DNA from: Phycisphaerae bacterium | GTDB taxonomy: Bacteria; Planctomycetota; Phycisphaerae; UBA1845; Fen-1342 | Assembly (NCBI GenBank): GCA_046350315.1 | Contig: JAXMAP010000002.1 | Span: forward strand, 1,824,390 to 1,888,389 | DNA length: 64,000 bases | Reading direction: 5' to 3' | Shown: positions 1 to 64,000 of the stretch, piece by piece | Numbering within the stretch: position 1 is the stretch's first letter | How the letters are laid out: every line of letters begins with the position of its first letter | Made by a program: the position numbers and the translations under genes | Notes under the pieces: model-generated | Database searches by the model: none | What the model saw: the letters and a program-made list of their open reading frames with translations, nothing else | What the model was told of the DNA's origin: nothing

Positions 1-142
1 ACCGGTGCCGTTCGAGGCCAGCATCTCCTATCGTGACAGTTTCGCTCGTCATGCGGAGTTGAGCGAAGTTACGTTTGAAGACGCTGAGCCGGCGGCTGAG
101 CGGGACGACGAGGCAGACAACGGAGGTTCGGCCGATGCCTGA
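1..142 (+). CDS. 3' end (46 codons) of an upstream gene truncated by the window edge. Its stop overlaps the pAgo start by 8 nt. Candidate APAZ-domain partner of the short pAgo, identity not determinable.
   Basis: Open frame from nt 2 to a TGA at 140-142 (..PVPFEASISYRDSFARHAELSEVTFEDAEPAAERDDEADNGGSADA*). The ATG of the next gene (135) lies inside it, indicating translational coupling. No start codon in the window. Confidence 0.4.
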   Translation, partial: PVPFEASISYRDSFARHAELSEVTFEDAEPAAERDDEADNGGSADA

Positions 143-1694
143 ACTGCGATACATCAAGGAACCCGGCCTGCTTTTCCGGCACGATCAGGCTGTAGAGGAC
201 CCGCGGGACGGGTTGACGTTGTTCGGCCCACTCGACGAGGGCAAACCCTACGGCATTCGATGGGGGCTGATAGGGCCGGAGGACAGCCTTCAACGCGTTG
301 AGCAGTGGGTGTCCGGCATTAACAGGCGCGTTGTCGATTCCGAGCCTGTTCGCTATGGCCGAAAACAGTCGCCAAGCGCTCGCGGGCCCGATCTCGCGCG
401 CCCCCCGTACCCCGGATTTCACGCGGCGTTCGAGATTCCCTGGTCAAGTAAGCCGGTGCAGCGCCTCACTGTGCCAGAAAAGGAACTGGCCAAAGTCGCG
501 TTTCTCGATGACCCGCATCAACGTGTTTTCAACACAGTCAACGCGTACTCCGAACGCATCATCGACTGTCTTCGACGCGAAGAGGCCAGGCCGGACATAT
601 GGTGCGTTGCCATCCCGGAGTACGTTTATCAAAATTGTCGACCACGGTCCTACGTGGAATCGAGCGAGCGAGTCAAGGCCGAAGCTCGCTTGACGCGATC
701 GGAGGCAAAGGCCATCGCCGCTGCCCCGCTGCTGTTCGACGAGGAAAACAAGCTAGCCAAGCCGTACGAATACGAGCTGAATTTCCACCATCAACTCAAG
801 GCGCGGCTGCTTCCTCACAATGCTCCGACCCAGATCATTCGGGAAACGACCATCGCGCATCGCGACTTTCTCGACTCGAAGGGTGAGCCGACGCGGAAAC
901 TGGACGGCATGGAGTCAGCGATTGCATGGACAATATCGACGGCAGCTTTCTACAAGTCCGGCGGCCGCCCCTGGAAACTTGGCGCCGCTCGGCCTGGCGT
1001 GTGCTATGTCGGCTTAGTCTTCAAGCAAGACGAGAAACACCGCGATCCACGAACGGCGTGCTGTGCCGCACAGATGTTTCTCGATTCGGGCGACGGCGTT
1101 GTTTTCAAGGGCGCTGTCGGTCCGTGGTATCGCGGAAAACGAGGGCTCTTTCATCTTTCTCGCGCGGCCGCGGCTGAAGTAATCCGGATGTGCATCGACT
1201 CATATGCTGACCGGTTTGACGGCAAGCCGCCAGACGAAGTGTTTATCCATGGCCGTGTTCGTTTTGAAGATGACGAGTGGGCCGGGTTTCTCGACGGCGC
1301 AGGCGGCAAGACGCGTGTTGTGGGTGTCCGAATTCGCGACGACGAAGATCTGAAGGTCTTCCGCCGAACCGCTTTTCCGATCTTACGTGGACATTGGTTC
1401 CGCATCGGCGACCGAATGGCCTCGCTCTGGACGCGCGGGTTTGTGCCCAGGTTGCGCAGCTACCCCGGTCTGGAAGTGCCGAATCCCCTGTTTATCGACG
1501 TATGTCGCGGTGACGCCGACATCGAAACTGTCGTGCGCGATGTCTTGGCGCTCACAAAGCTGAATTACAATTCATGCGTCTTTGCGGATGGTGCACCGGT
1601 CACGCTGAAGTTCGCCAAAGCGGTCGGTGAGATTCTTACAGCCGGGCCGTTGAACGGAACGATTCCACCGCTTCCGTTCAAGCACTATATTTGA
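135..1694 (+). CDS. Short prokaryotic Argonaute (MID + PIWI domains only), predicted catalytically inactive.
   Basis: MID-like motifs: PDIWCVAIPEYVY, NFHHQLKARLL, PTQIIRETTI and AFYKSGGRPWKL (the K-GG-W box at the MID/PIWI junction). PIWI-like RNase H region: CYVGLVFKQDEKH sits in place of G-DVSH, DEVFIHGRVRFEDDEWAGF in place of the RDG-motif block, and RVVGVRIRDDED...PVTLKFAKAV at the C-terminal end. There are no acidic catalytic residues at the expected DEDX positions. The 520-aa length fits short pAgos. GGAGG lies 6 nt upstream of the ATG at 135, and the ORF table's 75 start is an in-frame upstream extension. Confidence 0.75.
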   Translation: MPELRYIKEPGLLFRHDQAVEDPRDGLTLFGPLDEGKPYGIRWGLIGPEDSLQRVEQWVSGINRRVVDSEPVRYGRKQSPSARGPDLARPPYPGFHAAFEIPWSSKPVQRLTVPEKELAKVAFLDDPHQRVFNTVNAYSERIIDCLRREEARPDIWCVAIPEYVYQNCRPRSYVESSERVKAEARLTRSEAKAIAAAPLLFDEENKLAKPYEYELNFHHQLKARLLPHNAPTQIIRETTIAHRDFLDSKGEPTRKLDGMESAIAWTISTAAFYKSGGRPWKLGAARPGVCYVGLVFKQDEKHRDPRTACCAAQMFLDSGDGVVFKGAVGPWYRGKRGLFHLSRAAAAEVIRMCIDSYADRFDGKPPDEVFIHGRVRFEDDEWAGFLDGAGGKTRVVGVRIRDDEDLKVFRRTAFPILRGHWFRIGDRMASLWTRGFVPRLRSYPGLEVPNPLFIDVCRGDADIETVVRDVLALTKLNYNSCVFADGAPVTLKFAKAVGEILTAGPLNGTIPPLPFKHYI

Positions 1695-1845
1695 GCCACA
1701 AATCGATACACAACCAGGAATGTGGTCCCACAAACAGTCTTGTTCTCGAACGGCCTGGGGGACCATCGGGCGCTTCCGTTTCGGCCGTTTGCTCGTGGAA
1801 CACGACGTGCAATAACGGCTGGCACGAACAGAAAGCGAGGAAGCA

Positions 1846-3342
1846 ATGACCGCAACGTTCAACTGCCCGAAGTGCCAGATCCCGATCGAAATCACCGAGG
1901 TGATGACCAGTCAGCTCCGCGACCGGCTGCGGAGCGAACTCGACGCTGAATTGGCGCCCGAGCGCACGCGACTGTCGGAGCAAGCCGCAAAGATCGCGGG
2001 CGACCGACAGGCGCTTGATAAGCAGCGCGAGGCCGTGGACGAGCAGGTCCGGCAGCGGCTGGATGCCGAGCGCCAGAAGCTCACCGCCCTCGCCCGCGAG
2101 AAGGCCGCCGCAGACATAGCGGTCGAGCTGCGCGACCGCGACGAGCAAATCCGCGAGGCCAATGCCAAGCTCAAGGCGGCCACGGACCAGGAACTCGCCT
2201 GGCGGAAGAAGGAGCGCGACCTTCAGGCACGCGAGGCGGCCCTCACAGCTGAGCGCAACCAAATGGCCGAGGAGTCGCAGCGCCAGGTCGCGGCCGAGCG
2301 GCAGAAGCTGATCGAGGAAGGTCGCAAGAAGGCCGCCGGTGAGGCCGAGGCGCTGGTTCGCGAGCGTGACGAGGAACTATCCGGGCTGCGCGATCGGCTC
2401 AAGACCGCGAACGAGCAGGAGCTTCTGCTTCGCAAGCGCCAGCGCGAACTGGAGGAGCGCGGCGAGCAGATGCAGCTTGAAATCGACCGCAAGGTTGACG
2501 CCGAGCGGCAGCAGATTCGTGAAGCTGCCCGCAACCAGGTCGGCGAGGAGTTTGAACTCAAGCTCCGTGACGAGCAGCAGAAGAACGAAACGCTGCGCAA
2601 GCAGATCGACGACCTAAAGCGCCGCGCCGAGCAGGGTTCCCAGCAGGCCCAGGGCGAGACGCTGGAACTGGTCGTCGAGGAGATGCTCGCCGACGCATTT
2701 CGGAGCGACCGAATCGAGGAGGTTCGCAAAGGCGTCCACGGTGCGGACGTTCTGCAGCACGTGCTCGCGTCGAATGGCGCCGCGGCCGGCACAATCCTCT
2801 GGGAAACCAAGCGCGCCAAGAACTGGGCGGCCGATTGGCTCCGCAAGGCCCGTGAGGATCAGCGGGAGGCTGGCGCCGCCGTGGCCATCATCGTCAGCGA
2901 AGTGCTCCCCGCGGGCGTCACCCACGTTGGGATCGTCGAAGGGGTCTGGGTAACCAGTCGCGCCTGCGCAATCGCACTGGCGAAGTCGATCCGGATCGGT
3001 ATGCTCGAAGCGGCCAATGCCCGTCGCGCCATGGAAGGCCAGCACGGCAAGATGGAGTCCGTGTACGGGTACCTGACGGGAGTCGAGTTCAAGAACCGCG
3101 TGGTCGGCATGCTGGAGCCGCTGATCGCGATGCAGCAGACGCTCCAGAAGGAAAAGGTCGCGACGCAGCGCAGTTGGGCGGCGCGCGAGAAGCAAATTGA
3201 TCAGGTGTTCGGCGGGCTGGCTTGCGTTTACGGCGACCTTCAGGGGATCATCGGCGGCTCACTGCCGCGGATTGAGGCCTTGGAGCTGCCGGAATCGCCC
3301 GAGCCGAAGGCGGCCGGCACCTTGGCTCTTTCAGCGGGATAG
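1846..3342 (+). CDS. DUF2130-like protein: N-terminal zinc ribbon, long coiled coil, C-terminal restriction-endonuclease-like PD-(D/E)xK domain (RmuC-like architecture).
   Basis: N-terminal CPKC zinc ribbon. Residues ~20-260 are E/R/K/Q/A/L-rich heptad-like coiled coil. C-terminal block EEMLADAFRSDRIEEVRKGVHGADVLQHV...GTILWETKRAKNWAADWLRKAREDQREAGAAVAIIVSEVLP carries D...E-x-K. RBS GAGGAAG lies before the ATG. Confidence 0.65.
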   Translation: MTATFNCPKCQIPIEITEVMTSQLRDRLRSELDAELAPERTRLSEQAAKIAGDRQALDKQREAVDEQVRQRLDAERQKLTALAREKAAADIAVELRDRDEQIREANAKLKAATDQELAWRKKERDLQAREAALTAERNQMAEESQRQVAAERQKLIEEGRKKAAGEAEALVRERDEELSGLRDRLKTANEQELLLRKRQRELEERGEQMQLEIDRKVDAERQQIREAARNQVGEEFELKLRDEQQKNETLRKQIDDLKRRAEQGSQQAQGETLELVVEEMLADAFRSDRIEEVRKGVHGADVLQHVLASNGAAAGTILWETKRAKNWAADWLRKAREDQREAGAAVAIIVSEVLPAGVTHVGIVEGVWVTSRACAIALAKSIRIGMLEAANARRAMEGQHGKMESVYGYLTGVEFKNRVVGMLEPLIAMQQTLQKEKVATQRSWAAREKQIDQVFGGLACVYGDLQGIIGGSLPRIEALELPESPEPKAAGTLALSAG

Positions 3343-3360
3343 CCTCCGGGAGATGGCGCG

Positions 3361-5079
3361 TTGATAACGGCGATTGAGATCGAGAATTTCAAGGGCATCG
3401 GCCCGCGCCAGCGGATCGAGTTGGCCCCGATCACGTTGCTGTTCGGGGCCAATAGTTCCGGCAAAAGCACGTTCATTCACGCACTCCATTACGCCCTTGA
3501 GGTTCTCCAACGGCACAACTGCGACGCCGAACGCACCGCTTCCGGCGGTGAGTTTATCGATCTGGGCGGATTTCGCAGTTTCGTTCACGGCCGGGATTTG
3601 CAGCGCCGCGTGTCGATGCGGTTCGACCTCGACCTGCGCGAGCACAGCCTGCCGACCTACGGCGAGCGTGAGCCCGACTTCTCGATCTTTGATGAGGGTT
3701 ATGCAGACCGAGTCGAGCGCGCGGCCGTCGAATTTCAGGTCGCCTGGGACCACCAGAGTCAGATGCCGATTGTCTCGCGCTACGCGGTGGAACTGAACGG
3801 CGAGCGGTTTGCCGCGTTGGAAACCGACGCCGGACGCCGCGCAACCGTGCTCGCCGAGCTGAACTGGAACCATCCCGTTTTGCGCGAAGAGGGCGACGAA
3901 CAGGCGGCAGCAGACCAGGAATTGGAGGACCTTCACTCGAAGGTCGTCGTTCTGCATGAAGAGGCAGCTAAGCGCGGTTTGCGCAAGGATCCGCCGCCGC
4001 ATCTCGCATTCGGAATTCTGCATAGTTTGGTGAGCAAGGCGTTCGGCGTCGATGATGCGGATGTACAGCCGACGCCGGGGTGGGGTTTGGCTGGTTTGAT
4101 TGATGCACTCCCGACATGGGGGACAGTGCTCGAACCTGCGCTCCCGCTCTCATCGTCGACCGCGGGCGGCGACTCCGCCTCCAATGCCGACGCCGGCCAG
4201 CCGCGATCACAGTCAGAGATGAATGAAGCGGCCGAGCAATTCGCTGCATTGCTGACCCAACTGCTGGTTGGCCCCGGTGAACTGCTCACGCAAGCGCTCG
4301 CGTCGACTCGATATCTGGGGCCGCTCCGGGAGAAACCCATCCGCTCGCACGACGCCCATCACGTAGGCGACGCGAGGCGTTGGGCCAGCGGACTCGCGGC
4401 CTGGGATGCCCTGTTTCAGCGCGACGCAGCGTTCCTGACGCTCGTCAGCGAGTGGCTCAGTCGATCCGACCGGCTCGGCGCGGGAGTGAGCGTCACGAGC
4501 AGTGAATATCGCGAGATTGCCGTAGACGACCCGATTCTCGTGCAGCTTTCGGGCGGACACGCGTTCGATGACCTTGACTTGAACGATCTTCGTAATCGCC
4601 TTCGGCGAATCCCGATTCGCCGTAGGATCGTTCTGATAGATGAGGCGACCGGCGTCCAGTACCAACCGTTCGATGTCGGCGAAGGAATCTCGCAGCTTCT
4701 CCCCGTCGTTGTGGCACTCCTCGATCCAACGCCGGGCGTCATCGCGATCGAACAACCGGAACTGCACGTGCATCCAGCGATCCAAGTCGGCCTCGGAGAC
4801 CTCATCGCGTTCGGGATGGGGGTGCATGGCGCGACACGAGTAATCGAGACGCACAGCGAACACTTGCTTCTGCGGCTGCTGCGTCGGATCCGTGACACGG
4901 AAGACAACGGGCCTGAACAGCACGAGCATGTGCTTTCGCCGGACGACGTCGCCGTCTGGTACATTGAAGCTGTTGACGGCGTCACACGCGCGACGCGACT
5001 CCGCGTCGATGCCTCTGGCGAATTCCTTGATCGCTGGCCAAGGGGCTTCTTTGAAGAACGTGCTCAGGAACTTTTCTGA
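3361..5079 (+). CDS. AAA_21/ABC-type ATPase with C-terminal DUF3696 (OLD/Septu-PtuA/PARIS-AriA-like ATPase class).
   Basis: N-terminus IEIENFKGIG...LLFGANSSGKST (Walker A). Walker B/D-loop IAIEQPELHVHP. C-terminal ...FLDRWPRGFFEE (DUF3696 hallmark). TTG start 18 nt after the preceding stop. Confidence 0.8.
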   Translation: MITAIEIENFKGIGPRQRIELAPITLLFGANSSGKSTFIHALHYALEVLQRHNCDAERTASGGEFIDLGGFRSFVHGRDLQRRVSMRFDLDLREHSLPTYGEREPDFSIFDEGYADRVERAAVEFQVAWDHQSQMPIVSRYAVELNGERFAALETDAGRRATVLAELNWNHPVLREEGDEQAAADQELEDLHSKVVVLHEEAAKRGLRKDPPPHLAFGILHSLVSKAFGVDDADVQPTPGWGLAGLIDALPTWGTVLEPALPLSSSTAGGDSASNADAGQPRSQSEMNEAAEQFAALLTQLLVGPGELLTQALASTRYLGPLREKPIRSHDAHHVGDARRWASGLAAWDALFQRDAAFLTLVSEWLSRSDRLGAGVSVTSSEYREIAVDDPILVQLSGGHAFDDLDLNDLRNRLRRIPIRRRIVLIDEATGVQYQPFDVGEGISQLLPVVVALLDPTPGVIAIEQPELHVHPAIQVGLGDLIAFGMGVHGATRVIETHSEHLLLRLLRRIRDTEDNGPEQHEHVLSPDDVAVWYIEAVDGVTRATRLRVDASGEFLDRWPRGFFEERAQELF

Positions 5080-6026
5080 TGGTGTACGAGTTCGCCCTGG
5101 AGCCCGCGACCCTCGCGACATGGGAGCAGTTTCGCTATCTAACCGAGAAGTTCGGCGTAGATAACGGGCGCCTCATCGCTCAGTTTCCGAAATCGTGGAA
5201 GAAACTGGTCTATGACGCCTTCGCCGGCGCCGGCGACGTGGAGAAGAAGCGAATCGAGGAACGGCTCCAGCAGGAATCGTTTAGTCGCAAGCTCACACGG
5301 TCGAACCGCACGTACGATTCTGCGCAGGCTTGGCTTCCGAACGCCGAGCGTCAGCAGGAGGGTTCCGACCCTTTCCGCGCCATCATTGCCACGACCAACC
5401 CTAACAACTGCCCGTCCGTTCGCATCGCCTCCGAGCTTGATGAGACGGATCGGCTCTGGTCTGTAAGTCGAGAAGCCCGGATCGCCCGCACTTCGCACGC
5501 GCTAACAGCGGCCGCAGCCCCTCTTGTTCGCTGCAGTAGGGAGCTCCTGATTGTAGATCCGTATTTTGACCCGCAAGTTTCGAGGTTTCTTGACGTCTTT
5601 CAGTCACTGATGCGAGAAGTGTGTGGAGCGCGAAACGTGCCTCGGCGACTGGAGCTCCATTGCTCGAATGCGAGGAGCGGCACCACGGAGCATTGGGAGC
5701 AACAATGTAGCTCACGCCTGAGGCGGTTCATCGGCGCCAACTCCCGACTTCGCGTCGTCAGATGGGCTCAGCGTGCCGGAGGCGAGACGTTTCATGCGCG
5801 ATACATCCTGACCGAGCGCGGGGGACTCCGCTATGACGTTGGGCTCGATGCGGGACCACCTGGTGAAACTACAGACGTAATGCTTCTCGATACGCAGCTG
5901 CACATCGCTCGCTGGAATGACCTTCAGGAAGTTGACGCGAACGGGCGCACGCGCACTCCGGCCTTCGACAAGGTCGATGAGCTACTCATCTCGAACAGCA
6001 GTGCGACGCGCGTTTTCCCTACGTGA
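5079..6026 (+). CDS. Hypothetical protein, translationally coupled partner of the AAA ATPase (candidate effector component, no recognisable domain).
   Basis: Its ATG overlaps the TGA of the ATPase gene by 1 nt. 315-aa ORF with non-repetitive composition. No HNH, Toprim or PD-(D/E)xK motif confidently recognised. Confidence 0.5.
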   Translation: MVYEFALEPATLATWEQFRYLTEKFGVDNGRLIAQFPKSWKKLVYDAFAGAGDVEKKRIEERLQQESFSRKLTRSNRTYDSAQAWLPNAERQQEGSDPFRAIIATTNPNNCPSVRIASELDETDRLWSVSREARIARTSHALTAAAAPLVRCSRELLIVDPYFDPQVSRFLDVFQSLMREVCGARNVPRRLELHCSNARSGTTEHWEQQCSSRLRRFIGANSRLRVVRWAQRAGGETFHARYILTERGGLRYDVGLDAGPPGETTDVMLLDTQLHIARWNDLQEVDANGRTRTPAFDKVDELLISNSSATRVFPT

Positions 6027-6581
6027 CGGGCAATCGCCTTTTGCTTTCCTGAGCGCGGCGCTTTGCAAGACGTTGAGCAATTGCCACTTTATCTGAGCGA
6101 AGTCGCCCAACCCTCGCCTCACGCGCCCCGTGCCCCCCGGCGACACCAGGTCGCGCACGAGGGCTCTCAAGTCTCCGACGATCTGTCCGGCAAGGCGTAC
6201 AGATACCTGCCACCGCCTATCCCGCCCCTGGCGACAGCCAATGCTGTAGCCGGCAAACCTAATTGGCGCGCGACGAACGTCGCGAATTACCGCCTGCTCG
6301 CGCTCGAAGAATTCGTGCCGGCCCTTCGTCGCCAGCAGCACGAAGAACCGCCCGTGCCGCAGGTACTGCATGTTCGCTAGGCCCTGCTTCTTGCGCCGGC
6401 AGCGCGCCCACTTCGAAATCGCGATGCCGTAACGCTCGATGAGTTTCGCATCGACGGCGGCCGGATCCTTGCCCTCCGGGATGGTCCCGGTCACGTAGAA
6501 CCAGTAGCCGTGCGTGATGTACGCGACGGCGAGCTGCTGCACAAACCCCTCGATCGACGTGGCGACGCAACGATACTCCAT
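5982..6581 (-). CDS. Hypothetical protein. N-terminal ~115 aa look protein-like, the C-terminal half is Arg-rich and possibly frameshifted or degenerate.
   Basis: Start MEYRCVATSIEGFVQQLAVAYITHGYWFYVTGTIPEGKDP... is preceded by GGGAGGG 7 nt upstream on the minus strand. The long ORF-table N-terminal extension (to 6815) has no RBS and is rejected. Confidence 0.35.
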   Translation of the reverse strand: MEYRCVATSIEGFVQQLAVAYITHGYWFYVTGTIPEGKDPAAVDAKLIERYGIAISKWARCRRKKQGLANMQYLRHGRFFVLLATKGRHEFFEREQAVIRDVRRAPIRFAGYSIGCRQGRDRRWQVSVRLAGQIVGDLRALVRDLVSPGGTGRVRRGLGDFAQIKWQLLNVLQSAALRKAKGDCPSRRENARRTAVRDE

Positions 6582-6663
6582 GCGATTGTCCCTCCCCTTC
6601 AAATGAGCGGGTTGTTCTGGCACAAACCCGCAAAGCCGTCCTGAACCTCCTTTCGTTCGAGCC

Positions 6664-6885
6664 TCAATCCGAATCGGGCGCCGGCCCGCAGAACTCCAGC
6701 AGGTCGCGAAGTTCTTGCTGGGTCGGCTCCCGGCCAAAATCCTCCCGATAGCACGCTGCGATGCGTGCCCGCACGTCCGGCGGAATCCTGCTCGGCTCCG
6801 GCCAGTACCGTTCATCGAACTCCTCGATGATGTCGGCCGGCCCGTCGCCGATGACGCCGCCGCTGCCCGTGCGCCACCAACCCAT
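6664..6885 (-). CDS. Small hypothetical protein (73 aa from the internal Met).
   Basis: ORF MGWWRTGSGGVIGDGPADIIEEFDERYWPEPSRIPPDVRARIAACYREDFGREPTQQELRDLLEFCGPAPDSD, non-repetitive, co-oriented and immediately upstream of the previous gene. Confidence 0.3.
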   Translation of the reverse strand: MGWWRTGSGGVIGDGPADIIEEFDERYWPEPSRIPPDVRARIAACYREDFGREPTQQELRDLLEFCGPAPDSD

Positions 6886-8495
6886 GCGAATCACCTCCCT
6901 TCGCTCGAAGCCCAATCCTCATGCACGCCGGCCACGCGGTCGCCCGCGTCACCGGCCCGGCGTGAAAACCAGCGCCTTCCATGAAAAACTCGGCCGCTGG
7001 CCGCCATGCCGTGCGCACACTGCTTCTTCCGAAGCTGACACCGCATCGGTGTATCCGAATGTCGTCGCTTCCCCGCCTTCGCGAACCGAATCTTGCTGTC
7101 GGCGTCGCCGCCAGCCCATCGGTTCGCATCACGCGATCGGCCTCCATCCGCACCATGCGGCTAGATTCATCTATTGCAGTTGCGCCCTGCATCAAAAACA
7201 CGATCCCGTCGCTGACCATTGCCGAACCAACTCGCCGAAGTCGCTCGCGAATTTGACGTAGGTCGTCCAGCAACGCGATCAGACCGGGACCGTGGCGGTT
7301 GCGGCCCCGCAACCTCGACGCACCAGCGGATACACCCCGCCTGTGCATCGTCATTCCGCTGCCAAACGACGGCCCTCTCCCGAGGGTCCTCGTTTGACCG
7401 CATTGGCTGTCTTCCGACCCGCCGACACGGGCCGGGGCAGGACTTCCCTGCCCCGGCGCCGCACCGACACATCTGCAAGCATGGGAATTGCTCGTCAGCC
7501 CTTTCGTCGTCGTTCACGCACCCGGCACCACCCGTTGATGCACGAACGGCATCGCGACTGCCTTGCCGCGCTGCCGCCACGCTTCCGCGTGCTCCTACTC
7601 AGGCCCCGCTCCCAGACTCCGGCTTTTCAAGCACCCGCGCGACAAATCGCGGGCACCGGGCATCACCCCGGCCGCCAGAGCCCTTCCCCGGTTAGAACCA
7701 GTCTCCATCTGATCGGTCACGTCGCTTGACCTGGAAACGCCGCGTGCGTCTCTCCCGCACGTCGCGTTCACAACGCTGATCACCCGCCGGCTCCCGCCGG
7801 AAGGCATGTTTACGTCCGCGGGTGCGGACGATTTCGGGGTACGAATCTAGAAGCTCCCCTTACCCTCAGCGCAGGTCTTTCTATCGCGGTTTGGCACCGT
7901 CTCCGATCAAACTCACCCAGAAGCGGTTATCCCGCCTTTCGCAGTTGAGCTTTTCACCGCGCGCCGCTTGAGGCGCGACGCCGAGGCTTATCATCGCCCC
8001 GGTCGCCGGCATCGCTGCCGGCGAGCTCCCTGCCTGGGCTGGCGTTGAGCGGGCCGTCTTCGAGCATGCGCTCGAAAGGTTGGCCCGAACCCCGCAGGGG
8101 GATTAGCCGCCGTGTGGCGGCATCACCCACTTTGACTGACCCGGCTCGCGCTGACGCGCGAGTCTGTCCCGGTCGCCCAGTTTCGATATGCAAAGAACGA
8201 GGCGGTCGCTTTCGACGGGCCGTGCCAAGCGGACAAGCCGCGCCGCGGCCGCATGCGAGCGAATCGCCCATGCGATATGGGATCGAACGGCTGGATTACT
8301 CCAAAAAGCTTGGGATTACTCAGCCGAGCCTCCCTCGCACTGGACGAGCCGGTCTCCCGGCAATCCAGCGCTACGAGCCTCGAACATGGCGGGTGATGAA
8401 GTCCGCCTCCTTAGCCTGATTGGTGGTCAGGTTTACCGGTTGTCCGATCCCACGATTCAGACGCCAGGCCACGCGTTTGCATGATTCTGACGATC

Positions 8496-8516
8496 GTGAA
8501 ACAAACGCTGTTTCAC
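8496..8516. promoter_or_regulatory. Perfect 8-bp-arm palindrome GTGAAACA-N5-TGTTTCAC upstream of the XRE regulator gene, candidate operator.
   Basis: gtgaaacaaacgctgtttcac read directly from the sequence, ~175 bp upstream of the HTH gene start. Confidence 0.3.
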
Positions 8517-8663
8517 AGGCCGAGAGTAGCGCAACGGAAGCTGCAAGTCACGCACCATCAGGTTCGGCCCGTCGCGGGATAGCGGACCCCACCGGTACCA
8601 GGTCCGGCGTGAAGGCTCGCGCGTCACCTGTCCCGCGACACCCCAGCCAGGGCGAAAAAGGGG

Positions 8664-8691
8664 CTTGACTCCAGCCCGCTGAGTGTTACTA
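8664..8691 (+). promoter_or_regulatory. Sigma-70-like promoter (TTGACT-N16-TACTAT) abutting the start codon of the XRE gene, implying a leaderless mRNA.
   Basis: -35 TTGACT and -10 TACTAT with a 16-nt spacer. The -10 hexamer ends 0-1 nt before the ATG. There is no room for a Shine-Dalgarno sequence. Confidence 0.35.
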
Positions 8692-9110
8692 TGTATGCGA
8701 ACAGTGAAAGGAGCGGTGCCTTGGCCCGAAAACCGAGAAGTGCTGACGAGATCGGCGACATTCTTCGCCGCCAGCGGAACGAGGTGCTCGGAAAGGGCCT
8801 GCGCGAAATGGCCCGCCAGCTCGGTACCGCTCCGGCCCACCTTACCGACATCGAACACGGCAACCGCTCGCCGTCCGAAGCCCTGCTGGTCAAGATCGCC
8901 CGCGCCTACGAGATTCCCGAGCCGCAGCTCCGCGCCGCCTGGAGCAAGCCCGATGAAATCGTCGAAGAAATCGCAAGTCAGGATGCGACGGCGGCCGCCA
9001 AAGTGCCCGAACTCCTGCGGTCGGCCCGGAAGTTCACCGAATCGCAATGGAATGCACTGATCGACGCGGCCAAGAAGCTGGCCGCCGAGAAGAAGGGCAA
9101 GGCGGACTGA
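8691..9110 (+). CDS. XRE-family helix-turn-helix transcriptional regulator (ImmR/CapH-like).
   Basis: HTH block LREMARQLGTAPAHLTDIEHGNRSPSEALLVKIARAY. 139 aa. Paired with the downstream ImmA/IrrE peptidase through a TGATGG stop/start overlap. Confidence 0.8.
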   Translation: MYANSERSGALARKPRSADEIGDILRRQRNEVLGKGLREMARQLGTAPAHLTDIEHGNRSPSEALLVKIARAYEIPEPQLRAAWSKPDEIVEEIASQDATAAAKVPELLRSARKFTESQWNALIDAAKKLAAEKKGKAD

Positions 9111-9838
9111 TGGCCGCACGTCGGTACGAGTACGGCAAGCTCTTCGAGCCCGCCAGCGGCGGCAAGCTGATCGAGCGCAAAGCGCGCCGCTCGCTCTCGT
9201 ACTGCATCCACAAACTCGGGTTTTCGGAAGTACCACTCCCCATTCCCGTCGATCGCTGGATCGAAACGGCGTTTGGCATCCGATTCGGCATCGCGGACTT
9301 GTCGCACATCGGTCGCCGTGTGCTGGGTGCGTCGTTCCTGCGCGACCGCGAGATCCTCATCTCCGAGAACGCCCTGTCCAATGAAGGACGCTACCGCTTC
9401 ACGTGTGCTCACGAGTTGGCCCATTTCGTATTGCATGAGCACGTCCGCGACCAGTTCTGCGACGAGGAAGAACCGGAAATCGTTTTCGACGACGAGATTG
9501 AGCGCGAGGCCGACCGGTTCGCCGCGGCGTTCCTGATGCCGGTGAATCTGTTCGAGCGTGAGGTGGTCCTGATTGCCCGGGATATCGGCGCCGACCCGCA
9601 CTGGTGCCTGACCGAGTTAATGCTGGCGAGCGACGAGTCGATCAAATTGTGGCAGAACATCTTCGTGCCGGCGCTCAGCCGTCGCTTCGGCGTCTCCAAG
9701 ACGGCGGCCCTGATTCGCGCGCACGGTCTTCAGCTGATTGGCGACGATCCGCGGACGCTGATTCCGACGCGGCTTTTTTACGACCTGCTGCCCAAGCCCG
9801 TTTCCACCGTTGCTCCGAGGCCAATGGAGGGTGCGTAA
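9110..9838 (+). CDS. ImmA/IrrE-family zinc metallopeptidase (DUF955, CapP-like).
   Basis: HEXXH motif in FTCAHELAHFVLHEH plus the downstream EREADRFAAAFLMP. Start MAARRYEYGK overlaps the XRE stop. Confidence 0.8.
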   Translation: MAARRYEYGKLFEPASGGKLIERKARRSLSYCIHKLGFSEVPLPIPVDRWIETAFGIRFGIADLSHIGRRVLGASFLRDREILISENALSNEGRYRFTCAHELAHFVLHEHVRDQFCDEEEPEIVFDDEIEREADRFAAAFLMPVNLFEREVVLIARDIGADPHWCLTELMLASDESIKLWQNIFVPALSRRFGVSKTAALIRAHGLQLIGDDPRTLIPTRLFYDLLPKPVSTVAPRPMEGA

Positions 9839-9904
9839 GATCGCGGTTTTTTTTGGCCGAAGCGTTCGCTTGCACGCGAACATGAGTACATCGGAGATGA
9901 TAAC

Positions 9905-10195
9905 GTGGTTGTCTACGACCTGACCAACACGGCAGTCGCAACGGCTGACGTTTCGATCCGTCCGCCGACCCAGCCGGAACTGCTTGCGATCACGGTCGCA
10001 TTGCTCTCGTACGAGAACCGCAGCTTTAGCGAGCTGATCGACACGCCGGTCGCAATCACTGACCGCAACCGTCGCCGGCTCGCAGAACTGATCGAGGAGC
10101 GCACGCCGTCGTTGGCCCGCGAGTTTGGTAACCCCACGCATCTGCGGGCGCGCCTGAAACAGTTGGTAGGGCTCCAGATCTTCCGCGAATCCTAG
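9905..10195 (+). CDS. Hypothetical protein (96 aa).
   Basis: ORF co-oriented between the ImmA-like and excisionase-like genes. No motif recognised. Confidence 0.3.
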   Translation: MVVYDLTNTAVATADVSIRPPTQPELLAITVALLSYENRSFSELIDTPVAITDRNRRRLAELIEERTPSLAREFGNPTHLRARLKQLVGLQIFRES

Positions 10196-10202
10196 CACGC
10201 GA

Positions 10203-10589
10203 TTGCGAACGGCTTTCGACGCTATGATCGACCAAACCACTTCAACGCCGTCAAACGCTGACCTCCTGCGGGTGTTGCAGCAGATCGAAGTCCATCTCTC
10301 CGCGCTTCGGGACGGGACGACATCGTCACGGCCCGAGTGGCTTACCGTGGATGAAGTCGCATCGGAACTCAAACTTTCGCGTGACTCGATCGAGCGATTG
10401 ATCGCCTGCGGCCGGCTGCAAGCGGCCAAGGTGACCGGTATCGCCGGACGCGGACGGCGCCGCCGTCTTCGAATTCACCGCGACTGGGTTGATGTGTTTC
10501 TCAGATCGTCGGCGAAGCTCCCGCCCTCTCCACGAAAGACCCGAAACCGTCGTTCGAGCGTCTCCAAGTCGATCGACTTCATCCAGTAG
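10203..10589 (+). CDS. Excisionase-family helix-turn-helix DNA-binding protein (Xis-like).
   Basis: WLTVDEVASELKLSRDSIERLIACGRLQAAKVTG resembles the excisionase/MerR-like HTH. Convergent with and overlapping the 3' end of the integrase gene. Confidence 0.5.
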   Translation: MRTAFDAMIDQTTSTPSNADLLRVLQQIEVHLSALRDGTTSSRPEWLTVDEVASELKLSRDSIERLIACGRLQAAKVTGIAGRGRRRRLRIHRDWVDVFLRSSAKLPPSPRKTRNRRSSVSKSIDFIQ

Positions 10590-11829
10590 CGGCTTGTAGC
10601 GGCGCGGCCGTGCTGGCAGACTCCGGCCAGAGGCGCGATCGAACCAGGTTGACAACCCGCCGTAATCTTTCCAGCCCGATCTCCTCGATGTACACACCAC
10701 TCATCCCGGGGATGCTGTGACCCATGATGCGATGGATGGCGTGCTGGTCGCCGCAATCGTCCGCCCAAGTGCGAAACGTGTGTCGCAATGAATAGAAGCC
10801 CAACCCGTATCGCTTGAGCTTCAGTTCGACCAGCAGCCCGTCAAACCAGTCGCCAAGGCGGTCCACATACACGACTTTCTTGATCTCGCGGCCGTCGCTT
10901 CGCTGCATGATCTGCCGAACCAGCGGGTAGCCCTGTTCGCTACGGAACAGCAGCGGCTTTGCCTCGTCGCTGGCGGCTTTCGGTCGCTCACCCTCAAGCA
11001 CGGTCCGGATCGCCGCGACCGTCTCCGGCCAGAGCGGCACGATTCGGCGCACTGCGGTCTTCGGCCGCTCGAAGTCGATAATCGCTCGGTCCAGGTCGAT
11101 CGCCACGGTGGGCACAGCCGAACAGTCGGTGTTCCCGAACCCGCCGTTGATCCCCAGCAGAATCGCGGCTTTCACGTTCGCGGATGCCGCCTTGAGCAAT
11201 GCGCGAATCTGCTCTGCCGTAAAAAGTTTCTTGCCGTTTTCACGCTCGCGCTTCGCCCGGCTTCGTCGTACGTCCGCGGCCGACGGCTTGGCGAACGCCT
11301 GGCCGTATCGAGGTAGCTGCTCAAGGACTCCATTCTGAACGGCCCATTTGAACATGCCCTGGATGGCGACGATGGTCCGCGTGATTGCATGTACGCCGAG
11401 CGCCTTGTTTCCGCGCAGGCCGCGCGATCCAATTAAGCGCCGGTAGGCTAGGAAGTCATCCGGCCTGAGACTCCTCACCGGTCGCGCTGTGCCAACCGAG
11501 CGAGCAAACTGTCGAATCACACGGCGGCAATCCTCGAACCATCGACCGCCGATCTGCCCGGTCTCGACGCGCTGCATCTGGTATGCGAGGAACTGGTTTC
11601 CCAACTCCTTCACGGTAAACTCGCCTTCCTCTGCCGGGGATGGCTCGCGCCCCGCGTGCAAATCCTCGGCGATGCGTAGATAATTCTGGTGCGCGGCGTC
11701 CGGGTCGGACCAGACGCCGAAGAAGTGCAGCTTGCCGAGGATCTTCTTACACCACTGACCGTTCGGGTGAGCAGTCAGCGGGAAGGAGGGATACGGCTTG
11801 TTCGGCTTGCGACGAGGACGCTTGGCCAT
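10579..11829 (-). CDS. Tyrosine-type site-specific integrase (phage integrase family).
   Basis: C-terminal catalytic region ...LRHTFRTWADDCGDQHAIHRIMGHSIPGMSGVYIEEI (R...HxxR...Y). N-terminus MAKRPRRKPNKPYPSFPLTAHPNGQWCKKI is typical. GGAGG RBS before the ATG at 11829. The upstream ORF-table extension to 11931 is rejected. Confidence 0.85.
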   Translation of the reverse strand: MAKRPRRKPNKPYPSFPLTAHPNGQWCKKILGKLHFFGVWSDPDAAHQNYLRIAEDLHAGREPSPAEEGEFTVKELGNQFLAYQMQRVETGQIGGRWFEDCRRVIRQFARSVGTARPVRSLRPDDFLAYRRLIGSRGLRGNKALGVHAITRTIVAIQGMFKWAVQNGVLEQLPRYGQAFAKPSAADVRRSRAKRERENGKKLFTAEQIRALLKAASANVKAAILLGINGGFGNTDCSAVPTVAIDLDRAIIDFERPKTAVRRIVPLWPETVAAIRTVLEGERPKAASDEAKPLLFRSEQGYPLVRQIMQRSDGREIKKVVYVDRLGDWFDGLLVELKLKRYGLGFYSLRHTFRTWADDCGDQHAIHRIMGHSIPGMSGVYIEEIGLERLRRVVNLVRSRLWPESASTAAPLQAATG

Positions 11830-11970
11830 GACGACAACCTCCGGCGCGCCGCTGCGTTTGTTCGCTCCACGAAACGCGAGCGTAGAGGGCGACCCGGTTG
11901 TCGTCAAGGTTGTCGTCGTGTTTTTCCACAACAGCAGTAAGCAACATAAGTCGTTTATTTACAGATAGTT

Positions 11971-12043
11971 GCCACCGTAGCTCAATTGGCAGAGCAGCGG
12001 TTTTGTAAACCGCAGGTTTCGGGTTCGAGTCCCGACGGTGGCT
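11971..12043 (+). tRNA. tRNA-Thr (anticodon UGU), no encoded CCA.
   Basis: Cloverleaf folded by hand. Acceptor GCCACCG/CGGTGGC, D-stem GCTC/GAGC, anticodon stem GCGGT/ACCGC with loop TTTGTAA (U33, UGU, A37), T-stem TCGGG/CCCGA, T-loop TTCGAGT. Confidence 0.85.
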
Positions 12044-12129
12044 GTTCACACCACCTTTCGCCTTGTGCGATGGACGGGTGCAAGTTTCGTCGGCACGCCA
12101 CCGACTTTCGCACCTGTTCTGGAGCTTTC

Positions 12130-13461
12130 TCACGTCAGTCTCGCGCGCTCGCATGCCAGCAGGAACCGCGCGACCTGCAGCTCCCCCCAGTATCGCGCGC
12201 GGCCTGGCCACACGCCGGCGATGAAGCCCTGGTGCCCGCCGTCGCGCGTGATCTGAGGAATGATCCACGGCGAATCGAGCATCTCGTTCGGAATCGACTC
12301 GGCGGGAACGAACGGATCGTCGCGCGACGCGATGACGAGCGTCGGAACGCGGATTCTGGTCATCAGCGGGCCGCAACTGCATCGCGCGTAATAGTCGTCC
12401 ACTCCGGCATAGCCGAACACCTTCGCCGTCACGATGGCGTCGAACTCCTCCATCGTGCGGCAGGTTCGTAATCGCTCCACGTCGATCAGGCCCGGAAATT
12501 GCCGCGCTTTTTCGAGAGCCTGCGGGATCAACAGTTGCATGAAATACCGCGAATACCGACCGCCCAGCGCTCGCGAGATAGTCGCCGCGCATTTGGACAG
12601 ATCGAACGGCGCGGCGACTACGGCCGCGCCGGACACTCGCGCCACCGCCCTCGAATCCTGCACCGGCGCGCCGGAGACCGAAACCTGGGCCTCCGCGCCC
12701 GAAACCGGCGCCACAGCGCGGGAAACCTGCGCCGCCGCACCGCAGACGCTCGCCGCCGCGCCCGAAAGTCCGGACGCTGCGCCGCGCAAACCCAGCAACC
12801 GCGCCGCCACGCTGCCGCCCAGCGAGAAACCGACCAGATAGATCGACCGGACGCCGCCGGCGCGCAGATGCGCGATGCTTGTCTCGACGTCGTCGACGTC
12901 GCCGGCTGAATACGTCCTGTGCGTGCGGTTCATTCGGCCGCCGCAGCTTCGGAATTCCATCACCGCAACGTTCCAGCCGTGCGGCGCGAGTAGCGCGGTC
13001 AGGCCGTGAATCCACGGCGCCTGCGCGGAACTGCCCAGCCCGTGGAGCAGCAGCGCGGTCGGCCCTAACGGATCGCCGTGCAGTCGATGAAGCCACAGTT
13101 CGTCGCCGTCGGGCGTCGGAACTGCCGTCGATTCAAACGCGGCTCTTCGCACACGCCGGAAGAGGTACGTCCAGATGGTCTGGCCATGCGCGTTTCGCAG
13201 CCACCAGGCGGAGCGAAACGGGTGGCGCGACAATTCGGCGAGAATTTCGTTCTTGAAACGTCTCGCCGCGGACGCGTCGCGCGTCGCATCGGCGGGCACG
13301 CGCGCTCCGTCAGAGCCGCGACCGTAAGGGAGCGGTCGGTCCGGAGCGGCGAGCGTCGTCGGGCTCGCCGGGATGGCCTCGACGCCCAGGCCGACCGCTC
13401 CCTTACGGTCGCGGCTCTGACCAGACTCAGGCTTCGCGGATTCCGCCCTTCGCAACGGCAT
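12130..13461 (-). CDS. Alpha/beta hydrolase, YheT-like family. The true start is probably downstream of the annotated one (GTG within ...VPADATRD...).
   Basis: GDELWLHRLHG...LLLHGLGSS...HGWNVAVMEFRSCGG...YLVGFSLGGSV (nucleophile elbow GxSxG) ...ASRDDPFVP...GGHQGF. The 5' ~150 nt of the ORF is the translation of a REP-like palindrome (RPLPYGRGS), so the annotated Met is unlikely to be the real start. Confidence 0.65.
   Translation of the reverse strand: MPLRRAESAKPESGQSRDRKGAVGLGVEAIPASPTTLAAPDRPLPYGRGSDGARVPADATRDASAARRFKNEILAELSRHPFRSAWWLRNAHGQTIWTYLFRRVRRAAFESTAVPTPDGDELWLHRLHGDPLGPTALLLHGLGSSAQAPWIHGLTALLAPHGWNVAVMEFRSCGGRMNRTHRTYSAGDVDDVETSIAHLRAGGVRSIYLVGFSLGGSVAARLLGLRGAASGLSGAAASVCGAAAQVSRAVAPVSGAEAQVSVSGAPVQDSRAVARVSGAAVVAAPFDLSKCAATISRALGGRYSRYFMQLLIPQALEKARQFPGLIDVERLRTCRTMEEFDAIVTAKVFGYAGVDDYYARCSCGPLMTRIRVPTLVIASRDDPFVPAESIPNEMLDSPWIIPQITRDGGHQGFIAGVWPGRARYWGELQVARFLLACERARLT
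12640..12800. repeat. Degenerate ~27-30-bp tandem repeats (minisatellite) inside the hydrolase CDS, encoding a low-complexity Gly/Ala/Ser/Val insert.
   Basis: Recurring units cgcgccggagaccgaaacc, cgcgcccgaaaccggcgcc, cgcgcccgaaagtccggacgc. Protein insert GAASGLSGAAASVCGAAAQVSRAVAPVSGAEAQVSVSGAPVQDSRAVARVSGAAVV. Confidence 0.5.
13311..13418. repeat. REP/MITE-like palindromic element, copy A (29-bp perfect inverted repeat with ~50-nt loop).
   Basis: cagagccgcgaccgtaagggagcggtcgg ... ccgaccgctcccttacggtcgcggctctg. Shares the core gaccgtaagggagcgg/ccgctcccttacggtc with four other loci. Confidence 0.7.
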
Positions 13462-13478
13462 CGCTCACCCACTCCGCG

Positions 13479-15446
13479 TCATGGCTTCACGCCCCCCGCC
13501 TGTATCTCGATCTCGTGCGCGAATTCCGGCTGGCGATTCGCTCGCGCCAGCCGTACCGCCTCGCGATACGCATCCAGCGCGGCGCGCGGTTCGCTGGCCA
13601 GTTCGTGCACGAAGCCATACGCGAAACGCACCTCGGCGTCGTCCGGGTGCGCCTCGACCGCCCGTTTCACCGCGTCCAGCGCCGACGACTTTCGGCCCTT
13701 CACAAGATGGATCGCGGCCAGTTGGGTCAACGCGCTCCGGTCGTGCGGGTTGTCGCGTAATCGCGCCTGCTGGCGCTGTTCCTCTGCGTCCAGCGCGCCG
13801 GCGCTGAGAACACGGGCGAAATTGAGCTGCGCATTGGGATACACCGGCCGCGCGGCCAGCGCCGCGCGGAAGTGCGTCTCGGCTTCCGCCGCGCGATTCA
13901 GCGAGAGCAACGCGGCTCCGAGATTGTTGTGATACACCGGGTCGTCCGGCGTTCGTTTCAGCAGTGCCTGGTACTCCGCGACCGCCTCGGCGAATTTCTT
14001 GTGGCCTAGATAAGCCTCGCCCAAGCGACGGTGTCCAAAGTCATATGCCGGGTTGTCCGCCACTGTTCGCGACCAGAATTCGATCTCACCGCGCCAAGTC
14101 GGGACCCGCTGATACGTGAACCACGCCAGCGCTCCGACAGCGCCGACGCAAATTAGCGTTACCAGCGCCCCGGGCACCCGCGCCGCAAGGCCGTGCGCCG
14201 GCGGCGTACCGAAGGTCAGCTTCGCAAGGCTCTGGGCGGCGAGCGCAACGAGAATCGCCGGGGCGATCGCGGCCAGATAGACGTACTGGTCGCCGACCGG
14301 CGCGTGGCGCAGATAGCCGAAGTTCAAGAGTCCCAGCACCGGCAGCATCGTGATGGCGTAATGGGCGGCGCACCAAAGCGCCGCGGCGCCAGGTCGGAGC
14401 CGCGGCGTGAGCGTGCTGTCAGGCGTGCGAGCCGGCGCGTTCGAATCTGAGACTTGAGATTTCTGTTCGCCGCCAGGCGGCGTTGTTTTCGCCCTCGCGC
14501 GGCGCGAAACAGTCCATGCAGAGGTGAACAACACCGCCGCCGCGAGCAATACTGCAATCGGCGCCAGCAGCCACGGCAGCGCCATCGCTGGCGTCCATTG
14601 CGGGTAGACGGTCGCCAAGTGCGCGGGCCACAGGAACTTGCCCAGGTAGAACCAGAATGCCGTCGCCGCGACGACCGGCCGTAGCGGAAGCGCCGCCGCC
14701 CCGACGTAGACTCCCTGCGCCTCGAATTGCGAGTCGATTCGAATCAGCACCGCGCCGATGACCAGCAGGATCGCCAGCGGCTGGACGAGCGACCAGCCGC
14801 GCCGGCGACACAAGACGGCGTCCGCGACCAGCGTCGAACCGAGCATCGTCACCGCCGCCGATTTGCTCAGCATCGCCGCCAGAAACGCGAACATGGCCCA
14901 GCGATACAGCGCGGGGCGGGCGTCGCGCCGCCATAGCAGATAGGACAGGAAACCGATCAGCGCGAATAGCGTCGAGAGCACGTTTTTTCGCGATGCCAGC
15001 CACGCGACCGAGGCGGCCTGCATCGGGTGCAGCGCGAAAATCGCCGCCGCCAACAACGCCGCCGGCTGCGCGAGCCCGAGCATCAGCGCGACGCGCAGCA
15101 CCAGCAGCGCATTGGCCGCGTGCAGCAGGACGTTGACGGCGTAATAACCGCCCGCCCAGTCGCCCCAGAGCTGATGTTCGACCCAGTGCGTGGTGAACGT
15201 GAGCGGATAAAACTTCCGCACCACGTCGATCGGCAGCCAGGTGCGGATCAGGCCGTCGATCGAGCGCAGATTCGGATTGTCGCGAATGTAGATGTCGTCA
15301 TCCCAGACGACAAAATCGTTTCGAATACCCGGCGAGTACGCCAACAGCAGCGCAAGCGGCAGGACGGCCCAGCCGGCCAGTGGCCACCGGCGTGCTTCGC
15401 GGCCGTCGGGTGTGGTGAGGCCAAGTTGAATAGAAGCTGCGTTCAT
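13479..15446 (-). CDS. Polytopic membrane protein with C-terminal TPR repeats (PMT/GT39- or O-antigen-ligase-like N-terminal domain).
   Basis: N-terminal ~420 aa very hydrophobic with multiple TM segments. C-terminus has repeated A..Y...L TPR-like 34-mers (AEAVAEYQALL..., AEAETHFRAAL..., SALDAVKRAVE...). Confidence 0.6.
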   Translation of the reverse strand: MNAASIQLGLTTPDGREARRWPLAGWAVLPLALLLAYSPGIRNDFVVWDDDIYIRDNPNLRSIDGLIRTWLPIDVVRKFYPLTFTTHWVEHQLWGDWAGGYYAVNVLLHAANALLVLRVALMLGLAQPAALLAAAIFALHPMQAASVAWLASRKNVLSTLFALIGFLSYLLWRRDARPALYRWAMFAFLAAMLSKSAAVTMLGSTLVADAVLCRRRGWSLVQPLAILLVIGAVLIRIDSQFEAQGVYVGAAALPLRPVVAATAFWFYLGKFLWPAHLATVYPQWTPAMALPWLLAPIAVLLAAAVLFTSAWTVSRRARAKTTPPGGEQKSQVSDSNAPARTPDSTLTPRLRPGAAALWCAAHYAITMLPVLGLLNFGYLRHAPVGDQYVYLAAIAPAILVALAAQSLAKLTFGTPPAHGLAARVPGALVTLICVGAVGALAWFTYQRVPTWRGEIEFWSRTVADNPAYDFGHRRLGEAYLGHKKFAEAVAEYQALLKRTPDDPVYHNNLGAALLSLNRAAEAETHFRAALAARPVYPNAQLNFARVLSAGALDAEEQRQQARLRDNPHDRSALTQLAAIHLVKGRKSSALDAVKRAVEAHPDDAEVRFAYGFVHELASEPRAALDAYREAVRLARANRQPEFAHEIEIQAGGVKP

Positions 15447-15544
15447 TCGTCCAATCTGCAGCGCCGCGCGCGATCGCGGGGCGGCATTCTAGTGTGCCGT
15501 CTCAGAAATTCGCATAGGCGTAGGCGTGGATGGCAGTGGCTCAC

Positions 15545-15695
15545 TTTCGCATGCGACGCCGGAAAAACGCTCGACATTGAGGCCCGACCGTAAGGGAGCG
15601 GCTTTCTGCTCGGCGCAAAAGACCCCTCCCTTACGGTCGGGGCTCGGCTGGGGCGCTCCTTCGCGAGACCGAGCCACTACCGAGTGGAGAGTGCG
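15545..15695. repeat. REP/MITE-like palindromic element, copy B.
   Basis: gcatgcgacgccggaaaaacgctcgacattgaggcccgaccgtaagggagcgg...ccctcccttacggtcgggg...gagccactaccgagtgg. ~85% identical over ~145 bp to copy E (61575-61730). Confidence 0.7.
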
Positions 15696-15937
15696 GGCGT
15701 CTCGACCGCGCGCGGGCGAGACGCTCGCACTCCCGACGCGGCCGCCCGATACCCGCTCGCGATGCACGAGTGGGCAATCCGTCGCAGCGAGCGGGGAAGC
15801 GTTCGGACCGCTGCCGTACCCACTTCCGCCCATTCCGCAAAACCGCCGAAACCGATCGACCGAGAACTCTGAATTGTAACTTCCTGTCATTGCGCCAGTT
15901 AGGGCAGTTCGTTAATTTTGTGATGCAACCTCAATGC

Positions 15938-15956
15938 CTTCGGCACGCCGGATGCC
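15938..15956 (+). promoter_or_regulatory. Sigma-54-like -24/-12 element (GGCAC-N5-aTGC) ~105 bp upstream of hcp.
   Basis: ttcGGCACgccggaTGCcttaat. The GG and GC dinucleotides are separated by 10 nt as in the TGGCAC-N5-TTGC consensus, located in a locally AT-richer stretch. Confidence 0.3.
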
Positions 15957-16060
15957 TTAATGCCCCAGCGAGCTACGTTCGACAAAGAGCAATCGGCGGC
16001 TCGCGGTGAGCCAGGCCGAAAAGAGTCGAAGGGAACTTCAGAAAGCAGGGAGACGCAGTC

Positions 16061-16546
16061 ATGCCAATGCCGGCCCATATGACCCTCGAAGGCGAGAATC
16101 AGGGCAATATCGAAGGTTCGTGCGAGATGCAGGGTCGCGAAAATACGATCCTGATCGAAGCGTTCAATCACGAAGTGCGCATCCCGCGCGACCCGCAGAG
16201 CGGCCTGTCGACCGGCAAGCGCATCCACAACGCCCTGTCGGTGGTCAAGGTCTACGACAAGAGCTCGCCCAAGCTGTATCAGGCGTTGTGCACGGGTGAG
16301 CACATGAAGAACGTGACGGTCAAGTGGTATCGCATCGACCCGAGCGGCCAGGAAGAGCACTATTTTACGCACACGCTCGAGGACGCGATCATCGTCAACG
16401 TCCGCCCCTGGATGCCCAACTGCCTCGATCCGCAGACCGAGAGCTACACCCACATGGAAGAGATCAGCTTCACCTACAAGAAGATTCGCTGGACTTGGGA
16501 AATCGACGGCATCGAGTCCGAGGATAGCTGGATCGTGCCGAAGTAG
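16061..16546 (+). CDS. hcp: Type VI secretion system tube protein Hcp (TssD).
   Basis: 161 aa. MPMPAHMTLEGENQGNIEGSCEMQGRENTILIEAFNHEVRIPRDPQSGLSTGKRIHNALSVVKVYDKSSPKLYQALCTGEH... matches the conserved Hcp1 N-terminal pattern (AHMTLEGE-QG-I-GS ... F-H-V-IPRD-QSG ... GKR-H ... DKSSP-L). Confidence 0.85.
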   Translation: MPMPAHMTLEGENQGNIEGSCEMQGRENTILIEAFNHEVRIPRDPQSGLSTGKRIHNALSVVKVYDKSSPKLYQALCTGEHMKNVTVKWYRIDPSGQEEHYFTHTLEDAIIVNVRPWMPNCLDPQTESYTHMEEISFTYKKIRWTWEIDGIESEDSWIVPK

Positions 16547-16736
16547 TTCGAACTTAACCCCCGGCGCGCCGGCGGATCAAAACGCCGGCCGCCGAGGCGA
16601 GCCGGCGCGCCGCGGCCCCGCAACTTGTAACGCCGCGGCGCGCAATACCCAAACTTCGATGCCTCCGCAGGGCGAAGAAGGCGGCCGTCTCCGGCAGCGG
16701 GTCGGAGCGGCCGTGCCTTTTTTCATTCGTGCACGC

Positions 16737-17147
16737 CTACTTCAACCGCACCAGCCGGCCCTTGCGCTTCATGATGTTCTTGTAGTCCCACTGGATCTCG
16801 ATCGACTTCTTGAGCCAACGCTTGAGATCCTTCGCGACGATCTGATCATCCGATTTGAACCGCGCTTCGGCGGCCTTGAACGAGCCCTCCGGCGCGAGTC
16901 CGGGCTCGTCAAACGACTGGCCGCTCCAGAACAACAGACGCATGCAATCCTTCAGCTTGCTGTAGCCGGCGATCGGGTTGCCATCGAGAAACCACACCGG
17001 GTGGCGATGCCAGATCTTGCACTCCGCGCCCGGCAGATTCTCATCGATGGTCCGCGCGAGTCTGTCGCAGAGGAGCTTGTCGTCGGCCGACTGAGCCGCG
17101 TTGTACGCGCCGATGTCCTTGTGGATAGGCATGCTCGGTCCTTTCAT
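16737..17147 (-). CDS. DUF1801 (YdhG-like) family protein.
   Basis: 136 aa. HRHPVWFLDGNPIAGYSKLKDCMRLLFWSG resembles the DUF1801 core. Convergent with hcp. Confidence 0.55.
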   Translation of the reverse strand: MKGPSMPIHKDIGAYNAAQSADDKLLCDRLARTIDENLPGAECKIWHRHPVWFLDGNPIAGYSKLKDCMRLLFWSGQSFDEPGLAPEGSFKAAEARFKSDDQIVAKDLKRWLKKSIEIQWDYKNIMKRKGRLVRLK

Positions 17148-17206
17148 GAATGGCCTGTGCGGCGCACGAACGTCAGCGAGTCAGTCAAAACACTCGGCAA
17201 GCGCGG

Positions 17207-17965
17207 TCATTCGTTCGGCGCGCCGATCTCGCAGCAGACAATTCGGTAGCCCAAATCCAGCGCGTCCAAATTCAGTAGATGACGATTGCGCTCCGCCCAG
17301 CGCCCGCTCGAGAGATCGGCGCGGAGCTTCGCAAGACCGGCCAGGGCATCCAACCGCGCGAAACGCGAGATGGCGTTGCGCCGATCGGCGCTGAGGTAGC
17401 ATTCCGGCCTGCGCCAGTACGCACATAAGAAGCCATCGGTGCAGTCGTGCGGAACGGGCACCGGCGTTATGTGCGCCGGCCCGATTCGCCGCTCCAGCAT
17501 CGCAGCGAGCGCGGCGGTGCTCGGAAAGATCGTTCGATCGTAAGCGAGAATCTCAGGAAAGTAATCTTCCGTCAGCCAGAACGACGCCGTATCCGGAATC
17601 CAGGTGAGCAAGACGGCGCGCTTTCGCGCAACCCGCGCCATCTCAGCCAGGCCGCGCTCAAGGTCGCTCCAATGGTGAACGCTGAGAATCGCCATCGCGG
17701 CATCGACACACGCCGTCCGCAACGGCAGCGCCTCCGCGGATGCTCGAACGCAGGGCGCGGCCGCGAATCCGCGCTGTTGGATCATCACTCCGGACGGCTC
17801 GACCGCGATCACCGTTCGGTCGGGCGGCTCGTAAGAGCCCGTCCCGGCGCCGATGTTCACAACGCTGACGGCGTCTCTGAGCGCAGCCTCGATGATCGCG
17901 GTGATTCGCGGATCCGGCCGCCGGTGCCCCGCGTAGCCGTGGCCGATGCTGTCGTATAGAGCCAA
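17207..17965 (-). CDS. Class I SAM-dependent methyltransferase.
   Basis: Motif I VVNIGAGTGSYEP, Rossmann-fold spacing. Confidence 0.7.
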   Translation of the reverse strand: MALYDSIGHGYAGHRRPDPRITAIIEAALRDAVSVVNIGAGTGSYEPPDRTVIAVEPSGVMIQQRGFAAAPCVRASAEALPLRTACVDAAMAILSVHHWSDLERGLAEMARVARKRAVLLTWIPDTASFWLTEDYFPEILAYDRTIFPSTAALAAMLERRIGPAHITPVPVPHDCTDGFLCAYWRRPECYLSADRRNAISRFARLDALAGLAKLRADLSSGRWAERNRHLLNLDALDLGYRIVCCEIGAPNE

Positions 17966-18363
17966 GTGGCGCGCCTCTCAAAGCCACCGCAAGCGAGCAC
18001 GTCTGTGTCAGGCCCTGTCATCTTAGGTGAAACTTCGCGACTGGCCGAACTCGCAGCGCCAGGAATCCGGTCTTCCGCTGCTTTGCGTCGCGGGGCCGGG
18101 CGTCGCTACCGCGCGTGTTCAGGCTCGGCGCATTTTCCGCGATGCCTGCAGGCAACTTCCGCGCCGCGGCGCGTCAGAACCCGGCTACGTACCGGAAAAC
18201 TCAGCATTCGCGCCGTGGAATGCAGTTTGCCCAGCGCCTGACCGATACGACCCGAGCAGCACCGCCGCGCAATCGCCGCAAAACGCGCCAGCGCGCGGTG
18301 GACTCCCATTCGTGCCGCGCTCGTCTCGATTCGCGCAGCGTTTGCGCCCACAGGAGGATCAAA

Positions 18364-21300
18364 TGGGCACGATCAGTTCCGGCGTCGGCCTGGTCTCCGG
18401 GCTGGACATTCAGGGATTGGTGAATCAGCTTATCGCGATTGACGCGCGACCCAAAGACTTGCTCAGCAGGCGAGTCGCGACCATCGACGGCCAGCGCACC
18501 GCTCTGCTCGATGTCTCGGCGCGAATCTCGGCCCTGCTCTCGCGCGTCAACACGCTCGCGCTGCGCAGCACGTTCACGGCGACGAAAGTGAATGCGTCGG
18601 ACAACAACGTCCTGACCGCGACCGCCACTGGGCAGCCGGTCACCGGCTCGCACAGTTTCATCGTCCGCGCACTAGCCGCCTCGCAGCAGGTCGTCAGCCA
18701 GGGTTTCCGCGCCCGCGATCTGCCTTTGCCCGCCGGCTCGCTTTCGATCGAATCCGCCGCGGCGCGCGTAAACCGCCAGACGCGTCTGGAAGAGCTGAAC
18801 GGCTATTCCGGCGTGCAGCGCGGCTCGTTCAACATCACCGACGGGGCTGGGGTCACCAAGACCATCAACCTCACCGACGCCGCAACGGTGCAGGACGTAC
18901 TCGATCGCGTCAATTCGGCCGGCTTCGGCATCCATGCGTCATTGCAAGGCGACGCGATCAAGCTCACCGACTCGGGCGGCGGGACAATCCAAATCCAGGA
19001 GGTCGCCGGTGGGCACGTCGCCTCCGATCTGGGATTTCCGGCGACCAACTCCAGCGCCACTGGGAGCCTGGTCGGCGGCACGTTGATGTACCTGGCGTCG
19101 AACACCCCTTCCAGCGCGCTGAACGACGGACTTGGCATTCGTGCCCAGAACGGCGGAGACTTTCGTATCTCTGGCGGGTCGGCGACCGGCCAACGCTTCG
19201 ACTTCACCGTCGATCTCACGTCGACGCTCTCCACGTCGACGCGCATCGAACGGCTGAATCATGCCGTCGGGGCGAGCCTGGGCCGAATCAAGATCACCAA
19301 GTCGGATCAATCGTTCGTCGAGGTCGATCTGACCGGGCTGCACACCATCGGCGAGATCATGTCGGCGATTGAAAGCGCGGCGTCGGGCGTCACCGTCACG
19401 CCGGTAAACGGCAAACTCGCCGTCGCCTACTCCGACAATCGCACCGGCAAGCTGAAGATCGAAGACGTCACCGGCCACGCGGCGCGCGATCTGGGAATCA
19501 CCGGTGACACGGAGACCGGCAAGATCACCGGGCGCGAGATTCTGAAGGTCGATTCGATGGCTGACATCGTGGCCGCGGTGAATTACGCAGGCGGTAACGA
19601 TGGTTCGATCACCGCCGCCCTCGCCGGCGACAAGCTGACAATCAGCGGCACGTCGAGTTTTCAGATCGCGGAGGTGAGCAATTCAAAGGCGCTCGGCGAT
19701 CTGGGTTTGTCCGCCGGATCGTTTGGTCCAGCAAACGCCGCCCAGGGTCGGCGAATCGTGGGCGGCATCGACACGGTACTGCTTCAAACGTTGAACGGCG
19801 GGGCGGGAATTCAGGGCGGCGTGATTCGGCTGGACGTGAACGGCGCGATCGCTGACGTCGATCTGACCGGCGTAACGACGCTGCGCGGGGCGATCGAGGC
19901 GATCAACGCCGCGTCGCAATCCGCGAACCTCGGCGTCACGGCCGGCTACGACTCGACCGGAACGCGATTGACCGTCACGAGCACCAACAACGGCGTCGTG
20001 AAAGTGGACGACATCTCCGGCAACATGGCGGCGCAGCTAGGCATCGTCGCTACCGGCGCGAGCATTCGCGGCGCGAATCTCCAACGCCGATACGTGTCCG
20101 AAAACACGCTTCTGAGCGACTTGAACGCGGGCCGAGGCGTCACCCTCGGCAAGATTAAGGTCACGAATTCGCTCGGCGTCACCACGTCGATCGACCTCAC
20201 GCCGGGCTCGCCGACCACGCTCGGACAAATCCTCAATCGCATCAACGCCTCCGGCTCGGGCGTTACGGCGGCGATCAACGCGACCGGTGATGGCATCGCG
20301 CTCACCGACAGCGCCGGTGGGACGTCACCGATGAAGGTCGAAGACGACGGCGGCGTCGCGGCGCGAGACTTGAACATTCGCGGCACGGCGACCGGAACGG
20401 TGCTTGACGGTTCCTACGAATTCTCGCTGACGCTCACCGGCGCTGAAACACTCGACGACGTCGCAAGCCTCATCAACGCACGGAGCAACATCGTCGGGGC
20501 GACGGTCGTCAACGATGGCAACACGGTTTCGCCATACCGACTCAGCCTCGCGGCGCGCTCCAGCGGCCTGGCGGGCGAATTGATCCTCGACGGCGGCGGC
20601 GCGTTCGATTTCACCACCGTTAGCGCGGCGCGCGACGCACAGGTTGTGGTCGGTAATCAGTCCGGCGGGCTGCTGGTGACCAGTTCGACCAACACGCTGA
20701 ATGACGTTGTGCCCGGGTTGACGCTTAATTTGCTCGGGACGAGCACCAGCGCCGTAACAGTCACCGTCGATCGCGATACGGACACGATGTTCGAAACGGT
20801 GAACGGGCTGGTTTCCGCGTTCAACGCCGTCACGTCGCGAATCGACGAGCTCGACAGCTACAACACCAGCACCGAAACCGCTGGGGCCCTGTTCGGCGAC
20901 GCCGCTGTGCGCGCGGTCGAAGGTCGCTTGAATCGTCTGATGAACAGCGTGCTTCCCGGCGGCGTGCTGAGACGGCTTTCGCAGGTTGGAATCACATTGC
21001 GGAACGGCACGCTTTCGCTGGACGAAACGAAGTTCCGCGCCGCGTATGACGCCGATCCCGAGGCGGTCACGGAATTCTTCGCCAATGACGCGGCCGGCAT
21101 GGCCAAGAAGATGCAGACGGAATTGAAGAAGATCACCGACGCCGACGGATTGATCGATCGGCGCAACGACACGCTGGACCATGAGAAAACGCTGCTGAAC
21201 AAGCGCATCTCGGCGCTGGACGAACTGCTGACGCGCAAGCGCGATCGCCTGACGCGGCAGTTCCTGGCCATGGAGCAGGCGCTTTCGAGCCTGCAGTCGC

Positions 21301-21368
21301 AGCAGAACACGCTGGGGTCGCTCGGCGTCAGCGCCGCGTCGACGAGCAGCGTGACTCCACGGGGCTAG
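18364..21368 (+). CDS. fliD: Flagellar filament capping protein FliD (hook-associated protein 2), unusually long (~1000 aa).
   Basis: N-terminus MGTISSGVGLVSGLDIQGLVNQLIAIDARPKDLLSRRVATIDGQRTALLDVSARISAL (FliD_N). C-terminal coiled coil ...LIDRRNDTLDHEKTLLNKRISALDELLTRKRDRLTRQFLAMEQALSSLQSQQNTLGSL (FliD_C). AGGAGG RBS at 18351-18356. The ORF-table start 18027 is an unsupported extension. Confidence 0.8.
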
Positions 21369-21443
21369 CCGCAAGGATCAGCGCCCGAGCGCGGGCGCGG
21401 CGCGTAATTTACGCGGCGGCCTGTTGGGACCGATCGATTCAAT

Positions 21444-21902
21444 ATGAGCGTGAACGTCAAAGCCTCGCAGGAGTATCTGAAAAACGCGGTCATGACCGCG
21501 ACGAACGAGCAGTTGCAACTCATGCTCTACGACGGCGCGGCACGTTTCGCGACCCAGGGCATGGAGGCCATTCGCCGATCGGATTTCGAGGGCTCGCATG
21601 AGGCCCTGACGCGAGCGCAGAAGATCGTCGTCGCGCTTCACGACGGACTGCGCCGCGAGGTCAATCCGCAGCTCGTTGACGAGATGGGCGCGCTTTACGC
21701 GTTCGTCTTTCGGCGTTTGGTTGACGCAAACATGAATCGCGACGTCCAAGCCGCCGAGGACGCGTTGAAGATCCTCCGTCACCTGCGCCAGACCTGGGTG
21801 CTGCTGATGGACAAAGTCGCTTCTGAGCGCGCCAAGTCCTCGCCTGCGCCAACTGATACACCCACCAGCGACAAACCCGCGGCGTTCAGCGTCGAGTGCT
21901 GA
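21444..21902 (+). CDS. fliS: Flagellar export chaperone FliS.
   Basis: EYLKNAVMTATNEQLQLMLYDGAARF...EALTRAQKIVVALHDGL...LYAFVFRRLVDANMNRD match FliS family blocks. Immediately downstream of fliD. Confidence 0.8.
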   Translation: MSVNVKASQEYLKNAVMTATNEQLQLMLYDGAARFATQGMEAIRRSDFEGSHEALTRAQKIVVALHDGLRREVNPQLVDEMGALYAFVFRRLVDANMNRDVQAAEDALKILRHLRQTWVLLMDKVASERAKSSPAPTDTPTSDKPAAFSVEC

Positions 21903-21986
21903 TTCCGCGACCCGTTCGCAGCGCACGCTTCGGAACGCGTACACGTCCGCTACCCTTCATACCGCCGCGCGAATAGAATCCGCCCC

Positions 21987-23114
21987 TTGCGGCCCGGGAT
22001 GCCGGACCAGGCCAGCATTTCTTGGATTCCGGACAGGTTGGAGGAGAAAGTCATGCGTTTCACGTCTCTTGGATTGCGCGCTGTCACGGTGCTGGGTTCG
22101 CTTGGGTTCGCAGCCGGCGCCTACGGCGCGGGGATCACGCTTCAGCAGACGGGCGCGCCATTCAACAACCCCATCGGCGTGGCGTACAACCCGACGAACA
22201 CTTCGCTCATCGTCACGTCGAACTACTCGGGCGGCTCGCCGAACTCGCTGATGCGAATCGACCAGTTCGGAAACACGTCGCCGTGGTCTTCGGCCAGCGG
22301 CTACCCGGGCGAGCGCTATCTCGACATCCCGCGCGCCGTCAATCAGCCGTCGGGTTGGACTAGCGGCGAGACGTTCACGGGAAACGGTCAGGTCGGGCAG
22401 ATCGCTCGCATTTCCGCCAATGGCGCGACCGTGAACTCGAACTGGGTCACGCTCCCGGGCGAAACGGGCCTGCCCGCAGGTCAGTTGCGATTCGACAACA
22501 CCGGAATCTTCAATAATGACCTGATTGTCACCACGACCAGCGGCAACGTCTGGCAGGTCAGCTCGACCGGCAGCCCGACATTGCTGGCGAACCTCGGCAC
22601 CAGCGCCGATTTCGAGGGTCTGGCCGTCGTTCCCAACAATCCAACACGCTACGGTCCGCTCGCCGGGCGGATCATCGTCGGGCATGAGGGGAGCACGGAT
22701 CTCTGGACCGTTGACCCCATCGGCAATGTGAGCCAGTTTCCCAACATCCTGCCCGCACAGTGCGAGGGTTTGCACGTGATCCCCGCCAATGAACACTTCG
22801 TAGGCGTCGATTACCTTGGAGGCTCGATTCTCTGGGCCAATCAGTCCGAATTCGCGCCCTTCGTCGGCGACATCATGGTCGTCAGCGAGATCATCGGCGC
22901 GAACCCTGGCAACCCCAGCGGACTCAACCGGCTGCTTTGGAACGGCTCAGGCTCGTTCGGCTTCTTCACAACATCCCCCATTGGTTTGACGCAGAATTCG
23001 CTTCTGCCCCAACTCTGGGAGGGCTCGACGTTCGCGCCGATCGTCGTGCCCGAGCCCGGCACTGCGATCCTGTTGAGCCTCGCCGGCTTGCTCGCCGCGC
23101 GTCGGTGGCGCTAG
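21987..23114 (+). CDS. Secreted PEP-CTERM-anchored protein (beta-propeller-like, Gly/Ser/Thr/Asn-rich).
   Basis: N-terminal signal peptide (MRFTSLGLRAVTVLGSLGFAAGAYG). C-terminal PEP-CTERM sorting signal VVPEPGTAILLSLAGLLAARRWR. Confidence 0.7.
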   Translation: MRPGMPDQASISWIPDRLEEKVMRFTSLGLRAVTVLGSLGFAAGAYGAGITLQQTGAPFNNPIGVAYNPTNTSLIVTSNYSGGSPNSLMRIDQFGNTSPWSSASGYPGERYLDIPRAVNQPSGWTSGETFTGNGQVGQIARISANGATVNSNWVTLPGETGLPAGQLRFDNTGIFNNDLIVTTTSGNVWQVSSTGSPTLLANLGTSADFEGLAVVPNNPTRYGPLAGRIIVGHEGSTDLWTVDPIGNVSQFPNILPAQCEGLHVIPANEHFVGVDYLGGSILWANQSEFAPFVGDIMVVSEIIGANPGNPSGLNRLLWNGSGSFGFFTTSPIGLTQNSLLPQLWEGSTFAPIVVPEPGTAILLSLAGLLAARRWR

Positions 23115-23127
23115 TGTAGTTGTTCGG

Positions 23128-23215
23128 ACTGTTTGCATCTTATTCTGGGTGGGGCGGGCATCTTGCCCGCCCGTGTCTTGCTGCCGGGCGGGCAAGATGC
23201 CCGCCCCACCCATGA
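23128..23215. terminator. Large perfect nested inverted repeat between convergent genes, candidate bidirectional terminator / cruciform-forming element.
   Basis: tgggtggggcgggcatcttgcccgcccg-[11-nt loop]-cgggcgggcaagatgcccgccccaccca is a 28-bp perfect stem. Each arm is itself a hairpin (gggcgggca-tct-tgcccgccc). There is no U-tract. Confidence 0.45.
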
Positions 23216-23372
23216 TGCACCAATTCTGACCAACTACACTTGTCCCTTAGAAATTCTATTTGGCTCACAGCGCATCAGAACGCGAAGCGCAGGCGAGCGC
23301 AATCCGCAGCCGCGCTCGCTTGCGTCGCGTTCTGACCGCATGGCGCGCATTGGCGCCCGTTGATCAGTTGCC

Positions 23373-24389
23373 TCAGCCCTGATCGTCGAGACTTGTCTTG
23401 TGCCCAAGCGCCCGAAGCTCCGGCACATGATCGGTCACCAGACTGCAGCCGGTGCAGGTCGTCCTCTCGTCCTCCGCCGGCATGTATCCGTCACGAATTA
23501 CTCGCCGCGCGAGTTGAAATCGCTCGTTCTGGAAGACTTCGCGCAGCGGTGCTTCTCGCAGGTCGCCCATCACGTGTTCGGCCTTGAACGCCCTGCAGCA
23601 GAGGTGCACCGCACCATCCCAATCGACCGCCACGTAGCGCCACGGATCGGCGCACAGCACCTCAGGCCGCGGCGGCGTTACGCGCGGCGTCAGCGTGCCG
23701 GTCGCCTCGTCGTAGTGCCGCCCGCCGGCGCCGAAACACCGGAATTCATCCACGCCCAGGTCTGCGGCCATCCGCCGCGCCGTCGCAACTTCATGCACGT
23801 TGTGCGGAAAGACAAGAAACTGCCAGGCGATTAGCGGCGTTCGTCGGCCGGCGCGGCGGCGCGCTTCGATCACCTCGCGCAGCCCGGCGATCGCGCGGTC
23901 CACTTTTCCCAGCACGCGATACTTCGAATACGCCTCTTGTGCGACGCCGTCGATCGAGCCGCTGATCTCGTCCAGCCCGCTCGCCACGATCCGATCCGCC
24001 ATGGGACGGTCGATCAGCGTCATGTTGCTGTGCACAACCGTGGCGATGCGGGTGTCGTGAAACACGCGTGCAATCTCCGGGAAGCTCGGATTCAGCGTCG
24101 GCTCGCCCCAGTGGCAAAGGATCGCCTGGTACAGCACGTCCCCCAGCTCGTCGACGATTCGCCGCGCCAGATCCACCGACATCGCACCTCGAGGGCGCAA
24201 ACCGGGGTGTTTTGGATTGGCCTGAGCCCAGCAGCAGCGGAGATTGCACGCCGCGTGCGGCTCAAGGCGAACATAAGCCGGCGCGGCGTCGAACGTCAGC
24301 GCGCCGCATTCCATCGCATCCTGCAAGCGCTCGAAATTGCCGAGCTTCGCGGGCGCCAAATACTCAGGATGAAGGCGCAGAATCGGCAT
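23373..24389 (-). CDS. Radical SAM enzyme with C-terminal SPASM domain (peptide-/protein-modifying maturase type).
   Basis: CNLRCCW cysteine cluster near the N-terminus (after start MPILRLHPEY). C-terminal Cys-rich SPASM-like region CADPWRYVAVDWDGAVHLCC...CTGCS. The upstream 108-codon ORF-table extension is rejected. Confidence 0.65.
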   Translation of the reverse strand: MPILRLHPEYLAPAKLGNFERLQDAMECGALTFDAAPAYVRLEPHAACNLRCCWAQANPKHPGLRPRGAMSVDLARRIVDELGDVLYQAILCHWGEPTLNPSFPEIARVFHDTRIATVVHSNMTLIDRPMADRIVASGLDEISGSIDGVAQEAYSKYRVLGKVDRAIAGLREVIEARRRAGRRTPLIAWQFLVFPHNVHEVATARRMAADLGVDEFRCFGAGGRHYDEATGTLTPRVTPPRPEVLCADPWRYVAVDWDGAVHLCCRAFKAEHVMGDLREAPLREVFQNERFQLARRVIRDGYMPAEDERTTCTGCSLVTDHVPELRALGHKTSLDDQG

Positions 24390-24610
24390 GACGTCCTGTG
24401 GCGTGGTTCGCAGCGGGGCGCAAACCGGCATCGGCGGCTCCAGCGGGCGGCTGGAGACGTATCGGGATCGCGGCGCGGCTGGTTGAGCGCTGGTAGTCGC
24501 AAACGGGCCGTTAGCGGACTGGGGTCGTCCGCCGGCGTTACAATCCCACGCCTCGCGCATGGATGTCCGCGTGTGTGCAGGTAACTGGACTTGGGAGGTA
24601 ACCGGTCGCG

Positions 24611-25768
24611 ATGAAATGGACGATTCTGCTCGGCACGCTGGCGGTGCTTGCCCTCTTGGCGCGGTTTGTCTCCGCGACGCGCGGCGCTCCCGCGGCTGTG
24701 CCGCAAACGGCACAAGTCGCCCCGGTTCCGCGGAACACCGCAGCCAGTCGCCCGGCCGCGCCGGTTCAGGACATGCCCGCGCGTGTTCCGTTTCGCGGCA
24801 TGGCGTTGCAACTCTCCAGCGCGCACCAGGCGCAAACGCGATATCTGCCGTTGCTGCGCGAAATCGCCGCGCTCGGCGCGAACACGGTGCTGCTGAGCGT
24901 CAGCGGCGAAATGGAACACGCCAAGTCACAGGCCATCTTCATCGATGCCCGCAAGACGCCGTCGCCGGCTGATTTGGTCACGATTTTGCAACAGGCGCGC
25001 GAACTCGGGCTTCAACCGTTCGTCATGCCGATCGTCCTGCTTTCGCATCCGCGCGGCAGCGAGTGGCGCGGCGTGATCGAGCCGCCCGACTGGGACGAGT
25101 GGTGGCGCGACTACCGCGATTTCGTGTTGCACTTCGCGGACGCGGCGGGTGCCGGAGGCGCAGCCGGGTTGATGGTCGGCTCGGAATTGGTCAGCACCGA
25201 GAAGAGCACCGACGAGTGGGTGCGGATCATCGCCGCCGTTCGGGAGCGCTTCGGCGGCAAGCTCGGTTACTCGGCGAATTGGGACCACTACAAGCCGATC
25301 AAGTTCTGGGACAAACTCGATTTCGTCGGAATGACCAGCTACTACACGCTGGCCGACCGCGACAATCCGAGCGTCGACGAGATCGTCAAACGCTGGCAGC
25401 CGATCCGCGACGAGTTGACAGGCTGGTCGAGCAAGATCGGCAAGCCCATCCTTCTCACGGAAGTCGGCTGGTGCAGCCAGGAGGGCGCCGCGCGGGCCCC
25501 GTGGAACTACTACCAGAACCAGCACGCCACCACCGCCGGCCACGAGGAGCAGCGCCGGCTGTACGAGGCGTTCATCAAGGTGTGGGGCGACGCGCCGGAG
25601 CTCACCGGCGTCACGTGGTGGGAATGGTCCGCTTCGCCGGGCGGCGTCGACGACTTCGGCTACACCCCGAAGGGCAAGCCGGCGGAGAAATTGCTTCGCG
25701 AGTGGTTCGCGGCGACGCGCCGCGAGAACAGCGCCGGGGCGACGAACGGAAATGCGCTATTGCGTTGA
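24611..25768 (+). CDS. Secreted TIM-barrel glycoside-hydrolase-like protein (GH5/GH113-like), family uncertain.
   Basis: Signal peptide MKWTILLGTLAVLALLA. Blocks VMPIVLL, GSELVSTE, LLTEVGWCS and TWWEW are reminiscent of clan GH-A hydrolases. Confidence 0.45.
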   Translation: MKWTILLGTLAVLALLARFVSATRGAPAAVPQTAQVAPVPRNTAASRPAAPVQDMPARVPFRGMALQLSSAHQAQTRYLPLLREIAALGANTVLLSVSGEMEHAKSQAIFIDARKTPSPADLVTILQQARELGLQPFVMPIVLLSHPRGSEWRGVIEPPDWDEWWRDYRDFVLHFADAAGAGGAAGLMVGSELVSTEKSTDEWVRIIAAVRERFGGKLGYSANWDHYKPIKFWDKLDFVGMTSYYTLADRDNPSVDEIVKRWQPIRDELTGWSSKIGKPILLTEVGWCSQEGAARAPWNYYQNQHATTAGHEEQRRLYEAFIKVWGDAPELTGVTWWEWSASPGGVDDFGYTPKGKPAEKLLREWFAATRRENSAGATNGNALLR

Positions 25769-25795
25769 AGTCCGTGAATAGATGGAAGCCGGGAG

Positions 25796-26584
25796 TTGAA
25801 CGTGATTTCCATCAATAGCACACAGCTTCATTGCGACTCGTTCGGCGATGGGCCGCCGCTGCTTCTTGTGCACGGGTTTCCGCTCACCGGCGAGATGTGG
25901 CACGGCGTTTCGCTGCGTTTGGCTCACCGCTGGCGATGCATCATTCCGGATCTGCGCGGGCACGGCCGCAGCCCGGCGATCGCCGAGGTTTCGATCGCGC
26001 GTTTCTCCGACGACCTGGCCGAGTTGCTCGACGCGCTGGGCGAATCGCGGCCGGTCGTGCTGATTGGTTTGTCGATGGGCGGCATCATTGGTTTTGAGTT
26101 TTTCCGCCGATATCGCGCTCGATTACGCGCGCTGGTGTTGACGTGTACGCGGGCGAACTCCGAGTCTCCCGAGGGCGCGGCGCGTCGCGAGGCGGTGGCG
26201 GAAGCGGTGCTGCGCGAGGGATCGCGCGCCGCGGTGGACGCGATGATCGAGAACGTCTTCGCGCCGGGCACACCGACGCCGCTGCGGGCGTATTGGCACA
26301 GCGTCATGTGCGCTTGCCCGCCCTTCGGTGTGGCGGCGGCGGCGCGGGCTCTGGCCGGACGGGCGGACTCGCGGCCCACGCTGCCGCAAATCGACATTCC
26401 GACGCTCGTCATCGCCGGCGCTCGCGATTCGATCACGCCCGTCGACACGCTGCGCGAAATCCATGCCGGCATTCGCGGATCGCGACTGGAGATCATCGAA
26501 TCGGCCGGCCACGTGCCGCCGATCGAGGCCTCCGCGGAATTCGCGCGCATCCTGGCCGAGTTTCTCGACGCTCTGCCCGCCTAG
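25796..26584 (+). CDS. Alpha/beta hydrolase fold protein.
   Basis: LLLVHGFPLTGEMW, GLSMGGIIG (GxSxG), C-terminal ...SAGHVPPIE. Confidence 0.75.
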   Translation: MNVISINSTQLHCDSFGDGPPLLLVHGFPLTGEMWHGVSLRLAHRWRCIIPDLRGHGRSPAIAEVSIARFSDDLAELLDALGESRPVVLIGLSMGGIIGFEFFRRYRARLRALVLTCTRANSESPEGAARREAVAEAVLREGSRAAVDAMIENVFAPGTPTPLRAYWHSVMCACPPFGVAAAARALAGRADSRPTLPQIDIPTLVIAGARDSITPVDTLREIHAGIRGSRLEIIESAGHVPPIEASAEFARILAEFLDALPA

Positions 26585-26610
26585 CGGGCCGGAACGAGTC
26601 TGCAACGAGG

Positions 26611-27414
26611 ATGACCATGCCCGCCGAAAACGCGACCGAGCGCTTCTCATCGCGCGTCGAGGACTACATCCGCTACCGCCCGCGCTATCCCAACACGCTG
26701 GTGGAGAGCTTGCGCGACGAATTTGCATTGCGGCCCGAGCACGTCATCGCCGACATCGGCGCCGGCACGGGGATCTCGACTGAGATATTTCTGCGAAACG
26801 GACACGAGGTGTACGCAGTCGAGCCCAACGCCCCGATGCGCGAAGCGGCCGGACGCCTTCTTTCGCGATATGGCCGGTTCCACAACGTCGATGGACGCGC
26901 CGAAGCGACAACGCTGCCGGATCGGAGCGTCGACTGGATCATCGCCGGACAGGCGTTTCACTGGTTCGACGTCGACGCCGCGGCGCGCGAGTTTTCGCGC
27001 GTTCTTCGGTTGCCGCCAAACTCGAACACGTCGCACGTCGCGCTGTTCTGGAACAACCGGCGCGAGGACACGCTGTTCCTGGCCGCGTTCGAGGAATTTC
27101 TGCGGGCGTTTGCGACCGACTATGAGCAGGTGAAGCATCAGAATATCGAGAGCGACGGAAGGCTGGATCGGTTTTTCGCGCAGCGGCCGGCGTTTCGACG
27201 CTTCGACAACGAGCAGGTCTTCGATCTGGACGGAGTGTGCGGAAGGACACTCTCGTCGTCGTACATGCCCGGTCGCGATCACCCGCGCTACGCGGCGATG
27301 ATGATGGCGCTCGACGCGCTCTTTCAGCGGCACGCCGAGAACGGCAAGGTGCGTTTCCTCTACCACACGCACCTGTACGTTGGAAGCGTGCGGCCCGCAG
27401 CGCTGCGGGTTTAG
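26611..27414 (+). CDS. Class I SAM-dependent methyltransferase.
   Basis: Start MTMPAENATE. Motif I IADIGAGTGIST. The ORF-table start 26143 overlaps the preceding gene and is rejected. Confidence 0.7.
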   Translation: MTMPAENATERFSSRVEDYIRYRPRYPNTLVESLRDEFALRPEHVIADIGAGTGISTEIFLRNGHEVYAVEPNAPMREAAGRLLSRYGRFHNVDGRAEATTLPDRSVDWIIAGQAFHWFDVDAAAREFSRVLRLPPNSNTSHVALFWNNRREDTLFLAAFEEFLRAFATDYEQVKHQNIESDGRLDRFFAQRPAFRRFDNEQVFDLDGVCGRTLSSSYMPGRDHPRYAAMMMALDALFQRHAENGKVRFLYHTHLYVGSVRPAALRV

Positions 27415-27583
27415 CCTAGACCGGATTCATTTCTCGCGTAGCGTCGGACGTCTGCGTCCGACGCCGAATTCTGCGTCGGGCACGGCGGTCCGACGCTACG
27501 GAAGACCTGAGTCTGCACTAGCCGCGCTGCCGTTCTTCCGAAAAGAGTCGGGCGCTGGCGCAGGGGCCGCGTTGAAAGCCTCG

Positions 27584-30283
27584 CTACGCATCCCGTAGCG
27601 CCGCTTCAAACAATCGCTTGCCCGCCAACGAAAAGTAGAAGCCCGCCAGCGCTTGCACCGCGACGGCCGCGACCACGATCTGCCCGGCGACGACGTGCCA
27701 TTCCGCGACATGCATCGTCAGCGGCGCACTCTGCAACGCGACATACGTCATGAACATCGCCGTGCCGGCAAGCAGTCCGCCCCGTAGCGGCGTAAGCACC
27801 CAGAACGCCGCCCCAACCAAGGCAAACGGAATCGACGCCACCCAGTGTTGTCCGGCCATCCCGAACGCGAGGCCGACAAACGCGATCGCGATCACCGCCG
27901 CCAACCATTCGCGCCGAAGCACGATGGTCAGAAAACTCGCAAACCCAAAGAACACCGCGCAGTTGAACAGGCCGGTGATCGGCATGGACAAGAAGAGCGT
28001 CATCGCATCGCGCAACGAAAACGCGCTCTCCAGCGCCGCCCCGACGCGCGGCGGATCGGCTGGCCAATTCATCCAATAAGCGGTCAGAAGCGGCACGCGG
28101 TCGCACAGCAGCAGGACGACGCCCGCGGTCGTGCCCAGCAGCGCGTCGCGCGCCACCAGCGGATCCGTGAACCGCCCGGCCAGCAGACGCGTCCAGCCGA
28201 TCAGGCGTTGCGGCGCGCGGCGACGGATCATCGGTTCGACCGCCATGTACGTGAGCCACAGCGTGCCCGCCAGGAAGAACTGCGGCCCCAGCGACTCGAC
28301 CAGCTTTTGGAGCATCAGGCGCGGCGGGCCGGCTGGGTGAGCGGAAAACGCCCAGGCCGCCGTGCCGCTGCAGACGGCGAATACCGCCAAACGCATCGCA
28401 CCGCGGCGATCGCCGCGCCCCAGCCGCAGGTTGCGCATGGCGAGTGCTCCAGCGGCGATGAGTGTGCCGAGGACCATGATCACAACCAGCGCGCTGCTGA
28501 GAGTGATGCGCGTGGCCGTGTCGCTCGAATCGGAACGCGTCGGCTCGGTCCAAGGACCAATCACGCGCACGAACGAAATCCGCCCACTTAGCGCTCCGGC
28601 CTCTACACGCAGAGCGTCTGCCGCCTCGCCGCGCTGCCGCCAGGCTGCGCGCGTGTCGCAGTACGTGCTGGGCGTCCATTCGGGTTCGACTGTGTCGAAC
28701 TCCGAGAACTCAAGTCCCGCCGCCGCGAATAGTGGGCGCCAATCGACCGTCTGCACGGGCTCACTGGTTGGGCTTTGGTCGGATGGAATCGCCTTCAGGG
28801 TCCACAAGTGTCCGCGTGTATCCAGCCGCATGCGGATTTCGCCGCTCACCTGCATGGGCGGATCCTCGGCCCCGACCTGCGCGGATGTCCCGACCGGAAT
28901 GAGCTCGCGCGGGCTCTGGCGATACCACAGGCCGATCATCGGCACGCCGCCGCTGCGAAATGTCGTCCAATCGCGCGGATTCGGATGCATCGCGTGCGCG
29001 AAGCGAACTGCCGCCGAATCGGCGTAGAATCGCGCGTCCCAGTCAGTCGGCGGATCGCCGTAACCGAACGAGCGAATCACCTCGCGCGCCCGATCGACCA
29101 GCACTGCCGTCGGCTTTTCGAACGGCACCAGGTGGATCAGGTCAAAGCGGTCGTTGATGGCGGCCGTGGCGAGCATTCCGCCGATCGCGATCAGGATGCA
29201 AGTCGCGCCGACGCGCGGGCGCAGCACGCCGCTCTCCTGCGCGGCGGCGACCAACTCGGGTGACGGTGTCTCGCCGGCGGCGAGCGCGGCCGCGAGGGGA
29301 TCGCCGCCGGGCAGCGCCGCGGCGACGAGCACGGCGGACGCCGGGCGGCGTTCCGGCGCTTTGTCGAGGCAGCGCAGGACGACCGCGGCGATCGCCGGAT
29401 CAAGCTCGCGGACGATCGTGGACGGGTCGCGCGGCGTACGCGCGTCGTGGAGTCGCGACAGTTCCGCCAGCGTTTCGGCGCGGTAGGCGCGCTGTCCGGT
29501 GAAGATCTCGTAGAGCACCAAGCCCAGCGCGAAGACGTCACTGCGTACGGAGACTTCGCGTCCGGCGAGTTGCTCGGGCGCCATGTACGCCGGAGTCCCG
29601 GCCTGCACGCCGTATGGCCCGGCGCGATCCGCCACGCCGGCCAGACCGAAATCGGTGATCCGTGCCCGCCCGCGCCCATCGATCATGACATTGCTGGGCT
29701 TCAGGTCGCGGTGCAGAACACCGGAGTCGTGCGCGGCCGCCAATCCCGCGCAAAGCTGGCGGGCGAGCTCGAGGCCCTTGTCCTGCGGCAGACGGCCGAT
29801 CCGTTTCAACAGCGAAGCGAGGTTCTCGCCGTCGATGTACTCCATCGTCAGAAATGGGAATCCCTCGGCCTCGGCGATGTCGTACACGCGGCAGACGTTG
29901 GGATGCGCGACCTGCCGCGCGACGCGCACTTCGTAACGCAGCTCCTCGATTCGGCCGGCGTCCCGAGCCGCCTCGCCGGTCAGCAGTTTGATCGCGATGG
30001 TCTGTCCGAGCGTCAGGTCATCGGCCCTGTACACTTCGCCCATGCCGCCGCGGCCGAGCAACTCGATAATGCAATATCGATCATTGAGCATGTATCCGGG
30101 TGGAAAGCGGCCGCGGTCGACGAACGAGGAGTCGCGAGAGGGCGATTGACCGCCGCTAAGTGGCGTCGTGGCGGAACGTGGCGGTTGGCGGCTCGGCGAG
30201 GGTCTCGTCTCGTCCATGACGCCGATCTTACAAGCCGCGGCACGAGTGGTGCAGTACGGCGAGCGGCGATCATGAGTCGTCAC
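27584..30283 (-). CDS. Ser/Thr protein kinase with a large C-terminal polytopic membrane domain.
   Basis: Kinase subdomains GRGGMGEVYRA, AIKLL, HRDLKPSNVMI, DFGLA, APE. ~550 aa of hydrophobic TM-rich sequence follow. Confidence 0.8.
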   Translation of the reverse strand: MTTHDRRSPYCTTRAAACKIGVMDETRPSPSRQPPRSATTPLSGGQSPSRDSSFVDRGRFPPGYMLNDRYCIIELLGRGGMGEVYRADDLTLGQTIAIKLLTGEAARDAGRIEELRYEVRVARQVAHPNVCRVYDIAEAEGFPFLTMEYIDGENLASLLKRIGRLPQDKGLELARQLCAGLAAAHDSGVLHRDLKPSNVMIDGRGRARITDFGLAGVADRAGPYGVQAGTPAYMAPEQLAGREVSVRSDVFALGLVLYEIFTGQRAYRAETLAELSRLHDARTPRDPSTIVRELDPAIAAVVLRCLDKAPERRPASAVLVAAALPGGDPLAAALAAGETPSPELVAAAQESGVLRPRVGATCILIAIGGMLATAAINDRFDLIHLVPFEKPTAVLVDRAREVIRSFGYGDPPTDWDARFYADSAAVRFAHAMHPNPRDWTTFRSGGVPMIGLWYRQSPRELIPVGTSAQVGAEDPPMQVSGEIRMRLDTRGHLWTLKAIPSDQSPTSEPVQTVDWRPLFAAAGLEFSEFDTVEPEWTPSTYCDTRAAWRQRGEAADALRVEAGALSGRISFVRVIGPWTEPTRSDSSDTATRITLSSALVVIMVLGTLIAAGALAMRNLRLGRGDRRGAMRLAVFAVCSGTAAWAFSAHPAGPPRLMLQKLVESLGPQFFLAGTLWLTYMAVEPMIRRRAPQRLIGWTRLLAGRFTDPLVARDALLGTTAGVVLLLCDRVPLLTAYWMNWPADPPRVGAALESAFSLRDAMTLFLSMPITGLFNCAVFFGFASFLTIVLRREWLAAVIAIAFVGLAFGMAGQHWVASIPFALVGAAFWVLTPLRGGLLAGTAMFMTYVALQSAPLTMHVAEWHVVAGQIVVAAVAVQALAGFYFSLAGKRLFEAALRDA

Positions 30284-30412
30284 AGCCTCGGCGCTGGCCG
30301 TCCAGTCCAGGGCCGTCGGACAGCGGTCGGGCCAGTGCGTTGACTCTGGCTCGGCGATGCGGCGTGGCTCGAATTCCAGGTCGACCGCTTCCTTGCGGGC
30401 GCGGCTCTGGCA

Positions 30413-30796
30413 TTACTGGCGCGATTCGGATGGCGCCTCCAGCAGCGCCCAGTCCGGCTCGCTCCAGCTCAGCAAGCGCCCCTCCGCGGCGGAGAAGACC
30501 AGCACACCGCGGATGCGTTGCCCGGGCGTTGTCGATTCGTATTCGTAAACCCAGCGCTCATGGCCATCGCGCGCTTCCGCAACGGGCGGCTCAATGCGCA
30601 GCGGTTCGCCAAGCAATGCGCGGGACTCGCGACGCGTTAGGTCCCGGCGAATCGCCCGCCAGCGCGCCAGCAGCGGCGTTTCGCGCGTAACCGATTGAAT
30701 CGCGGTCAATCGCGCGCCGCACTGGCGACAGAACTTCGCCAGCGCGGTGTTCGGTGCGCCGCAGCGCGAGCAGGGTTGGACGGTGTTCGAGGTCAT
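30413..30796 (-). CDS. Zinc-ribbon domain hypothetical protein.
   Basis: CSRCGAPNTALAKFCRQCGARL double CxxC. Downstream of and co-oriented with the flotillin gene. Confidence 0.4.
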   Translation of the reverse strand: MTSNTVQPCSRCGAPNTALAKFCRQCGARLTAIQSVTRETPLLARWRAIRRDLTRRESRALLGEPLRIEPPVAEARDGHERWVYEYESTTPGQRIRGVLVFSAAEGRLLSWSEPDWALLEAPSESRQ

Positions 30797-30967
30797 TCAA
30801 GATTCCGCGACGACCGGCATGGCCGCCAACGGCCGCGGCCATGCCACCTCCGCCGTCATGCCACCTCCGCCGTCGTGCCACCTCCGCCGCCATGCCACTT
30901 CATGCCACCCCGTGTCACCCCGATGCGGCCTGTCCCGCTGACGCCGACACGCAGGCTTCCTTCAGCC

Positions 30968-33034
30968 TCATTTCTTGGTCAGCGTGGTTCGCAACTCGCG
31001 CCGAAGCTGCTCCGCTTCCGGCCGGCGTTCCGGCGGGGCCTCAAGCTTCAGATCCTGCCCGAGTTTGTCTGACAAGAGCAGCGTGAGTAACGCCTCCATT
31101 ACGTTTTGCGTGCCGCCGCCGGCGCCGCCGCCGCCGGGTTGACCGCCGATCACGATCTTAGGCACCACATCGACGCCCGACTGCTGAATCGCCTCGGCGA
31201 ATCGCGCCATCACCTGCTGGGTGAGCTGGAACTGCGGCCCGCCATAGGCGCGGACCTGCTCTTCGATCGCGATCGCCTGCGCCACGCCGACGCGCGCGGC
31301 GCGCTGCGCCTCGGCTTCGCCCAGCGCGGCGACTTTCGCCGCCTCGGCTTCCGCCAGCGCGCGAATTCGGGCCGCCTCGGCCTCGGCGACCGTCCGCATC
31401 TGCTGTGCCTGCTGAACGGCGCGCTGGTATTCGGCCTTGCCCTGGTTGCTCTGCACGGTGATCGCCAGCTCACTTTCGGTAAGCTGCTGCTGCTGGCGAG
31501 CCCGCGCTTCGGCCTCGCGCAGCTCGCGCTCCTTCAGCGCGGCGGTCTCCTGCCGGCCGTAGGTTTCGACTTGCTCGAGGGCGATTTGCCGCGTGCGGAG
31601 CTGCGTCAGAATGTCCTCGATGCGCGTATCGCCGGAAGAGGAGGTCGGCGTTCCGATCAACACTTCCTCCAGCTCCAGGTTGTAGTGCGCGAATTTCTCG
31701 CGCATCTCCTCGCCCGCCAGTTTCTGGATCATGGCGCGGTCTTGCAGGAGTTGAATCAGCGTGCGCGTTTGTCCGATGTTCTTGAAATACGCCGACACCA
31801 TCGGGTCGAGCGTCTGCTCCACCAGCCGCTTCACGTCGCCAAAACGCTGCACGACCAGAGGCGCCTTGCGATAGTCGATGTGCACGACCACCGACAGCGG
31901 CAACGACGGCTCGAACGCGTCCTTGGTGATCAGCGACACTTCTCGCAGGTTCTCGTCGTACTTGTGCGCGCCGGCTTCGCTGCGAATCCACTTCAGAATG
32001 AAATTCGTGGTCGGCACCATCAGCACGCGGCCGGCGTAGGTGTTGAACGCGTACTTGCCCGGCAGCAGCGCTTCGCTCCACACGCCGCGCTGCCCGCGCT
32101 GCACTAATTCCCCGTGCTTGTATTCGACGCCCGATAGGTCCTGGCCGGTTTCGCCGGTGTACGACACGACCACGCCGACGCTGCCGACCTCGACAATCGT
32201 CTTGTCGATCATCTCGACCGTCGCGAACAGGCGGTTGAGGTAGTACGTGCCGTCGACCAGCACCTGCAATTGCCGCCCGCGGCGTCCGCCTGCCTTCAGG
32301 AACTTCTCGGGATCCTGGAAGTTGTTGTGGAACGACTTGGCGTCCGACTGATCGGCGCCGACGACCGGCGCGATGATCTCGCCGGCCGGCAATGCTGGGC
32401 CGTCGTGGATCGTCACGATGCCGATCATGTCGTCGCTGCCCTTGATGACGACGGGCGTAAAACCGTCGCGCGCGGCGATTTCGGCCTGCATTTTGGCGAA
32501 TAACGTGCGGTCGCCGGCGTCCAGGGCCATGAAGTACAGGTGGTCCTTGGTGATGACGCAAAACTGCGCCAGGTTGACCGCGTACGTGCCCTCACGCAGG
32601 ATCTGCCGCTGCGGACCGCGCTGTCCGCCGGCGCGCAGAAACTCCAGCACGTCCTCGAATTGGTGCGCCGTCTCGTTCGAAGCCAGCGTCTGCGACGGAG
32701 CCAGCGGCGCTCCATCACGCGCGAATAAGTAGCCGATCTGGCCTTGCGGAATCGTCACCAGCGGCGTGCTGTGAACGCGAAACTGAAGCGGCGTTAGAAT
32801 GTGAAGCCCGCCGCGCAGCACGTTGGGTTGATAGCCCGCCTCGCCGTTGCGCGCGATGAAGCCGCTGTCGACGGAGCCGCGCCGGCTCCAGCGCTTCTCG
32901 ACCACGCCGACACGTGTGTTCGGGATGAAACGCACACCCGAAAGCACCACGCCGATCGCCGCAACGACGATCAGGCCGACAATCCACATCAGCAGAATCG
33001 GCGTCGAAATCGTAAGAGGAATGGCCGCAAACAT
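30968..33034 (-). CDS. Flotillin / SPFH (band 7) family protein.
   Basis: N-terminal TM helix. SPFH core. Long A/E-rich coiled coil (AEAEAARIRALAEAEAAKVAALGEAEAQRAARVG) typical of bacterial flotillins (YqiK/FloA-like). Confidence 0.8.
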   Translation of the reverse strand: MFAAIPLTISTPILLMWIVGLIVVAAIGVVLSGVRFIPNTRVGVVEKRWSRRGSVDSGFIARNGEAGYQPNVLRGGLHILTPLQFRVHSTPLVTIPQGQIGYLFARDGAPLAPSQTLASNETAHQFEDVLEFLRAGGQRGPQRQILREGTYAVNLAQFCVITKDHLYFMALDAGDRTLFAKMQAEIAARDGFTPVVIKGSDDMIGIVTIHDGPALPAGEIIAPVVGADQSDAKSFHNNFQDPEKFLKAGGRRGRQLQVLVDGTYYLNRLFATVEMIDKTIVEVGSVGVVVSYTGETGQDLSGVEYKHGELVQRGQRGVWSEALLPGKYAFNTYAGRVLMVPTTNFILKWIRSEAGAHKYDENLREVSLITKDAFEPSLPLSVVVHIDYRKAPLVVQRFGDVKRLVEQTLDPMVSAYFKNIGQTRTLIQLLQDRAMIQKLAGEEMREKFAHYNLELEEVLIGTPTSSSGDTRIEDILTQLRTRQIALEQVETYGRQETAALKERELREAEARARQQQQLTESELAITVQSNQGKAEYQRAVQQAQQMRTVAEAEAARIRALAEAEAAKVAALGEAEAQRAARVGVAQAIAIEEQVRAYGGPQFQLTQQVMARFAEAIQQSGVDVVPKIVIGGQPGGGGAGGGTQNVMEALLTLLLSDKLGQDLKLEAPPERRPEAEQLRRELRTTLTKK

Positions 33035-33547
33035 GAGTCATACTCCTGCCGAAGCCGAGCCGCGGCTCGGCGTTCGGTGGTTGGGCCCGGTGCGCCAAGC
33101 ACCCGGCTCGGACCGGACGGTTTGCCTCGCTTGGCGCGAGGCGATCCGATTCGTAGTTCGTTGATCGCGAAGCCGCCGCGACCGCTGTCGCGGGCGAAAG
33201 CGCGCGTTGCTATGGCGTGTGCCGCATGGCGTGCCTCCAGCGTCGCCTACGAGGTTAGCTGACGGGCTCGCGGCGCTAGATCCGCGTCCGCCGGTCTTTC
33301 GGCGGATTCGCCCCTGCGGCGACCTCTCGTACACCGAGTGATCGGCCACGTTGGGTTCCCCGTTGCCGCAAACTTCGCGGCATTCGGCGATCTTCATACA
33401 TGAAACAACATAACACGATTCGGCGCGGGAGCAATCCGCTCGAGCGGAATGTCCCATAATAGCCGCTGGAATGATCGCAGAATGGGCCCTGTTCCAAACT
33501 CCGAACGGTTTGGTACTGCATGGTGCTGGCTGTCGAGCGCGCGAATC

Positions 33548-34318
33548 TCACGCAATCGCGCGTAACACCGCCGGCAGAAGCGCAGGCGTGGTTGCGATCG
33601 ACTCGGCGGCATCGTGCGTCGTGCGCCCGGTCCAATCCGTGAAAGTCCCGCCGGCCTCGAGCAGACACGGCAGCAGCGCGGCGCAGTCCCAGATCGCCAT
33701 CTTCGGGTCGAGCACGATTTCCGCGCGGCCCGTCGCGACGAGTGCATACGCGTAGCCGTCGCACCAACTGCGGTGATTCAGGCACGCACGACGAAGCTGC
33801 TCGAATGCCGGGCCGCGGCTGGTCTTGTCGAACATCTTGCCGCCGCCGGTCAGCAGCGTGGCGCGGTCCAGTGTCGTCACGTCGGAAACGCGCGCCCTGC
33901 GGCCGTTGCAGTAGCAGCCCAGCCCGCGCGCGGCATACACGGTTTCGTTCAGCGCGGGCAAGTGGATGACGCCGGCCAACACCTCGCCGCGCCACTCGAA
34001 GCCGATCAGCACGCTGTACAGCGGCACGCCGTGAATGAACGAAAACGTGCCGTCGATGGGGTCGAGAATCCAGCGCGCCGGCTCCGCGCCGCGCTCTTCG
34101 CCGAATTCCTCGCCGAGAATGCCGTGCCTGGGAAACGCCGCCGCGATGTGCTCGCGCAGCAGCCGCTCGGCGTTGCGATCGGCGACGGTCACCGGCGAGC
34201 TGTCAGACTTGATCTCGTGCGGCGTGCCGACGTTGAAGTAGCCCAATGTCAACGCACCGGCGGCGTGTGCGGCGTCGACGGCGAAATCGAGGATTTCGCG
34301 GAGATTCGGAGGTTGCAT
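33548..34318 (-). CDS. Inositol monophosphatase family protein (IMPase/CysQ/HisN-like).
   Basis: ILGEEFGEE, DPIDGTFSFIHGVPLYSVLIG, WDCAA motifs. Start taken at MQPPNLREILDFAV (internal Met of the ORF-table ORF). Confidence 0.75.
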   Translation of the reverse strand: MQPPNLREILDFAVDAAHAAGALTLGYFNVGTPHEIKSDSSPVTVADRNAERLLREHIAAAFPRHGILGEEFGEERGAEPARWILDPIDGTFSFIHGVPLYSVLIGFEWRGEVLAGVIHLPALNETVYAARGLGCYCNGRRARVSDVTTLDRATLLTGGGKMFDKTSRGPAFEQLRRACLNHRSWCDGYAYALVATGRAEIVLDPKMAIWDCAALLPCLLEAGGTFTDWTGRTTHDAAESIATTPALLPAVLRAIA

Positions 34319-34475
34319 GGAGTGAAGCGTAGCGACATGCGCCCCGTGGGGTAAGACTTGCCGAGCACGCTGGCAATGCGTGATGCGCTGCCCTACGATT
34401 CGGCGCGAAGTGCGTCGTGCGTTCGCGGACGCACTTGAACGAGCCATCTACCTGCTTCGGCCATCGGGAGCGCGC

Positions 34476-35198
34476 GTGTCGCAGCCGCAATATCGCCGAA
34501 TTCTGCTCAAGATCAGCGGAGAAGGATTCTGCCCGCGCGGCGGCTTCGGCATTCACCGCGCCGAACTGGACCGCATCGCGAACGAGATTCATGAGGTCAA
34601 GGCGCTCGGCGTGCAGATCGCGGTAGTGGTGGGAGGGGGGAACTTCATGCGCGGCGCCAACTTCGCCGAGGAGTTGGGGATCGAGCTCGCCACCGCCGAC
34701 TACATGGGAATGCTGGCGACCGTGCTGAACGCGCTGGCGCTTCAGGAGGGTCTGGAGCGGCTGCGCCACGACACGCGCGTCCAAAGCGCGATCTCGATCT
34801 CGCGCGTCTGCGAGCCTTTCATCCGCCGCCGCTGCTTGCGACACCTGGAAAAAGGGCGAATCGTAATTCTGGCCGCGGGCACGGGCAATCCGCACGTGAC
34901 GACCGATTCCTGCGCGGCGCTGCGGGCTTGCGAGCTGAAAGCTGAAGTGCTGATGAAAGCGACGAAGGTCGACGGCGTGTACGACGCCGACCCGGCCAAG
35001 AATCGCGAGGCCAAGCTGTTCGAGCGCGTGACCTACAACCAGGTCATCGACGGCCGGTTGAAGGTGATGGATGTCAGCGCCATCGATGTTTGCCAGCAGC
35101 ACAACGTCCCGATCGTCGTCTTCAACGTTCTCAAGCCCGGCACCATGCGGCGGGTCGTGCTTGGCGAGCGCCTCGGCACCTCCGTCGGCGCAACGTGA
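34476..35198 (+). CDS. pyrH: UMP kinase.
   Basis: YRRILLKISGEGF...VVGGGNFMRG...MGMLATVLNALAL...ILAAGTGNPHVTTD...TKVDGVYDADP. A GTG start at ~34476 gives a ~240-aa product. The ORF-table ATG at 34380 gives an unusual 32-aa extension. Confidence 0.85.
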   Translation: MSQPQYRRILLKISGEGFCPRGGFGIHRAELDRIANEIHEVKALGVQIAVVVGGGNFMRGANFAEELGIELATADYMGMLATVLNALALQEGLERLRHDTRVQSAISISRVCEPFIRRRCLRHLEKGRIVILAAGTGNPHVTTDSCAALRACELKAEVLMKATKVDGVYDADPAKNREAKLFERVTYNQVIDGRLKVMDVSAIDVCQQHNVPIVVFNVLKPGTMRRVVLGERLGTSVGAT

Positions 35199-35206
35199 TT
35201 ACTCAC

Positions 35207-35820
35207 GCGTGAGTCTCGAATTGATCCCGCAGACGCACCCGACAAGTCGCGCGGACGTTCCGAAATTCGATGTCCGGCCCGCGTACCGCCAGCCGCGCCA
35301 ATGGTGGCTCTGGCTCAGCGGCCTGGTCGGAAGCCGCTACGACGGGCTGGCGCATTTCACGGTGGTCGAGCCGGGCGTGCTGATGCGCTGCGGCCAGCCG
35401 CGCGTTAGAGATATTGACGAGATCCGCGGCCTGCATGGATTGCGCACGATCGTCTGCGCCCGCGGCGGCACGCGACATCCGCTGCGCGGGCGATGGTTCC
35501 GCGCCGAGACGCGCTATTGTCGGGATCATGGAATTCGCCTCGAACACATGCCGTTCTCCGACTCCGCCGCGCCGCCCGGGAGCATCTTCGATCGTTTTGT
35601 CGCGGTGATGCGTGACCCGACGTCGCGGCCGGTGTTGGTGCATTGCGAACAGGGATTTCACCGCACCGGCGTTCTCTGCGCGGCGTTTCGAATCGCGGTC
35701 CAGGGTTGGCCGCTTGAGCGCGCGCTGGAGGAGATGGATCGCCACGGCTTTCAGATGCACCGCGAGAAGCGGCAAGGACTGATCCTGGCCCTGCGGAATT
35801 GGTCCGCCAGCGAAAGGTAG
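35207..35820 (+). CDS. Protein-tyrosine/dual-specificity phosphatase-like protein (CX5R active site).
   Basis: VLVHCEQGFHRTGVL P-loop (HCxxGxxRTG). Start uncertain (GTG ~35207). The ORF-table start 35071 overlaps pyrH. Confidence 0.45.
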
Positions 35821-35878
35821 CACAGCCGCCCCCGGCTGCGCACTGCCGCGACGCGCGACTGATTGGAACTGAGCTGCC

Positions 35879-36733
35879 ATGCCCCCACCACTCGGACTGA
35901 TTGCCGGCGCCGGTGAGTTGCCCAAGCTCGTGGCTCGCGGCGCGCGGCGCGCCGGACTGCGCGTCGCCGCCGTCGGGCTGCGCGGCTTCGTCGATCGTGA
36001 CGTTCGCGAATTGGTGGACGAATTCCACGTGCGTGGCGTGGCGCGGCTGGGCGGCTGGATTCGATCGCTTCGCCGCTGCGGCTGCCGCGAAGTCGTCATG
36101 GTGGGGCGCGTGCGGAAGGCGGACATGTTCGCCGGGCCGCGCTGGCGGCAGTGGTTGCAGTACCTGCCGGACCTGACGAGCATACGCGTCTGGTATTTCG
36201 CGACCCGCGACAAGCGTAACGACACGTTGCTGGCCGCGGTCGCCGACGAAATGTCGCGCCACGGGCTGACGATGATCGACTCGACCACGCATATCCGCGA
36301 CGCGCTGGCCGAAGAGGGCGTTCTCGCCGGCGGCTCGCCGCCCGGCGACATGCTGGCCGACGCCGACTTTGCCTGGCCGATTGCCAAGCAGATCGCGGCG
36401 CTGGACGTCGGTCAAGCGGTGGCGGTGAAGGAGCGCGAGATCATCGCCGTCGAAGCGATCGAGGGCACCGACGCGCTGATCGAGCGCACCGGCAAGCTCT
36501 GCCCCGCCGGCGGCTGGACGCTGGTGAAGGTCGCCAAGCCCAATCAGGACATGCGATTCGACGTGCCGACGATCGGTCCACAGACGATCGAGAACCTGCA
36601 CCGCGCCGGGGCGCGCGGGTTGGTCGTCGAGGCTGGCATGACAATCGTGCTCGATCGCGAGAAACTGGCCCAGGCGGCCGGGCGCGCGCGGATTTGCGTC
36701 ATGGCGCGGCGGGGGGCGGCAGGGGGGGCGTGA
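35879..36733 (+). CDS. lpxI: UDP-2,3-diacylglucosamine diphosphatase LpxI (DUF1009).
   Basis: N-terminus MPPPLGLIAGAGELP, conserved central and C-terminal LpxI blocks (AVKEREIIAVEAIEGTDALIERTG). Confidence 0.65.
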   Translation: MPPPLGLIAGAGELPKLVARGARRAGLRVAAVGLRGFVDRDVRELVDEFHVRGVARLGGWIRSLRRCGCREVVMVGRVRKADMFAGPRWRQWLQYLPDLTSIRVWYFATRDKRNDTLLAAVADEMSRHGLTMIDSTTHIRDALAEEGVLAGGSPPGDMLADADFAWPIAKQIAALDVGQAVAVKEREIIAVEAIEGTDALIERTGKLCPAGGWTLVKVAKPNQDMRFDVPTIGPQTIENLHRAGARGLVVEAGMTIVLDREKLAQAAGRARICVMARRGAAGGA

Positions 36734-36957
36734 AACAAAGGCGGCCCGCCGCGGCGCGGCGTCCCTTCGCCCCATTCGGGGCGAGAACCCGCGCACGCTC
36801 GTCGTCCACGGGTTCGCCGCCTACGGCGGCTTCACCCGTGGCTACATTCCGTCGCCCTTCGCGGGGCGAGAATCAGGTCTGGCAAGATTGTCACGCACCC
36901 ACAGGAGGCGCGATTCCCTTACCGCCGCTTCGCGAATCGGGCACAATATGCTCCCGC

Positions 36958-37722
36958 ATGGCCACTCGACTCACCATCCTCGGTTCCGGCACTTCGCATG
37001 GCATTCCGATGATCGCCTGCGACTGCCCGGTCTGTATCTCGCCCGATCCGCGCGACCGGCGAACGCGCACCAGCGCGCTGTTCAGCTTTGACGGCCGCGC
37101 CTTGCTGATCGACACCAGCCCCGAGCTGCGCCTGCAATGCCTGGCCTGCGACGTGCGGCAGGTGGACGCGATCCTGTACACGCATCATCACGCCGACCAT
37201 GTCGTCGGGATGGACGACGTGCGGCGGTTCAACTGGATTTCGCAGAACGCGCTCGACATCTACGCGAACCGGGCCACCGCCGCCCGGCTGCGGCAGATGT
37301 TCACGTATGCGTTTGAGCCGGACCCCGACTACCCAAGCGCCAAGCCCGACCTGCGGCTGCGCGAGATCGACGGGCCGTTCGAACTGTTCGGGCGCAGGAT
37401 CACGCCGATTCCGTATCTACACGGACCGCTGCCGGTGCTGGGCTTTCGCATCGACGACATCGCGTATTGCCCGGATTGCAGCCGGATTCCCGATGACACG
37501 CGGCCGCTGCTGGCGGGCCTGCGCGTTCTGGTGCTCGACGCGCTGCGCCACCGCCCGCACCCGACGCACTTCACCCTGGCGCAGGCGGTGGAGGAGGCCC
37601 GCCGCATCGGAGCGCAGCGAACGGTGTTCACGCACATCGCGCACGAGCTGCCGCACGCGGCGACCAACGCCGACCTGCCGGCAGGAATGGAGCTGGCGTA
37701 TGACGGGATGGTGTTGGAATAG
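36958..37722 (+). CDS. MBL-fold metallo-hydrolase (PhnP/RNase-Z-like).
   Basis: ILGSGTSHGIP, YTHHHADHVVG (HxHxDH), ~255 aa. Confidence 0.7.
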   Translation: MATRLTILGSGTSHGIPMIACDCPVCISPDPRDRRTRTSALFSFDGRALLIDTSPELRLQCLACDVRQVDAILYTHHHADHVVGMDDVRRFNWISQNALDIYANRATAARLRQMFTYAFEPDPDYPSAKPDLRLREIDGPFELFGRRITPIPYLHGPLPVLGFRIDDIAYCPDCSRIPDDTRPLLAGLRVLVLDALRHRPHPTHFTLAQAVEEARRIGAQRTVFTHIAHELPHAATNADLPAGMELAYDGMVLE

Positions 37723-38825
37723 TGCCACGGCGCGGACGGCTGGGAATGACGATTCGCTGGATGTGCTGGTCGATCGTCCTCGCCGGGTTGGGCGGGGTGG
37801 TTCTCTTCGGGTACCGCATCTCCGGTCTTACCCCAGACGAAACGATCAAGTCGGTGGAGAGCAGCTGGGAAGCCGCGACCGATGAGCAGTGGAACACGAG
37901 TTTGCTATGGGAATCGCTTCTTGAGAAGGCGTGGGCTGATGCCGAGCGACCGAAGGGGTCGGGCTTCTATCCGGTGCTGGATGACTGGGGAGTGGTGCCC
38001 GTAAATGCTAATCTGTCGAGTGCGCCGAGCCGAGAGACGATTTCGGCTGCGATCAACACGCTCACGTCGCACTCGACGCCGCCAAGCAGCTCGTCCATAT
38101 TGAACCTCGGATTGTCACCTCTTCCGGGCGCCTCGACGCGTGCGCTCTGCGAGGGCGCGGCGGAGAGCGCTCGTAATGGTGACTTGGTTGAAGCCAGCAG
38201 GCGACTTGAGGTCGCGCTCAGAGTAATCCGCACGCTGTATGGAGGCTCCGTGCGGCGGCTGCGCCACGCCAGGCGATACGAAAAGTGGGTGCTTGAGACA
38301 GCCGGCTCAGTCCATTTGTCGCGAAGCGACCAGGCTGTGCCTGTCATCGGCGCGCTGGACGCACTTCTGTCGCCGCACGACACCTGGGCCACGGCGATCG
38401 CAGGCGAAATCAGGAGCCTGCGCCAAATGCTTCAAATTTCGTCGTGTGGAGAGTTGCTTGTTCCAAGCTTCGAGGTTGACGCGCACAATTGGGGTTTCGA
38501 AGCTTGGTGCGTCGCCAAGGTGTCGCAGCGCAGCGGGCTCTGGAATGTCGCCGCGCCGTTGCTGCATCGCACCAGTCACGTTGCCGCGAAGATCGACGAG
38601 CTCGAGCGCGATCTGGTCGCAGCCATTGACGCGCCGGACCCGGTTGCGGCGCTGCGAGCGCTTTGCGCGACGCGCCGCTTCAGCGCGCTGGACGGCGCGT
38701 GGTTCGGACGATTCGGCGATCCGCCGGATTGGTACCTGGTCAAGCCGCTTCAAGAACTGCTCGATGTCACCGCGCTTCGGGCAAAAGTACGTGCTCGGCT
38801 GGCTGAGGCTTGCGCCCAGCCATGA
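37722..38825 (+). CDS. Hypothetical membrane-anchored protein.
   Basis: N-terminal TM helix WMCWSIVLAGLGGVVLFGY. No recognisable domain. Confidence 0.4.
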   Translation: MPRRGRLGMTIRWMCWSIVLAGLGGVVLFGYRISGLTPDETIKSVESSWEAATDEQWNTSLLWESLLEKAWADAERPKGSGFYPVLDDWGVVPVNANLSSAPSRETISAAINTLTSHSTPPSSSSILNLGLSPLPGASTRALCEGAAESARNGDLVEASRRLEVALRVIRTLYGGSVRRLRHARRYEKWVLETAGSVHLSRSDQAVPVIGALDALLSPHDTWATAIAGEIRSLRQMLQISSCGELLVPSFEVDAHNWGFEAWCVAKVSQRSGLWNVAAPLLHRTSHVAAKIDELERDLVAAIDAPDPVAALRALCATRRFSALDGAWFGRFGDPPDWYLVKPLQELLDVTALRAKVRARLAEACAQP

Positions 38826-40195
38826 TCGAGCGCGACTCAACGCCGGTTCGCGCCCCCCGATCGAACTCGCGAATGACGCTGCTGGCGTGGCTCTCCGCGC
38901 GCGGGGGTCTGCTTTCCGCGCTCACCGCCCACGCGCTCTTCGGTTTCGTCGCGCTGGTTCTGTTTGGAATGGCGGTGATTTTCGCCCGCTTTCCACACAC
39001 GTCTCACCATCTGGCGTTCGGCACGATGCCCGTGTGGGATTTTCCGCGCCTCGCGCTGGCTTACGCGCTGCAAGCGGCGATGGACTGGTCCGCCGGCCGC
39101 GGCGACGTGTGGGCGGTGCTGGCCGCGATCGCGGCGATTCACGCGAGCTTCTGGGGCGTTGCGTGGGTCGTTACACCGTGGGTGCTGACCGCCGAGCCGG
39201 TCCGCCGACGATACCTGCGCGCAGTGCGACTGACGCTCTGGAGCACCGTGATCGGCGTGCTGATCGGGTTCGTCGCCGCTACGACCGCGGCACTCGATCA
39301 AGCGGTTGATTGGAATTTCCCCGGCGTAACGCGCCTCGAAGGCGGAGTTTGCGTCGCGCTAGCCGGGCTGCTGGTCTGGGGGCGCGTTCTCTCGGTCGGC
39401 GCCGCGTCGCTGGCGGCCCTGACGCCGCAGTTCGAACCGCCGCAATCGCGCTGCCGCAAGTGCGGATATCTGCTGACCGGGCTGTCTCCCGCGGCGCGTT
39501 GCCCGGAATGCGGCGAACCGGTAGCGCCCTCGCTGCCCGACGCGCGCCGCCCGACGCGGTGGGCATTGCGCGGCGGATTTGGCCAATATTTCGCCACGCT
39601 CTGGTGTGCGATGACGCGGCGCGATTTCTTCGCCACGCTCGCGACGCATGATTCGCACGCAGCGAATGGAATCTCGACGCTTCGGCCGCGTCGTTCATCC
39701 GAGAAGGCGGCCGCGACGTTCGCCTGGTGGACGTGCCTGTTGTGCGGCGTGATTTTCGCGCTGAGCGGCGTGTATTTCGACGTCGCGCCCGGGCCTCGCG
39801 TGCTGCCGCTCGCGGAATCGCTGCCACACATCCTGATCGGTCTGGCTTTGCCCGCGGCGGCGGCGGCTACCGTGTCGCGACTGCTGTTGCTGGTGATGGT
39901 GCTGCGCGCATCGGCGCTCGCCGGTCGCGACCCGCGCAATTCGACCCCGGCGTGTTGCTACGCAACGGCGTTTTTCGTGCCGACGGTGCTTTGCCTGGTG
40001 GGCGCGCTGCGAGTTGAGATCGCGCTGGAGCACTGCGTCGCGGGGCTCACACACAAGTCGATGCATCTGCCGCTGGTCGGCTGGTTTGGCTTGGATGCGC
40101 TGACCTCGCTGGCGCTGTCGATCCCCGTGTTCGCGATGTGCGTTTGGGGGCTTGTTCGCATCCGCCAAGCACTGATCGACGTGCGCTACGCGTAG
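38810..40195 (+). CDS. Hypothetical polytopic membrane protein with an internal zinc ribbon.
   Basis: Multiple TM segments. CRKCGYLLTGLSPAARCPECGEP. Confidence 0.45.
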   Translation: MRPAMIERDSTPVRAPRSNSRMTLLAWLSARGGLLSALTAHALFGFVALVLFGMAVIFARFPHTSHHLAFGTMPVWDFPRLALAYALQAAMDWSAGRGDVWAVLAAIAAIHASFWGVAWVVTPWVLTAEPVRRRYLRAVRLTLWSTVIGVLIGFVAATTAALDQAVDWNFPGVTRLEGGVCVALAGLLVWGRVLSVGAASLAALTPQFEPPQSRCRKCGYLLTGLSPAARCPECGEPVAPSLPDARRPTRWALRGGFGQYFATLWCAMTRRDFFATLATHDSHAANGISTLRPRRSSEKAAATFAWWTCLLCGVIFALSGVYFDVAPGPRVLPLAESLPHILIGLALPAAAAATVSRLLLLVMVLRASALAGRDPRNSTPACCYATAFFVPTVLCLVGALRVEIALEHCVAGLTHKSMHLPLVGWFGLDALTSLALSIPVFAMCVWGLVRIRQALIDVRYA

Positions 40196-40281
40196 CGAAC
40201 CGACAAACAGGATCGCGCCGGCGTGCTGACACGCCGTATCAGGCGGCCGTGCGGCGCGATTGCCGCACGGTAATAACGCGA

Positions 40282-40354
40282 TGAGGGCGCTGGGACTCGA
40301 ACCCAGGACCCACGGCTTAAAAGGCCGTTGCTCTACCGACTGAGCTACGCCCTC
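40282..40354 (-). tRNA. tRNA-Lys (anticodon UUU).
   Basis: Reverse complement GAGGGCG-TA-GCTC-AGTCGGTA-GAGC-A-ACGGC-CTTTTAA-GCCGT-GGGTC-CTGGG-TTCGAGT-CCCAG-CGCCCTC-A folds as a canonical cloverleaf. Confidence 0.85.
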
Positions 40355-40440
40355 AACTTCTTGTTATCTGGTCATTTACTCGCCCGCGTCGGCATCACGA
40401 CAACCCTTGGAACAGCCCGTTGACAAACGCTGCTAACCGA

Positions 40441-40535
40441 GCCCCGACCGAAAGGGAGCGGACGGGGCGACGGCCGAAATCGCCTGAAATCTCAGTTCGT
40501 TCCGACAGCCGGGCGACCCCCCTTATGGTCGGGGT
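40441..40535. repeat. REP/MITE-like palindromic element, divergent copy C, immediately next to tRNA-Lys.
   Basis: ccccgaccgaaagggagcgg ... ccccccttatggtcgggg. Confidence 0.5.
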
Positions 40536-41054
40536 TCCGTTGAGTGTTTTTTTCGACTGACTGCCAACGCTACTACGCTTCCGGTCGCGCTCGATCGCGT
40601 CAATCCTTCCCAGTGCCGATTCTCACGCCGAGTGCGAACCGGTCGCGACGGTAGCCGCGCTGGCTTCTATGGTCAAGGAGCATATCGATCGCTGCATTCG
40701 AGTACCGGGCTGCCCCAGGCCGCACGCCGATCGAACGGTCTTTCGTGATGACTGGTGGGCGGCGCTGATTGCATTGGCTACCGGGTTCTGGTCGATCGCC
40801 ACGAGACTATTCCGAGACGAGGCGAAGCGGTCGACACCAATCGGCTGGGGCCGCCGACCGAAGCAGAGCGCCGACTCGGCTACGGCGATCTGGTGGAACC
40901 TGCTCAGCAAACGGGGCGGCGACTGCTCACAGGCCCTGGGCGAACTGCGGAATCGCGCGTTCCGCTGACCGCGCCTCCCGCTATGATGCCGCGGATACGA
41001 GCGGCTTGACGCCCGATCTTGCGTCGAGTTCGCGCCGCGCAGGACGACCCAATC

Positions 41055-42284
41055 ATGACCACCCCCAACGCTTCCCCAATCGCCTTCCAGCCCGATCTCA
41101 ACGCCGACCTTTCGAAAGAAGACATCGGCGATCTGCAGACCGAAGAGATGATCGTCAACATGGGCCCACAGCACCCTGCCACGCACGGCGTTCTGCGCAT
41201 CATCCTGCGCACTGACGGCGAGATGGTGCTCGATGCGCAGCCGATCATCGGCTACCTGCACCGCTGTGCCGAAAAGCTCGGCGAGAATCTCGCGCCCTAT
41301 CAATGGGTCCCCAAAACCGACCGCATGGACTACGTCGCCGCGATGAACAACAACCACGCATGGGCGATCGCCGTCGAGCAGCTCTGCGGCATCGACGTGC
41401 CCGAGCGCGGCAAGTATCTGCGCACCATCGCCGCGGAGCTGAACCGCATCGCGTCGCATTTGGTCAGTTTTGGCACGTACGGCCTGGACATGGGAGCATT
41501 CACGCCGTTCCTGTACGCCTTTCGCGAGCGCGAGTACATCCTCGACTTGTTCGAACTGATGTGCGGGGCGCGGCTGACGTACTCGTACATTTACCCTGGC
41601 GGCCCGGTGCACACGAACAATCGCGACGTGGCCCTGCCCGATGGCTGGGTCGAGCGCTGCCGCGAATTCCTCGACTATTTCGAGCCGAAAATCGACGAAT
41701 ACAACCAGCTTCTGAGCTTCAACCACATTTTCGTCAAGCGCACCGCCAACGTCGGGGTCATCTCGGCCGAGCGGGCCATCGCCAACGGCCTGAGTGGCCC
41801 GTGCCTGCGCGCCAGCGGCGTGAAGTGGGATTTGCGCCGCGTGCGGCCGTACGACATCTACGACCGCTTCGAGTTCGAGGTGCCGATTGGCGTCGCCGGC
41901 GGCGTCGACGACATTCCCGAGGAAGTCGTCGTCGGCGATTGCTGGAACCGCTACTTCGTACGCATGCTAGAGCTCAAGCAAAGCGTGCGGATCGTGCGGC
42001 AGGCGCTGGATCAGATGCCGACGGATGGCCCGTGGCGCGCGAAGGGGGCCAAGAACATCAAGCTCCCGCCGCGCGAGATTTACTTCGAGGGCGAGAACCC
42101 GCGCGGCCAGCTCGGCTTCTACATCCAGGGCGACGGCTCGGCGATCCCGTATCGCGTGAAGGCCCGCGGGCCGAGCTTCTGCAACATATCGATCCTGAAC
42201 GAGGTCTGCCGCAACTGCCTGCTGGCGGACGTGCCGGCGATTGTGGGGAGCATTGATATCGTGATGGGGGAGGTGGATCGGTGA
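41055..42284 (+). CDS. nuoD: NADH-quinone oxidoreductase subunit D (NuoD / 49-kDa subunit), stand-alone in this window.
   Basis: MIVNMGPQHPATHGVLRIILRTDGEMVLDAQPIIGYLHRCAEKLGEN... and C-terminal GENPRGQLGFYIQGDGS...R. No NiFe-hydrogenase CxxC motifs. Confidence 0.85.
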   Translation: MTTPNASPIAFQPDLNADLSKEDIGDLQTEEMIVNMGPQHPATHGVLRIILRTDGEMVLDAQPIIGYLHRCAEKLGENLAPYQWVPKTDRMDYVAAMNNNHAWAIAVEQLCGIDVPERGKYLRTIAAELNRIASHLVSFGTYGLDMGAFTPFLYAFREREYILDLFELMCGARLTYSYIYPGGPVHTNNRDVALPDGWVERCREFLDYFEPKIDEYNQLLSFNHIFVKRTANVGVISAERAIANGLSGPCLRASGVKWDLRRVRPYDIYDRFEFEVPIGVAGGVDDIPEEVVVGDCWNRYFVRMLELKQSVRIVRQALDQMPTDGPWRAKGAKNIKLPPREIYFEGENPRGQLGFYIQGDGSAIPYRVKARGPSFCNISILNEVCRNCLLADVPAIVGSIDIVMGEVDR

Positions 42285-42908
42285 GGCGTGCGGCGCGCGG
42301 AGAGGCATCTGAACCGCAAGCGCAAGCGCCGGCCAGGCGCATTGAGTGCGCCGATATCCGATCGTCGTTCGCCTTGTGGCCGGTCGCTGGCGCTAGCAGT
42401 TCGGATAGAGCGCGACCCGCCGACGGGCAAAGCGGAATCCGAGTACGGGTAGGGTGCGTCAGCCGTATCGACGCACCATCTTGATCTGCACGCGACCTGC
42501 GCACGTTCGCACGTAGCGGAATGGTGCGACCGAGCGCTACACGGGCGACGAAGTCGTCAAGCGCTGGAAGGCGCGCTGGGGACCGTTGAACCCGCCGAAC
42601 TTCCCGGGCCAAACGCCGCCGACGGACGAGGAACCCGAGAAGCGCCGCGCCGAGTTCAACGCACAGCAATAGCGCATCATCGCCGCAACGCAGCCGGCGG
42701 GATGGGAGCCGACCAACCAGACCAGGTAGCGTGCGTCGCGCGGAACGCGATTGCGAGCCGCTGATAGTTCCCACAGCCGCCAATCGTCCGTCGGTTTCAG
42801 AGAATGGTCGCTTCCGCCGTCCGGGAGCACTCCCGAGTGGTCGACAGCCGCTTTGCCAGCAAGTAGTATTCCCGGCCCAAAAGGATCGGCCCGCGGTCCG
42901 GAGAGGCC

Positions 42909-44099
42909 ATGTCACAGGCGTGCAACGTAGCGCTGATCGGTCAGAAGTTCATGGGGCGCGTTCACAGCAACGCATTCCTGAAAGTCGGGCGGTTCTTTAA
43001 CCTTCCGTTGACCCCCGTTATGCACACGATCACGGGGCTCGACCTGATCGCGCTGGCCCCGTTCGCTGACCGCTGGGGCTGGAAGAAGTACAGCACGGCC
43101 TGGAAAGATGTCGTCAAAGACCCGGCGATTCAACTGGTCGATATCTGCACGCCGCATTACATGCACGCCGAGCAGGCCCTGGCCGCCATCGCCGCCGGCA
43201 AGCACGTGGCCTGCGAAAAACCGCTCGCGGCGACGCTCAAAGACGCCCGCAACATGCGCAACGCGGCGGTGCGCTCGCGGCGCAGCAAGACGTTTGCCTG
43301 GTTCAGCTTCCGCCGCTGCCCGGCGGTGGCGCTCGCCTACCAGGTGCTTCGCGAGGGGCGGTTGGGTCGGCTGTACCACGTTCACGCACAGTACTTTCAG
43401 AGCTGGGGCGGCCCGACGACGCCGTTGAGCTGGCGCTTTCAGAAGAAATACGCCGGCTCCGGCGCGCATGGCGACTTGAGCTCGCATCTGATCGATCTGA
43501 CGCGCTTTCTGACCGGACACGAGTTCCACGAAGTGACCGGCGCCTTGGCTGATACCCTCATTCCCGAGCGCGAACTGACTGAAGCCGCCGCAAAACAGAC
43601 CGGCAAGCAGATTTTGCCCAACCGGCCACGGCCCAAGGGCAAGTGCGACGTCGACGATTCGGCCATGTTTCTGGCGAAGCTCGCCGGCGGGCTGTCGGCG
43701 TCGTACATGGTGACGCGCGTCGGGACCGGGCACAGCAACTCGCTCGCGATCGAACTCAGCGGCGAGCGCGGCGCGATTCGCTTCGCGCTCAGCGACCTGA
43801 ACACGCTCTGGCTCTACGACAACGGCGAGTCACCGCGGCTGGCGGGCTGGCGGCGGATTCAGTGCACCACGGCCGGCCAGCACCCTTACGTCGGCGCCTG
43901 GTGGCCGGAGGGGCACCTGCTGGGCTACGAGCACACATTCGTAAACATGCTGGCGGACATGATCGCGGTGATCGCCGGCGAAGAGCCGCTGCTGCCGCTG
44001 CCGGACTTCGCCGATGCGTACGAGACGCAGCGCGTGCTTGAGGCGGTGCTCCTGTCTGCCAAGCACCGCGCGGCAGTGAAGCTGAACGAGATAAAGTAA
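42909..44099 (+). CDS. Gfo/Idh/MocA-family NAD(P)-dependent oxidoreductase.
   Basis: N-terminal Rossmann VALIGQKFMGRVH, EKPLA motif, ~395 aa. Confidence 0.8.
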   Translation: MSQACNVALIGQKFMGRVHSNAFLKVGRFFNLPLTPVMHTITGLDLIALAPFADRWGWKKYSTAWKDVVKDPAIQLVDICTPHYMHAEQALAAIAAGKHVACEKPLAATLKDARNMRNAAVRSRRSKTFAWFSFRRCPAVALAYQVLREGRLGRLYHVHAQYFQSWGGPTTPLSWRFQKKYAGSGAHGDLSSHLIDLTRFLTGHEFHEVTGALADTLIPERELTEAAAKQTGKQILPNRPRPKGKCDVDDSAMFLAKLAGGLSASYMVTRVGTGHSNSLAIELSGERGAIRFALSDLNTLWLYDNGESPRLAGWRRIQCTTAGQHPYVGAWWPEGHLLGYEHTFVNMLADMIAVIAGEEPLLPLPDFADAYETQRVLEAVLLSAKHRAAVKLNEIK

Positions 44100-44738
44100 C
44101 CGCTCATTCCGTTGGCGACGTCCGTCCAAAATTCGGCGGAACGGCGGAGATTCTCCGAGATCGTAGAGTGGGCGCCGCGCGCGTCAGCAAGCTACTCGAT
44201 GGGCGCGATCCAAACAGCGCCGTCCGTAACGTAGTCGATAGTCAGCCGAGATCCTCGCAGCAGCGCGGTCCCCAAAAGCGCCGCGCCGCCGGTCTCCAGG
44301 ACAGGAATGACTTGCGGCTTGCCACCCTAAAGCGCCGTTGCCTCATACGTCGCAAATTCGACGCGACCGCGAATCACGGGTGCGATCTCGAAATGACCCG
44401 CCCGCCGAGTCGAAACGCCGTGGCGTGGCCGATGCGATGAATGTAAGGAATCACGCCGGGGCGGCGTTGCCTTAGCCGATGAACGGCGTCCAGCAAATTC
44501 GGGGCAGCTTCGTAGTCGCCACTTTCAACGTCGATTGCAACGAATTCGCCGTTCTGGCTTGGCTCAAGCAACGCGCGCAGTCGACCCGCATAGATTGACT
44601 CACCGAGCGACACCGTTTCAGACTTCGATCGAGGCAGGCCTCTCGGAGATTCTAGCAGGTTCAATCGCGGCCCGCCCGAAATGTCGTGCACGACGTGCCG
44701 TGGCGAAGGAACACGTTGAATCGTGAGTTGAAGAAAAA

Positions 44739-45170
44739 TCAAAGTTGATTCATGCAGCCCTTGATTTCCTGATTCGCCATGTGTTTCTTGTCGAACATCC
44801 GCATCTTGGAGTAGAAAGCGGCCCAAATAATTGCAGCTTCCGCGAACCCGATAGGCCCATCTGGACCAACGACGGAGAGGCAATTTGACGCACGAAACAA
44901 GCGCCTCGCGAATGACCGCCGTCCAACAGAGCACGCGGACAGGAAGAGTCTTTTCCCCGCCAAGTATGGCGCAAAGAGCCTTGCTGCTTCCGCGAAGCGA
45001 AGCTCGTCAAGCGTAAAGGCGAAGCCATCGCGGTTTCCATGGCACGCGAGGTGAAGATAGCGAAATCTCGTCTTGCGGAACTGTTGAAGCATGACGCGTA
45101 GCTCGCGCCTTGTGCGAAAATAGCGGTAGCGAACTTGCTGTCCGGCGAGCTCCAACATCGATTCAAGCAC
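44739..45170 (-). CDS. Small CHAT/caspase-like protein (143 aa) retaining a His/Cys dyad. Possibly a truncated remnant.
   Basis: YLHLACHG (His box) and RLFLSACSVG...SVVGPDGPIGFAEAAIIWAAFY match the C-terminal half of CHAT domains. Only ~38 aa precede the His box, too few for a full caspase fold. Confidence 0.35.
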   Translation of the reverse strand: MLESMLELAGQQVRYRYFRTRRELRVMLQQFRKTRFRYLHLACHGNRDGFAFTLDELRFAEAARLFAPYLAGKRLFLSACSVGRRSFARRLFRASNCLSVVGPDGPIGFAEAAIIWAAFYSKMRMFDKKHMANQEIKGCMNQL

Positions 45171-45264
45171 GACGCCTTCCTGACGCTGTTCCGACTCGTC
45201 GCATTAGTCGTTTGATTCGAGAATGAACACGCCGTGCAGGCTTCGTTTCACGTGTAGCACCGCC

Positions 45265-46419
45265 TCAATCCAGCCACTCCCCCTCCTTCATCTTCCGCGG
45301 CAGATATTGCTCCGTGATGAAGCTGAAATTCTTGTTGCTCAGGGCTTCCAGCTCCAGCTTTACGCCCAGGCTCTCCATCCGCTTGATCTCGCGCTGCCAG
45401 TCCTTGCTCGCGAACCACGGATATTCGCGGATTTCCCTGGCTCGCCGGCGGTCTTCGTCCGTCAGCGGCATCGGCACGTGCGGCGGAATGTCGAACTTCT
45501 CGGCGTCGAAGCTGCTCATGCCGATGAAACGCGCCGCCGGGATCGCCATCCGCTGGCTCTCGAACGCCAGGTTGATCGAGCCCTGCTTGACGACGCTGTA
45601 GATGTAGTAGCCCCAGGGGTCGTTATCGACCAGTACGTACACCGGCAGCTTCAGCTCGCCGTGCATGCGATGGCAGAGCCGCCGTACGCCGCGCGGCGGT
45701 TGGCCTCCGCCGTGAATGATGATGCAGGCATGCTTTTCCCAGAAGCGGTCCTTGTTGAACCGCTGCCAGACGGCGCCTTTTTCAATCAGCAGGATGAACT
45801 TGGCCTTCATCTTCGCCGGCACGAACTGGATCACGTCGGCCTCGACGATGCTGGGTACAGCCCAGCCGCCCGAGCCCATCGCCGTCAGATCGATCGTGTC
45901 GCCGTTGTCGACGATCGTCAGCGGCCCGACCATGCTGCCCTTGGTCTCGGCGTGCACGCCCAGCTCTTCGCGCAGCGCGGTGACGGTGACCTCGATGTCC
46001 TCGATGACCGGGTCGGACTCGGCTTGATCGAAAAAGATCAGCTCCTTGCTGCCGCGGACGGGGACTTTCAGGTTGTAGAACAGGTCGCGCAGGCTGGTCG
46101 AATCGTCGGCGTCGATCAGGCGCTTGCAGACCTCCGCCACGCGGAAGGTCTGCATGAACTTCTTGGCCTGGCTGCCTTCGCCCTTTCGCCGGCCCAGCAG
46201 GCTGAAGAATGAGCGGCGTTGCTTGCCGTCGAGCAATTCGATGATGCCGCGTTTCTCGTTGAACTTCACGTTGCCGAGCGTGCGCGAGGGGATTTCGACG
46301 AACGGGTCGTCCTGCTTGTGGACCATCCCGATGATGCCGGTCGCCAGCTTGCGAATCCGCTCGCCGGCGGCGGCCCGATCCCGATTCCCGCCTTTCAAGG
46401 CGGCTTTCCTTTTCGCCAC
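45265..46419 (-). CDS. DNA topoisomerase VI subunit A / Spo11-family protein, stand-alone ('Mini-A'-like). No Top6B gene adjacent.
   Basis: CAP/winged-helix catalytic Tyr motif LRDLFYNL. Toprim Glu in FILLIEKGAVWQRF and DxD in YVLVDNDPWGYYIYSV. 384 aa. Confidence 0.75.
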   Translation of the reverse strand: MAKRKAALKGGNRDRAAAGERIRKLATGIIGMVHKQDDPFVEIPSRTLGNVKFNEKRGIIELLDGKQRRSFFSLLGRRKGEGSQAKKFMQTFRVAEVCKRLIDADDSTSLRDLFYNLKVPVRGSKELIFFDQAESDPVIEDIEVTVTALREELGVHAETKGSMVGPLTIVDNGDTIDLTAMGSGGWAVPSIVEADVIQFVPAKMKAKFILLIEKGAVWQRFNKDRFWEKHACIIIHGGGQPPRGVRRLCHRMHGELKLPVYVLVDNDPWGYYIYSVVKQGSINLAFESQRMAIPAARFIGMSSFDAEKFDIPPHVPMPLTDEDRRRAREIREYPWFASKDWQREIKRMESLGVKLELEALSNKNFSFITEQYLPRKMKEGEWLD

Positions 46420-46477
46420 GGCATTCTCCTATCGCGGGGATACAGCGCGAGTGCCAGCCCAGTGCGATCCAGCATTC

Positions 46478-46640
46478 GGGTAGTGGCTCAGTTTCGCGAA
46501 GGAACTCCCCAGCCGAGCCCCGACCGTAAGGGAGGGGTTTCTTGCGACCGCAGAAGGCCGCTCCCTTACGGTCGGGCCTCGGTGTCGAGCGTTTTCCCGG
46601 CGTCGCAAGCGAAACCGAGCCACTACCAGCATCTTGGAAG
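46478..46640. repeat. REP/MITE-like palindromic element, copy D, with ~20-bp terminal inverted repeats.
   Basis: TIRs gggtagtggctcagtttcgc / gcgaaaccgagccactaccagc flank the core hairpin cccgaccgtaagggagg...ccgctcccttacggtcggg. Confidence 0.7.
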
Positions 46641-46694
46641 CGCTCGGCGTGCCAATGCTGCATGAATAGCGGGGCTGTCGCCCCTTTCGCCAAC

Positions 46695-47600
46695 TCAGGC
46701 GTCCGTGCTTGCTCCCCCGATCGCATCGACGGGCGGTGACGAGCTATGCAGCGCATCCGCGAACGACCGCAGGTGCGTCACGCGCTCGCAAAACACCGTG
46801 AATCGCAGCTTCGCGCGGACGGTGTCGGTGAGCGCCCGTCCCCCGAGCACCAGCGCGGCGCGGTACTCCGTGGCGGCGGCGTACAGCTCATCCACCTGTG
46901 CCGCGAATCGCGCCGCGTCCGTCAGCGTCGACGCGCTGAGCCAAACCAAACGCGGTCGGTACATGTGCAGCGCGGCGATCAGCGACTCGGGCGGCAGGCC
47001 GATGCCCAGCGAGTCGGCGCGCCAGCCGGCCTCGCGCAGCGTCAACTCAGCCATCAGCGTTGGGAGCGAGTACGGATCGCCTTCGATCGCCGCGCCGATC
47101 GCGTGCGGCGAGCCGGGTTGCGGCGCCGGAAGCATTTCCCGAAAAACATGCATCAGGCGCGTGCAGATTTCCACGCCGCGCCGTTCCTGGAAAACGTCGA
47201 TCTCGCCGTGCCGCCAGCGATCGCCGACGGATTGCAGCGCGGGCGTGACGACCTGGTCGAGTATCTCGAACATCGGCTGGCGCGCCAGGTGCAGATCGAC
47301 GCAGATGCGATGCGCCCGCTCCTCATCGCCGGATTCGAGCGATTCGCGGAATTGTTCCGCCGCCCGATCGCGGACGGTCTTGCCGGTGCCGGTCGTCGAA
47401 GGAAGCCCCAGGATCTCGGGCCGAATCAGGCAATGCCCGCTGTCGCGCAGGAACTTGACGACGGCGTCGAGAGGCAGACGACGGTGTCCGCCCACGGTTC
47501 GAATGGAGGTGATAACGCCCTTATCGCACCAACGTTTGAGCGAGGCGTCACTGACGCCGATCGCGCGGGCCACTTGTCGTGGCGTGAAGTGCTCAATCAC
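46695..47600 (-). CDS. MerR-family HTH + cobalamin (B12)-binding domain transcriptional regulator (CarH/LitR-like).
   Basis: HTH VIEHFTPRQVARAIGVSDASLKRWCDKGVITSIR. C-terminal B12-binding-like Rossmann region (EGDPYSLPTLMAELTLREAGW...). Start assumed GTG at ~47600, and the upstream ORF-table extension is unsupported. Confidence 0.55.
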   Translation of the reverse strand: MIEHFTPRQVARAIGVSDASLKRWCDKGVITSIRTVGGHRRLPLDAVVKFLRDSGHCLIRPEILGLPSTTGTGKTVRDRAAEQFRESLESGDEERAHRICVDLHLARQPMFEILDQVVTPALQSVGDRWRHGEIDVFQERRGVEICTRLMHVFREMLPAPQPGSPHAIGAAIEGDPYSLPTLMAELTLREAGWRADSLGIGLPPESLIAALHMYRPRLVWLSASTLTDAARFAAQVDELYAAATEYRAALVLGGRALTDTVRAKLRFTVFCERVTHLRSFADALHSSSPPVDAIGGASTDA

Positions 47601-47844
47601 TTTGGTACTCGCGTTAAGGCCGCCGAATTCAACGCGAGAGCATTCTACAGTGAGGGCGTGCAGGCAACAGTGCCCATTTTGCGGCCGCCGTGAGCTACGG
47701 ACCTGTTTCACGAGTTCGAGCGGGCGAGGCTCCCCCCGCCCCGATCGCGTTGGGCGCATGCGAATTTCCGAGGGCACCGGCGCGCGCTGAGTGGCGGTTG
47801 TGTTCCTAACGCGACCGGGGCATGTGATGAATAGACCAGTCGCA

Positions 47845-48450
47845 CTACTCAAGCAGAGCCGAATCCACCGGCGTATCGATGTCGCGCGCCCCCTGCGGCG
47901 CTTCGACGACGGCGACGTCCGACGGAGGCGCGTCACGGATCAAGCCGCGCGCCCCGACGTCGTCCGGCAACGTCCGAAGCTGCTCGAATCGTTCACACGA
48001 AAACAACGCCGGAACGCCGAGCGTTTGCTCGTACGCGGACGCGACGATGGGCCTGCCTGTCTCGCGCCATGCCGCGACCAGCCGGTCGAGCAACTCCGCG
48101 TCCACGCCGGGCTGGTCGACGAGCATCAAGACGACCGCCGCCGGTTCGAACGGCGCGGTTTCGCTCGGTGTCGCGCGGAGCGACTCCAATCCCGCCCGCA
48201 GCGATGAACCCATGCCGCGTTGCCACGCGGAATTAATCGTCACGCTCACCGGCAAGTCCGCGATCTCGGCGCGACAGGCGTCTGCCTCGGCGCCGAGAAC
48301 GACGACGATGGGCCGGCAGCAGCTCGCCAGCGCCGCCGACGCCGCGCGCCCAAGAAGTGACTGACCCTGGAAGCGCAATAGTTGTTTGGGCCGTCCCAGA
48401 CGCGTTGAGCCGCCGGCCGCGAGCAGGATCAGGCCGGCTGAATTGGGCAT
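47845..48450 (-). CDS. MobA-like NTP transferase domain protein (molybdenum cofactor cytidylyl/guanylyl-transferase, MocA/MobA family).
   Basis: GLILLAAGGSTRLGRPKQLL N-terminal nucleotide-binding motif, ~200 aa. Confidence 0.7.
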   Translation of the reverse strand: MPNSAGLILLAAGGSTRLGRPKQLLRFQGQSLLGRAASAALASCCRPIVVVLGAEADACRAEIADLPVSVTINSAWQRGMGSSLRAGLESLRATPSETAPFEPAAVVLMLVDQPGVDAELLDRLVAAWRETGRPIVASAYEQTLGVPALFSCERFEQLRTLPDDVGARGLIRDAPPSDVAVVEAPQGARDIDTPVDSALLE

Positions 48451-49682
48451 GACACGCTTTGACCGGACGCCTCGGACGCGATCGGTTCGTCGGAATTATC
48501 CTGCGGGCGATGAATCGGCCCGGGGTTGTCGCGAAGAAAGCCGGCCTTGTGACCGGCGAGGGCGGCCTGAATTTCCGCCGCGATCGCCAGGGCGATTTGC
48601 TCGGCGGTCTCGGCGCCGATGGCGAGCCCGACCGGTGCATAGACGCGCGCGAGCGCGGATTCGTCGAGTCGAACTCCCGAAGCCGCGACATCCGCGAGCA
48701 GCGCGTCGCTCCGGCTCCGAGGTCCGAGCAGGCCGATGTACGCAAACTGAGGCGCGTTCAGCAATTTCGGCAATATCGCCAGATCGTCGGCGTAATTGTG
48801 CGTCATGACGACTGCCGCGGCGCGGCGCGACTCGCTCCCGATGCGGTCGAGATCGCCAAGCGACGTCAAGATGCGATCCGCGGCCGTGAAACGCGTCGGC
48901 GTCGCCGTCGTCGCGCGCAGATCGAGCAGCGTGGCGTCCCATCCGAGCTGCTTGGCGAGTTTCACGACGGGAAGTGCATCGTACCCAGCGCCGCAGACCA
49001 GCAGCGACACCGGCGGCGCGACGTATTCGACAAACACGCGCACCGCCCCGAGCTGCGTGGGGAAATTCACGGATTTGGAAATGCCGGTTGACCAAACGTG
49101 CTGCGCTTCAATTGCGATTCGCCGCCGCAGCTCGGCATCGGCGAGGTTCGAAATCTCGCCGGTGAAGTCAGAGTCGGCGGCATGTGACTCGGATCGCCCG
49201 GTCGACGCTCCCGGCGCGCCCAGGGCGACGAAATCGCCGACAGCGGCCGACCCGGACTCCGCCTCGATCACGCGCGCCACCACGCACGGCAGCCGGAGCG
49301 TCAAATGGGATTCAATGAACGCGAGGTGCGGCGTCGGCGTCGCGGCGGGTACACGCTCCAGCAAGACTTGCACAACGCCCTGGCAGCCGAGCCCGAATTC
49401 CCACGCCGCCTCCTCAGAGGAGCGCGTGTCGTACACGGCCAGCGCGGCGTCGTGGGTATCGGTCAGCCACCACGCGCGGCGGGCGACTTCCTGCTCGAGG
49501 CAGCCGCCGCTGACCGCACCGACGCGCACGCCGTCGCGCGTAATCAGCATTCGCGCCCCGGGCCGGCGATAGGTCGACCCGGAAACGCGCACCACCGTCG
49601 CGAGCACGGCATCACTGCCGCGCGAGCGGGCGAGGCGTAACCCATCAAGGATCTCGCGTAGTTCAGCCATCTTGCGTTGCAC
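48429..49682 (-). CDS. XdhC/CoxI-family molybdenum-hydroxylase accessory protein.
   Basis: N-terminal XdhC_CoxI block (VLATVVRVSGSTYRRPGARMLI) and C-terminal Rossmann-like XdhC_C (LLVCGAGYDALPVVKLAKQLGWD). Overlaps the downstream NTP-transferase gene by 22 nt. Confidence 0.75.
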   Translation of the reverse strand: MQRKMAELREILDGLRLARSRGSDAVLATVVRVSGSTYRRPGARMLITRDGVRVGAVSGGCLEQEVARRAWWLTDTHDAALAVYDTRSSEEAAWEFGLGCQGVVQVLLERVPAATPTPHLAFIESHLTLRLPCVVARVIEAESGSAAVGDFVALGAPGASTGRSESHAADSDFTGEISNLADAELRRRIAIEAQHVWSTGISKSVNFPTQLGAVRVFVEYVAPPVSLLVCGAGYDALPVVKLAKQLGWDATLLDLRATTATPTRFTAADRILTSLGDLDRIGSESRRAAAVVMTHNYADDLAILPKLLNAPQFAYIGLLGPRSRSDALLADVAASGVRLDESALARVYAPVGLAIGAETAEQIALAIAAEIQAALAGHKAGFLRDNPGPIHRPQDNSDEPIASEASGQSVSCPIQPA

Positions 49683-49818
49683 GAATGTCGGCGCGGCGCC
49701 GCGGGAAATTCGGGCGACGTGCGCACTGTCGCTATTCTACCCGAATTCGGAGCCCTGCGCGTCTCGTTCGTAGCGTCCGACTTCCGAGTCGGACGCCGCT
49801 ATGGGGTTGCGCGGGTCT

Positions 49819-50778
49819 TCAGATATCCCACGACAACGCCTCAATCCCCGTTCCCTCGACGCGCGGCGGCTTGACGCGCAGCAGGGGCGGGTTGATCGCG
49901 ACTTGGTGGCCCGGCGCGACGCTCTTGGTGATGAAAACCGAGCCGCCGATCACCGCGCCGTCGCCGATCAGCGTTTCCCCGCCCAACACGATCGCGTTGG
50001 CATAGATCGTGACGTTGTTGCCGATGGTGGGGTGGCGTTTGGCGCCGCGCACCAGCCGGCCGCGCTCGTCGGTCGGGAATGACAGCGCGCCGAGCGTCAC
50101 ACCCTGGTAAATCTTGACGTTGTTTCCGATCTCGGATGTTTCGCCGATCACCACTCCCGTGCCGTGGTCGATGAAAAAGCTGCGGCCGATCCGCGCGCCG
50201 GGGTGGATGTCGATGCCGGTGCGGCGATGGGCGTATTCCGAGAGTACGCGTGGAATGAGCGGCACGTCCGCGCGATACAGCTCGTGCGCGTAGCGATGAA
50301 TTGTGATCGCCAGGATGCCGGGATAGGCCAGGATCACTTCGTCGGTTCCGGTCGCGGCGGGGTCGCCGTCGTACGCGGCCTGCACGTCGAGCGCCAGCAT
50401 TTCCCGCACGGCGGGGATGGACTCGATGAAGCGGCGAGTCAGCTCCGCCGCATCGCGCCGGCAAGGTTCCTGGTCTACCGGCACGCCGGCGGACTGCTTG
50501 TCATGGCACAGACACAGCGCGATCTGCTGAACCAGCGTGTCCCACAGGCGCGGCAGCAGCTCGCCGACGTGAAAGCTGACGTTGTGCCGCGTCAGCCCGG
50601 TTCGCCCGACATAACCGGGATACGTAAGCTCTAGCAGATGCTCGCAAATCTCGAGAATCGCGGGCCGGGCCGGCAGGTAGGCTCGATCCAGATGCTGGGT
50701 GCGCGGCTCGTCCAGGTAGCCGGCGACGAGCCGCTCGACGAGTCGCGGCAGCTCTTCGCCCAGATCGCGTGAGTTCAC
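49819..50778 (-). CDS. cysE: Serine O-acetyltransferase.
   Basis: SATase N-terminal domain plus left-handed beta-helix hexapeptide repeats (IHPGARIGRSFFIDHGTGVVIGETSEIGNNVKIYQGVTLG). Confidence 0.8.
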   Translation of the reverse strand: MNSRDLGEELPRLVERLVAGYLDEPRTQHLDRAYLPARPAILEICEHLLELTYPGYVGRTGLTRHNVSFHVGELLPRLWDTLVQQIALCLCHDKQSAGVPVDQEPCRRDAAELTRRFIESIPAVREMLALDVQAAYDGDPAATGTDEVILAYPGILAITIHRYAHELYRADVPLIPRVLSEYAHRRTGIDIHPGARIGRSFFIDHGTGVVIGETSEIGNNVKIYQGVTLGALSFPTDERGRLVRGAKRHPTIGNNVTIYANAIVLGGETLIGDGAVIGGSVFITKSVAPGHQVAINPPLLRVKPPRVEGTGIEALSWDI

Positions 50779-50837
50779 GGCGGGTCCTCGAAGTCAATCT
50801 TCCATCGCCGGGCTTCGGTTCGCGCGAAACCCGCGGG

Positions 50838-52169
50838 TTAGGTGGCGGCCGCACCTTGGTCGCCCGATTCGATCGCAGCGAATGATAGCTCGGTCAAGCC
50901 TTCACAACCCGGTTGGTCCTGCCAAACCGCACTTTCCAGCACGCGCCGACACAGTCGCGTCAGCGGCAGGGACTCACGGTCCGCGGCGCTGGTCCAGCGC
51001 ATCCCTGGCGGCGCGGCGCGACGACCCAAGACCACGCGGCACGCGTAGACTTGTAGGTCCTGCACAAAGTGCGTGAACGCGTGCCGGTACGCGCGACGTG
51101 AATCCGACCGCGGCGCGCCCAGCCGAAGTTTGCGCGCGAGCTCCGAAGCGCGGCGCGCCCCGTTGTTCGTATCACGCGCGTCGATCGCGGCGTTTGGAAG
51201 CTCCCACAGTCCACCTAGCAAACCTCGCGCGGGACGTTGCGAGAGCAAGATTCGCCCGCGACGGGATGCCAGCAGCGCCACGGAGCGCCGCCGGGGCGTC
51301 GCGGGCGTCGGTCTCCGGGTGGGGAGCGACTCCTCTTTGCCGATCCGCCGCGCCACGCACCAGCGGCGTAGCGGGCATCGCTCGCACGCGGGTCGGCGTG
51401 GCAGGCAGAGCGTGGCGCCGAGTTCCATCAAGGCCTGATTGAAGTCGCCCGGCGCGGCGTGATCGAGCAGCGCCGACGCGTGCGCCCACAAAGCGTCAGT
51501 CGTGCGCTTGTTGCTCACCGGCGACGTGATCGCCGACAGGCGCGCCAAGACGCGCTTCACGTTGCTGTCCAAAACAGCAACCGGTTCGCCGAATGCGATA
51601 CTCGCGATCGCCGCCGCCGTGTAGCGACCGACACCCGGCAACGCCCGCCAGCCGATTGCGTCGCGCGGCAATTTTCCGCCGTGCGCGCGAACTAGTTGGC
51701 GCGCGGCGGCGTGCAGATTGCGGGCGCGCGAGTAGTAGCCCAATCCCTCCCACAGCTTCAGCACGCGCTGCGGCGCGGCGGCGGCCAGTAGTTCGACGGT
51801 GGGAAACGTCTCCAAGAAACGCTCGTAGAACGGAGTCACCGTCTCGACGCGCGTCTGCTGGAGCATGATCTCCGAAACCCAGATGCGATACGGATCGCGC
51901 GTGAGCCGCCAGGGCAGATCGCGGCGCTCGCGGCGGTACCATCTGCGCAACACGCGCCGCAACGCGGTGAGCGAGGCGGGCGGGATGCGCAGCGGCAAGG
52001 TAGATGACGCCTTCGCGCCGCTTGGCTGGTCGCTGGCGCTCGCGGCTCGGACGGATTGCCGGCCTGGTCGGTCGCTGGCGCTCGCGGTTCGGTTATTCTG
52101 CGTGTTCATTGCCGCACAAGACGTACGAATGCGTCGCCGCGGGCGCGGTAATCCTCGAACATGTCCCAC
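50838..52169 (-). CDS. mutY: A/G-specific adenine DNA glycosylase MutY. The true start is probably ~52050 (non-ATG), avoiding overlap with murD.
   Basis: WYRRERRDLPWR...DPYRIWVSEIMLQQT (HhH-GPD), Fe-S Cys cluster CLPRRPACERCPLRRWC, C-terminal NUDIX-like domain. Confidence 0.8.
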   Translation of the reverse strand: MGHVRGLPRPRRRIRTSCAAMNTQNNRTASASDRPGRQSVRAASASDQPSGAKASSTLPLRIPPASLTALRRVLRRWYRRERRDLPWRLTRDPYRIWVSEIMLQQTRVETVTPFYERFLETFPTVELLAAAAPQRVLKLWEGLGYYSRARNLHAAARQLVRAHGGKLPRDAIGWRALPGVGRYTAAAIASIAFGEPVAVLDSNVKRVLARLSAITSPVSNKRTTDALWAHASALLDHAAPGDFNQALMELGATLCLPRRPACERCPLRRWCVARRIGKEESLPTRRPTPATPRRRSVALLASRRGRILLSQRPARGLLGGLWELPNAAIDARDTNNGARRASELARKLRLGAPRSDSRRAYRHAFTHFVQDLQVYACRVVLGRRAAPPGMRWTSAADRESLPLTRLCRRVLESAVWQDQPGCEGLTELSFAAIESGDQGAAAT

Positions 52170-53473
52170 GACGCGCAGGCCGGCGAGAGTAGCACCGAGT
52201 CGCCCGGGCGCGCTTCACGCTGACAGGCTATGACGGCGCTTTCGAACGACTCAAATAGTTCAGCGTGACCGCCGGCGGATTGAACCGCGAGGCGCAGCGC
52301 CGCGCCGGTTTGGCCGATGCAGGCCACGAAGCGGGCCCGCTCGGCGGCGCTGCGTGCGGCGGGTGCGAGATCGATGTGTTTGTCGTAGCCGCCCAGAATC
52401 AATAGCAATGGTCCGTCGATGGCGTTCATCGCCGTGATCGCGGCCTCCGGCGTCGTCGATTTCGAGTCGTTGTAGTACGTCACGCCGTCGCGTTGCGCGG
52501 CGCGCTGCAGACGATGCGGCAAGCCTTCGAAGCTCGCCAGCGCCCTCGTCGCGGCGGCGCCCTCGACTCCAAACACCTCGGCGACCGAAAGCGCCGCGGC
52601 GGCGTTCAGCCGATTGTGACGGCCGGGAATCGCCAGCCGCAGTTCCGGCCAAGCCGTGCGCAGGTCGCGTGTTTCGCCGAGCGTGGAAAGCGTTCGCGTT
52701 GCGATCGGCGTTTCGCGGTCAAGTCCGTAATGCCAGACGTCATCGCCGCGCCCGCGGCGAGTCGCGAGAATTCGACGCAGCGGCTCGATGTCCTCGATGA
52801 TCACAACGTCGCGATCGGGCTTCTGAAACGCGACCAGGTTGAGCTTCGAATCGGCGTAGTGGTCGAACGTGCCATGCCAATCGAGGTGATTCGGCGTGAT
52901 ATTCGTGATGACGGCGACATGCGGACTCCATTGCACCGCCGGCGTACGCGCGAGCTGGAAGCTCGATAGTTCGAGGACCGCCACATCCTCTTCACCGATC
53001 GCGGACAACTCGTCGAGCAGGCTGCGGCCGAGGTTTCCGCCGACCCAGACGCGCCGCGCGAGCGTGCGCTCGAGCACGTGGCCGATCATGGCGGTGATCG
53101 TGCTCTTGCCGACCGAACCGGTAACGCCGACGCAAGTCGCCCGGCAGCGCTCGACGAACAAGTTGATTTCAGTGCTAAGCGGCACACCGGCGGCACGCGC
53201 GGCCTGAACGTACGGCGACGAGTCAGGCACCGCCGGGTTTACCACGACCAGGTCGGCTTGGCGAAAATCGCGCTCGTCGTGTCCGCCCAAGCGCAGCATC
53301 ACGTCGCAATCGCGCAGGGCTTCGATCGACGTGGTTAGCTTCTCGGCCGGCGCCAGATCGGTGACGGTGACGCGCGAGCCGCGCGCTACAAGCCAGCGCG
53401 CCACGCCCACGCCGCCGCCGAATCGGCCCAGGCCCATGACGGTCACGCGCTTGTCGCGGAGTTCGAATGACAT
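52106..53473 (-). CDS. murD: UDP-N-acetylmuramoyl-L-alanine--D-glutamate ligase.
   Basis: N-terminus VTVMGLGRFGGGVGVARWL, P-loop GVTGSVGKSTITAMIG, Mur ligase middle and C-terminal domains. Not embedded in a dcw cluster here. Confidence 0.85.
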   Translation of the reverse strand: MSFELRDKRVTVMGLGRFGGGVGVARWLVARGSRVTVTDLAPAEKLTTSIEALRDCDVMLRLGGHDERDFRQADLVVVNPAVPDSSPYVQAARAAGVPLSTEINLFVERCRATCVGVTGSVGKSTITAMIGHVLERTLARRVWVGGNLGRSLLDELSAIGEEDVAVLELSSFQLARTPAVQWSPHVAVITNITPNHLDWHGTFDHYADSKLNLVAFQKPDRDVVIIEDIEPLRRILATRRGRGDDVWHYGLDRETPIATRTLSTLGETRDLRTAWPELRLAIPGRHNRLNAAAALSVAEVFGVEGAAATRALASFEGLPHRLQRAAQRDGVTYYNDSKSTTPEAAITAMNAIDGPLLLILGGYDKHIDLAPAARSAAERARFVACIGQTGAALRLAVQSAGGHAELFESFESAVIACQREARPGDSVLLSPACASWDMFEDYRARGDAFVRLVRQ

Positions 53474-53741
53474 TGGCGGAGTATTCTGTCGAAGCAGAGG
53501 TTGGATTCAAGCGCCGAGCGGATGGGGATTTCCGCGCCGTGACCGGGCGGGGCCGTCGGGGAGGGGGCGGGCTGACGGCGGGCTGACGTGCACAATCGCT
53601 CGCAATCTTGGCATTCAACCGCCACGCACGCTTGGTATCATCCACCCGGCCAAAGCCGATGCCGGCAATGATGTGCTTGCCGGTTCGCTCATGGACAAGT
53701 TGCACGTTTTCAGCAACGGGAAAGTTCGGTCCTGAATCTTC

Positions 53742-54227
53742 ATGTTTTCGATTTCCGCGGCACGACGAGTTTCGTCAGTTCTGCTCGGGCCAATGTTCGT
53801 CTCGGTCTGCGGATGCAGCGCGAGCGCATTGGGAATCGCCGACTCCCCGCGGGCGACGCTCGAGCGTCAGGCCGACGCCTGGAACCGCGGCGACATCGAC
53901 GCGTTCATGGACGGCTATTGGAAATCTCCAGACCTGACGTTTTCGTCAGGCGGACAAACGCGCCGCGGCTGGCAGGCCACGTTGGAGCGCTACAGGCAGC
54001 GCTATCCAACGCGAGACCGGATGGGTCATCTCACGTTCAGCGATCTGGAGCAGCGATCGATCGGCGATCGCGCTGCGCTGGTGCTGGGGCGCTGGCGACT
54101 TGATCGCGCCAACGAGTCAAATGGCCGGTCAGAACAGCTCGGAGGGAATTTCTCGCTGCTCTTCGAGAAAATTCGCGGCCACTGGCTCATCACGCACGAC
54201 CACACGAGTAGCGACTCGCCGCCCTAG
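53742..54227 (+). CDS. SnoaL-like / DUF4440 (NTF2-fold) lipoprotein.
   Basis: Signal/lipobox ...VSVCGCSAS. LERQADAWNRGDIDAFMDGYW and GHWLITHDHTS are typical of DUF4440. Confidence 0.6.
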   Translation: MFSISAARRVSSVLLGPMFVSVCGCSASALGIADSPRATLERQADAWNRGDIDAFMDGYWKSPDLTFSSGGQTRRGWQATLERYRQRYPTRDRMGHLTFSDLEQRSIGDRAALVLGRWRLDRANESNGRSEQLGGNFSLLFEKIRGHWLITHDHTSSDSPP

Positions 54228-54361
54228 CGGTTGACGCCTGTCAGCCCGCGCCCTACCCTCTTTTTTGTCGGCAAACGCGCTCCGGAACGACCCCCGCGGG
54301 TTGGGCGATCTCGTGGATTGATTGCCGGCGTCTCCGGCGCCGCCCAGAGAACGAGGACAAT

Positions 54362-55240
54362 TTGATGAACCTGTCGATCACGCCACGCGTCGCGGGCGTG
54401 TTGCTGTTGCTGCTGCCGGCGTCGTGCGGACAGAGCGACGATGCCCCGCGGCGGTTTAACGAATCCATTAACGGCGTCGCGCCGACCGCCGGAAGGGTCA
54501 CACGCGGCGCGCTGCAGGATTTCGCCAGCTATCAGCCGGCGGCGATGCCCGGCGGTCCGGCCGTCAGCGGCGCGGCCCCGGCCGACTCGGGCGACACCGA
54601 AGGCCAGGTTCGGCAGTTCGTGCAAAATCTGGCCGAGTCGCTCTCGAAGCTCGATGTCGAGGCGGTGGTGGACGCCGTGAACCCCGAACACGTCGCGGAG
54701 CTCAAGAAGGACCTCTCGCCGCTACTCGAGGCGCGCGAGAAACTTGAGTTGTTCATGAACGTCGTTCGAGACAAGTTCGGCCAGGGCGCCGCGACCGGCT
54801 CGTTCGACCCGTCACAACTCAAGTCGTTGCTCGACAAAGCGCTCGCGGTGGAAGTGCTCGACGCGCAGTCCGCCGCGCTGAAGCTAAACCCGGATGGAGT
54901 CGCCGCGATCATGCAGATGAGCGGCCAGGCACGAGAGCTTACCCCGGAACAGAAGCAACAAATGTCGGTGATATCGTTGAGCGTCCTGAAACAGGATGGC
55001 GCGTGGAAGATTCAGCTTCCCGCGCCGATCACCGAGGCGCAGGTCGCGCAGCTTCGTATCGGCCTCGATGTCGCGAAGACGGCCTTCGACACGGTTATTG
55101 AGAATATCGAGAACGGCACGATCTCCGCGCCGGAGCAGATTCAGATGGCCATGCAGGCCGCATTCATGGGCGCGGCGATGAACAAAGGCAAGACCGAGGC
55201 CAGCCAGCCCGCGGAAGAGCCCAAGGCGGAGATTCCGTAG
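54362..55240 (+). CDS. Secreted hypothetical (lipo)protein, helical, Ala/Gln-rich.
   Basis: Signal peptide with LLLLPASCGQ lipobox. No recognisable domain. Confidence 0.45.
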   Translation: MMNLSITPRVAGVLLLLLPASCGQSDDAPRRFNESINGVAPTAGRVTRGALQDFASYQPAAMPGGPAVSGAAPADSGDTEGQVRQFVQNLAESLSKLDVEAVVDAVNPEHVAELKKDLSPLLEAREKLELFMNVVRDKFGQGAATGSFDPSQLKSLLDKALAVEVLDAQSAALKLNPDGVAAIMQMSGQARELTPEQKQQMSVISLSVLKQDGAWKIQLPAPITEAQVAQLRIGLDVAKTAFDTVIENIENGTISAPEQIQMAMQAAFMGAAMNKGKTEASQPAEEPKAEIP

Positions 55241-55260
55241 CGCCGGACGACGCGCGCGGC

Positions 55261-56295
55261 GTGTGGGCCGCAACGAGGTGGACTATCGCCGCCATGCCAA
55301 GCGACCCGCCGCCGCGAAAGTCGATTCGCGAGCTGCAGGCCGGTGATCGCGTCGATGATCAGATCTTCCTGCTGACGCAAAAAGACCTGCGCACCACCAA
55401 CAGCGGCGGCATGTACATGCACGCCGTGCTGGCTGACGCATCCGGCCAGCTCGTGGCGCGAATGTGGAACGCCAATCAGCAGCATTACGATTCGCTGCCC
55501 GACAGCGGCCTGATCCACGTCACCGGGCGGGTCGAAAACTACAAAAACCAGCGGCAATTCATCATCGACGCCACGCGCGTCGCGGCCGATGACGGGGCCA
55601 ACCCGGCCGACTTTCTGCCGCGCACGCGGCACGACATCGAGCAGATGTGGTCACGCGTGAAGGAAATCCTGCGCGGCATTCGCAACTCGTACCTGCGCAA
55701 CCTGGTCGCCAAGTTCATCAATGACGACGCCTTCGCCGCCGCGTTCAAGCTCGCCCCGGCGGCGCGCACCAATCACCATGCTTTCGTCGGCGGTCTGCTT
55801 GAACACACGCTGAATCTGCTCGAATTGGCGGTGCTGGTCTTGCCACGCTATCCGGAGGTGAGCGCCGACCTGGTGCTGGCCGGTTTGTTCCTGCACGACG
55901 CCGGCAAGACGCGCGAACTCTCGTTCCGCACAAACTTCGATTATACGAGCGAAGGGCAACTCCTGGGCCACATCGTTTTGGCGACGATGTGGGTGCAGGA
56001 GAAGGCGCGCCTGCTGGAGCGCGAGAGCAACACGGCGTTTCCGCCGGAGATCTTGTTCGCGCTCCAGCACATCCTGGTCGCGCACCACGGAAAGTACGAA
56101 TTCGGCAGCCCGCGGCTTCCGGCCACGCCCGAAGCGATCATGGTGCACTACCTCGACAACCTCGACGCCAAGCTAAACATGATGCTGACCGCCATCAACG
56201 CCGACGCCGACGCCGCGAGCGATTGGACGCCGTGGATCGCGGCGCTGGAGACCCGCGTGTTCAAGCCGGACGTGCTGCGCCCGCCGACGGGTTGA
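55261..56295 (+). CDS. YhaM-like 3'-5' exoribonuclease (OB-fold + HD domain).
   Basis: OB-fold region (GQLVARMWNAN...IHVTGRVENYKNQRQFII). HD region HHAFVGGLLEHTLN, LHDAGK, HH. Confidence 0.7.
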   Translation: MWAATRWTIAAMPSDPPPRKSIRELQAGDRVDDQIFLLTQKDLRTTNSGGMYMHAVLADASGQLVARMWNANQQHYDSLPDSGLIHVTGRVENYKNQRQFIIDATRVAADDGANPADFLPRTRHDIEQMWSRVKEILRGIRNSYLRNLVAKFINDDAFAAAFKLAPAARTNHHAFVGGLLEHTLNLLELAVLVLPRYPEVSADLVLAGLFLHDAGKTRELSFRTNFDYTSEGQLLGHIVLATMWVQEKARLLERESNTAFPPEILFALQHILVAHHGKYEFGSPRLPATPEAIMVHYLDNLDAKLNMMLTAINADADAASDWTPWIAALETRVFKPDVLRPPTG

Positions 56296-56361
56296 GCGCC
56301 GGCGCTGTCGCGGGGCCGCGTTTGACTGATTCGCACGCCGCGCGAGTGGTATACTCGGCTC

Positions 56362-56955
56362 ATGGCCGTATTCAATTCCGCGACACATGTCACGCTGCTG
56401 GCGCGCCTGGCCGGCGGCGCCGATTCGGTCGTCTGGGGCGAGTTCCTCGATCGCTACGGCGAGCTGATCCGCGGCTTCGCTCGCCGGCAAGGATTGCAGG
56501 CCAGCGATTGCGACGACGTGCTGCAAGAGGTCCTGCTCGCGCTGACGCGCGCCATCCCAGGTTTCGAGTACGACCCGGCCAAGGGGAAATTCCGCTCCTA
56601 CCTCAAGACCATCGCGCTGCGCGCCATCTACAAGAAACGCGGCGAGCGGCACGGCAACATCGACGTTTCGCGCATTGACGAGGTCAGCCGCGCCGCCGCG
56701 AACGACGAAGCCGTCGAACAAAGCTGGGAAGGCGAGTGGCAGCAGCACCATGTTCGCCGCGCAATGCGGGCGATTGACGCCGAGTTCGGCGCCGCCGATC
56801 GCCGCGCGTTTCAGCGCTACGCGGTCGAAGGCGCCGAGGTCGGCGCGGTGGCGGCGGAGCTGGGCTTGAGCGCGGATCAGATCTACCAGGCGAAATCGCG
56901 CATCGTCCGCAGACTGGGCGAGTTGATCGAACAGCAGATTGGCGAAGAGGGTTGA
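56362..56955 (+). CDS. ECF-type RNA polymerase sigma-70 family factor.
   Basis: Region 2 (DCDDVLQEVLLAL, FRSYLKTIALRAIYKK) and region 4 HTH (AVEGAEVGAVAAELGLSADQIYQAKSRIVRRL). Confidence 0.75.
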   Translation: MAVFNSATHVTLLARLAGGADSVVWGEFLDRYGELIRGFARRQGLQASDCDDVLQEVLLALTRAIPGFEYDPAKGKFRSYLKTIALRAIYKKRGERHGNIDVSRIDEVSRAAANDEAVEQSWEGEWQQHHVRRAMRAIDAEFGAADRRAFQRYAVEGAEVGAVAAELGLSADQIYQAKSRIVRRLGELIEQQIGEEG

Positions 56956-57041
56956 TTTCGTCTCAGGATGATTCAGCCGCGTGAAATGGGAAGCATCGGC
57001 ATCCTGCCGGTGCGAAGAACAATCATCGCGGAGAGCTTCGA

Positions 57042-59729
57042 ATGTCGCCGGAATACGCGTGGTATCAACAGGAAGCCGCGTTGTTGGCGAAAGTGCGGTC
57101 CGCCACGGATGCGGCACGGGCGCCGTCGATACCGGGCTATGACGACTTTCGCGAGCTCGGGCGCGGCGGGCAGGGCGTCGTCTATCGCGCGGTGCAACGT
57201 TCGACACACCGGCCGGTCGCGGTCAAAGTGCTGCTTGACGGCGCGTTTGCATCCGAGAGCGTTCGGCGGCGCTTCGAGCGCGAAGTCGAACTGGTCGCGT
57301 CGCTGCGCCATCCGAACATCGTCCGGATATACGACAGCGGAGCCACCGAGGACGGCCATCCGTTTTGCGTGATGGAGTGCATCGAAGGCGCCGCGCTGGA
57401 CGAGTTACTCGTCACCACGCCCCCCGACAATGCCGTCGCGCCGCTCGACGTGCGCTCAGCGCCGTCCGGCGGCTTCAAGCCCGGCGCGGACGTCCTCAGA
57501 CTTGCGTCGAACCGCGCGAGCTTGACCCTTTTCGCGACCATCTGCGACGCCGTTCAGCACGCGCATCAGCGCGGCGTAATCCATCGGGATTTGAAGCCCA
57601 GCAACATCCGCATCGACAACGCCGGGCAGCCGCACGTGCTGGATTTCGGCCTGGCGAAAAGCCTAGACCCATCCCACGCGGCGCAGCAAGCGCCGATGAC
57701 GATTTCGGGGCATTTCATGGGCTCGCTTCCGTGGGCCAGCCCCGAGCAGGTGCAAGGCGCGCCGTCCTTGATCGACTTGCGCACCGACGTGTACTCGCTT
57801 GGCGTCTTGCTGTTCCAAATGCTCACGGGGCGATTCCCGTATCCGGTCTCGGGGCCGTTTCATGAAGTGGTCGGGCACATTCTGCACGCTCGTCCGACGC
57901 GCCCGCACGCCATTCGCGCGGAAATCGACGACGAACTTCAGACCATCGTTCTCAAGTGCATTGAGAAGGAGCCCGAGCGGCGGTATCAGAGCGCCGGGGA
58001 GCTGCTGCGCGATGTTCGCGCCTACCTGAACGGCGAGCCGATCCATGCCAAGCGCGACAGCGTCTGGTACTCGTTTCGCAAACGCCTGCTCCGCTATCGG
58101 CTGGTCGCGCTGTGCAGTGCGGCCGGACTGGTGCTGATGGCCGGTCTGACGGCGACGCTGTTCGTGCTCTACGGGCGAGCGACTGCGGCGGAGCAGTTGG
58201 CTGAGCAGCGCCGCGCCGGGGCCGAGCACGTTGCAGACAGGGCGACGCGCGCGCAGGCGGCGCTGCGCGAGATGCTCGAGTCGCTCGATCCGTGGAAAAC
58301 CGTCGGTCGCGACCCGCAATTGCTGAATGAAATGCTGGATCAGGCGGCGGCGCGTCTGCCCCAGCAGCTCGTGGAGCATCCGGATGCCGAGGCCGATCTT
58401 CACGGCACGATCGGAATGACCTATTGGAGCCTCGGAAACCACGCCGCCGCTCGCAAGCAGTTCGCCGCCCAGCGCGAGCTTTGTCGCCAGTTCGGTGGCG
58501 AGGACGATCCGCGCGCGCTGACGGCTGCAAATCACCTGGCAATGATGGAGCTTCAGCTCGGCGAGAAAGAGGAGGCGCGCCGTCTGCTGGCCGAGACGCT
58601 GGAGCGATCGCGGCGCGTGTTGGGACCGACGCACCTCGACACGCTGAATGCGCAGAGCAATTACGCGTACGTGCTGCACGAACTGGGCCGGGTTGAGGAT
58701 GCCGCCGAGCTTCATCTCGCCTCGCTGGAAGCCCGCCGGCGTCTGACGGGGCCGGACGATCCGGAGACCATCACGTCGCTCAACAACTACGCGAGTTGTT
58801 TGCGGGACCTCGACCGTCTGGACGAGGCGGAACCACTGATGCGCGAGGTGCTCGAACGGCGGCGGCGCGTCCTGGGCGACGATCACCCGGATACCGCGAT
58901 CGCCTTCCAGAATCTGGCGGCGGCGCTCGATGATCGCGGGGACCTGCAGCAGGCTGAATCGCTGGATCGCGAGGCGCTACGGATATTCCGCAAGCGACTC
59001 GGCGAGCAGCACGAGTCCACCGCAATGGCGATGAGCAACCTGGCGTCGCTGCTCACGCGCCGCGGACGCACCGAGGAAGCCGAGACGTTGCTGCGGGCGG
59101 CGATCGATGCGGATAGAAAGGCGCTGGGGCCCGATCACGAGCAGACGCTTAGCGCCGCGAATAACCTCGCCAATCTGCTTTGCGAGCAACAGCGGCCGGC
59201 CGACGCCGAGCCGCTCGCGCGGCAGGTGGCGGAGGCGTCGCGTCGCACGTTGGGAGCGGAGCATCCGCGAACGCTGACGGCCCTGTCGAATCTGGCCATG
59301 ATCCTCGCCGACGTCGGACAAACCGAGCAAGCCGAGACGCTCTGCCGCGAGGTGCTCGAGACGCGCAGACGCGTCATGCCGGCCTGCCACGCTGAAATCG
59401 TGAAGTCGTTGGTCAACCTGGGAACGCTACTGCGGGACCAGGAGCGATTTGACGAATCCCTGTTGTTGCTGCACGAGGCGCTCGATTGCGCCGCGAAAAC
59501 ACTGCCCGAAGGGCACTGGTTGATCGCCCGTGTGCAGGACACGCTCGGACACACTCTGGCGCGAGCGGAGCGTTACGCTGAGGCCGAGCCGTTCCTGCTC
59601 GCCGGCTATGTCGGATTGCGGGCGGCCCTCGGCCCGGAGCACGCGGCCACGCGCACCTCACGGCAGCGCCTGCATCAGCTTTACATGGATTGGAACAAGC
59701 CCGAGCGCGCCAGCGAGTACGCACCATGA
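57042..59729 (+). CDS. Ser/Thr protein kinase with TM segment and C-terminal TPR array.
   Basis: GRGGQGVVYRA, AVKVL, HRDLKPSNIRI, DFGLA, SPEQ. Multiple TPR-like repeats (LNNYASCL, FQNLAAAL, MSNLASLL, LSNLAMIL). Confidence 0.8.
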   Translation: MSPEYAWYQQEAALLAKVRSATDAARAPSIPGYDDFRELGRGGQGVVYRAVQRSTHRPVAVKVLLDGAFASESVRRRFEREVELVASLRHPNIVRIYDSGATEDGHPFCVMECIEGAALDELLVTTPPDNAVAPLDVRSAPSGGFKPGADVLRLASNRASLTLFATICDAVQHAHQRGVIHRDLKPSNIRIDNAGQPHVLDFGLAKSLDPSHAAQQAPMTISGHFMGSLPWASPEQVQGAPSLIDLRTDVYSLGVLLFQMLTGRFPYPVSGPFHEVVGHILHARPTRPHAIRAEIDDELQTIVLKCIEKEPERRYQSAGELLRDVRAYLNGEPIHAKRDSVWYSFRKRLLRYRLVALCSAAGLVLMAGLTATLFVLYGRATAAEQLAEQRRAGAEHVADRATRAQAALREMLESLDPWKTVGRDPQLLNEMLDQAAARLPQQLVEHPDAEADLHGTIGMTYWSLGNHAAARKQFAAQRELCRQFGGEDDPRALTAANHLAMMELQLGEKEEARRLLAETLERSRRVLGPTHLDTLNAQSNYAYVLHELGRVEDAAELHLASLEARRRLTGPDDPETITSLNNYASCLRDLDRLDEAEPLMREVLERRRRVLGDDHPDTAIAFQNLAAALDDRGDLQQAESLDREALRIFRKRLGEQHESTAMAMSNLASLLTRRGRTEEAETLLRAAIDADRKALGPDHEQTLSAANNLANLLCEQQRPADAEPLARQVAEASRRTLGAEHPRTLTALSNLAMILADVGQTEQAETLCREVLETRRRVMPACHAEIVKSLVNLGTLLRDQERFDESLLLLHEALDCAAKTLPEGHWLIARVQDTLGHTLARAERYAEAEPFLLAGYVGLRAALGPEHAATRTSRQRLHQLYMDWNKPERASEYAP

Positions 59730-59950
59730 GCGATTCAGGCCGCGCCGCGCTGCCTTGATCCGTATTCCGATAATCCGCCCCGGCCGGGACGCACGATCCG
59801 ACCCAAACCGGGTTCCTTCCACGCGCCTCAACGCGTTTCGAAAATCGTCGCAGCTCGCCGCAATTTTTCGTCAGAAGCCACGCCCGGCCCCCAATGTAGT
59901 GGTGAAGCGTGCGACGGACACGCGAGGACGAGCGAACAAAGGAAACGAAA

Positions 59951-60145
59951 ATGGCGACGATCAAGAGCATGGTGAAGCAGGCGGCGGTGGCGATGGTGCT
60001 GGTTCTGGCGGCGACGGCGACGACGGGTTGCGATGATGGATTCGGCGGCGGTTACGACGCCCCGATGGTCGGCGGCTACGGCCCGATCGATGACGATGTC
60101 TTCCAGGCCGCGGCCGACGACTGGAGCGACTACATTCGCGAGTAG
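59951..60145 (+). CDS. Small lipoprotein, hypothetical.
   Basis: MATIKSMVKQAAVAMVLVLAATATTGCDDG lipobox. 64 aa. Confidence 0.35.
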   Translation: MATIKSMVKQAAVAMVLVLAATATTGCDDGFGGGYDAPMVGGYGPIDDDVFQAAADDWSDYIRE

Positions 60146-60315
60146 GCAGGGCAACAACCCGGCGAGGCTGAGCATCGCGGATAACAGGCTCGAGGCGGCG
60201 CGACCCACGGGGGGAGCGCCGCCTCACCTTAGTTTCAGACTCGGTCCGGCGACGGCGTCGCGCAACGGGCGCTTCGAACAGCGTGCCGAACTTTCGGCTA
60301 CCCCGTTCTTGCCCT

Positions 60316-61317
<1,002 letters not shown>

Positions 61318-61574
61318 CTAGCCGCGACTCGCGCGTGCGGCGACCGCGGTGTCGCGTTAGCGATCCGGGGGCCGAGACACCCGGCGACATTGCGGATCGG
61401 CGTCAAGTTCGTGGGCGGAACAATGCCATTCGCGGACATTCGCGGTCGTCTGGCAGGGCGCCGACCGCTTGACCGGCCGCTTGCGCTCGTGGTTCGGATG
61501 GATTTCGGCAGTCTCTTGCAATCGCGGATGGGGACCCCAAACTTGACGAGTACCCCATGATCTGAACTCGGGAT

Positions 61575-61730
61575 AGTGGACTAATTTCGCATGCGACGCC
61601 GGAAAAACGCTGGACACCGAGGCCCGACCGTAAGGGAGCGGCCTTCTGCTCATCGCAAGAGACCCCTCCCTTACAGTCGGGACTCGGCGGGGGAGTTCCA
61701 TCGCGATACTGAGCCACTACCGAACTCGGC
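61575..61730. repeat. REP/MITE-like palindromic element, copy E.
   Basis: gcatgcgacgccggaaaaacgctggacaccgaggcccgaccgtaagggagcgg...ccctcccttacagtcggg...gagccactaccgaactcgg. Confidence 0.7.
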
Positions 61731-61823
61731 ATTGGAAACTCGCCAGTCGCACTTCCCGCTGTATAATGCCGGCGACGCCGTGAACGCGCGGTTTTCGGCG
61801 CTCCTCATCAGGGACGGCATCAC

Positions 61824-62939
61824 ATGCGCATGGAATACAAAGCGGCACTCGCGGTCGGGTTGGTTGTGCTTGTCGGCAGCGCGATTTGGTGGAGCGTCGG
61901 GCAATCGGGCGGAAACAAGAAGCTCGACACGATTCCGCTGAACAAGAAAGTCGCCGATGCCAAACCATCCGGCGTCGGCCTGGCCAGCGATCCGCGAAAG
62001 ACGCAGACGCCGTCGCCCGCGCAGCCGGCCGGCGTGACGCCGCCGCGCCCCACACCGAGCACGACTCCGCCGGGCGCGACTCCCGCGTCGCCGGTCACGT
62101 CGCTTCCGCCGCTCGCGCCAGCTACGCCGGCGACGCGTCCGGCGTCGACATCCACCGATAGTTCGATGCATCCGGTCACGCCGGCAACCATGCCTGCCGT
62201 GTCGCTGACGCCTCGCAGCGAGCCGCCTTCTGCGCCGGTGACGACGCCGGCGGCATCGCCTCCCGGTGCGATTACGTCTCCCGCCGCACCGCCGGTCTCC
62301 GTTGCGCCGCGTCGTGACGATCAACCGATGACGCCCGCGCGGCCGAGCCCGCCCTCGACGGGCTCGACGACGCGGCCCGCCGGCGGCGACGGCAAATACA
62401 CGATCAAAGCCGGCGATACGTATGGCGTCATCGCAAAGGCGGAATACGGTGACGAACGGCTTTGGGCCGCAATTGAGGTGGCGAATCCCGGCGTCGATCC
62501 GAAGCGCCTTCGCATCGGGCAAGTGATCAACCTGCCGCCCAAGGAAAAGGTGCGCGCGTCGTCGGCCGGCGCAACGCCGACATCGCCGGCGCCCAGCAAG
62601 CCGGACGCCAAGCCGCCGACATCGCAGCCGGCGAAGTCTGGTACGACCCCGCCGAGCACGATCACTCCTGGCGCGACAACTCGACCTGCGGCGCGCGCGA
62701 CGTATGTTGTCGCCGACGGCGACACGCTGATGAGCATCGCGCGGAACGTGCTCAAGGACGAGAGCCGCTGGAAGGAGATTCTGGAACTCAACAAGGACAA
62801 GCTCTCCTCGCCCGAGAAACTGATGGAGGGCATGGAGATTCGCCTGCCGCCGCCGCGCGAGTCGGTCAATGGGACCTCGGGGCGTAGCGGTGAAAGTCGC
62901 CGCGGCGGGCCGCGTTCGGCGGGCGCCAAGCCGCGCTAG
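61824..62939 (+). CDS. LysM-domain (peptidoglycan-binding) protein with a Pro/Thr/Ala-rich linker.
   Basis: N-terminal TM/signal. Two LysM modules (YTIKAGDTYGVIAKAEYGDERLWAAIEVANP...IGQVINLPP and YVVADGDTLMSIARNVLKDESRWKEILELN...GMEIRLPP). Confidence 0.7.
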   Translation: MRMEYKAALAVGLVVLVGSAIWWSVGQSGGNKKLDTIPLNKKVADAKPSGVGLASDPRKTQTPSPAQPAGVTPPRPTPSTTPPGATPASPVTSLPPLAPATPATRPASTSTDSSMHPVTPATMPAVSLTPRSEPPSAPVTTPAASPPGAITSPAAPPVSVAPRRDDQPMTPARPSPPSTGSTTRPAGGDGKYTIKAGDTYGVIAKAEYGDERLWAAIEVANPGVDPKRLRIGQVINLPPKEKVRASSAGATPTSPAPSKPDAKPPTSQPAKSGTTPPSTITPGATTRPAARATYVVADGDTLMSIARNVLKDESRWKEILELNKDKLSSPEKLMEGMEIRLPPPRESVNGTSGRSGESRRGGPRSAGAKPR

Positions 62940-63007
62940 AGGCGGCCAGCGAGCGTGGAATGCCGGCAGCGATTCGCGCGCCTCATCGGCGAGGACTGCG
63001 GCACGCG

Positions 63008-63592
<585 letters not shown>

Positions 63593-63593
63593 A

Positions 63594-64000
63594 ATGCACC
63601 GCAAGATCGCCGCTGTTCTCTGCGCCTTCGCCGGGTTTGTGCTGGCCGGTTGCGCCGCCTCGGGCAAACCGGCGCCGCGGCCCGCGTCGCCCGATCCGAC
63701 GGTCGACGAATTGCCGCACATTCCGGAGTTGCAACGGAATATCCCGGCCCGCATCGGCGTCGCCGGGCTGGGCAACGCGCCGCGCGCCGTCTTGGTCGCG
63801 CCGATGCCGCCGGTCGAGCCGACCGCGGAAGAAAAGAAGATTCTCGGGGACACGGAGCCACCCCCGCTGCAGGAACTGACGCTGAATCGGCCGCCGCCTG
63901 GCCCGCAGCAAGGCGTGTATCCGCGCTACGGCGGGATCATCGCCGGCTCGCAGTCGTCCAAAGGCGGGCCGCACAGCAGTCTGGGAGCAATTCGCTGGAC
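63594..64000 (+). CDS. Lipoprotein, hypothetical (3'-partial, runs off the window).
   Basis: MHRKIAAVLCAFAGFVLAGCAAS lipobox. ORF continues open to the window end. Confidence 0.4.
   Translation, partial: MHRKIAAVLCAFAGFVLAGCAASGKPAPRPASPDPTVDELPHIPELQRNIPARIGVAGLGNAPRAVLVAPMPPVEPTAEEKKILGDTEPPPLQELTLNRPPPGPQQGVYPRYGGIIAGSQSSKGGPHSSLGAIRW

What the first reader, a model, noticed from the sequence alone, without database searches (positions are those of the whole stretch)
1..1694. Short catalytically dead Argonaute (MID+PIWI) whose start is nested in the stop of a truncated upstream partner gene
The 520-aa protein at 135-1694 has the hallmarks of a short pAgo. An intact MID 5'-end pocket is suggested by HHQLK, PTQ and the YKSGGRPWKL junction box. 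The PIWI RNase H fold has CYVGLVFKQD and VFIHGRVRFED where active Agos carry GxDV(S/T)H and RDG, so no DEDX catalytic tetrad. Short pAgos always work with an APAZ-domain partner fused to an effector (TIR in SPARTA, SIR2 in SPARSA, DREN/Mrr nucleases, etc.), encoded immediately upstream. Here the upstream gene is translationally coupled (ATG at 135 lies inside its last codons, stop 140-142), but only its last 46 codons are in the window. The effector identity, and hence the system type, cannot be read. The acidic C-terminal tail (EDAEPAAERDDEADNGGSADA) of the partner is visible. What follows the pAgo is unusual (see next finding), which raises the possibility of a new short-pAgo system architecture.
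Basis: partly seen in the sequence, partly recalled or inferred. Interest (0 to 1): 0.85.

Follow-up and report, generated by a model that had tools for sequence, protein, structure and literature searches.

The report
Ordinary SPARTA (TIR-APAZ/short Argonaute) defence operon
The gene at 135-1694 is a short, nuclease-dead bacterial Argonaute, and its truncated upstream partner, recovered from an identical public contig, is a TIR-APAZ NADase, so this is a normal member of the well-studied SPARTA abortive-infection system rather than a new architecture.

Summary
There is a 519-aa ORF at 135-1694 with a GGAGG ribosome-binding site. Its ATG overlaps the last codons of a truncated upstream gene that ends in an acidic tail.

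The reading "short pAgo with an APAZ partner" is also correct. The open question, which effector, is now answered. An identical public contig (L001, 0 mismatches over 6,521 nt) supplies the whole 485-aa upstream gene. It is a TIR-APAZ protein (Pfam TIR_2 1.5e-19; PADLOC Aga_TIR-PNTD1-PNTD2 4e-120; solved SPARTA TIR-APAZ chains ~1e-69).

The pAgo matches solved Crt/Map/Bab SPARTA pAgos end to end (E ~1e-150; Foldseek TM 0.88-0.90).
- Conserved: the TIR catalytic Glu (E98 = Map E77) and Trp, the MID 5'-phosphate pocket (H218, K222, Y165, N479, C-terminal I519) and the auto-inhibitory acidic tail.
- Selection: dN/dS is 0.04-0.14.

The "unusual" downstream genes (DUF2130, AAA/DUF3696 ATPase, 315-aa ORF) follow SPARTA only in two syntenic Planctomycetota genomes. 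They are absent in relatives at 78% identity or below. They are other cargo of a tRNA-Thr/integrase island.

Verdict: a new member of a known kind, and of low interest.

The parts
2..142 (+). 3' end (last 46 codons plus TGA) of the TIR-APAZ gene: the end of the APAZ domain and the acidic auto-inhibitory C-terminal tail. The full gene is L001:3301-4758 (485 aa).
   Evidence: - Translation.
- Window 1-6521 is identical to L001 4617-11137.
- The full protein hits Pfam TIR_2 at 1.5e-19 (residues 27-152), PADLOC Aga_TIR-PNTD1-PNTD2 at 4e-120 and PDB TIR-APAZ chains 8qlo_A/8fex_A at ~1e-69.
- The tail, residues 451-485, has 12 D/E in 35 residues.
122..126 (+). Shine-Dalgarno-like GGAGG, 8 nt upstream of the pAgo ATG and inside the TIR-APAZ coding sequence (translational coupling).
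   Evidence: Sequence read directly. Overlapping or abutting TIR-APAZ/pAgo junctions are common across related loci.
135..1694 (+). Short prokaryotic Argonaute (MID+PIWI, 519 aa) of SPARTA type, clade S2A.
   Evidence: - PADLOC pAgo_I 2e-188.
- PDB 8ifk_B (Crt) 8e-152, 8fex_B (Map) 1e-143 and 8qlo_B (Bab) 1e-143, all full length.
- AF2 model pLDDT 78.4 / pTM 0.80. Foldseek: the top 36 hits are all SPARTA pAgo chains, best 8isy_A at E=2e-57 and TM 0.88/0.90.
- dN/dS 0.037-0.047.
786..833 (+). MID-domain 5'-phosphate pocket motifs: H218-x3-K222 and Q233, equivalent to MapAgo H207, K211 and Q222.
   Evidence: Residue mapping from the HMMER alignment. The roles of His207 and Lys211 are described in PMC11156904. 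K222 and Q233 are invariant and H218 is >=90% conserved in 29 homologues.
351..398 (+). Lineage-specific insertion (residues ~73-88, sequence ...RYGRKQSPSARGPDL) in a MID-domain loop just before R89 (= Map R72). It is predicted to be disordered.
   Evidence: The insertion is present only in the query and P0001 among 29 aligned sequences. P0101 has an unrelated insertion at the same loop. pLDDT is <50 for residues 73-88.
999..1253 (+). PIWI RNase-H-like core without catalytic acids. Strand 289-297 reads VCYVGLVFK. Strand 368-373 reads EVFIHG and ends in HG, where active Argonautes have RDG.
   Evidence: Secondary structure of the model. H372 and G373 are invariant in the family. Absence of DEDX and of cleavage was shown for Crt/Map SPARTA (PMC9097488; bioRxiv 10.1101/2023.07.14.549122).
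1569..1691 (+). C-terminal segment carrying N479 and the terminal I519, which act as Mg2+/5'-phosphate ligands in MapAgo (N468, I507), plus the PPL motif used in pAgo-pAgo dimerisation.
   Evidence: Mapping and the alignment. Roles are described in PMC11156904, PMC10474274 and PMC10899771.

Best explanation
Window 2-1694 is the 3' two-thirds of a canonical two-gene SPARTA operon (TIR-APAZ followed by a short pAgo; Koopal clade S2A). The host is a Phycisphaerae-like planctomycete, and the operon lies inside a tRNA-Thr/integrase-bounded defence island.

The mechanism is inferred by homology to Map/Crt/Bab SPARTA and was not tested here:
1. The two proteins form a 1:1 heterodimer. [quoted passage not shown]
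2. The MID pocket (H218, K222, Y165, N479, the I519 carboxylate, Mg2+) holds the 5'-phosphate of a small guide RNA.
3. Pairing with complementary ssDNA from a highly transcribed, multicopy invader expels the tail and reshapes the PIWI surface.
4. pAgo-pAgo dimerisation and then tetramerisation bring the TIR domains together.
5. The composite TIR active site (E98, W67) hydrolyses NAD(P)+, which kills or arrests the cell (abortive infection).

The pAgo does not itself cut nucleic acid.
For: **Shown here**
- An identical contig supplies the full partner.
- The partner is TIR-APAZ: Pfam TIR_2 1.5e-19, PADLOC 4e-120, PDB ~1e-69.
- The pAgo is homologous over its full length to solved SPARTA pAgos at E~1e-150. 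The next-best classes are far weaker: SPARDA 1e-30 to 1e-34 and SPARSA 1e-22 by sequence, 1e-31 and 1e-27 by fold.
- Functional residues are conserved: TIR S29, H30, W67, E98, R134, N136; pAgo R89, Y165, H218, K222, Q233, R236, T239, R254, N479, I519.
- E77-equivalent Glu is invariant, and acidic tails (11-20 D/E in the last 35 residues) are present in all 22 aligned TIR-APAZ orthologues.
- TIR-APAZ sits directly upstream of the pAgo in 29 of 31 other loci by tblastn at E<=1e-5. Overlapping or abutting junctions are frequent.
- Purifying selection: dN/dS 0.04-0.05 for the pAgo and 0.11-0.14 for TIR-APAZ.

**From the literature**
- NADase activity, E77A loss of function and lack of target cleavage: PMC9097488.
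- Auto-inhibition by the C-tail: 10.1101/2023.07.12.548734 and PMC10899771.
- MID pocket residues: PMC11156904.
Against: - No biochemical evidence exists for this particular pair.
- Map Tyr105, called catalytic in PMC11156904, is Phe125 here. Phe is the commonest residue at that position, in 16 of 22 related TIR-APAZ proteins, so it is unlikely to be inactivating.
- Several Map nucleic-acid contacts differ: pAgo H251->A262 and K287->Q298; APAZ R201->W222 and K366->S399.
- Absence of DEDX could not be confirmed by a direct alignment to an active Argonaute. D299, which is >=90% conserved in this subfamily but is Ile/Val in Crt/Map, lies two residues after the first PIWI strand. Its structural equivalence is unresolved.
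- The full TIR-APAZ gene lies outside the window. It is known only through contig L001, which is identical across the 6.5-kb overlap.
Confidence: 0.93

Rival explanations
1. A new multi-gene short-pAgo architecture. In this reading the downstream DUF2130 protein, the AAA_15/21-DUF3696 ATPase and the 315-aa protein, and/or the upstream orf68 and orf141, are obligate accessory components of the Argonaute system.
For: - All genes are co-oriented and tightly packed.
- The block TIR-APAZ-pAgo-DUF2130-ATPase-orf315 is conserved in three assemblies: the window/L001, RAS1 (L002/L003) and AMX-MBFR-47 (L005).
- The orf141 stop overlaps the TIR-APAZ ATG.
Against: - The three assemblies share the same chromosomal flanks (sigma-54 activator, hsdR/M/S). 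The co-linearity is therefore inherited synteny within one shallow clade.
- The trio is absent from all 30 other SPARTA loci examined, including relatives at 78%, 73%, 67% and 60% identity, whose neighbours are all different.
- orf68 and orf141 are already missing in L005, at 94% pAgo identity.
- A 151-nt gap separates the pAgo from DUF2130.
- The ATPase independently matches stand-alone defence candidates NsnB, PDC-M55A and HEC-03B.
- Koopal 2022 found no specifically associated gene other than the APAZ protein (PMC9097488).
Confidence: 0.04
2. A different short-pAgo class (SPARSA with SIR2-APAZ, SPARDA with DREN-APAZ, SPARHA, or Mrr-TIR-APAZ) rather than plain SPARTA.
For: Before the contig was extended the effector was unknown. 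PADLOC also gives weaker hits to an Aga_SIR2 fusion model (4.5e-24) and to Aga_REase-TIR-PNTD (9e-41).
Against: - The upstream protein has a TIR domain at residues 27-152. No SIR2, DREN or HNH domain was detected.
- The match to the REase-TIR model covers only its TIR-APAZ part (model positions 142-554). The 22-residue N-terminal extension is far too short to be an Mrr domain.
- The pAgo is 100 or more orders of magnitude closer to SPARTA pAgos than to SPARDA or SPARSA pAgos.
Confidence: 0.01
3. A decaying or inactivated SPARTA remnant: the ORFs are intact but the function is lost, for example through Y105F or the changed channel residues.
For: Tyr105->Phe125 and a few changed nucleic-acid contacts. 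There is also a disordered insertion next to R89.
Against: - dN/dS is 0.04-0.14 against two orthologues with dS of 0.24-0.62.
- The catalytic Glu and Trp, the MID pocket and the tail are all intact.
- Phe at the Tyr105 position is the commonest state, in 16 of 22 relatives.
Confidence: 0.02

Closest known systems
CrtSPARTA (Crenotalea thermophila TIR-APAZ + short pAgo; PDB 8isy, 8ifk and others)
   Same: - Same two-gene order.
- Full-length pAgo match: E=8e-152 by sequence; Foldseek reports 44% identity and TM 0.88/0.90.
- TIR-APAZ match at 1.6e-66.
- Shared catalytic Glu, MID pocket, acidic C-tail and C-terminal Ile.
   Different: - A ~14-17-residue disordered insertion before R89, and a 7-residue deletion around residue 207 of the pAgo.
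- A 22-residue N-terminal extension and internal insertions in the APAZ domain (485 vs 450 aa).
- Planctomycetota host with ~60% GC.
MapSPARTA (Maribacter polysiphoniae; PDB 8fex, 8ffi, 8sp0/8squ), the reference system for in vivo work
   Same: - pAgo E=1e-143, 46% identity over 499 aligned positions.
- pAgo residues H207, K211, Y148, N468, I507, R72, R225, T228 and R243 are all conserved.
- TIR residues W46, E77, R114 and N116 are conserved.
   Different: - TIR Y105->F125.
- pAgo H251->A and K287->Q.
- APAZ R201->W, K211->G and K366->S.
SPARDA and SPARSA short-pAgo systems (for example XauSPARDA 9qbq, GsSPARSA 8in8/8jkz)
   Same: Same MID+PIWI short-pAgo fold and the same APAZ-partner logic. 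Foldseek E=1e-27 to 1e-31.
   Different: The effector domain is a DREN nuclease or SIR2 rather than TIR. pAgo identity is only 19-25%. According to 10.1101/2023.07.12.548734, the acidic auto-inhibitory tail is absent in SPARSA.

Membership tests
SPARTA (short pAgo clade S2A, Koopal 2022) | The Argonaute consists of MID and PIWI domains only (no N or PAZ), about 500 aa. | tested here: met
   519 aa. It aligns end to end (1-519 vs 1-507) with solved SPARTA pAgos. The fold matches at TM 0.88-0.90.
SPARTA (short pAgo clade S2A, Koopal 2022) | A TIR-APAZ protein is encoded immediately upstream, on the same strand and in the same operon. | tested here: met
   L001:3301-4758 hits TIR_2 at 1.5e-19, PADLOC Aga_TIR-PNTD1-PNTD2 at 4e-120 and PDB TIR-APAZ at ~1e-69. 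There is an 8-nt overlap with the pAgo start. This relies on contig L001 being the same sequence: there are 0 mismatches over 6,521 nt.
SPARTA (short pAgo clade S2A, Koopal 2022) | TIR NADase catalytic glutamate (Map/Crt E77) and the conserved Trp46. | tested here: met
   E98 and W67 align with E77 and W46 in a gap-free stretch. The Glu is invariant in 22 orthologues.
SPARTA (short pAgo clade S2A, Koopal 2022) | MID-domain 5'-phosphate/Mg2+ pocket (Map H207, K211, Y148, N468, C-terminal I507). | tested here: met
   H218, K222, Y165, N479 and I519. They are invariant or at least 90% conserved in the family alignment.
SPARTA (short pAgo clade S2A, Koopal 2022) | The PIWI domain lacks the DEDX catalytic tetrad and does not cleave targets. 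| tested here: inconclusive
   - Profile and HMM alignment to the verified human AGO2 PIWI (D597/E637/D669/H807) failed: hhalign probability 3%, hmmsearch E=0.12.
- Indirect support: the model's strands 289-297 and 368-373 carry no acid at the expected ends, and an invariant HG replaces RDG.
- Crt/Map SPARTA lack the tetrad and show no cleavage (PMC9097488; 10.1101/2023.07.14.549122).
- The equivalence of D299 is unresolved.
SPARTA (short pAgo clade S2A, Koopal 2022) | Acidic C-terminal tail on TIR-APAZ that auto-inhibits by occupying the guide/target channel. | tested here: met
   Sequence feature only: 12 D/E and 2 K/R in the last 35 residues (window 2-139). Occupancy of the channel was not tested.
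SPARTA (short pAgo clade S2A, Koopal 2022) | Closer to SPARTA pAgos than to the S1A, S1B or S2B clades. | tested here: met
   PDB E-values are 1e-143 to 1e-152 for SPARTA, against 1e-49 to 1e-22 for other short pAgos. The fold search gives the same ranking. No formal tree was built.
SPARTA (short pAgo clade S2A, Koopal 2022) | 1:1 heterodimer; tetramerisation and NAD(P)+ hydrolysis dependent on guide RNA and target ssDNA; abortive infection. | not testable with these tools
   This needs biochemistry or in vivo assays. It is inferred from homology only.
Mrr-TIR-APAZ subclade of S2A | An N-terminal Mrr/REase domain fused to TIR-APAZ. | tested here: not met
   Only 22 residues precede the TIR domain. 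The PADLOC REase-TIR model matches only from its position 142 onward.

The most novel reading that the evidence does not exclude
The Phycisphaerae SPARTA lineage may be a regulated variant. In this reading the basic, disordered MID-loop insertion next to R89 (a contact of the C-tail in BabSPARTA) retunes auto-inhibition. In the RAS1/window lineage, a small N-terminally hydrophobic protein (orf141, translationally coupled to TIR-APAZ) and a 68-aa regulator-like protein would add a third and fourth component to the operon.
Probability: 0.06. Interest if true: 0.45.

Novelty: new member of a known kind. Interest (0 to 1): 0.15.

Why it matters
- **Little new biology.** SPARTA has been characterised genetically, biochemically and structurally since 2022, and this pair carries every hallmark.
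- **Annotation.** Pfam and NCBIfam both miss the pAgo, and the RAS1 orthologue is labelled "hypothetical protein". This is an under-annotated SPARTA in Planctomycetota.
- **Scan logic.** The flagged "unknown effector" is resolved, and the neighbouring genes should be judged as independent defence-island cargo, not as Argonaute accessories.
- **Diagnostics.** A ~60% GC, presumably mesophilic SPARTA orthologue could be one more candidate for SPARTA-based nucleic-acid detection, but nothing here suggests special properties.

Tried and rejected
1. **Pfam and NCBIfam on the pAgo.** No hit. I do not count this as evidence against a PIWI fold, because PADLOC, PDB and fold searches are overwhelming.
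2. **Direct DEDX alignment.** I verified a human AGO2 PIWI fragment against the PDB. I then ran hhalign of the 29-sequence family profile against it (probability 3%) and hmmsearch --max with a PIWI-only profile (E=0.12, a spurious 18-residue match). Both failed, so tetrad equivalences remain inferred.
3. **Terminator and promoter scan of 1-6500.** Counts equal the shuffled expectation (1 vs 0.9; 6 vs 5.8). One weak stem/T-run at 1753-1771 lies in the pAgo-DUF2130 gap. This is not usable evidence for or against read-through.
4. **PHROGs and NCBIfam on orf141, DUF2130 and orf315.** Nothing found. orf68 weakly resembles a D5-like transcriptional regulator segment.
5. **Considered and rejected.** SPARSA, SPARDA or Mrr-TIR-APAZ identity; a pseudogenised system; and the TTG at 75 as the start codon (homologues begin at the Met at 135, and GGAGG precedes it).
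6. **Not attempted.** A formal phylogeny of short-pAgo clades, modelling of the complex, and a metagenome-wide neighbourhood census.
Full report
**1. Observation**

The window begins inside a + strand gene whose frame (2-142) gives 46 codons...PVPFEASISYRDSFARHAELSEVTFEDAEPAAERDDEADNGGSADA, and then TGA at 140-142. A second + strand ORF ends at 1692-1694. Its mechanical first start is TTG at 75. Homologues and solved structures align from the Met encoded at 135, and GGAGG sits at 122-126, 8 nt upstream. The protein is 519 aa. The ATG overlaps the upstream gene by 8 nt (ATGCCTGA).

**2. Identity of the 519-aa protein**

Pfam-A and NCBIfam return nothing.
- PADLOC's pAgo_I model PDLC02378 matches residues 3-519 against model positions 3-493 of 493, at E=2e-188.
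- phmmer against the PDB gives full-length matches to the short pAgo subunits of Crt, Map and Bab SPARTA at E=8e-152 to 1e-143. Other short pAgos (SPARDA, SPARSA and others) score only 1e-49 to 1e-22.
- An AlphaFold2 model built on 29 homologues (pLDDT 78.4, pTM 0.80) finds SPARTA pAgo chains as its top 36 Foldseek hits. The best is 8isy_A at E=2e-57 and TM 0.88/0.90. SPARDA follows at ~1e-31 and SPARSA at ~1e-27.
- The database holds 4,309 homologues at E<=1e-20. The nearest named one is 97% identical, from Phycisphaerae bacterium RAS1 (Planctomycetota).

**3. The missing partner**

An exact-sequence look-up found a Logan contig, L001 (11,137 nt), that carries the same protein. Window 1-6521 equals L001 4617-11137 with 0 mismatches. 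The upstream gene is L001:3301-4758, 485 aa.
- It has a TIR domain at residues 27-152 (Pfam TIR_2, 1.5e-19).
- It matches PADLOC Aga_TIR-PNTD1-PNTD2 at 4e-120 over residues 23-468.
- It matches solved TIR-APAZ chains of Bab, Map and Crt SPARTA at ~1e-69 to 1e-66.
- Only 22 residues precede the TIR domain, so it is not the Mrr-fused variant.

**4. Functional residues**

I used the HMMER alignments to MapSPARTA. PDB 8fex is MapSPARTA per its entry titles, and its TIR-APAZ chain is the same sequence as 8sp0_A apart from one N-terminal residue. I mapped the residues that the literature defines experimentally.
- TIR: E77 (the E77A dead mutant of PMC9097488) maps to E98, W46 to W67, R114 to R134 and N116 to N136.
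- TIR Y105 is Phe125. Across 22 TIR-APAZ orthologues the Glu is invariant, and Phe is the commonest residue at the Tyr105 position, in 16 of 22. F125 is therefore normal.
- pAgo, MID pocket (PMC11156904): H207 maps to H218, K211 to K222, Y148 to Y165, N468 to N479, and the C-terminal I507 to I519.
- pAgo, backbone contacts: R72, R225, T228 and R243 are conserved as R89, R236, T239 and R254.
- A few contacts differ: pAgo H251->A and K287->Q; APAZ R201->W and K366->S.
It occupies the guide/target channel and auto-inhibits the complex (bioRxiv 10.1101/2023.07.12.548734; PMC10899771). All 22 orthologues have one (11-20 D/E in 35).

**5. Catalytic death of the PIWI domain**

I could not align the family to an active Argonaute by sequence. 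A human AGO2 PIWI fragment, verified as identical to PDB AGO2 residues 589-859, gave hhalign probability 3% and hmmsearch E=0.12.

The indirect evidence is as follows.
- In the model the first PIWI strand is 289-297 (VCYVGLVFK) and the fourth is 368-373 (EVFIHG).
- Neither strand ends in an acid. H372-G373 is invariant at the place where active Agos have R-D-G; that equivalence is my own motif knowledge.
- Crt/Map SPARTA were shown to lack the tetrad and any cleavage activity (PMC9097488; 10.1101/2023.07.14.549122).
- One loose end remains. D299 is conserved in at least 90% of this subfamily, is Ile/Val in Crt/Map, and lies two residues beyond the first strand.

I score this feature as inconclusive by direct test and very probable by homology.

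**6. Is there a new architecture?**

I fetched 28 genome loci plus six contexts from exact look-ups. I then searched all of them with the seven island proteins by tblastn.
- TIR-APAZ lies directly upstream of the pAgo in 29 of the 31 loci other than L001 and the L002/L003 pair at E<=1e-5. Several of these hits cover the TIR part only. The two loci without a hit (L028, L030) are distant alphaproteobacterial relatives.
- DUF2130, the AAA_15/21-DUF3696 ATPase and the 315-aa ORF occur only in RAS1 (L002/L003, 97%) and in Planctomycetota AMX-MBFR-47 (L005, 94%).
- Those two genomes also share the same outer flanks: a sigma-54 activator and type I hsdR/M/S. This is orthologous synteny, not independent re-association.
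- Relatives at 78% (L033), 73% (L004), 67% (L034) and 60% (L035) keep the TIR-APAZ/pAgo pair but have entirely different neighbours.
- orf68 and orf141, which lie upstream of TIR-APAZ, are absent already in L005.
- This agrees with Koopal 2022, where the APAZ protein is the only gene specifically linked to short pAgos.

The "new architecture" idea is not supported.

**7. Genomic setting**

The operon lies in a defence island with this gene order:
1. type I R-M (upstream, in L001/L002)
2. orf68
3. orf141
4. SPARTA
5. DUF2130 (1846-3342)
6. ATPase (3361-5079; PADLOC NsnB, PDC-M55A, HEC-03B)
7. orf315 (5079-6026)
8. unknown genes
9. HTH plus Peptidase_M78 pair (8691-9838)
10. tyrosine integrase (10579-11931, minus strand)
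11. tRNA-Thr (11971-12043)

This order rests.

**8. Selection**

Against the RAS1 and AMX-MBFR-47 orthologues, dN/dS is 0.037-0.047 for the pAgo and 0.11-0.14 for TIR-APAZ, with dS of 0.24-0.62. Both genes are maintained.

**9. Small peculiarities**

The pAgo carries a ~14-17-residue basic insertion just before R89.
- Only the query and P0001 have it among the 29 aligned sequences.
- P0101 has an independent insertion at the same loop.
- The insertion is predicted to be disordered.

This is a variable surface loop. Any effect on tail docking is speculative.

**10. Verdict**

This is a canonical SPARTA operon, a new, previously unannotated member of a known kind. The effector is TIR, and the hoped-for novelty is not there. 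Interest is 0.15.

Noticed in passing
window 10579-11931 (-) and 11971-12043 (+): A tyrosine integrase (Pfam Phage_integrase 5e-7) lies directly next to tRNA-Thr(TGT). This marks the right-hand edge of an integrative or defence island that contains the SPARTA operon. The RAS1 genome has an integrase gene at the equivalent position.
   Followed up: partly
window 8691-9110 (+) and 9047-9838 (+): An HTH_31/HTH_3 regulator followed by a Peptidase_M78 (ImmA/IrrE-like) protein. This pair is typical of mobile-element immunity or regulation modules, and it sits inside the same island.
   Followed up: no
window 3361-5079 (+) and 5079-6026 (+): An AAA_15/AAA_21 ATPase with a C-terminal DUF3696. Its best PADLOC matches are NsnB 2.6e-40, PDC-M55A 4e-38 and HEC-03B 4e-31. 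Its stop overlaps the start of a 315-aa ORF that has no family hit. This looks like a separate two-gene defence candidate. It is conserved with SPARTA only in the syntenic Planctomycetota genomes.
   Followed up: partly
window 1846-3342 (+): A 498-aa protein with a charged, coiled-coil-like N-terminal half and a DUF2130 domain (1.4e-55, residues 238-482). The N-terminal half varies in length: the L005 orthologue is 574 aa. It is only 80% identical to the RAS1 orthologue, while its neighbours are 91-97% identical.
   Followed up: partly
L001:2655-2861 and L001:2879-3304 (upstream of the window start): Two small ORFs lie between the type I R-M S subunit and TIR-APAZ. orf68 weakly resembles a D5-like transcriptional regulator segment (phrog_323, 1.7e-10). 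orf141 has a hydrophobic N-terminus, no family hit, and a stop that overlaps the TIR-APAZ ATG (ATGA). Both are present in RAS1 but absent in L005.
   Followed up: partly
L001:2-2247; L002:1352-7508: A complete type I restriction-modification system (hsdR, hsdM, hsdS) lies immediately upstream of the SPARTA operon, on the same strand.
   Followed up: no
L034:808-2030: In the 67%-identical relative, an extra stand-alone TIR-domain gene (264 aa) plus a 143-aa ORF sit just upstream of TIR-APAZ. The 143-aa ORF showed no tblastn similarity to orf141 at E<=1e-3.
   Followed up: partly
window 40280-40355 (-): A second tRNA gene, tRNA-Lys(TTT), lies far from the finding. Apart from two ORFs at 12130-15446 scanned, the window beyond ~12 kb was not annotated.
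   Followed up: no

Follow-up and report, generated by a model that had tools for sequence, protein, structure and literature searches.

A candidate anti-phage module of a DUF2130 protein, an NsnB-type ABC ATPase and a PIN-PLD protein on a Phycisphaerae genomic island

Three co-oriented genes in the window (the whole 64,000-nucleotide stretch of Phycisphaerae DNA that was analysed) probably constitute an island-borne anti-phage module that pairs an ABC ATPase with a PIN-tagged effector, has Menshen NsnB-NsnC and HEC-03 as its closest relatives, may take its input through a DUF2130 protein and is separate from the neighbouring pAgo. An ORF check of the window placed all three genes exactly where the original prediction had put them. 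The coordinates also confirmed the predicted spacing of 18 nt and -1 nt: the spacer between genes 1 and 2 contains a GGGAGA Shine-Dalgarno-like element, and the stop codon of gene 2 overlaps the start codon of gene 3 by one nucleotide (TGATG), gene 3 being translationally coupled to gene 2. Since each gene has numerous homologues, the three ORFs are not chance products. The predicted domain content, namely DUF2130 with a CPKC motif in gene 1, AAA_21/DUF3696 in gene 2 and no family match in gene 3, likewise held for all three. The features are as follows.

1846..3342, + strand: gene 1, DUF2130 protein of 498 aa with a CPxC knuckle, a coiled-coil hairpin and a PD-(D/E)xK nuclease domain
1864..1875, + strand: gene 1 CPKC, aa 7-10 (alignment A3; beta-hairpin at aa 4-15 in the AF2 model)
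1897..2697, + strand: gene 1 coiled coil, aa 18-284, two long helices interrupted at aa 162-170 (AF2 secondary structure)
2710..2955, + strand: gene 1 PD-(D/E)xK core, aa 289-370 (alignment and AF2 model)
3361..5079, + strand: gene 2, NsnB-type ABC ATPase of 572 aa with a TTG start (Pfam AAA_21, AAA_15 and DUF3696; PADLOC)
3445..3471, + strand: gene 2 Walker A GANSSGKST, aa 29-37 (consensus GxNSxGKS[TS] in 61/64 sequences)
4318..4329, + strand: gene 2 GPLR, aa 320-323 (R323 invariant in the family alignment)
4672..4695, + strand: gene 2 signature-motif region DVGEGISQ, aa 438-445 (GxG for SGG; G440 and G442 invariant)
4738..4761, + strand: gene 2 Walker B VIAIEQPE, aa 460-467 (E464 in 64/64 and Q465 in 63/64 sequences)
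4933..5070, + strand: gene 2 C-terminal DUF3696 helix, aa 525-570 (Pfam DUF3696, 2.8e-5)
5079..6026, + strand: gene 3, NsnC-like effector of 315 aa (ORF, AF2 model and synteny with gene 2)
5079..5486, + strand: gene 3 N-terminal degenerate PIN-like domain, about aa 1-136
5526..6023, + strand: gene 3 C-terminal PLD/MIT_C-like domain, about aa 150-315

Domains and motifs of the three proteins

We know of no DUF2130 protein with a known function. In a Pfam scan (E ≤ 0.01) gene 1 matched DUF2130 alone (1.4e-55, aa 238-482) and no RmuC domain (PF02646). Within the gene 1 family, for which at least 3,936 homologues were counted, C7 and C10 were invariant and were the sole conserved N-terminal cysteines (alignment A3), and the coiled-coil region varied by paired length changes. 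The protein folds like a restriction endonuclease and has a D...(D/E)xK site, the residues of which were invariant in the family (D301, 2746-2748; E320-x-K322, 2803-2811), and a published listing of the PD-(D/E)XK superfamily includes DUF2130 (PMC3424549).

Judged by its sequence, gene 2 belongs to the NsnB-type (Menshen) ABC ATPases, because NsnB was its top PADLOC match (2.6e-40, with a profile ~200 aa shorter than gene 2) and because the two have derived motifs in common. PDC-M55A (4.3e-38) and HEC-03B (4.3e-31) followed, with AriA (7e-16), GajA (3e-10) and Old (4e-8) further down. The TTG start is supported by the N-terminus, which aligned from position 1 of AAA_15. The Walker B motif of ABC ATPases usually reads D-E, whereas gene 2, within an IEQPELHVHP motif, has E-Q; we take R323 to stand in place of the Q-loop Gln. 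NsnB has E-N at the same Walker B position, an Arg that replaces its Q motif too, and the same GxG deviation in the signature motif (PMC12065111).

For gene 3, neither Pfam nor NCBIfam nor PADLOC gave a match up to E=10, apart from a chance-level match to PDC-M41A (PADLOC, E=10). A cryptic fold had been sought in this protein, and its AF2 model (pLDDT 93.8, pTM 0.89) contains a candidate nuclease fold, which is not the HNH, Toprim or PD-(D/E)xK domain that had been suggested as one to look for. As modelled, gene 3 is a degenerate PIN plus PLD/MIT_C protein, the architecture of Menshen NsnC effectors. In the PIN-like domain E4 and E8 were conserved and the remaining PIN acidic positions were absent. 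The C-terminal domain has the PLD (HKD) superfamily fold and carries D160, E192-x-H194, H239-x-R241-x4-[D/E]246 (5793-5816) and D257, with H239 and R241 invariant in 44/44 sequences; compared with the catalytic HxK(x)4D motif, R replaces K. To our knowledge, nuclease activity has never been demonstrated for MIT_C-type domains, and gene 3 might alternatively serve in substrate binding or in cleavage of another target. The H-D-R motif was present in relatives of the gene 3 family; PB-PLD1 and MIT_C have it likewise, and gene 3 agrees in fold and motif with NsnC proteins of PB-PLD1 type (PMC12065111).

Relation to known defence systems

The locus had been thought not to be a described system, but genes 2 and 3 match NsnB and NsnC of Menshen, for which Millman 2022 is reportedly the source, and resemble HEC-03. 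Menshen consists of NsnA-NsnB-NsnC (analysed in PMC12065111). As in Menshen, three genes lie in the same orientation, the middle one encoding an ABC ATPase that ends in a DUF3696 tail and shows the same motif degeneration (Glu followed by an amide residue in Walker B, GxG in the signature motif, an Arg where the Q-loop Gln would be), and the last one, directly downstream of the ATPase, encoding an inactive N-terminal PIN domain with a C-terminal effector of PLD/MIT_C type (PB-PLD1-like, H-D/N/A-R). The last gene is also polymorphic among related loci, which often lie inside type I R-M loci. The differences are that no PADLOC NsnC model matches gene 3, and that NsnA (ParB-DUF262 with QRxxxW and DGxQR, plus ParBDB) is absent upstream of gene 2, where there is only the DUF2130 protein and, in most relatives, nothing. 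A DUF262 motif was found neither near the locus nor among the 25 listed of 49 neighbour families, and only once in the 83 loci retrieved with gene 3 (0/83 in further loci); this sole protein (locus L029) is of GmrSD/HEC-06 type and is encoded downstream.

HEC-03 is experimentally protective and requires both of its genes (Payne et al. 2024 preprint, 10.1101/2024.01.29.577857). It resembles genes 2 and 3 as a two-gene system of an ABC ATPase and a PIN protein that has no DUF262 partner and is embedded in other defence systems, and gene 2 has the features of a HEC-03-type ATPase, although HEC-03B ranked below NsnB and PDC-M55A. HEC-03 has no DUF2130 gene, and its partner is a VapC-like PIN protein rather than a degenerate PIN joined to a PLD domain; the model of that partner did not match gene 3 (PADLOC, E ≤ 0.01), so that the likeness is at the level of the PIN fold only.

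PARIS (AriA/AriB), Septu (PtuA/PtuB), Gabija (GajA/GajB) and OLD have the ABC ATPase superfamily in common with gene 2, and an ATPase oligomer that restrains a nuclease until triggered is a further likeness. These systems, however, use Toprim or HNH nucleases or helicases and not a PIN-PLD protein, and gene 2 is nearer to NsnB; no HNH (PtuB), Toprim/DUF4435 (AriB, GajA C-terminus) or UvrD-type (GajB) partner was found in genes 1-3. Gene 1, with its coiled coil and PD-(D/E)xK nuclease, follows the RmuC-domain-like design of ShdA, the RmuC-domain protein of Shield that is active in phage defence (PMC10270631), but differs from it in matching Pfam DUF2130 and not RmuC; no membrane anchor was apparent in gene 1.

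Conservation of the gene pair and of the triad, and a proposed mechanism

What is conserved is the pair of genes 2 and 3. A search with gene 3, whose family comprises 3,174 clusters at 50% identity, found a gene 2 homologue directly upstream in 79/83 loci from many phyla, mostly with a 4- or 1-nt overlap or a gap of 2-3 nt. The pair usually lies in type I R-M operons or with a CARF-σ54 activator, and the defence neighbours of its loci included type I R-M operons, SIR2-HerA, OLD, GmrSD and dGTPase. Of the three-gene synteny that had been put forward for checking, the adjacency of genes 2 and 3 was general and that of DUF2130 was not: in the same search 4/79 pairs had a DUF2130 gene beside them and 75/79 had none, so that the pair can in general do without gene 1.

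These counts speak for a reading in which gene 1 is a stand-alone nuclease of defence or DNA repair (ShdA-like), genes 2 and 3 are a self-sufficient system of HEC-03 or NsnBC type, and island clustering with co-transfer brought them together. Most DUF2130 genes have no NsnB-type ATPase; many stand alone, on plasmids among other places, or beside a GH172 gene or other unrelated genes, and an ABC ATPase was immediately downstream in 8/38 DUF2130 loci with sufficient downstream sequence. HEC-03, moreover, functions as two genes, and AF3 modelling of Menshen predicts no contact of NsnA with either NsnB or NsnC (PMC12065111). Even so, we consider this reading unlikely in view of the triads themselves. 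A DUF2130 gene, an NsnB-type ATPase gene and a PIN-type effector gene occurred together in 8 distinct divergent loci (GC 44-63%, gene 1 identity down to 40%) with tight or overlapping spacing, such as the 4-nt overlap in L087/L169. Pairwise identities of genes 1 and 2 co-varied (rho 0.87), a correlation that could reflect simple co-inheritance of neighbours, and the DUF2130-linked ATPases mostly grouped together in an NJ tree that carries no support values, with L037 outside the clade. Across the triads genes 1 and 2 kept their places, and the third gene was swapped among two or more families. In L084, where the pAgo is 95% identical to that of the window, both the ATPase and the effector have been replaced, and DUF2130 is still directly upstream.

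The recurrence of the triad in divergent loci makes a three-gene system plausible. Gene 1 occupies the slot that the DNA sensor NsnA has in Menshen, and most likely serves this sub-lineage as an input subunit that binds or processes DNA, or else as a second nuclease. More broadly, and tentatively, at somewhat under an even chance, DUF2130 proteins may be input subunits for DNA sensing or processing that replace the ParB-DUF262 protein NsnA, with the NsnB-like ATPase and PIN-effector pair as a portable output cassette. If this is true, evolution has wired the cassette to DUF262, to DUF2130, to type I R-M or to a CARF-σ54 transcriptional activator; DUF2130, a DUF family with thousands of members, would gain its first function, and a large unannotated defence family of ~3,200 clusters at 50% identity would be defined.

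By analogy, we propose a module in which gene 2 probably assembles into an ATP-bound oligomer; with E-Q in Walker B, it is likelier to be an ATP-binding switch than a fast hydrolase. The C-terminal DUF3696 helices are predicted, on the pattern of AF3 models in PMC12065111, to clamp gene 3 by its degenerate PIN domain, which would keep the single-motif PLD-type domain of that protein monomeric and inactive. An infection cue, perhaps an anti-restriction protein of the phage or else aberrant DNA, by the example of PARIS, PrrC and OLD, would alter the ATPase state of gene 2, so that gene 3 would be freed or re-oriented. Its single H-x-R half-sites would then come together in the manner of the dimeric PLD nucleases Nuc, BfiI and Zucchini, and the assembled nuclease would degrade nucleic acid and stop the phage or the cell.

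The island and the adjacent pAgo

The module lies on a tRNA-Thr/integrase island, with a GC content lower than that of its surroundings, beside a type I R-M system and the pAgo system, in keeping with the defence-type locus originally predicted. This setting bears on whether the genes form a housekeeping DNA repair or recombination module, an RmuC-like nuclease with an SMC/RecF-like ATPase and no defence role. Such a module would fit the RmuC-like build of gene 1, the weak resemblance of the gene 2 N-terminus to SMC_N and RecF and the occurrence of some DUF2130 genes in non-defence contexts, but the island, the patchy taxonomic distribution, the R-M, SIR2, OLD and GmrSD neighbours and the best PADLOC ATPase matches of gene 2, all to defence families, make it very improbable.

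The ORF upstream of gene 1 encodes a short class-I pAgo (PADLOC pAgo_I, 2.4e-188; window 135..1694), the start of which is likely the ATG at 135. Its stop (1694) is separated from the ATG of gene 1 (1846) by a 151-nt gap with GAGGAAG ahead of the ATG. It is scarcely credible that genes 1-3 are an accessory of this pAgo acting downstream of guide-dependent target recognition (an accessory role was one of two options in the original prediction): the genes share a strand, no strong terminator was found in the gap and the pAgo-DUF2130 junction is the same in L024 and L084, but the pAgo has its own TIR-APAZ partner, co-occurrence with it was confined to 2/83 loci in the search with gene 3 and 1/90 later loci (nearly all retrieved via DUF2130), three related loci of one lineage with pAgos 94-95% identical, and in L023, which has no pAgo, the triad persists at 91-96% identity. 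The partner is a TIR_2 (TIR-APAZ) gene that lies just outside the window on the source contig and overlaps the pAgo start. The immediate upstream neighbour of gene 1 is thus of the short pAgo plus TIR-APAZ type of SPARTA, and the two genes are a complete SPARTA-type pair, separate from genes 1-3.

Organization and domain content of the three genes

Three co-oriented genes lie downstream of the pAgo gene, and the open reading frames in the window fell exactly at the coordinates of the original prediction:

1846..3342, + strand, gene 1, 498 aa
3361..5079, + strand, gene 2, 572 aa, TTG start
5079..6026, + strand, gene 3, 315 aa

The predicted spacings were confirmed by reading the junctions directly: the 18-nt spacer between genes 1 and 2 holds a ribosome-binding-like GGGAGA, the stop of gene 2 and the start of gene 3 share one nucleotide (TGATG; -1 nt), and the gap from the pAgo gene to gene 1, previously put at ~150 bp, is 151 nt. 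In the region of this gap, a promoter search found no σ70-like site, a search for a strong terminator returned only one weak terminator-like hairpin (1753-1771), and a σ54 promoter search found TGGCAC at 1819 with no matching -12 element. The earlier domain statements also held, with gene 1 assigned to DUF2130 (Pfam, 1.4e-55), gene 2 to AAA_21, AAA_15 and DUF3696 (Pfam), and gene 3 without a match in Pfam, NCBIfam or PADLOC, even at E=10. A convergent 277-aa ORF (5982-6815, - strand) shares 45 nt with the 3' end of gene 3 and had no Pfam, NCBIfam or PADLOC match; the equivalent position is also called as a gene at L001 and L084, despite the differing third gene of L084.

The top PADLOC match of gene 2 was NsnB (2.6e-40), the ATPase of Menshen (DUF262 sensor NsnA, ATPase NsnB and effector NsnC), followed by PDC-M55A and then the HEC-03 model, and AriA, GajA and Old scored far lower. 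Across 64 family members, Walker A reads GxNSxGKS[TS], GxG stands in the signature motif, the expected position of the Q-loop Gln is occupied by an invariant Arg within a GPLR motif, and Walker B reads hhhhE-Q-P-E at the position where ABC ATPases normally carry D-E. The E-Q, GxG and Arg parallel the deviations described for NsnB (E-N, GxG and Gln-to-Arg; Li et al., PMC12065111), and gene 2 therefore has the derived peculiarities of the family. The PADLOC model that matches the ATPase gene 2 is called "HEC-03B" (458 positions); in the HEC-03 preprint HEC-03A is the ATPase and HEC-03B the PIN protein, so the two sources seem to use the names the other way round.

The identity of gene 3 came from fold comparison alone, sequence profiles having failed (searching its profile against PDB sequences gave chance-level matches only, E>0.1). 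AlphaFold2, run with an alignment of 44 homologues, returned a confident two-domain model (pLDDT 93.8, pTM 0.89), and the fold results ruled out the HNH, Toprim and PD-(D/E)xK assignments proposed earlier. Among the 44 homologues, H239 and R241 were invariant in a GGExLH[NA]RYILT[DE]RGG motif and D160, E192, H194 and D257 were also conserved; the only conserved acidic positions in the N-terminal domain were E4 and E8, so this domain is a degenerate PIN. One Menshen NsnC class consists of an inactive PIN and a PLD/MIT_C-like domain with H-x-R, this PB-PLD1 domain having a conserved acidic residue and an H-D-R motif (Li et al., PMC12065111). The architecture of gene 3 agrees with this PB-PLD1-type effector class, and H-D-R is present in gene 3 relatives; the 120 listed gene 3 profile matches, all close family, included no bona fide NsnC PB-PLD1 protein from a DUF262 operon. 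When 1.84 billion representative proteins were searched with the gene 3 profile, its family came to 3,174 clusters at 50% identity; no member seen had a name or a Pfam domain, and no phage-encoded homologues were found.

Distribution and upstream partners of the ATPase–effector pair

Scanning one genome per species with a tight version of the gene 3 alignment yielded 80 loci from many phyla, including Acidobacteriota, Planctomycetota, Desulfobacterota, Pseudomonadota, Latescibacterota and others. In 79 of 83 loci the gene directly 5' of the gene 3 homologue was a homologue of gene 2, and the junctions were mostly 4- or 1-nt overlaps or 2-3-nt gaps. DUF2130 was found upstream in only 4 of the gene 3-found loci, all from Planctomycetota, and two other partners were commoner: a type I R-M operon (hsdR-hsdM-hsdS) that ended 3-4 bp before the ATPase gene (~18 loci; a Methylocella plasmid has the same arrangement, with SIR2-HerA after the pair), and a co-oriented CARF-σ54 activator preceding the pair (20-26 of 74 loci). 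Eleven loci also had a σ54 promoter-like element, TGGCAC-N5-TTGC, just 5' of the ATPase start, which suggests that a CARF sensor switches on the defence pair at the level of transcription. Examples from related loci are as follows:

L008:5661-7172, CARF-σ54 activator
L002:4603-6120, CARF-σ54 activator
L032:5273-6793, CARF-σ54 activator
L032:6987, σ54 promoter-like site
L057:7095, σ54 promoter-like site
L056:1092, σ54 promoter-like site

The activator matched the PADLOC model RtcR_PspF2--CARF_AAA_HTH (2e-198) and Pfam Sigma54_activat and HTH_8.

DUF2130 in triads, the neighbouring pAgo gene and the integrated island

Seven homologues (44-72% identity) from a search with gene 1 were compared, and in four the next genes encode an NsnB-type ATPase and a protein of 311-346 aa. 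With one further example from a metagenome scan and the loci found through gene 3, there were 8 distinct triads of DUF2130, NsnB-type ATPase and PIN-type effector (GC 44-63%). Compared pair by pair across the triads, gene 1 identity correlated with gene 2 identity (Spearman 0.87), and gene 3 did not track them. Five triads have a gene 3 family member as the third protein, and in three the third protein comes from another family with a still-homologous N-terminus. At L084, the pAgo was 95% identical to that of the window, gene 1 was 72% identical and gene 2 only 41%, and the third gene was unrelated. The DUF2130-linked ATPases, except that of triad L037, grouped together in a neighbour-joining tree calculated without support values. 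The identity correlation, effector exchange, L084 and ATPase grouping favour a history in which genes 1 and 2 were inherited together and the effector was exchanged, as it is in Menshen. Other findings speak against a tight link: DUF2130 is missing from most gene 2-gene 3 pairs, an ABC ATPase of any type was immediately 3' of DUF2130 in only 8 of 38 assessable loci (some of them OLD-type), and DUF2130 is also found alone on plasmids or beside a GH172 gene. We give functional coupling of gene 1 to the pair roughly even chances.

A literature search found no paper tying DUF2130 to defence, and among phage records DUF2130 was found in a few from Helicobacter phages and in no others. The CPxC at aa 7-10 of gene 1 (1864-1875) contains the only two N-terminal cysteines kept across the DUF2130 family, too few for a zinc ribbon inside one chain, and a zinc site may instead form between two gene 1 chains, like the Rad50 hook. 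Distant DUF2130 genes (L141:897-4195 and those of loci L130, L129, L143 and L097) are partnered with an OLD-type ATPase-Toprim gene (4-nt overlap), SNF2 helicase and N6_N4 methylase genes, SIR2_2, or a 1,008-aa SMC-like ATPase, and a GH172/DUF2961 gene neighbours DUF2130 in six loci; DUF2130 therefore has several recurrent neighbourhoods.

The ORF upstream of gene 1 (75-1694, + strand) encodes a short class-I pAgo (PADLOC pAgo_I, 2.4e-188), whose start is probably the ATG at 135, giving 519 aa as in the gene call of the source contig, rather than the TTG at 75. An exact-protein look-up led to L001, an 11-kb contig with the same locus that reaches left of the window, on which a gene for a 485-aa TIR_2 protein (L001:3301-4758) lies directly 5' of the pAgo gene and overlaps its start. 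The TIR-APAZ partner of the pAgo thus sits just beyond the left end of the window. In SPARTA-type short-pAgo systems a TIR protein is the expected pAgo partner, and the overlapping TIR_2 gene therefore means that the pAgo already has a SPARTA-type partner. As the pAgo has this partner of its own and was present in only 2 of the 83 gene 3-found loci, genes 1-3 are not the pAgo accessory module that had been considered, and the locus is a caution against reading pAgo-adjacent genes as pAgo accessories.

On L001, a type I R-M specificity subunit is encoded farther 5' of the TIR_2 gene. To the right of the three genes, the window contains:

8691..9838, + strand, CapH/CapP-like HTH and M78 peptidase pair (Pfam, PADLOC)
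10579..11931, - strand, tyrosine integrase
11971..12043, + strand, tRNA-Thr(TGT), abutting the integrase gene

GC content climbs rightwards across the integrase/tRNA-Thr boundary from 0.58-0.64 to 0.66-0.69. The R-M and pAgo neighbours, CapH/CapP-like pair, integrase at tRNA-Thr and GC step thus identify a defence island integrated at tRNA-Thr, and the integrase/tRNA-Thr(TGT) is its right-hand edge in this Phycisphaerae-type planctomycete. Phycisphaerae bacterium RAS1 is the nearest relative with a name. No direct repeats or matching att repeat at the island ends were found within 1-14000. In the CapH/CapP-like regulator pair (PADLOC capH 2e-4, capP 6e-25), the HTH gene (HTH_31/HTH_3; 8691-9110, + strand) overlaps the Peptidase_M78 gene (9047-9838, + strand).

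Relation to Menshen and HEC-03 and proposed mode of action

The locus differs from canonical Menshen, and membership was rejected, in that the defining NsnA is absent; near the pair, DUF262 was found at one locus only (L029), where the protein is GmrSD-type and encoded downstream. Since the Menshen census was anchored on the DUF262 sensor (Li et al., PMC12065111), it missed ATPase-effector pairs without DUF262, and the NsnA-less pairs and the DUF2130 triad therefore appear to be undescribed so far.

In the predicted NsnB tetramer, each ATPase dimer would grip a single NsnC PIN-like domain between its paired DUF3696 helices, with no predicted contact between NsnA and the NsnB/NsnC complex (Li et al., PMC12065111). 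HEC-03, a two-gene ABC ATPase and PIN module, protects E. coli, and both genes are needed (Payne et al., preprint 10.1101/2024.01.29.577857). Likening the locus to the Menshen NsnB-NsnC core and HEC-03 in working mode, we infer each step of the mechanism by analogy: gene 2 would restrain gene 3 in an inactive state, and an infection cue would end this restraint by altering the nucleotide state of gene 2. Because the catalytic Glu is missing from its Walker B, gene 2 more likely serves as an ATP-bound switch than as a motor. Only one H-x-R half-site is present in gene 3, and PLD-type nucleases with one half-site (Nuc, BfiI and Zucchini) work as dimers, so release from the ATPase would let the half-sites of freed gene 3 come together as a putative active site. 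Gene 1 would bind or process DNA on the input side, or else serve as a second nuclease.

The locus reveals a large, widespread and unannotated family of ATPase-effector pairs with a PIN-PLD effector that is invisible to sequence profiles, and in which the sensor position is taken by differing upstream partners, here DUF2130. If functionally coupled, gene 1 would give DUF2130 its first biological role, and modularity in Menshen-type immunity would extend from the effector to the input. The practical gain would be a two- or three-gene model for defence-annotation tools. Tandem double ATPase and PIN-PLD pairs were also observed in Vicinamibacterales loci (L039, L040, L053, L058, L061 and L063) and in L034, L072 and L167; their second effector is divergent and has an H-D-R motif, and the gene 3 profile matches it at E values of ~1e-18 to 1e-21.

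What the first reader, a model, noticed from the sequence alone, without database searches (positions are those of the whole stretch)
13311..13418. Family of ~150-bp palindromic REP/MITE-like elements, five copies in 64 kb
A conserved hairpin core (g/cCCGACCGTAAGGGAGCGG ... CCGCTCCCTTACGGTCGGg) is seen at 13311-13418 (29-bp perfect stem), 15545-15695, 40441-40535 (divergent), 46478-46640 and 61575-61730. Copies B and E share ~85% identity over ~145 bp, including flanks gcatgcgacgccggaaaaacgct.. and ..gagccactaccgaa. Copy D has ~20-bp terminal inverted repeats (ggtagtggctcagtttcgc), a MITE-like organisation. Copies sit at gene boundaries next to hcp, tRNA-Lys, the Top6A-like gene and the LysM gene. 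One sits in the 5' end of a hydrolase ORF. Translating them yields the recurring peptide RPLPYGRGS / PLRSGLG in many spurious ORFs of the six-frame table. Such elements can act as transcription attenuators, mRNA stabilisers, IHF/gyrase sites or targets of a REP-associated tyrosine transposase.
Basis: seen in the sequence. Interest (0 to 1): 0.55.

Follow-up and report, generated by a model that had tools for sequence, protein, structure and literature searches.

The report
REP hairpin doublets inside MITE shells
Five intergenic palindromes in this planctomycete (Phycisphaerae-like) window are inverted pairs of a short hairpin repeat already described as the DNA partner of a rare "class 3" IS200-like tyrosine transposase. 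Three of them ride inside a 150-bp miniature transposon, so this is real selfish DNA of a known kind in a mildly unusual nested arrangement.

Summary
The core arm CCGACCGTAAGGGAGSGG occurs 9 times in the window against 0.12 expected, as five inverted pairs, all between genes.

There are two layers, not one 150-bp family.

1. **REP arms.** Each arm is a roughly 26-nt imperfect hairpin with a CnGA foot, a 4-5 bp stem, tandem G·A/A·G mismatches, a CC/GG pair and a GTAA loop. It matches the "class 3 TnpA_Y1" REP sequences published for Legionella and Solibacter (Quentin et al. 2018).
2. **Transposase link.** In other genomes I found the same arms, in the same orientation, flanking about 170-aa Y1/HUH transposase genes (NHVH and Y-V-x-x-x-Q motifs). 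Copies A and C are bare doublets, like REPINs.
3. **MITE shells.** Copies B, D and E are 87-89% identical. They carry the doublet inside a shell with 19-bp terminal inverted repeats and 8-bp target-site duplications, perfect in E. The same repeats and duplications bound about 145-bp elements with a different core in peat metagenomes.

No transposase gene lies in the window, and the shell's autonomous partner was not found.

Verdict: a new member of a known kind. The nesting of a REP doublet in a transposon shell is a modest new variant. Interest is low to moderate.

The parts
13309..13421 (.). Copy A: bare REP doublet (REPIN-like), 31-bp perfect arms and a 51-nt spacer, between the TPR gene stop (13479) and the hydrolase gene
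   Evidence: dG -59 to -60 kcal/mol, z about -10.8; I2
13311..13339 (+). A left arm, CAGA foot + GCCGC-GA-CC-GTAA-GG-GA-GCGGT hairpin
   Evidence: The first 27 nt are identical to the left arm of the REPtron inside alaS in L208. From the first G of the foot onward (20 nt) it is identical to the Legionella class 3 REP CCGAGCCGCGACCGTAAGGGAGCGGA, whose foot is CCGA.
13391..13419 (-). A right arm, the same sequence inverted
15532..15681 (+). Element B: 150-bp MITE shell carrying a REP doublet, in the divergent TPR/hcp intergenic region
15524..15531 (.). B left target-site duplication, GCGTGGAT
   Evidence: 6 of 8 match to the right copy (chance of >=6/8 is 0.007)
15532..15550 (+). B left terminal inverted repeat, GGCAGTGGCTCACTTTCGC
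15577..15603 (+). B REP arm of the GCGG type (foot TTGA, a deviation from CnGA)
15621..15647 (-). B REP arm of the GGGG type (foot CCGA)
15663..15681 (-). B right terminal inverted repeat
15682..15689 (.). B right target-site duplication, GAGTGGAG
40437..40539 (.). Copy C: degenerate bare REP doublet with a 55-nt spacer, next to tRNA-Lys (40280-40355, -)
   Evidence: z about -1.2, decayed
40437..40461 (+). C left arm, CCGAGCCCCGACCGAAAGGGAGCGG
40517..40539 (-). C right arm; its reverse complement is CGGAACCCCGACCATAAGGGGGG (degenerate)
46479..46627 (-). Element D: 149-bp MITE shell + REP doublet, opposite orientation to B and E, between the MerR/B12-binding gene stop and the top6A start
   Evidence: (z -8 to -8.9)
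46471..46478 (.). D target-site duplication copy, AGCATTCG
   Evidence: 5 of 8 match to AGCATCTT (chance of >=5/8 is 0.037)
46479..46497 (+). D terminal inverted repeat, GGTAGTGGCTCAGTTTCGC
46513..46537 (+). D REP arm of the GGGG type (foot CCGA)
46556..46582 (-). D REP arm of the GCGG type (foot CCGA)
46609..46627 (-). D terminal inverted repeat
46628..46635 (.). D target-site duplication copy, AGCATCTT
61572..61721 (+). Element E: 150-bp MITE shell + REP doublet, in the divergent mdh/LysM intergenic region
61564..61571 (.). E left target-site duplication, GAACTCGG
   Evidence: perfect 8 of 8 (chance 1.4e-4)
61572..61590 (+). E left terminal inverted repeat, GATAGTGGACTAATTTCGC (decayed)
61617..61643 (+). 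E REP arm of the GCGG type (foot CCGA)
61661..61687 (-). E REP arm of the GGGG type (foot CCGA, 2 mismatches)
61703..61721 (-). E right terminal inverted repeat
61722..61729 (.). E right target-site duplication, GAACTCGG

Best explanation
There are two nested kinds of non-autonomous mobile DNA.

**Layer 1: REP arms.** Every arm is a REP of the type associated with class 3 TnpA_Y1, an IS200/IS605-superfamily HUH/tyrosine transposase. It is a roughly 26-nt imperfect hairpin made of a CnGA foot, one purine, a 4-5 bp stem, tandem G·A/A·G mismatches, a 2-bp CC/GG stem and a GNRA-like GTAA loop. Two arms face each other with their feet outward. That is the arrangement in which they flank the transposase gene in a full 'REPtron'. 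Each doublet is therefore a REPtron without its gene, the analogue of a REPIN.

Inferred mechanism: on single-stranded DNA, at the lagging-strand template, a TnpA dimer supplied in trans binds the hairpins. It uses the foot tetranucleotide to position cleavage and moves the doublet by the peel-and-paste route of IS608 and TnpA_REP, without target duplication. Copies A and C are such bare doublets, and C is decaying.

**Layer 2: MITE shells.** Copies B, D and E are one MITE family. An ancestral doublet sits in the centre of a shell of about 150 bp with 19-bp terminal inverted repeats (GGTAGTGGCTCAGTTTCGC). The whole unit was spread by a transposase that makes staggered cuts, presumably of DDE type, leaving 8-bp target-site duplications.

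**Shown here:** the sequence identity to published class 3 REPs, the association of the arms with the gene in other genomes, and the inverted repeats and target duplications.

**Inferred:** the catalytic mechanism, that this genome still encodes either enzyme, and any host function.
For: **The arms are the published class 3 REP**
- Enrichment is far beyond chance.
- From the first G of the foot onward, 20 nt of the copy A arm are identical to the Legionella class 3 REP CCGAGCCGCGACCGTAAGGGAGCGGA, which has the same predicted structure. The arm also matches Solibacter CAGAGCCGCGACCGTCAGGGAGCG, differing only in the tetraloop (GTAA versus GTCA), in Table S1 of PMC6006769.
- That paper describes the CnGA foot and the distribution across Planctomycetes, Acidobacteria and Proteobacteria.
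- 9 of the 10 window arms have a CnGA foot, read directly from the sequence.
- The structural pattern (stem, GA, 2 bp, GNNA, 2 bp, GA, stem) occurs 5 times in the window against 0.15 in shuffles.

**The arms flank Y1 transposase genes elsewhere**
- In L002, two inverted exact arms bracket a Y1_Tnp domain (PF01797, 27.7 bits) with NHVH and YVLRRQ motifs.
- In L205 and L208 the canonical arms flank the gene, feet outward.
- L111, L112, L113, L202, L203 and L204 carry lineage-specific variants. These keep the hairpin by compensatory changes, such as CC/GG to GC/GC.
- The transposase family has an invariant N-H-x-H motif (V in at least 90%), a conserved W, and Y...Q. It has 2,701 representatives at E<=1e-10.
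- Its nearest solved relatives are IS200/IS605 TnpAs, at weak E-values.

**B, D and E are transposon shells**
- They are 87-89% identical over their full length.
- The 8-bp flanking repeats match 8/8 for E, 6/8 for B and 5/8 for D. Chance values are 1.4e-4, 0.007 and 0.037.
- A related copy in a Phycisphaerae MAG (L027) has a perfect ACTCGGTT duplication.
- 24 metagenomic elements of 90-147 bp (most about 145) have the same inverted repeat. Eleven of them have perfect 8-bp duplications, and their central hairpin is different.

**Setting**
- All five copies lie between genes.
Against: - No Y1 or DDE transposase gene is present in the 64-kb window. Trans-mobilisation in this genome is therefore assumed, not shown.
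- No autonomous insertion sequence with the shell's inverted repeats was found in any fetched locus or in plasmids.
- The duplications of B and D are imperfect, and the element boundaries were set after inspection.
- The left arm of B has the foot TTGA, not CnGA.
- Copy C folds no better than shuffles.
- To my knowledge class 3 TnpA has never been tested biochemically. PMC6006769 itself calls for experiments.
Its taxonomic counts and the list of 'covarying' variants are therefore biased samples.
Confidence: 0.85

Rival explanations
1. All five copies belong to one MITE family moved only by a DDE transposase. The conserved hairpin is just MITE interior with no link to a Y1 transposase.
For: B, D and E have inverted repeats and 8-bp target duplications. 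No Y1 gene lies in the window.
Against: - A and C have the arms but no inverted repeats, no duplications and unrelated spacers.
- The same arm occurs alone or in pairs in more than 109 loci of other genomes without the shell.
- It directly flanks Y1 transposase genes.
- Shells with the same inverted repeat exist with a different core.
Confidence: 0.05
2. The hairpins are primarily host cis-acting RNA or DNA signals, such as an intrinsic terminator, an mRNA 3' stabiliser, an attenuator or a protein-binding site. Function, not mobility, would then explain the near-identical sequence across phyla.
For: - The arm is a very stable GNRA-capped hairpin.
- The exact 18-mer is shared by Planctomycetota, Acidobacteriota and others and by Legionella.
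- Copies A and D lie between co-directional genes.
- REPs of E. coli are known to have been co-opted in this way (background reviewed in PMC3733652).
Against: - No Rfam family matches at the gathering score, and only noise appears at E<10.
- No T-tract or terminator-like site lies at A or B.
- Copies sit in divergent promoter regions (B, E). They occur on both strands as pairs, inside ORFs in frame and next to unrelated genes.
- Sequence variants track transposase lineages.
- This rival is compatible with secondary co-option, so it competes only as the primary cause.
Confidence: 0.08
3. They are classical REPINs of the GTAG type, mobilised by a group 2/3 (class 2) RAYT.
For: - The doublet architecture is that of a REPIN.
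- The shell repeat contains GTAG (GGTAGTGG...).
- A related Phycisphaerae MAG has a class 2 RAYT next to its top6A gene (L102).
Against: - The arms have a CnGA foot, not GT[AG]G, and match the class 3 list rather than the class 2 lists of PMC6006769.
- The L102 RAYT is flanked by a different REP, GTAGGGCGGGTTYCACCCGCC.
- The GTAG in the shell repeat is not followed by a hairpin. It is shared by shell elements that show target duplications, which Y1 transposition does not make.
Confidence: 0.02

Closest known systems
Class 3 TnpA_Y1-associated REP-like sequences ('REPtrons' of Planctomycetes, Acidobacteria, Legionella); Quentin et al., BMC Genomics 2018, PMC6006769
   Same: Same sequence, or at most one to a few differences. 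Same CnGA foot, same predicted hairpin with two 2-nt internal loops and a 4-nt loop, and same phyla. High copy number is reported (about 600 in Solibacter usitatus). The cognate gene family was recovered here with arms in the same orientation.
   Different: The window holds only gene-less doublets. Three of them are embedded in a shell with inverted repeats and target duplications, which that paper does not describe. I found no mention there of the near-invariance of the arm across phyla.
REPINs and RAYTs (Bertels & Rainey 2011, PMC3116915); E. coli REP/BIME with TnpA_REP
   Same: Two inverted short imperfect hairpins form a larger hairpin. The element is non-coding, dispersed between genes and thought to be moved in trans by a Y1/HUH transposase that is normally single-copy.
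   Different: The foot is CnGA rather than GT[AG]G. The enzyme belongs to a different Y1 class, with a Y-x4-Q motif rather than YI..NP. Its profile matches TnpA_REP (4er8) only at E=0.64.
Bacterial MITEs (e.g. Correia/NEMIS, RUP, ERIC; reviewed in PMC3184786 and PMC3733652)
   Same: B, D and E are about 150 bp and non-coding, with 19-bp terminal inverted repeats and 8-bp target-site duplications. They occur in multiple copies and fold into long hairpins.
   Different: The centre is a REP doublet belonging to a different (Y1) transposition system. The same shell carries a different core in other lineages. The parent insertion sequence is unknown.
REP dimers nested in larger palindromes (Anabaena GTAG-15, Halothiobacillus CGTC-1; Di Nocera et al. 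2013, PMC3733652)
   Same: REP doublets sit in the middle of a longer conserved palindrome.
   Different: In those cases the outer palindrome was never found without the REP, and no target duplications were reported. Here the shell exists independently with other cores and has duplications.
Rickettsia palindromic elements (RPEs) and intragenic REPs
   Same: Stop-free palindromic repeats that can sit in frame inside protein genes. Class 3 arms do the same in valS, alaS and addB of other genomes.
   Different: In the window itself all copies are intergenic. In the aaRS cases the whole transposase ORF is embedded, not only the repeat.

Membership tests
Class 3 TnpA_Y1 REP (Quentin et al. 2018) | Short atypical hairpin: stem, 2-nt internal loops on both sides, 2-bp upper stem, 4-nt loop | tested here: met
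   The structural pattern occurs 5 times in the window against 0.15 in shuffles. It has the same dot-bracket structure as Table S1 of PMC6006769. The GCGG-type arms of B, D and E need one bulged C, read from the sequence.
Class 3 TnpA_Y1 REP (Quentin et al. 2018) | 5' tetranucleotide foot CnGA | tested here: met
   9 of 10 arms: CAGA x2, CCGA x6, CGGA x1. The left arm of B has TTGA.
Class 3 TnpA_Y1 REP (Quentin et al. 2018) | Many dispersed, mostly intergenic copies in the genome | tested here: inconclusive
   There are five doublets in 64 kb, all intergenic. The rest of the genome is not available, and the source contig was not found.
Class 3 TnpA_Y1 REP (Quentin et al. 2018) | The same REPs flank a class 3 tnpA gene (HuH NHVH; Y-x4-Q) in the same genome | not testable with these tools
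   None is present in the window. The feature is met in other genomes: L002, L205, L208, L203 and, with variant arms, L111, L112, L113, L202, L204.
Class 3 TnpA_Y1 REP (Quentin et al. 2018) | Binding and cleavage of the hairpin by the transposase | not testable with these tools
   This needs biochemistry. The paper itself reports none.
Classical REPIN / GTAG REP with class 2 RAYT | GT[AG]G tetranucleotide at the 5' foot of each REP | tested here: not met
   The feet are CnGA. True GTAG/GTGG-tagged REP doublets exist elsewhere in the window at 27438-27499 and 23151-23207, with different sequences.
Classical REPIN / GTAG REP with class 2 RAYT | Two inverted REPs separated by a short spacer that form one long hairpin | tested here: met
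   All five copies do so.
MITE (for B, D, E) | Terminal inverted repeats of 15-30 bp | tested here: met
   The repeats are 19 bp, with 5 matches against 0.01 expected.
MITE (for B, D, E) | Target-site duplication of fixed length | tested here: met
   The duplication is 8 bp: E 8/8, B 6/8, D 5/8. L027 has 8/8. 11 of 24 metagenomic elements with the same inverted repeat have 8/8.
MITE (for B, D, E) | No coding capacity, under 300 bp, several copies | tested here: met
   The elements are 149-150 bp. There are three copies at 87-89% identity.
MITE (for B, D, E) | A parent insertion sequence with the same inverted repeats encoding the transposase | tested here: inconclusive
   None was found in the window, in 86 metagenome loci or in plasmids. 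The whole genome could not be searched.
Intrinsic terminator | G+C-rich hairpin immediately followed by a T-run | tested here: not met
   No terminator-like site lies at A or B. A T-run near C lies about 11 nt beyond the stem.
Any Rfam RNA family | Covariance-model score at or above the gathering threshold | tested here: not met
   The window scan finds only 2 tRNAs and a c-di-AMP riboswitch. The permissive scan of B gives only sub-threshold miRNA-like noise.

The most novel reading that the evidence does not exclude
The 150-bp elements are a modular MITE chassis with ends GGTAGTGGCTCAGTTTCGC and an 8-bp duplication. Its central hairpin is exchangeable between lineages, and here it has captured a Y1-type REP doublet. 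One short sequence could then be propagated by two unrelated transposition machineries: DDE cut-and-paste for the shell and HUH peel-and-paste for the core.

There is also a wider point. The class 3 REP/TnpA module is stop-free. In other genomes it sits in frame inside essential genes (alaS at one conserved site, valS, addB), so the transposase may be made as an internal domain of a host enzyme. The near-invariance of the arm from Legionella to Acidobacteria to Phycisphaerae would then reflect either frequent horizontal spread or an unusually rigid enzyme-DNA code.
Probability: 0.35. Interest if true: 0.55.

Novelty: new member of a known kind. Interest (0 to 1): 0.3.

Why it matters
For annotation, these palindromes generate spurious ORFs and over-extended gene starts (peptides such as SRDRKGAV and RPLPYGRGS) and should be masked.

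For biology, they add a Phycisphaerae population to a little-studied third class of REP/Y1-transposase systems. The protein family is much larger in metagenomes (2,701 representatives at E<=1e-10) than the 24 proteins known in 2018.

The nesting of a Y1-type REP doublet inside a shell with inverted repeats and target duplications gives a concrete case for asking how the two kinds of miniature element exchange parts. The in-frame REPtrons inside aminoacyl-tRNA synthetase genes, seen in related organisms, are the most interesting lead, but they lie outside this window.

Tried and rejected
- **Rfam.** Gathering and permissive thresholds gave nothing for the elements.
- **Halorientalis hits.** The two hits to the 18-mer lie inside archaeal RNase P RNA and are chance.
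- **Source contig.** Exact look-up of the Hcp protein was not on record. No fetched locus is the source genome. The closest are Phycisphaerae MAGs, with mdh at 79% and top6A at 71% nucleotide identity.
- **Transposase in the window.**
  - Regex searches for HUH and Y motifs were negative.
  - Pfam on 40 plausible ORFs was negative.
- **Recurrent neighbour gene.** Clustering ORFs around the motif in 110 loci gave only unrelated housekeeping families such as SDR, outer-membrane barrels and response regulators.
- **Parent insertion sequence of the shell.** No long pair of inverted repeats was found in the metagenome loci. ORF clusters there reflect orthologous loci only. The plasmid BLAST gave chance hits only.
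- **Literature.** Searches for the exact core and shell-repeat strings found nothing relevant.
- **Viral contigs.** One chance-level arm and two weak 28% protein matches give no support for a phage vector.
- **GTAG reading of the shell repeat.** Rejected, because elements with this repeat make target duplications.
- **Covariance model.** I did not build one, because approximate matching already showed no further copies in the window.
Full report
**1. Observation**

The five sites are real.
- The core CCGACCGTAAGGGAGCGG, allowing up to 3 mismatches, occurs 9 times in the window. Shuffles give 0.12, and none of 100 reached 9. A 15-mer version adds the second arm of copy C.
- The matches form five inverted pairs.
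- A second motif, GGTAGTGGCTCAGTTTCGC, occurs 5 times against 0.01 expected. It bounds only three of the sites.
- Reading the sequence and folding it gives these limits:
  - A is 13309-13421, with 31-bp perfect arms and a 51-nt spacer.
  - B is 15532-15681.
  - C is 40437-40539 and is decayed, folding no better than shuffles.
  - D is 46479-46627, inverted relative to B and E.
  - E is 61572-61721.
- B, D and E are 87-89% identical over their whole length. A and C share only the arms.
- All five lie between genes:
  - A lies after the stop of a TPR gene and before an alpha/beta hydrolase.
  - B lies between the TPR gene and hcp.
  - C lies next to tRNA-Lys.
  - D lies between a MerR/B12-binding regulator and top6A.
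  - E lies between mdh and a LysM gene.
- The hydrolase ORF that appears to contain A is probably over-extended. Its Pfam domain starts at residue 137, and the repeat encodes residues 14-50. This last point is inference.

**2. What a single arm is**

Each arm can fold on its own. It has four or five C/G pairs, tandem G·A/A·G mismatches, a CC/GG pair and a GTAA tetraloop. It is preceded by GAG or GAA and, one base further out, by a tetranucleotide of the form CnGA.
- This structural pattern occurs 5 times in the window against 0.15 in Markov shuffles.
- The two arms of B, D and E are not identical. One ends in GCGG and the other in GGGG, so they are heterodimers.

**3. Distribution**

- By record title, 64 are Planctomycetota, 31 are Acidobacteriota and 14 are other or unclassified.
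- This is a truncated sample selected on an exact match, so the counts are only indicative.
- Most hits are single arms preceded by the conserved GA[AG]CC. Some are doublets with spacers of 7-90 nt, and some are tandem.
- Neighbouring genes are unrelated housekeeping genes.
- Two archaeal hits lie inside RNase P RNA and are coincidences.
- The window itself is most similar to Phycisphaerae MAGs.

**4. Identification**

Quentin et al. 2018 (PMC6006769) divided Y1/HUH transposases into classes.
- Their class 3 is found mainly in Planctomycetes, Acidobacteria and Proteobacteria.
[quoted passage not shown] About 600 copies are reported in Solibacter usitatus.
- Their Table S1 lists CCGAGCCGCGACCGTAAGGGAGCGGA for Legionella pneumophila, with structure .....((((..((....))..)))). 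It also lists CAGAGCCGCGACCGTCAGGGAGCG and AGCCGCGACCGTCAGGGAGCGGTCG for Solibacter.
- The arm of copy A, CAGAGCCGCGACCGTAAGGGAGCGGTCGG, is the same sequence. The core of the finding is therefore a known REP type.

**5. Independent test of the transposase link**

- *L002, a Phycisphaeraceae MAG.* Two exact arms, feet outward and 577 bp apart, bracket a Y1_Tnp domain (PF01797, 27.7 bits). It carries NHVH and YVLRRQ motifs.
- *Family size.* Its homologues are about 170-aa proteins from Phycisphaerae, Planctomycetaceae and Gemmataceae, often labelled RayT.
  - An alignment shows an invariant N-H-x-H motif (V in at least 90%), a conserved W, and Y-V-x-x-x-Q. This is the class 3 signature.
  - A full HMMER search finds 2,701 representatives at E<=1e-10.
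  - The nearest solved structures are IS200/IS605 TnpAs at weak E-values. TnpA_REP scores only E=0.64.
- *Flanking DNA of nine homologue genes, fetched separately.*
  - L205 and L208 have the canonical arms on both sides, feet outward. The left arm of L208 is identical to copy A over 27 nt.
  - L203 has a GTGA-loop version.
  - L111 has 13 tandem copies of GAACCGCGAGCGTCAGCGAGCGG upstream and an inverted copy downstream.
  - L112, L113, L202 and L204 have further variants.
  - The variants keep the hairpin through paired changes such as CC/GG to GC/GC. This supports a structural constraint and co-variation with the enzyme lineage.
  - L115 has a repeat I could not fit to the scheme.
- *The window.* It contains no Y1 gene. 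That is expected if the enzyme has one or a few copies per genome, but it leaves activity in this genome unproven.

**6. The 150-bp elements are a second layer**

- *Flanking repeats in the window.* B, D and E are bounded by the 19-bp inverted repeat and by 8-bp direct repeats of flanking DNA:
  - GAACTCGG/GAACTCGG for E;
  - GCGTGGAT/GAGTGGAG for B;
  - AGCATTCG/AGCATCTT for D.
- *Chance levels.* Chance of at least that many matches is 1.4e-4, 0.007 and 0.037. The boundaries were fixed after looking, so these values are somewhat generous.
- *Related copy.* L027 has a perfect ACTCGGTT duplication.
- *Metagenome scan with the inverted repeat.* It gave 86 loci. None has the REP core.
  - 24 are elements of 90-147 bp (most about 145) with the same ends and similar sub-terminal sequence. 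Eleven have perfect 8-bp duplications.
  - Their central hairpin is different, built on CCACCAAGGACACGAAG.
- *What this means.* Target duplications are the mark of staggered-cut, DDE-type insertion and are not made by IS200/IS605-type enzymes (established knowledge). B, D and E are therefore true MITEs whose interior happens to be a class 3 REP doublet. The shell is a wider family with exchangeable cores.
- *Parent element.* The parent insertion sequence was not found.

**7. Mechanism**

- *Shown.* Sequence identity to class 3 REPs, association of the arms with the gene and shared orientation in other genomes, and the inverted repeats and target duplications.
- *Inferred from IS608 TnpA and E. 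coli TnpA_REP.* The hairpin is recognised on single-stranded DNA, the foot tetranucleotide helps to place cleavage, and a doublet moves as a unit without duplication.
- *Inferred.* The B/D/E ancestor formed once and was then spread by another transposase.
- *Host roles.* Termination and mRNA stabilisation are possible secondary uses, but nothing here supports them.

**8. Novelty and score**

- The arms are a new population of a described kind.
- REP dimers inside larger palindromes have precedents (PMC3733652). Those cases had no independent shell and no reported duplications, so the nesting here is a modest new variant.
- I score interest at 0.3.

**9. Side lead, outside the window**

- In L002 the whole REPtron is in frame inside valS.
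- Among the best 150 family representatives, several are long host proteins with the transposase embedded between REP-encoded peptides such as SRDRKGAV ... PLPHGRGS:
  - five are AlaRS, interrupted at the same Pfam position 262/263;
  - three are ValRS;
  - one is AddB.
- The DNA of one alaS case confirms the arms.
- In-frame REPs are known. I found no report of an in-frame transposase of this kind, but that search was shallow.

Noticed in passing
L002:641-4765 (valS), REPtron at about 1945-2545; L208:1001-4444 (alaS), REPtron at about 1863-2465; proteins P0121, P0122, P0124, P0128, P0135 (AlaRS), P0156, P0166, P0176 (ValRS), P0164 (AddB): The class 3 Y1 transposase, together with its two REP arms, is embedded in frame and without stop codons inside essential host genes. 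In five AlaRS representatives the insertion is at the same site (Pfam tRNA-synt_2c position 262/263). The HUH and Y motifs are retained. This may mean the transposase is expressed as an internal domain of the host enzyme.
   Followed up: partly
L116-L195 (e.g. L134:4982-5126, L172:8095-8239, L119, L124, L165, L128): A MITE family of about 145 bp, seen mainly in peat and soil metagenome contigs, has the same terminal repeat GGTAGTGGCTCAGTTTCGC and perfect 8-bp target duplications. Its central hairpin is different (CCACCAAGGACACGAAG...). No parent insertion sequence was found.
   Followed up: partly
window 23113-23240: A second nested palindromic element. An outer inverted repeat (AGTGTAGTTGTTCGGACTG...) encloses a perfect doublet of a GTGG-tagged hairpin, GGGGCGGGCATCTTGCCCGCCC (23151-23172 / 23186-23207). 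It lies just after the stop of the gene at 21987-23114. The architecture is the same as B, D and E but with a different REP family.
   Followed up: partly
window 27438-27499 (within palindrome 27416-27521): A doublet of a classical GTAG-tagged REP, GTAGCGTCGGACG-TCTG-CGTCCGACG. Two one-mismatch matches to its first 12 nt lie at 49770 and 55237. The genome therefore seems to host at least three REP families.
   Followed up: partly
window 15680-15741: A 62-bp G+C-rich palindrome (GAGTGCGGGCGTCTCG...CGAGACGCTCGCACTC) immediately to the right of element B, overlapping its right target duplication.
   Followed up: no
window 33229-33399 (-): A c-di-AMP (ydaO-type) riboswitch scoring 68.5 bits, upstream of an SPFH/Band-7 gene at 30968-33034 (-).
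   Followed up: no
window 1-12043: A tyrosine integrase (10579-11931, -) abuts tRNA-Thr (11971-12043, +). To its left is a patchily lower-G+C stretch (0.59-0.65) with DUF2130 and an IrrE/M78 peptidase gene. This is probably an integrated element at the tRNA.
   Followed up: no
L102:1340-2780: In a related Phycisphaerae MAG, the intergenic slot beside the top6A orthologue holds a class 2 RAYT gene (2189-2734, -). It is flanked by GTAG REPs (GTAGGGCGGGTTYCACCCGCC). In the window, element D occupies the equivalent slot.
   Followed up: partly
L111:9316-9925: A tandem array of 13 class 3 REP variants (CAYAGAACCGCGAGCGTCAGCGAGCGGAT, period mostly 49 nt) lies directly upstream of the tnpA gene, with one inverted copy downstream.
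   Followed up: no
L054:7187-7617 and L078:1592-2011: Archaeal RNase P RNA of two Halorientalis species contains the exact 18-mer GAACCCCGACCGTAAGGGAGGGG. The RNase P gene itself is unrelated, so this looks like a coincidence. No fold of the 18-mer within that RNA was examined.
   Followed up: yes
window 45265-46419 (-): A bacterial Top6A/Spo11-like gene with TP6A_N and Toprim domains. I did not check whether a Top6B partner is adjacent.
   Followed up: no

Follow-up and report, generated by a model that had tools for sequence, protein, structure and literature searches.

Does a gene for the A subunit of topoisomerase VI (Topo VI) that has no gene for the B subunit beside it encode a protein which works on its own, or part of an enzyme whose other subunit is encoded elsewhere? 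The question is raised by an open reading frame of the ORF list (45265..46419, minus strand; 384 aa, GTG start; top6A hereafter) in the 64,000-nucleotide stretch of DNA analysed here (the window). A previous reading, made from the sequence only, had taken its product for a stand-alone, 'Mini-A'-like member of the Top6A/Spo11 family without a B subunit, flanked by a MITE-like repeat and possibly at work in a conflict system. In archaea the top6B-top6A tandem has been described as invariable (PMC7671362). Our analysis favours an explanation in which the partner gene would lie elsewhere on the chromosome, and we weigh it below against alternatives where the evidence on them appears.

Identity of the top6A product

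The reading frame was found where it had been placed and contains the motifs ascribed to it (LRDLFYNL, the Toprim glutamate and DxD), and full-length matches in Pfam, NCBIfam and PDB bear out that the protein is a bona fide member of the Top6A/Spo11 family. Three Pfam domains (TP6A_N, Topo_VI_alpha and TOP6A-Spo11_Toprim) all score above their gathering thresholds, the NCBIfam equivalog NF003333 is matched at 502.5 bits (cutoff 465) over profile positions 13-367 of 367, and the structure of S. shibatae Top6A (2zbk_A) matches residues 19-381 with E=3e-69. Along the protein an N-terminal segment (residues 36-85; 46165..46314, minus strand), covered by the alignment to S. shibatae Top6A that runs from residue 18/19 on, is followed by the winged-helix 5Y-CAP domain (codons 86-155; 45955..46164, minus strand; TP6A_N, 55.5 bits), by Topo_VI_alpha (residues 161-199) and by the Toprim domain (codons 208-377; 45289..45798, minus strand; TOP6A-Spo11_Toprim, 199 bits, profile positions 1-170 of 170). 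Topo VI A subunits (S. shibatae 2ZBK chain A; those of Phycisphaerae/Pirellulales, PMC11302465) have the same three-domain layout - N-terminal B-binding part plus 5Y-CAP, all-beta linker, Toprim - and the same length, catalytic R/Y, E, DxD and type of T2BI box.

LRDLFYNL corresponds to residues 110-117, and its core R111-D-L-F-Y115 is invariant in 32 aligned homologs and aligns with the RDLYY motif of 2zbk_A, so that the 5Y-CAP tyrosine (Y115; codon TAC, 46075-46077, minus strand) and the arginine preceding it (R111, as in RxxF/YY) are both present. Likewise, E213 (45781-45783, minus strand; motif LLIEKG at residues 210-215) and the metal-binding pair D265-N-D267 (D265-x-D267; 45619-45627, minus strand; motif VDNDPWGYY at residues 264-272) are invariant among homologs and provide the acidic Toprim residues for Mg2+. 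The T2BI box KLELEAL (K354-L360; 45340-45360, minus strand), situated in the Toprim region, fits the Topo VI type, which is defined as (R/K)xExxA/Sx (PMC7671362), and its S. shibatae counterpart reads KLEIEAM. On these sequence matches, the product of 45265..46419 is a Topo VI subunit A of full length and canonical type. An AlphaFold2 model computed with 32 near-identical homologs adds no support (pLDDT 56.6, and under 50 for the 158 N-terminal residues).

An identical sequence is publicly deposited as MFO0838401.1, lies on a contig of 4,849,319 bp and is titled 'MAG: DNA topoisomerase IV subunit A [Phycisphaerae bacterium]'. We caution annotators that this PGAP / NCBIfam family name ('DNA topoisomerase IV subunit A') is a misleading naming quirk.

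As to more distant kin, the protein shares a homologous fold and the catalytic motif RDxFY with eukaryotic Spo11 / SPO11-3. Spo11 is a eukaryotic protein whose partners are of the TOPOVIBL type and which makes the breaks of meiosis, whereas the closest relatives of the window protein and the curated model which it matches are prokaryotic Topo VI. Another related Toprim protein is JetD/MksG, and weak JetD matches in PADLOC (24.7 bits, E=2.6e-6; and 14.9 bits) might suggest that the protein is the Toprim nuclease, JetD/MksG-like, of an anti-plasmid system of the Wadjet (SMC) type. We rejected this identity, and hold it to be exceedingly unlikely, on the difference from the Top6A equivalog score (502 bits, full-length and including the 5Y-CAP tyrosine domain) and because no JetA, JetB, JetC/SMC-like or kleisin-like genes lie within ±15 kb of top6A; the CAP architecture, too, is unlike that of JetD, and so faint a similarity is what common Toprim ancestry would give.

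Other A-like proteins are Mini-A and the A-like part of Topo VIII. Mini-A proteins (Takahashi et al. 2019; PMC7671362) are ~300 aa long, carry an xWELDAL T2BI box, are encoded by viruses or proviruses and have no N-terminal 5Y-CAP half. The window protein resembles them in its 5Y-CAP tyrosine and Toprim E/DxD chemistry and in the lack of an adjoining B gene, but departs from them in each of the other features: it has 384 aa and a conserved N-terminal part, its KLELEAL box lacks the W and has E for D, and its gene lies among housekeeping genes, with those of relatives in varied core-genome contexts. As it is of full length, with the N-terminal 5Y-CAP part kept, a box of the Topo VI type and a housekeeping context, the Mini-A-like reading is not supported. 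Nor does the protein agree with Topo VIII, in which B-like and A-like moieties are fused or paired, plasmid-borne, equipped with an RVELNAM box and devoid of the N-terminal CAP part, whereas the window protein is chromosomal, has no GHKL moiety, reads KLELEAL and possesses the N-terminal part. The segment in question contacts Top6B in Topo VI and is missing from Mini-A as well as from Topo VIII (PMC7671362). Among 120 homologs its mean conservation (0.82 for residues 36-85) equals that of the catalytic domains (0.81 for CAP, 0.87 for Toprim), as would be expected if binding to Top6B were still required.

Gene neighbourhood in the window and in relatives

That the window holds no GHKL/Top6B gene, as had been read from the sequence, is borne out by searches of three kinds, none of which gave a match at E≤10: tblastn of the 64 kb window with S. 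shibatae Top6B (a query that we checked against 2zbk_B: 1164 bits, 2 mismatches); hmmsearch --max of all six-frame window ORFs of at least 60 aa with an 81-sequence archaeal profile, drawn from a search of metagenome contigs with S. shibatae and M. mazei whose best 80 matches were all archaeal B-A tandems; and a search of the 64 kb window with a 202-sequence Planctomycete profile. What surrounds top6A instead, between 31 and 60 kb, are genes for an SPFH protein, inositol monophosphatase, an amino-acid kinase, LpxI, a metallo-beta-lactamase-fold protein, tRNA-Lys, NuoD and a GFO/IDH/MocA oxidoreductase on one side and for a CarH-like regulator, MobA, XdhC, a hexapeptide acetyltransferase, MutY, MurD, an ECF sigma factor and a Ser/Thr kinase on the other. 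Within ±15 kb of top6A we found no genes of integrases, transposases, phages or plasmids.

The protein has more than 7,900 homologs, the best 120 of which are Phycisphaerae/Planctomycetota proteins with 76-84% identity; homologs measure 379-393 aa, compared with 384 aa here. The clade of window-type Top6A, for which we compared the loci of the window, L001-L011 and L104, is held together by identities of at least 73% (range 73-84%). In all five independent relatives studied (Top6A 78-82% identical to that of the window), top6A stands alone within ±10 kb, and its neighbours vary between tRNA synthetases, pyruvate kinase, NusA, LpxD and other unrelated housekeeping genes.

These data bear on the alternative of a true stand-alone Top6A, which after loss of B would break or bind DNA by itself or with another partner, in the manner of Mini-A and possibly within a conflict system. 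It would account for the lack of top6B in the 64 kb window, and for the fact that the top6B of this very genome is not among the 119 loci listed in our scan (see below); the REP/MITE-like repeat close by, and a truncated CHAT-like ORF in a stretch of lower GC, may also be counted in its favour. We nevertheless regard it as very improbable. The protein shows none of the features by which Mini-A is defined, its Top6B-binding N-terminus is constrained like the catalytic core, its gene context is housekeeping rather than viral with neighbours that are not conserved in relatives, PADLOC shows no defence family besides the faint, Toprim-level JetD match and, as described next, intact top6B genes exist elsewhere in the genomes of both clade members (2/2) that could be tested. 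With top6A among housekeeping genes, the proposed role in a conflict system finds no support either.

Top6B in Planctomycetota

Viral contigs, scanned with a degenerate DNA pattern built on RFANxVPLLY, a motif invariant in Top6B, yielded a single high-GC Top6B (L092/L093), which as a protein seed retrieved thousands of Planctomycete Top6Bs, many of them titled 'DNA topoisomerase VI subunit B [Phycisphaerae bacterium]'. The tandem top6B-top6A is kept in L093 and in L094-L099, with a Top6A that is only ~52% identical to that of the window, and top6B is solitary in L100, L101, L105 and L106, where no top6A lies within 10 kb. Scanning genome contigs with a codon-restricted pattern from the Planctomycete-invariant Top6B motif WVPFTSESKEAIADYDEI gave at least 119 loci (L107-L225); those listed include neither the window's own contig nor GCA_016716585.1, CP054190.1 or GCA_900696525.1. 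Top6A is adjacent at 54 of the at least 119 Top6B loci listed, and none of these 54 is of the window type (maximum identity 63%).

Direct linkage comes from two relatives. Contig JADJXS010000001.1 (4,242,598 bp) holds a top6A of the window clade (P0085, 78% identity) at 2,140,192-2,141,331 and also an intact top6B at ~504,003-506,021 (locus L120, 504,001-512,000), 1.64 Mb from top6A. In the MAG PLA2 (GCA_900696535.1), top6A (P0012, 82% identity) is on contig 16 and an intact top6B (L107) on contig 61. Both of these Top6Bs are free of internal stops and contain the GHKL N-box, G1 and G2 boxes, the RFAN motif and the switch-lysine region, and a neighbour-joining tree groups the two with P0208, P0254 and P0316 in a single clade whose members are all solitary. 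A partner Top6B is found, as for Topo VI A, in genomes of the same clade (n=2), and the claim of a stand-alone gene without a B subunit is not supported by a clade whose members have intact top6B elsewhere, seen directly in these two relatives.

P0075 and P0254 (101,438 bp) probably are a third pair of top6A and top6B on one contig. Two further candidates were rejected: L105 as a paired A/B locus (12,762 bp) was a coincidence, as it has a B and no A, and P0085 and P0208, considered as coming from one assembly, belong to different ones.

Just upstream of the solitary Phycisphaerales top6B, we observed a divergent gene for a CRS1_YhbY (RNA-binding) protein, a conserved micro-synteny around the relocated B (L100 9371-9640, L101 7333-7833, L105 3184-3510, L106 9577-9867, L107 2502-2768); in L100 and L106 this gene comes after genes for Usp and polyprenyl synthase.

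Planctomycetota have, then, two types of Top6A, tandem-linked and solitary, which are 51-53% identical to each other, with corresponding Top6Bs that are 58-65% identical. As neither type is closer than the other to the archaeal homologs, in A or in B, we rejected a separate acquisition of the window-type A from archaea. The two A types, one always in a B-A tandem and the other always solitary, could nonetheless be taken to mean that the window's gene is an extra, diverged Top6A paralog with a different role, in a genome which has a complete top6B-top6A tandem elsewhere. This, too, appears very unlikely to us. In both genomes where the two genes were located, Top6B is solitary (no A in the 6 kb downstream at L120 and none in L107) and falls within the all-solitary Top6B clade; such a B needs an A partner, for which the window-type A is the sole candidate seen. 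Moreover, the two A types were never found together in one genome, the solitary A retains the B-binding region, and the equal distance of both A types from archaeal Top6A is what one expects of orthologous lineages.

Proposed gene arrangement and function

In our judgement, the locus very probably represents canonical Topo VI with a split operon: top6A would provide the DNA-cleaving subunit, and the gene for its ATPase partner would be located elsewhere on the chromosome. Topo VI being a heterotetrameric A2B2 topoisomerase of type IIB, two A subunits would form the DNA gate, in which Y115, positioned by R111, would attack the DNA backbone, with Mg2+ held by the Toprim residues E213/D265/D267. 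The N-terminus of A would couple this A2 gate to the B2 GHKL ATP gate, which would capture a second duplex and pass it on. Such an arrangement would have arisen when the ancestral top6B-top6A tandem was split in a Phycisphaerae lineage, which would have left top6B far off on the same chromosome. Compared with archaea and with other Planctomycetota, where Topo VI comes as a B-A tandem, the A and B genes of the Phycisphaerae sub-clade are unlinked and, in one relative, 1.64 Mb apart.

Both Topo VI subunits have been described in Phycisphaerae and Pirellulales, groups without topo IV (Allen & Maxwell 2024; PMC11302465). Because Planctomycetota with Topo VI have no topo IV, the enzyme most likely serves as the decatenase of the cell. 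A top6B outside the window that forms part of a normal Topo VI, the very finding which the sequence-only reading had set against its own claim, is what we observe in relatives, and for this particular genome we strongly infer its presence from the clade pattern and from the above report (PMC11302465).

A variant of the split-operon reading may be envisaged in which A, sharply diverged from the tandem type (51-53% identity as against 58-65% for B) and conserved in its clade, is regulated independently of B and perhaps has a B-independent, Spo11-like side activity too, on top of its work as a topoisomerase. The difference between these identities leaves room for some functional divergence, and in the window genome top6A lies just downstream of a gene for a B12/light-sensing, CarH-like regulator; all the same, we consider the variant very improbable.

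Much of this is already known, given that the exact protein is deposited and annotated and that bacterial Topo VI with both subunits is documented in Phycisphaerae. What our analysis adds is modest and descriptive: a sizeable Phycisphaerales lineage has broken the otherwise near-universal top6B-top6A tandem. Its main value is one of correction, as a lone top6A in a window is no evidence for a Mini-A-like or conflict-system protein. The gene is very probably an ordinary housekeeping gene rather than a lone 'Mini-A' conflict factor, with a partner that is presumably encoded in its own genome. Where top6A and top6B are unlinked, annotation based on neighbourhood, or screens for a 'missing partner', will misjudge such genes.

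Intergenic repeat and other features of the window

Upstream of top6A lies the CarH/LitR-like regulator gene that the earlier reading had recognised (46695..47936, minus strand), with MerR/HTH_17, B12-binding_2 and B12-binding domains. Within the ORF as listed, the HTH does not begin until residue 117, and translation therefore probably starts well downstream of the first GTG. This gene and top6A are co-directional with a palindromic repeat between them, a pairing not seen in relatives. The repeat, a near-perfect palindrome of ~150 nt (46479-46628) with the termini GGTAGTGGCTCAG...CTGAGCCACTACC, is real and REP/MITE-like, yet 'flanked' overstates the case since it is present on one side of top6A only: it is a dispersed element rather than paired ends around the gene. 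Further full copies (87-91% identity) are at 15531-15683 and 61574-61723, a shorter copy at ~13293-13412 and a single arm at 40444-40461; the core 18-mer occurs 9 times in the window compared with 0 expected. For the repeat, which perhaps works as a hairpin or terminator separating this co-directional pair of genes, a hairpin of -100 kcal/mol (z=-9.2) is predicted. It matches no Rfam family at gathering score.

Downstream of top6A, a 143-aa ORF (44739-45170, minus strand) with a His/Cys dyad-like HLACHG...LSAC is present as described, and its likeness to CHAT is sub-threshold (E=0.027; 14.3 bits, cutoff 24). It belongs to a real and sizeable but uncharacterised family, with members of ~200 aa and 400 cluster representatives (239 of them at E≤1e-10), for which matches to CHAT are likewise sub-threshold only (E 0.004-0.03), and it aligns to residues ~30-170 of typical members and so seems truncated at both ends. 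The ORF lies in a stretch of lower GC (~0.60). As it is absent from the top6A loci of all relatives, we rejected it as a conserved partner of top6A, and on the question whether a CHAT-like ORF is always found downstream, none of them has it conserved beside top6A.

Further downstream, small reading frames on the minus strand (44180-44700) look by eye like a small protein of the antitoxin kind and the C-terminal end of a retropepsin-like protease; 44180-44410 is broken by two stop codons, 44374-44700 has no Pfam match, and the frames may be gene remnants. Elsewhere in the window, a c-di-AMP (ydaO/yuaA) riboswitch aptamer (33229-33399, minus strand; 68.5 bits, gathering score 38) sits upstream of the 688-aa SPFH/Band 7 ORF (30968-33034, minus strand). 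Genes for tRNA-Thr(TGT) (11971-12043, plus strand) and tRNA-Lys(TTT) (40280-40355, minus strand) are present, with no integrase or mobile element linked to either. Finally, 27416-27521 form a 106-nt perfect-register palindrome with 53-nt arms and no spacer, which is 74% complementary and whose sequence has no relation to that of the main repeat family.
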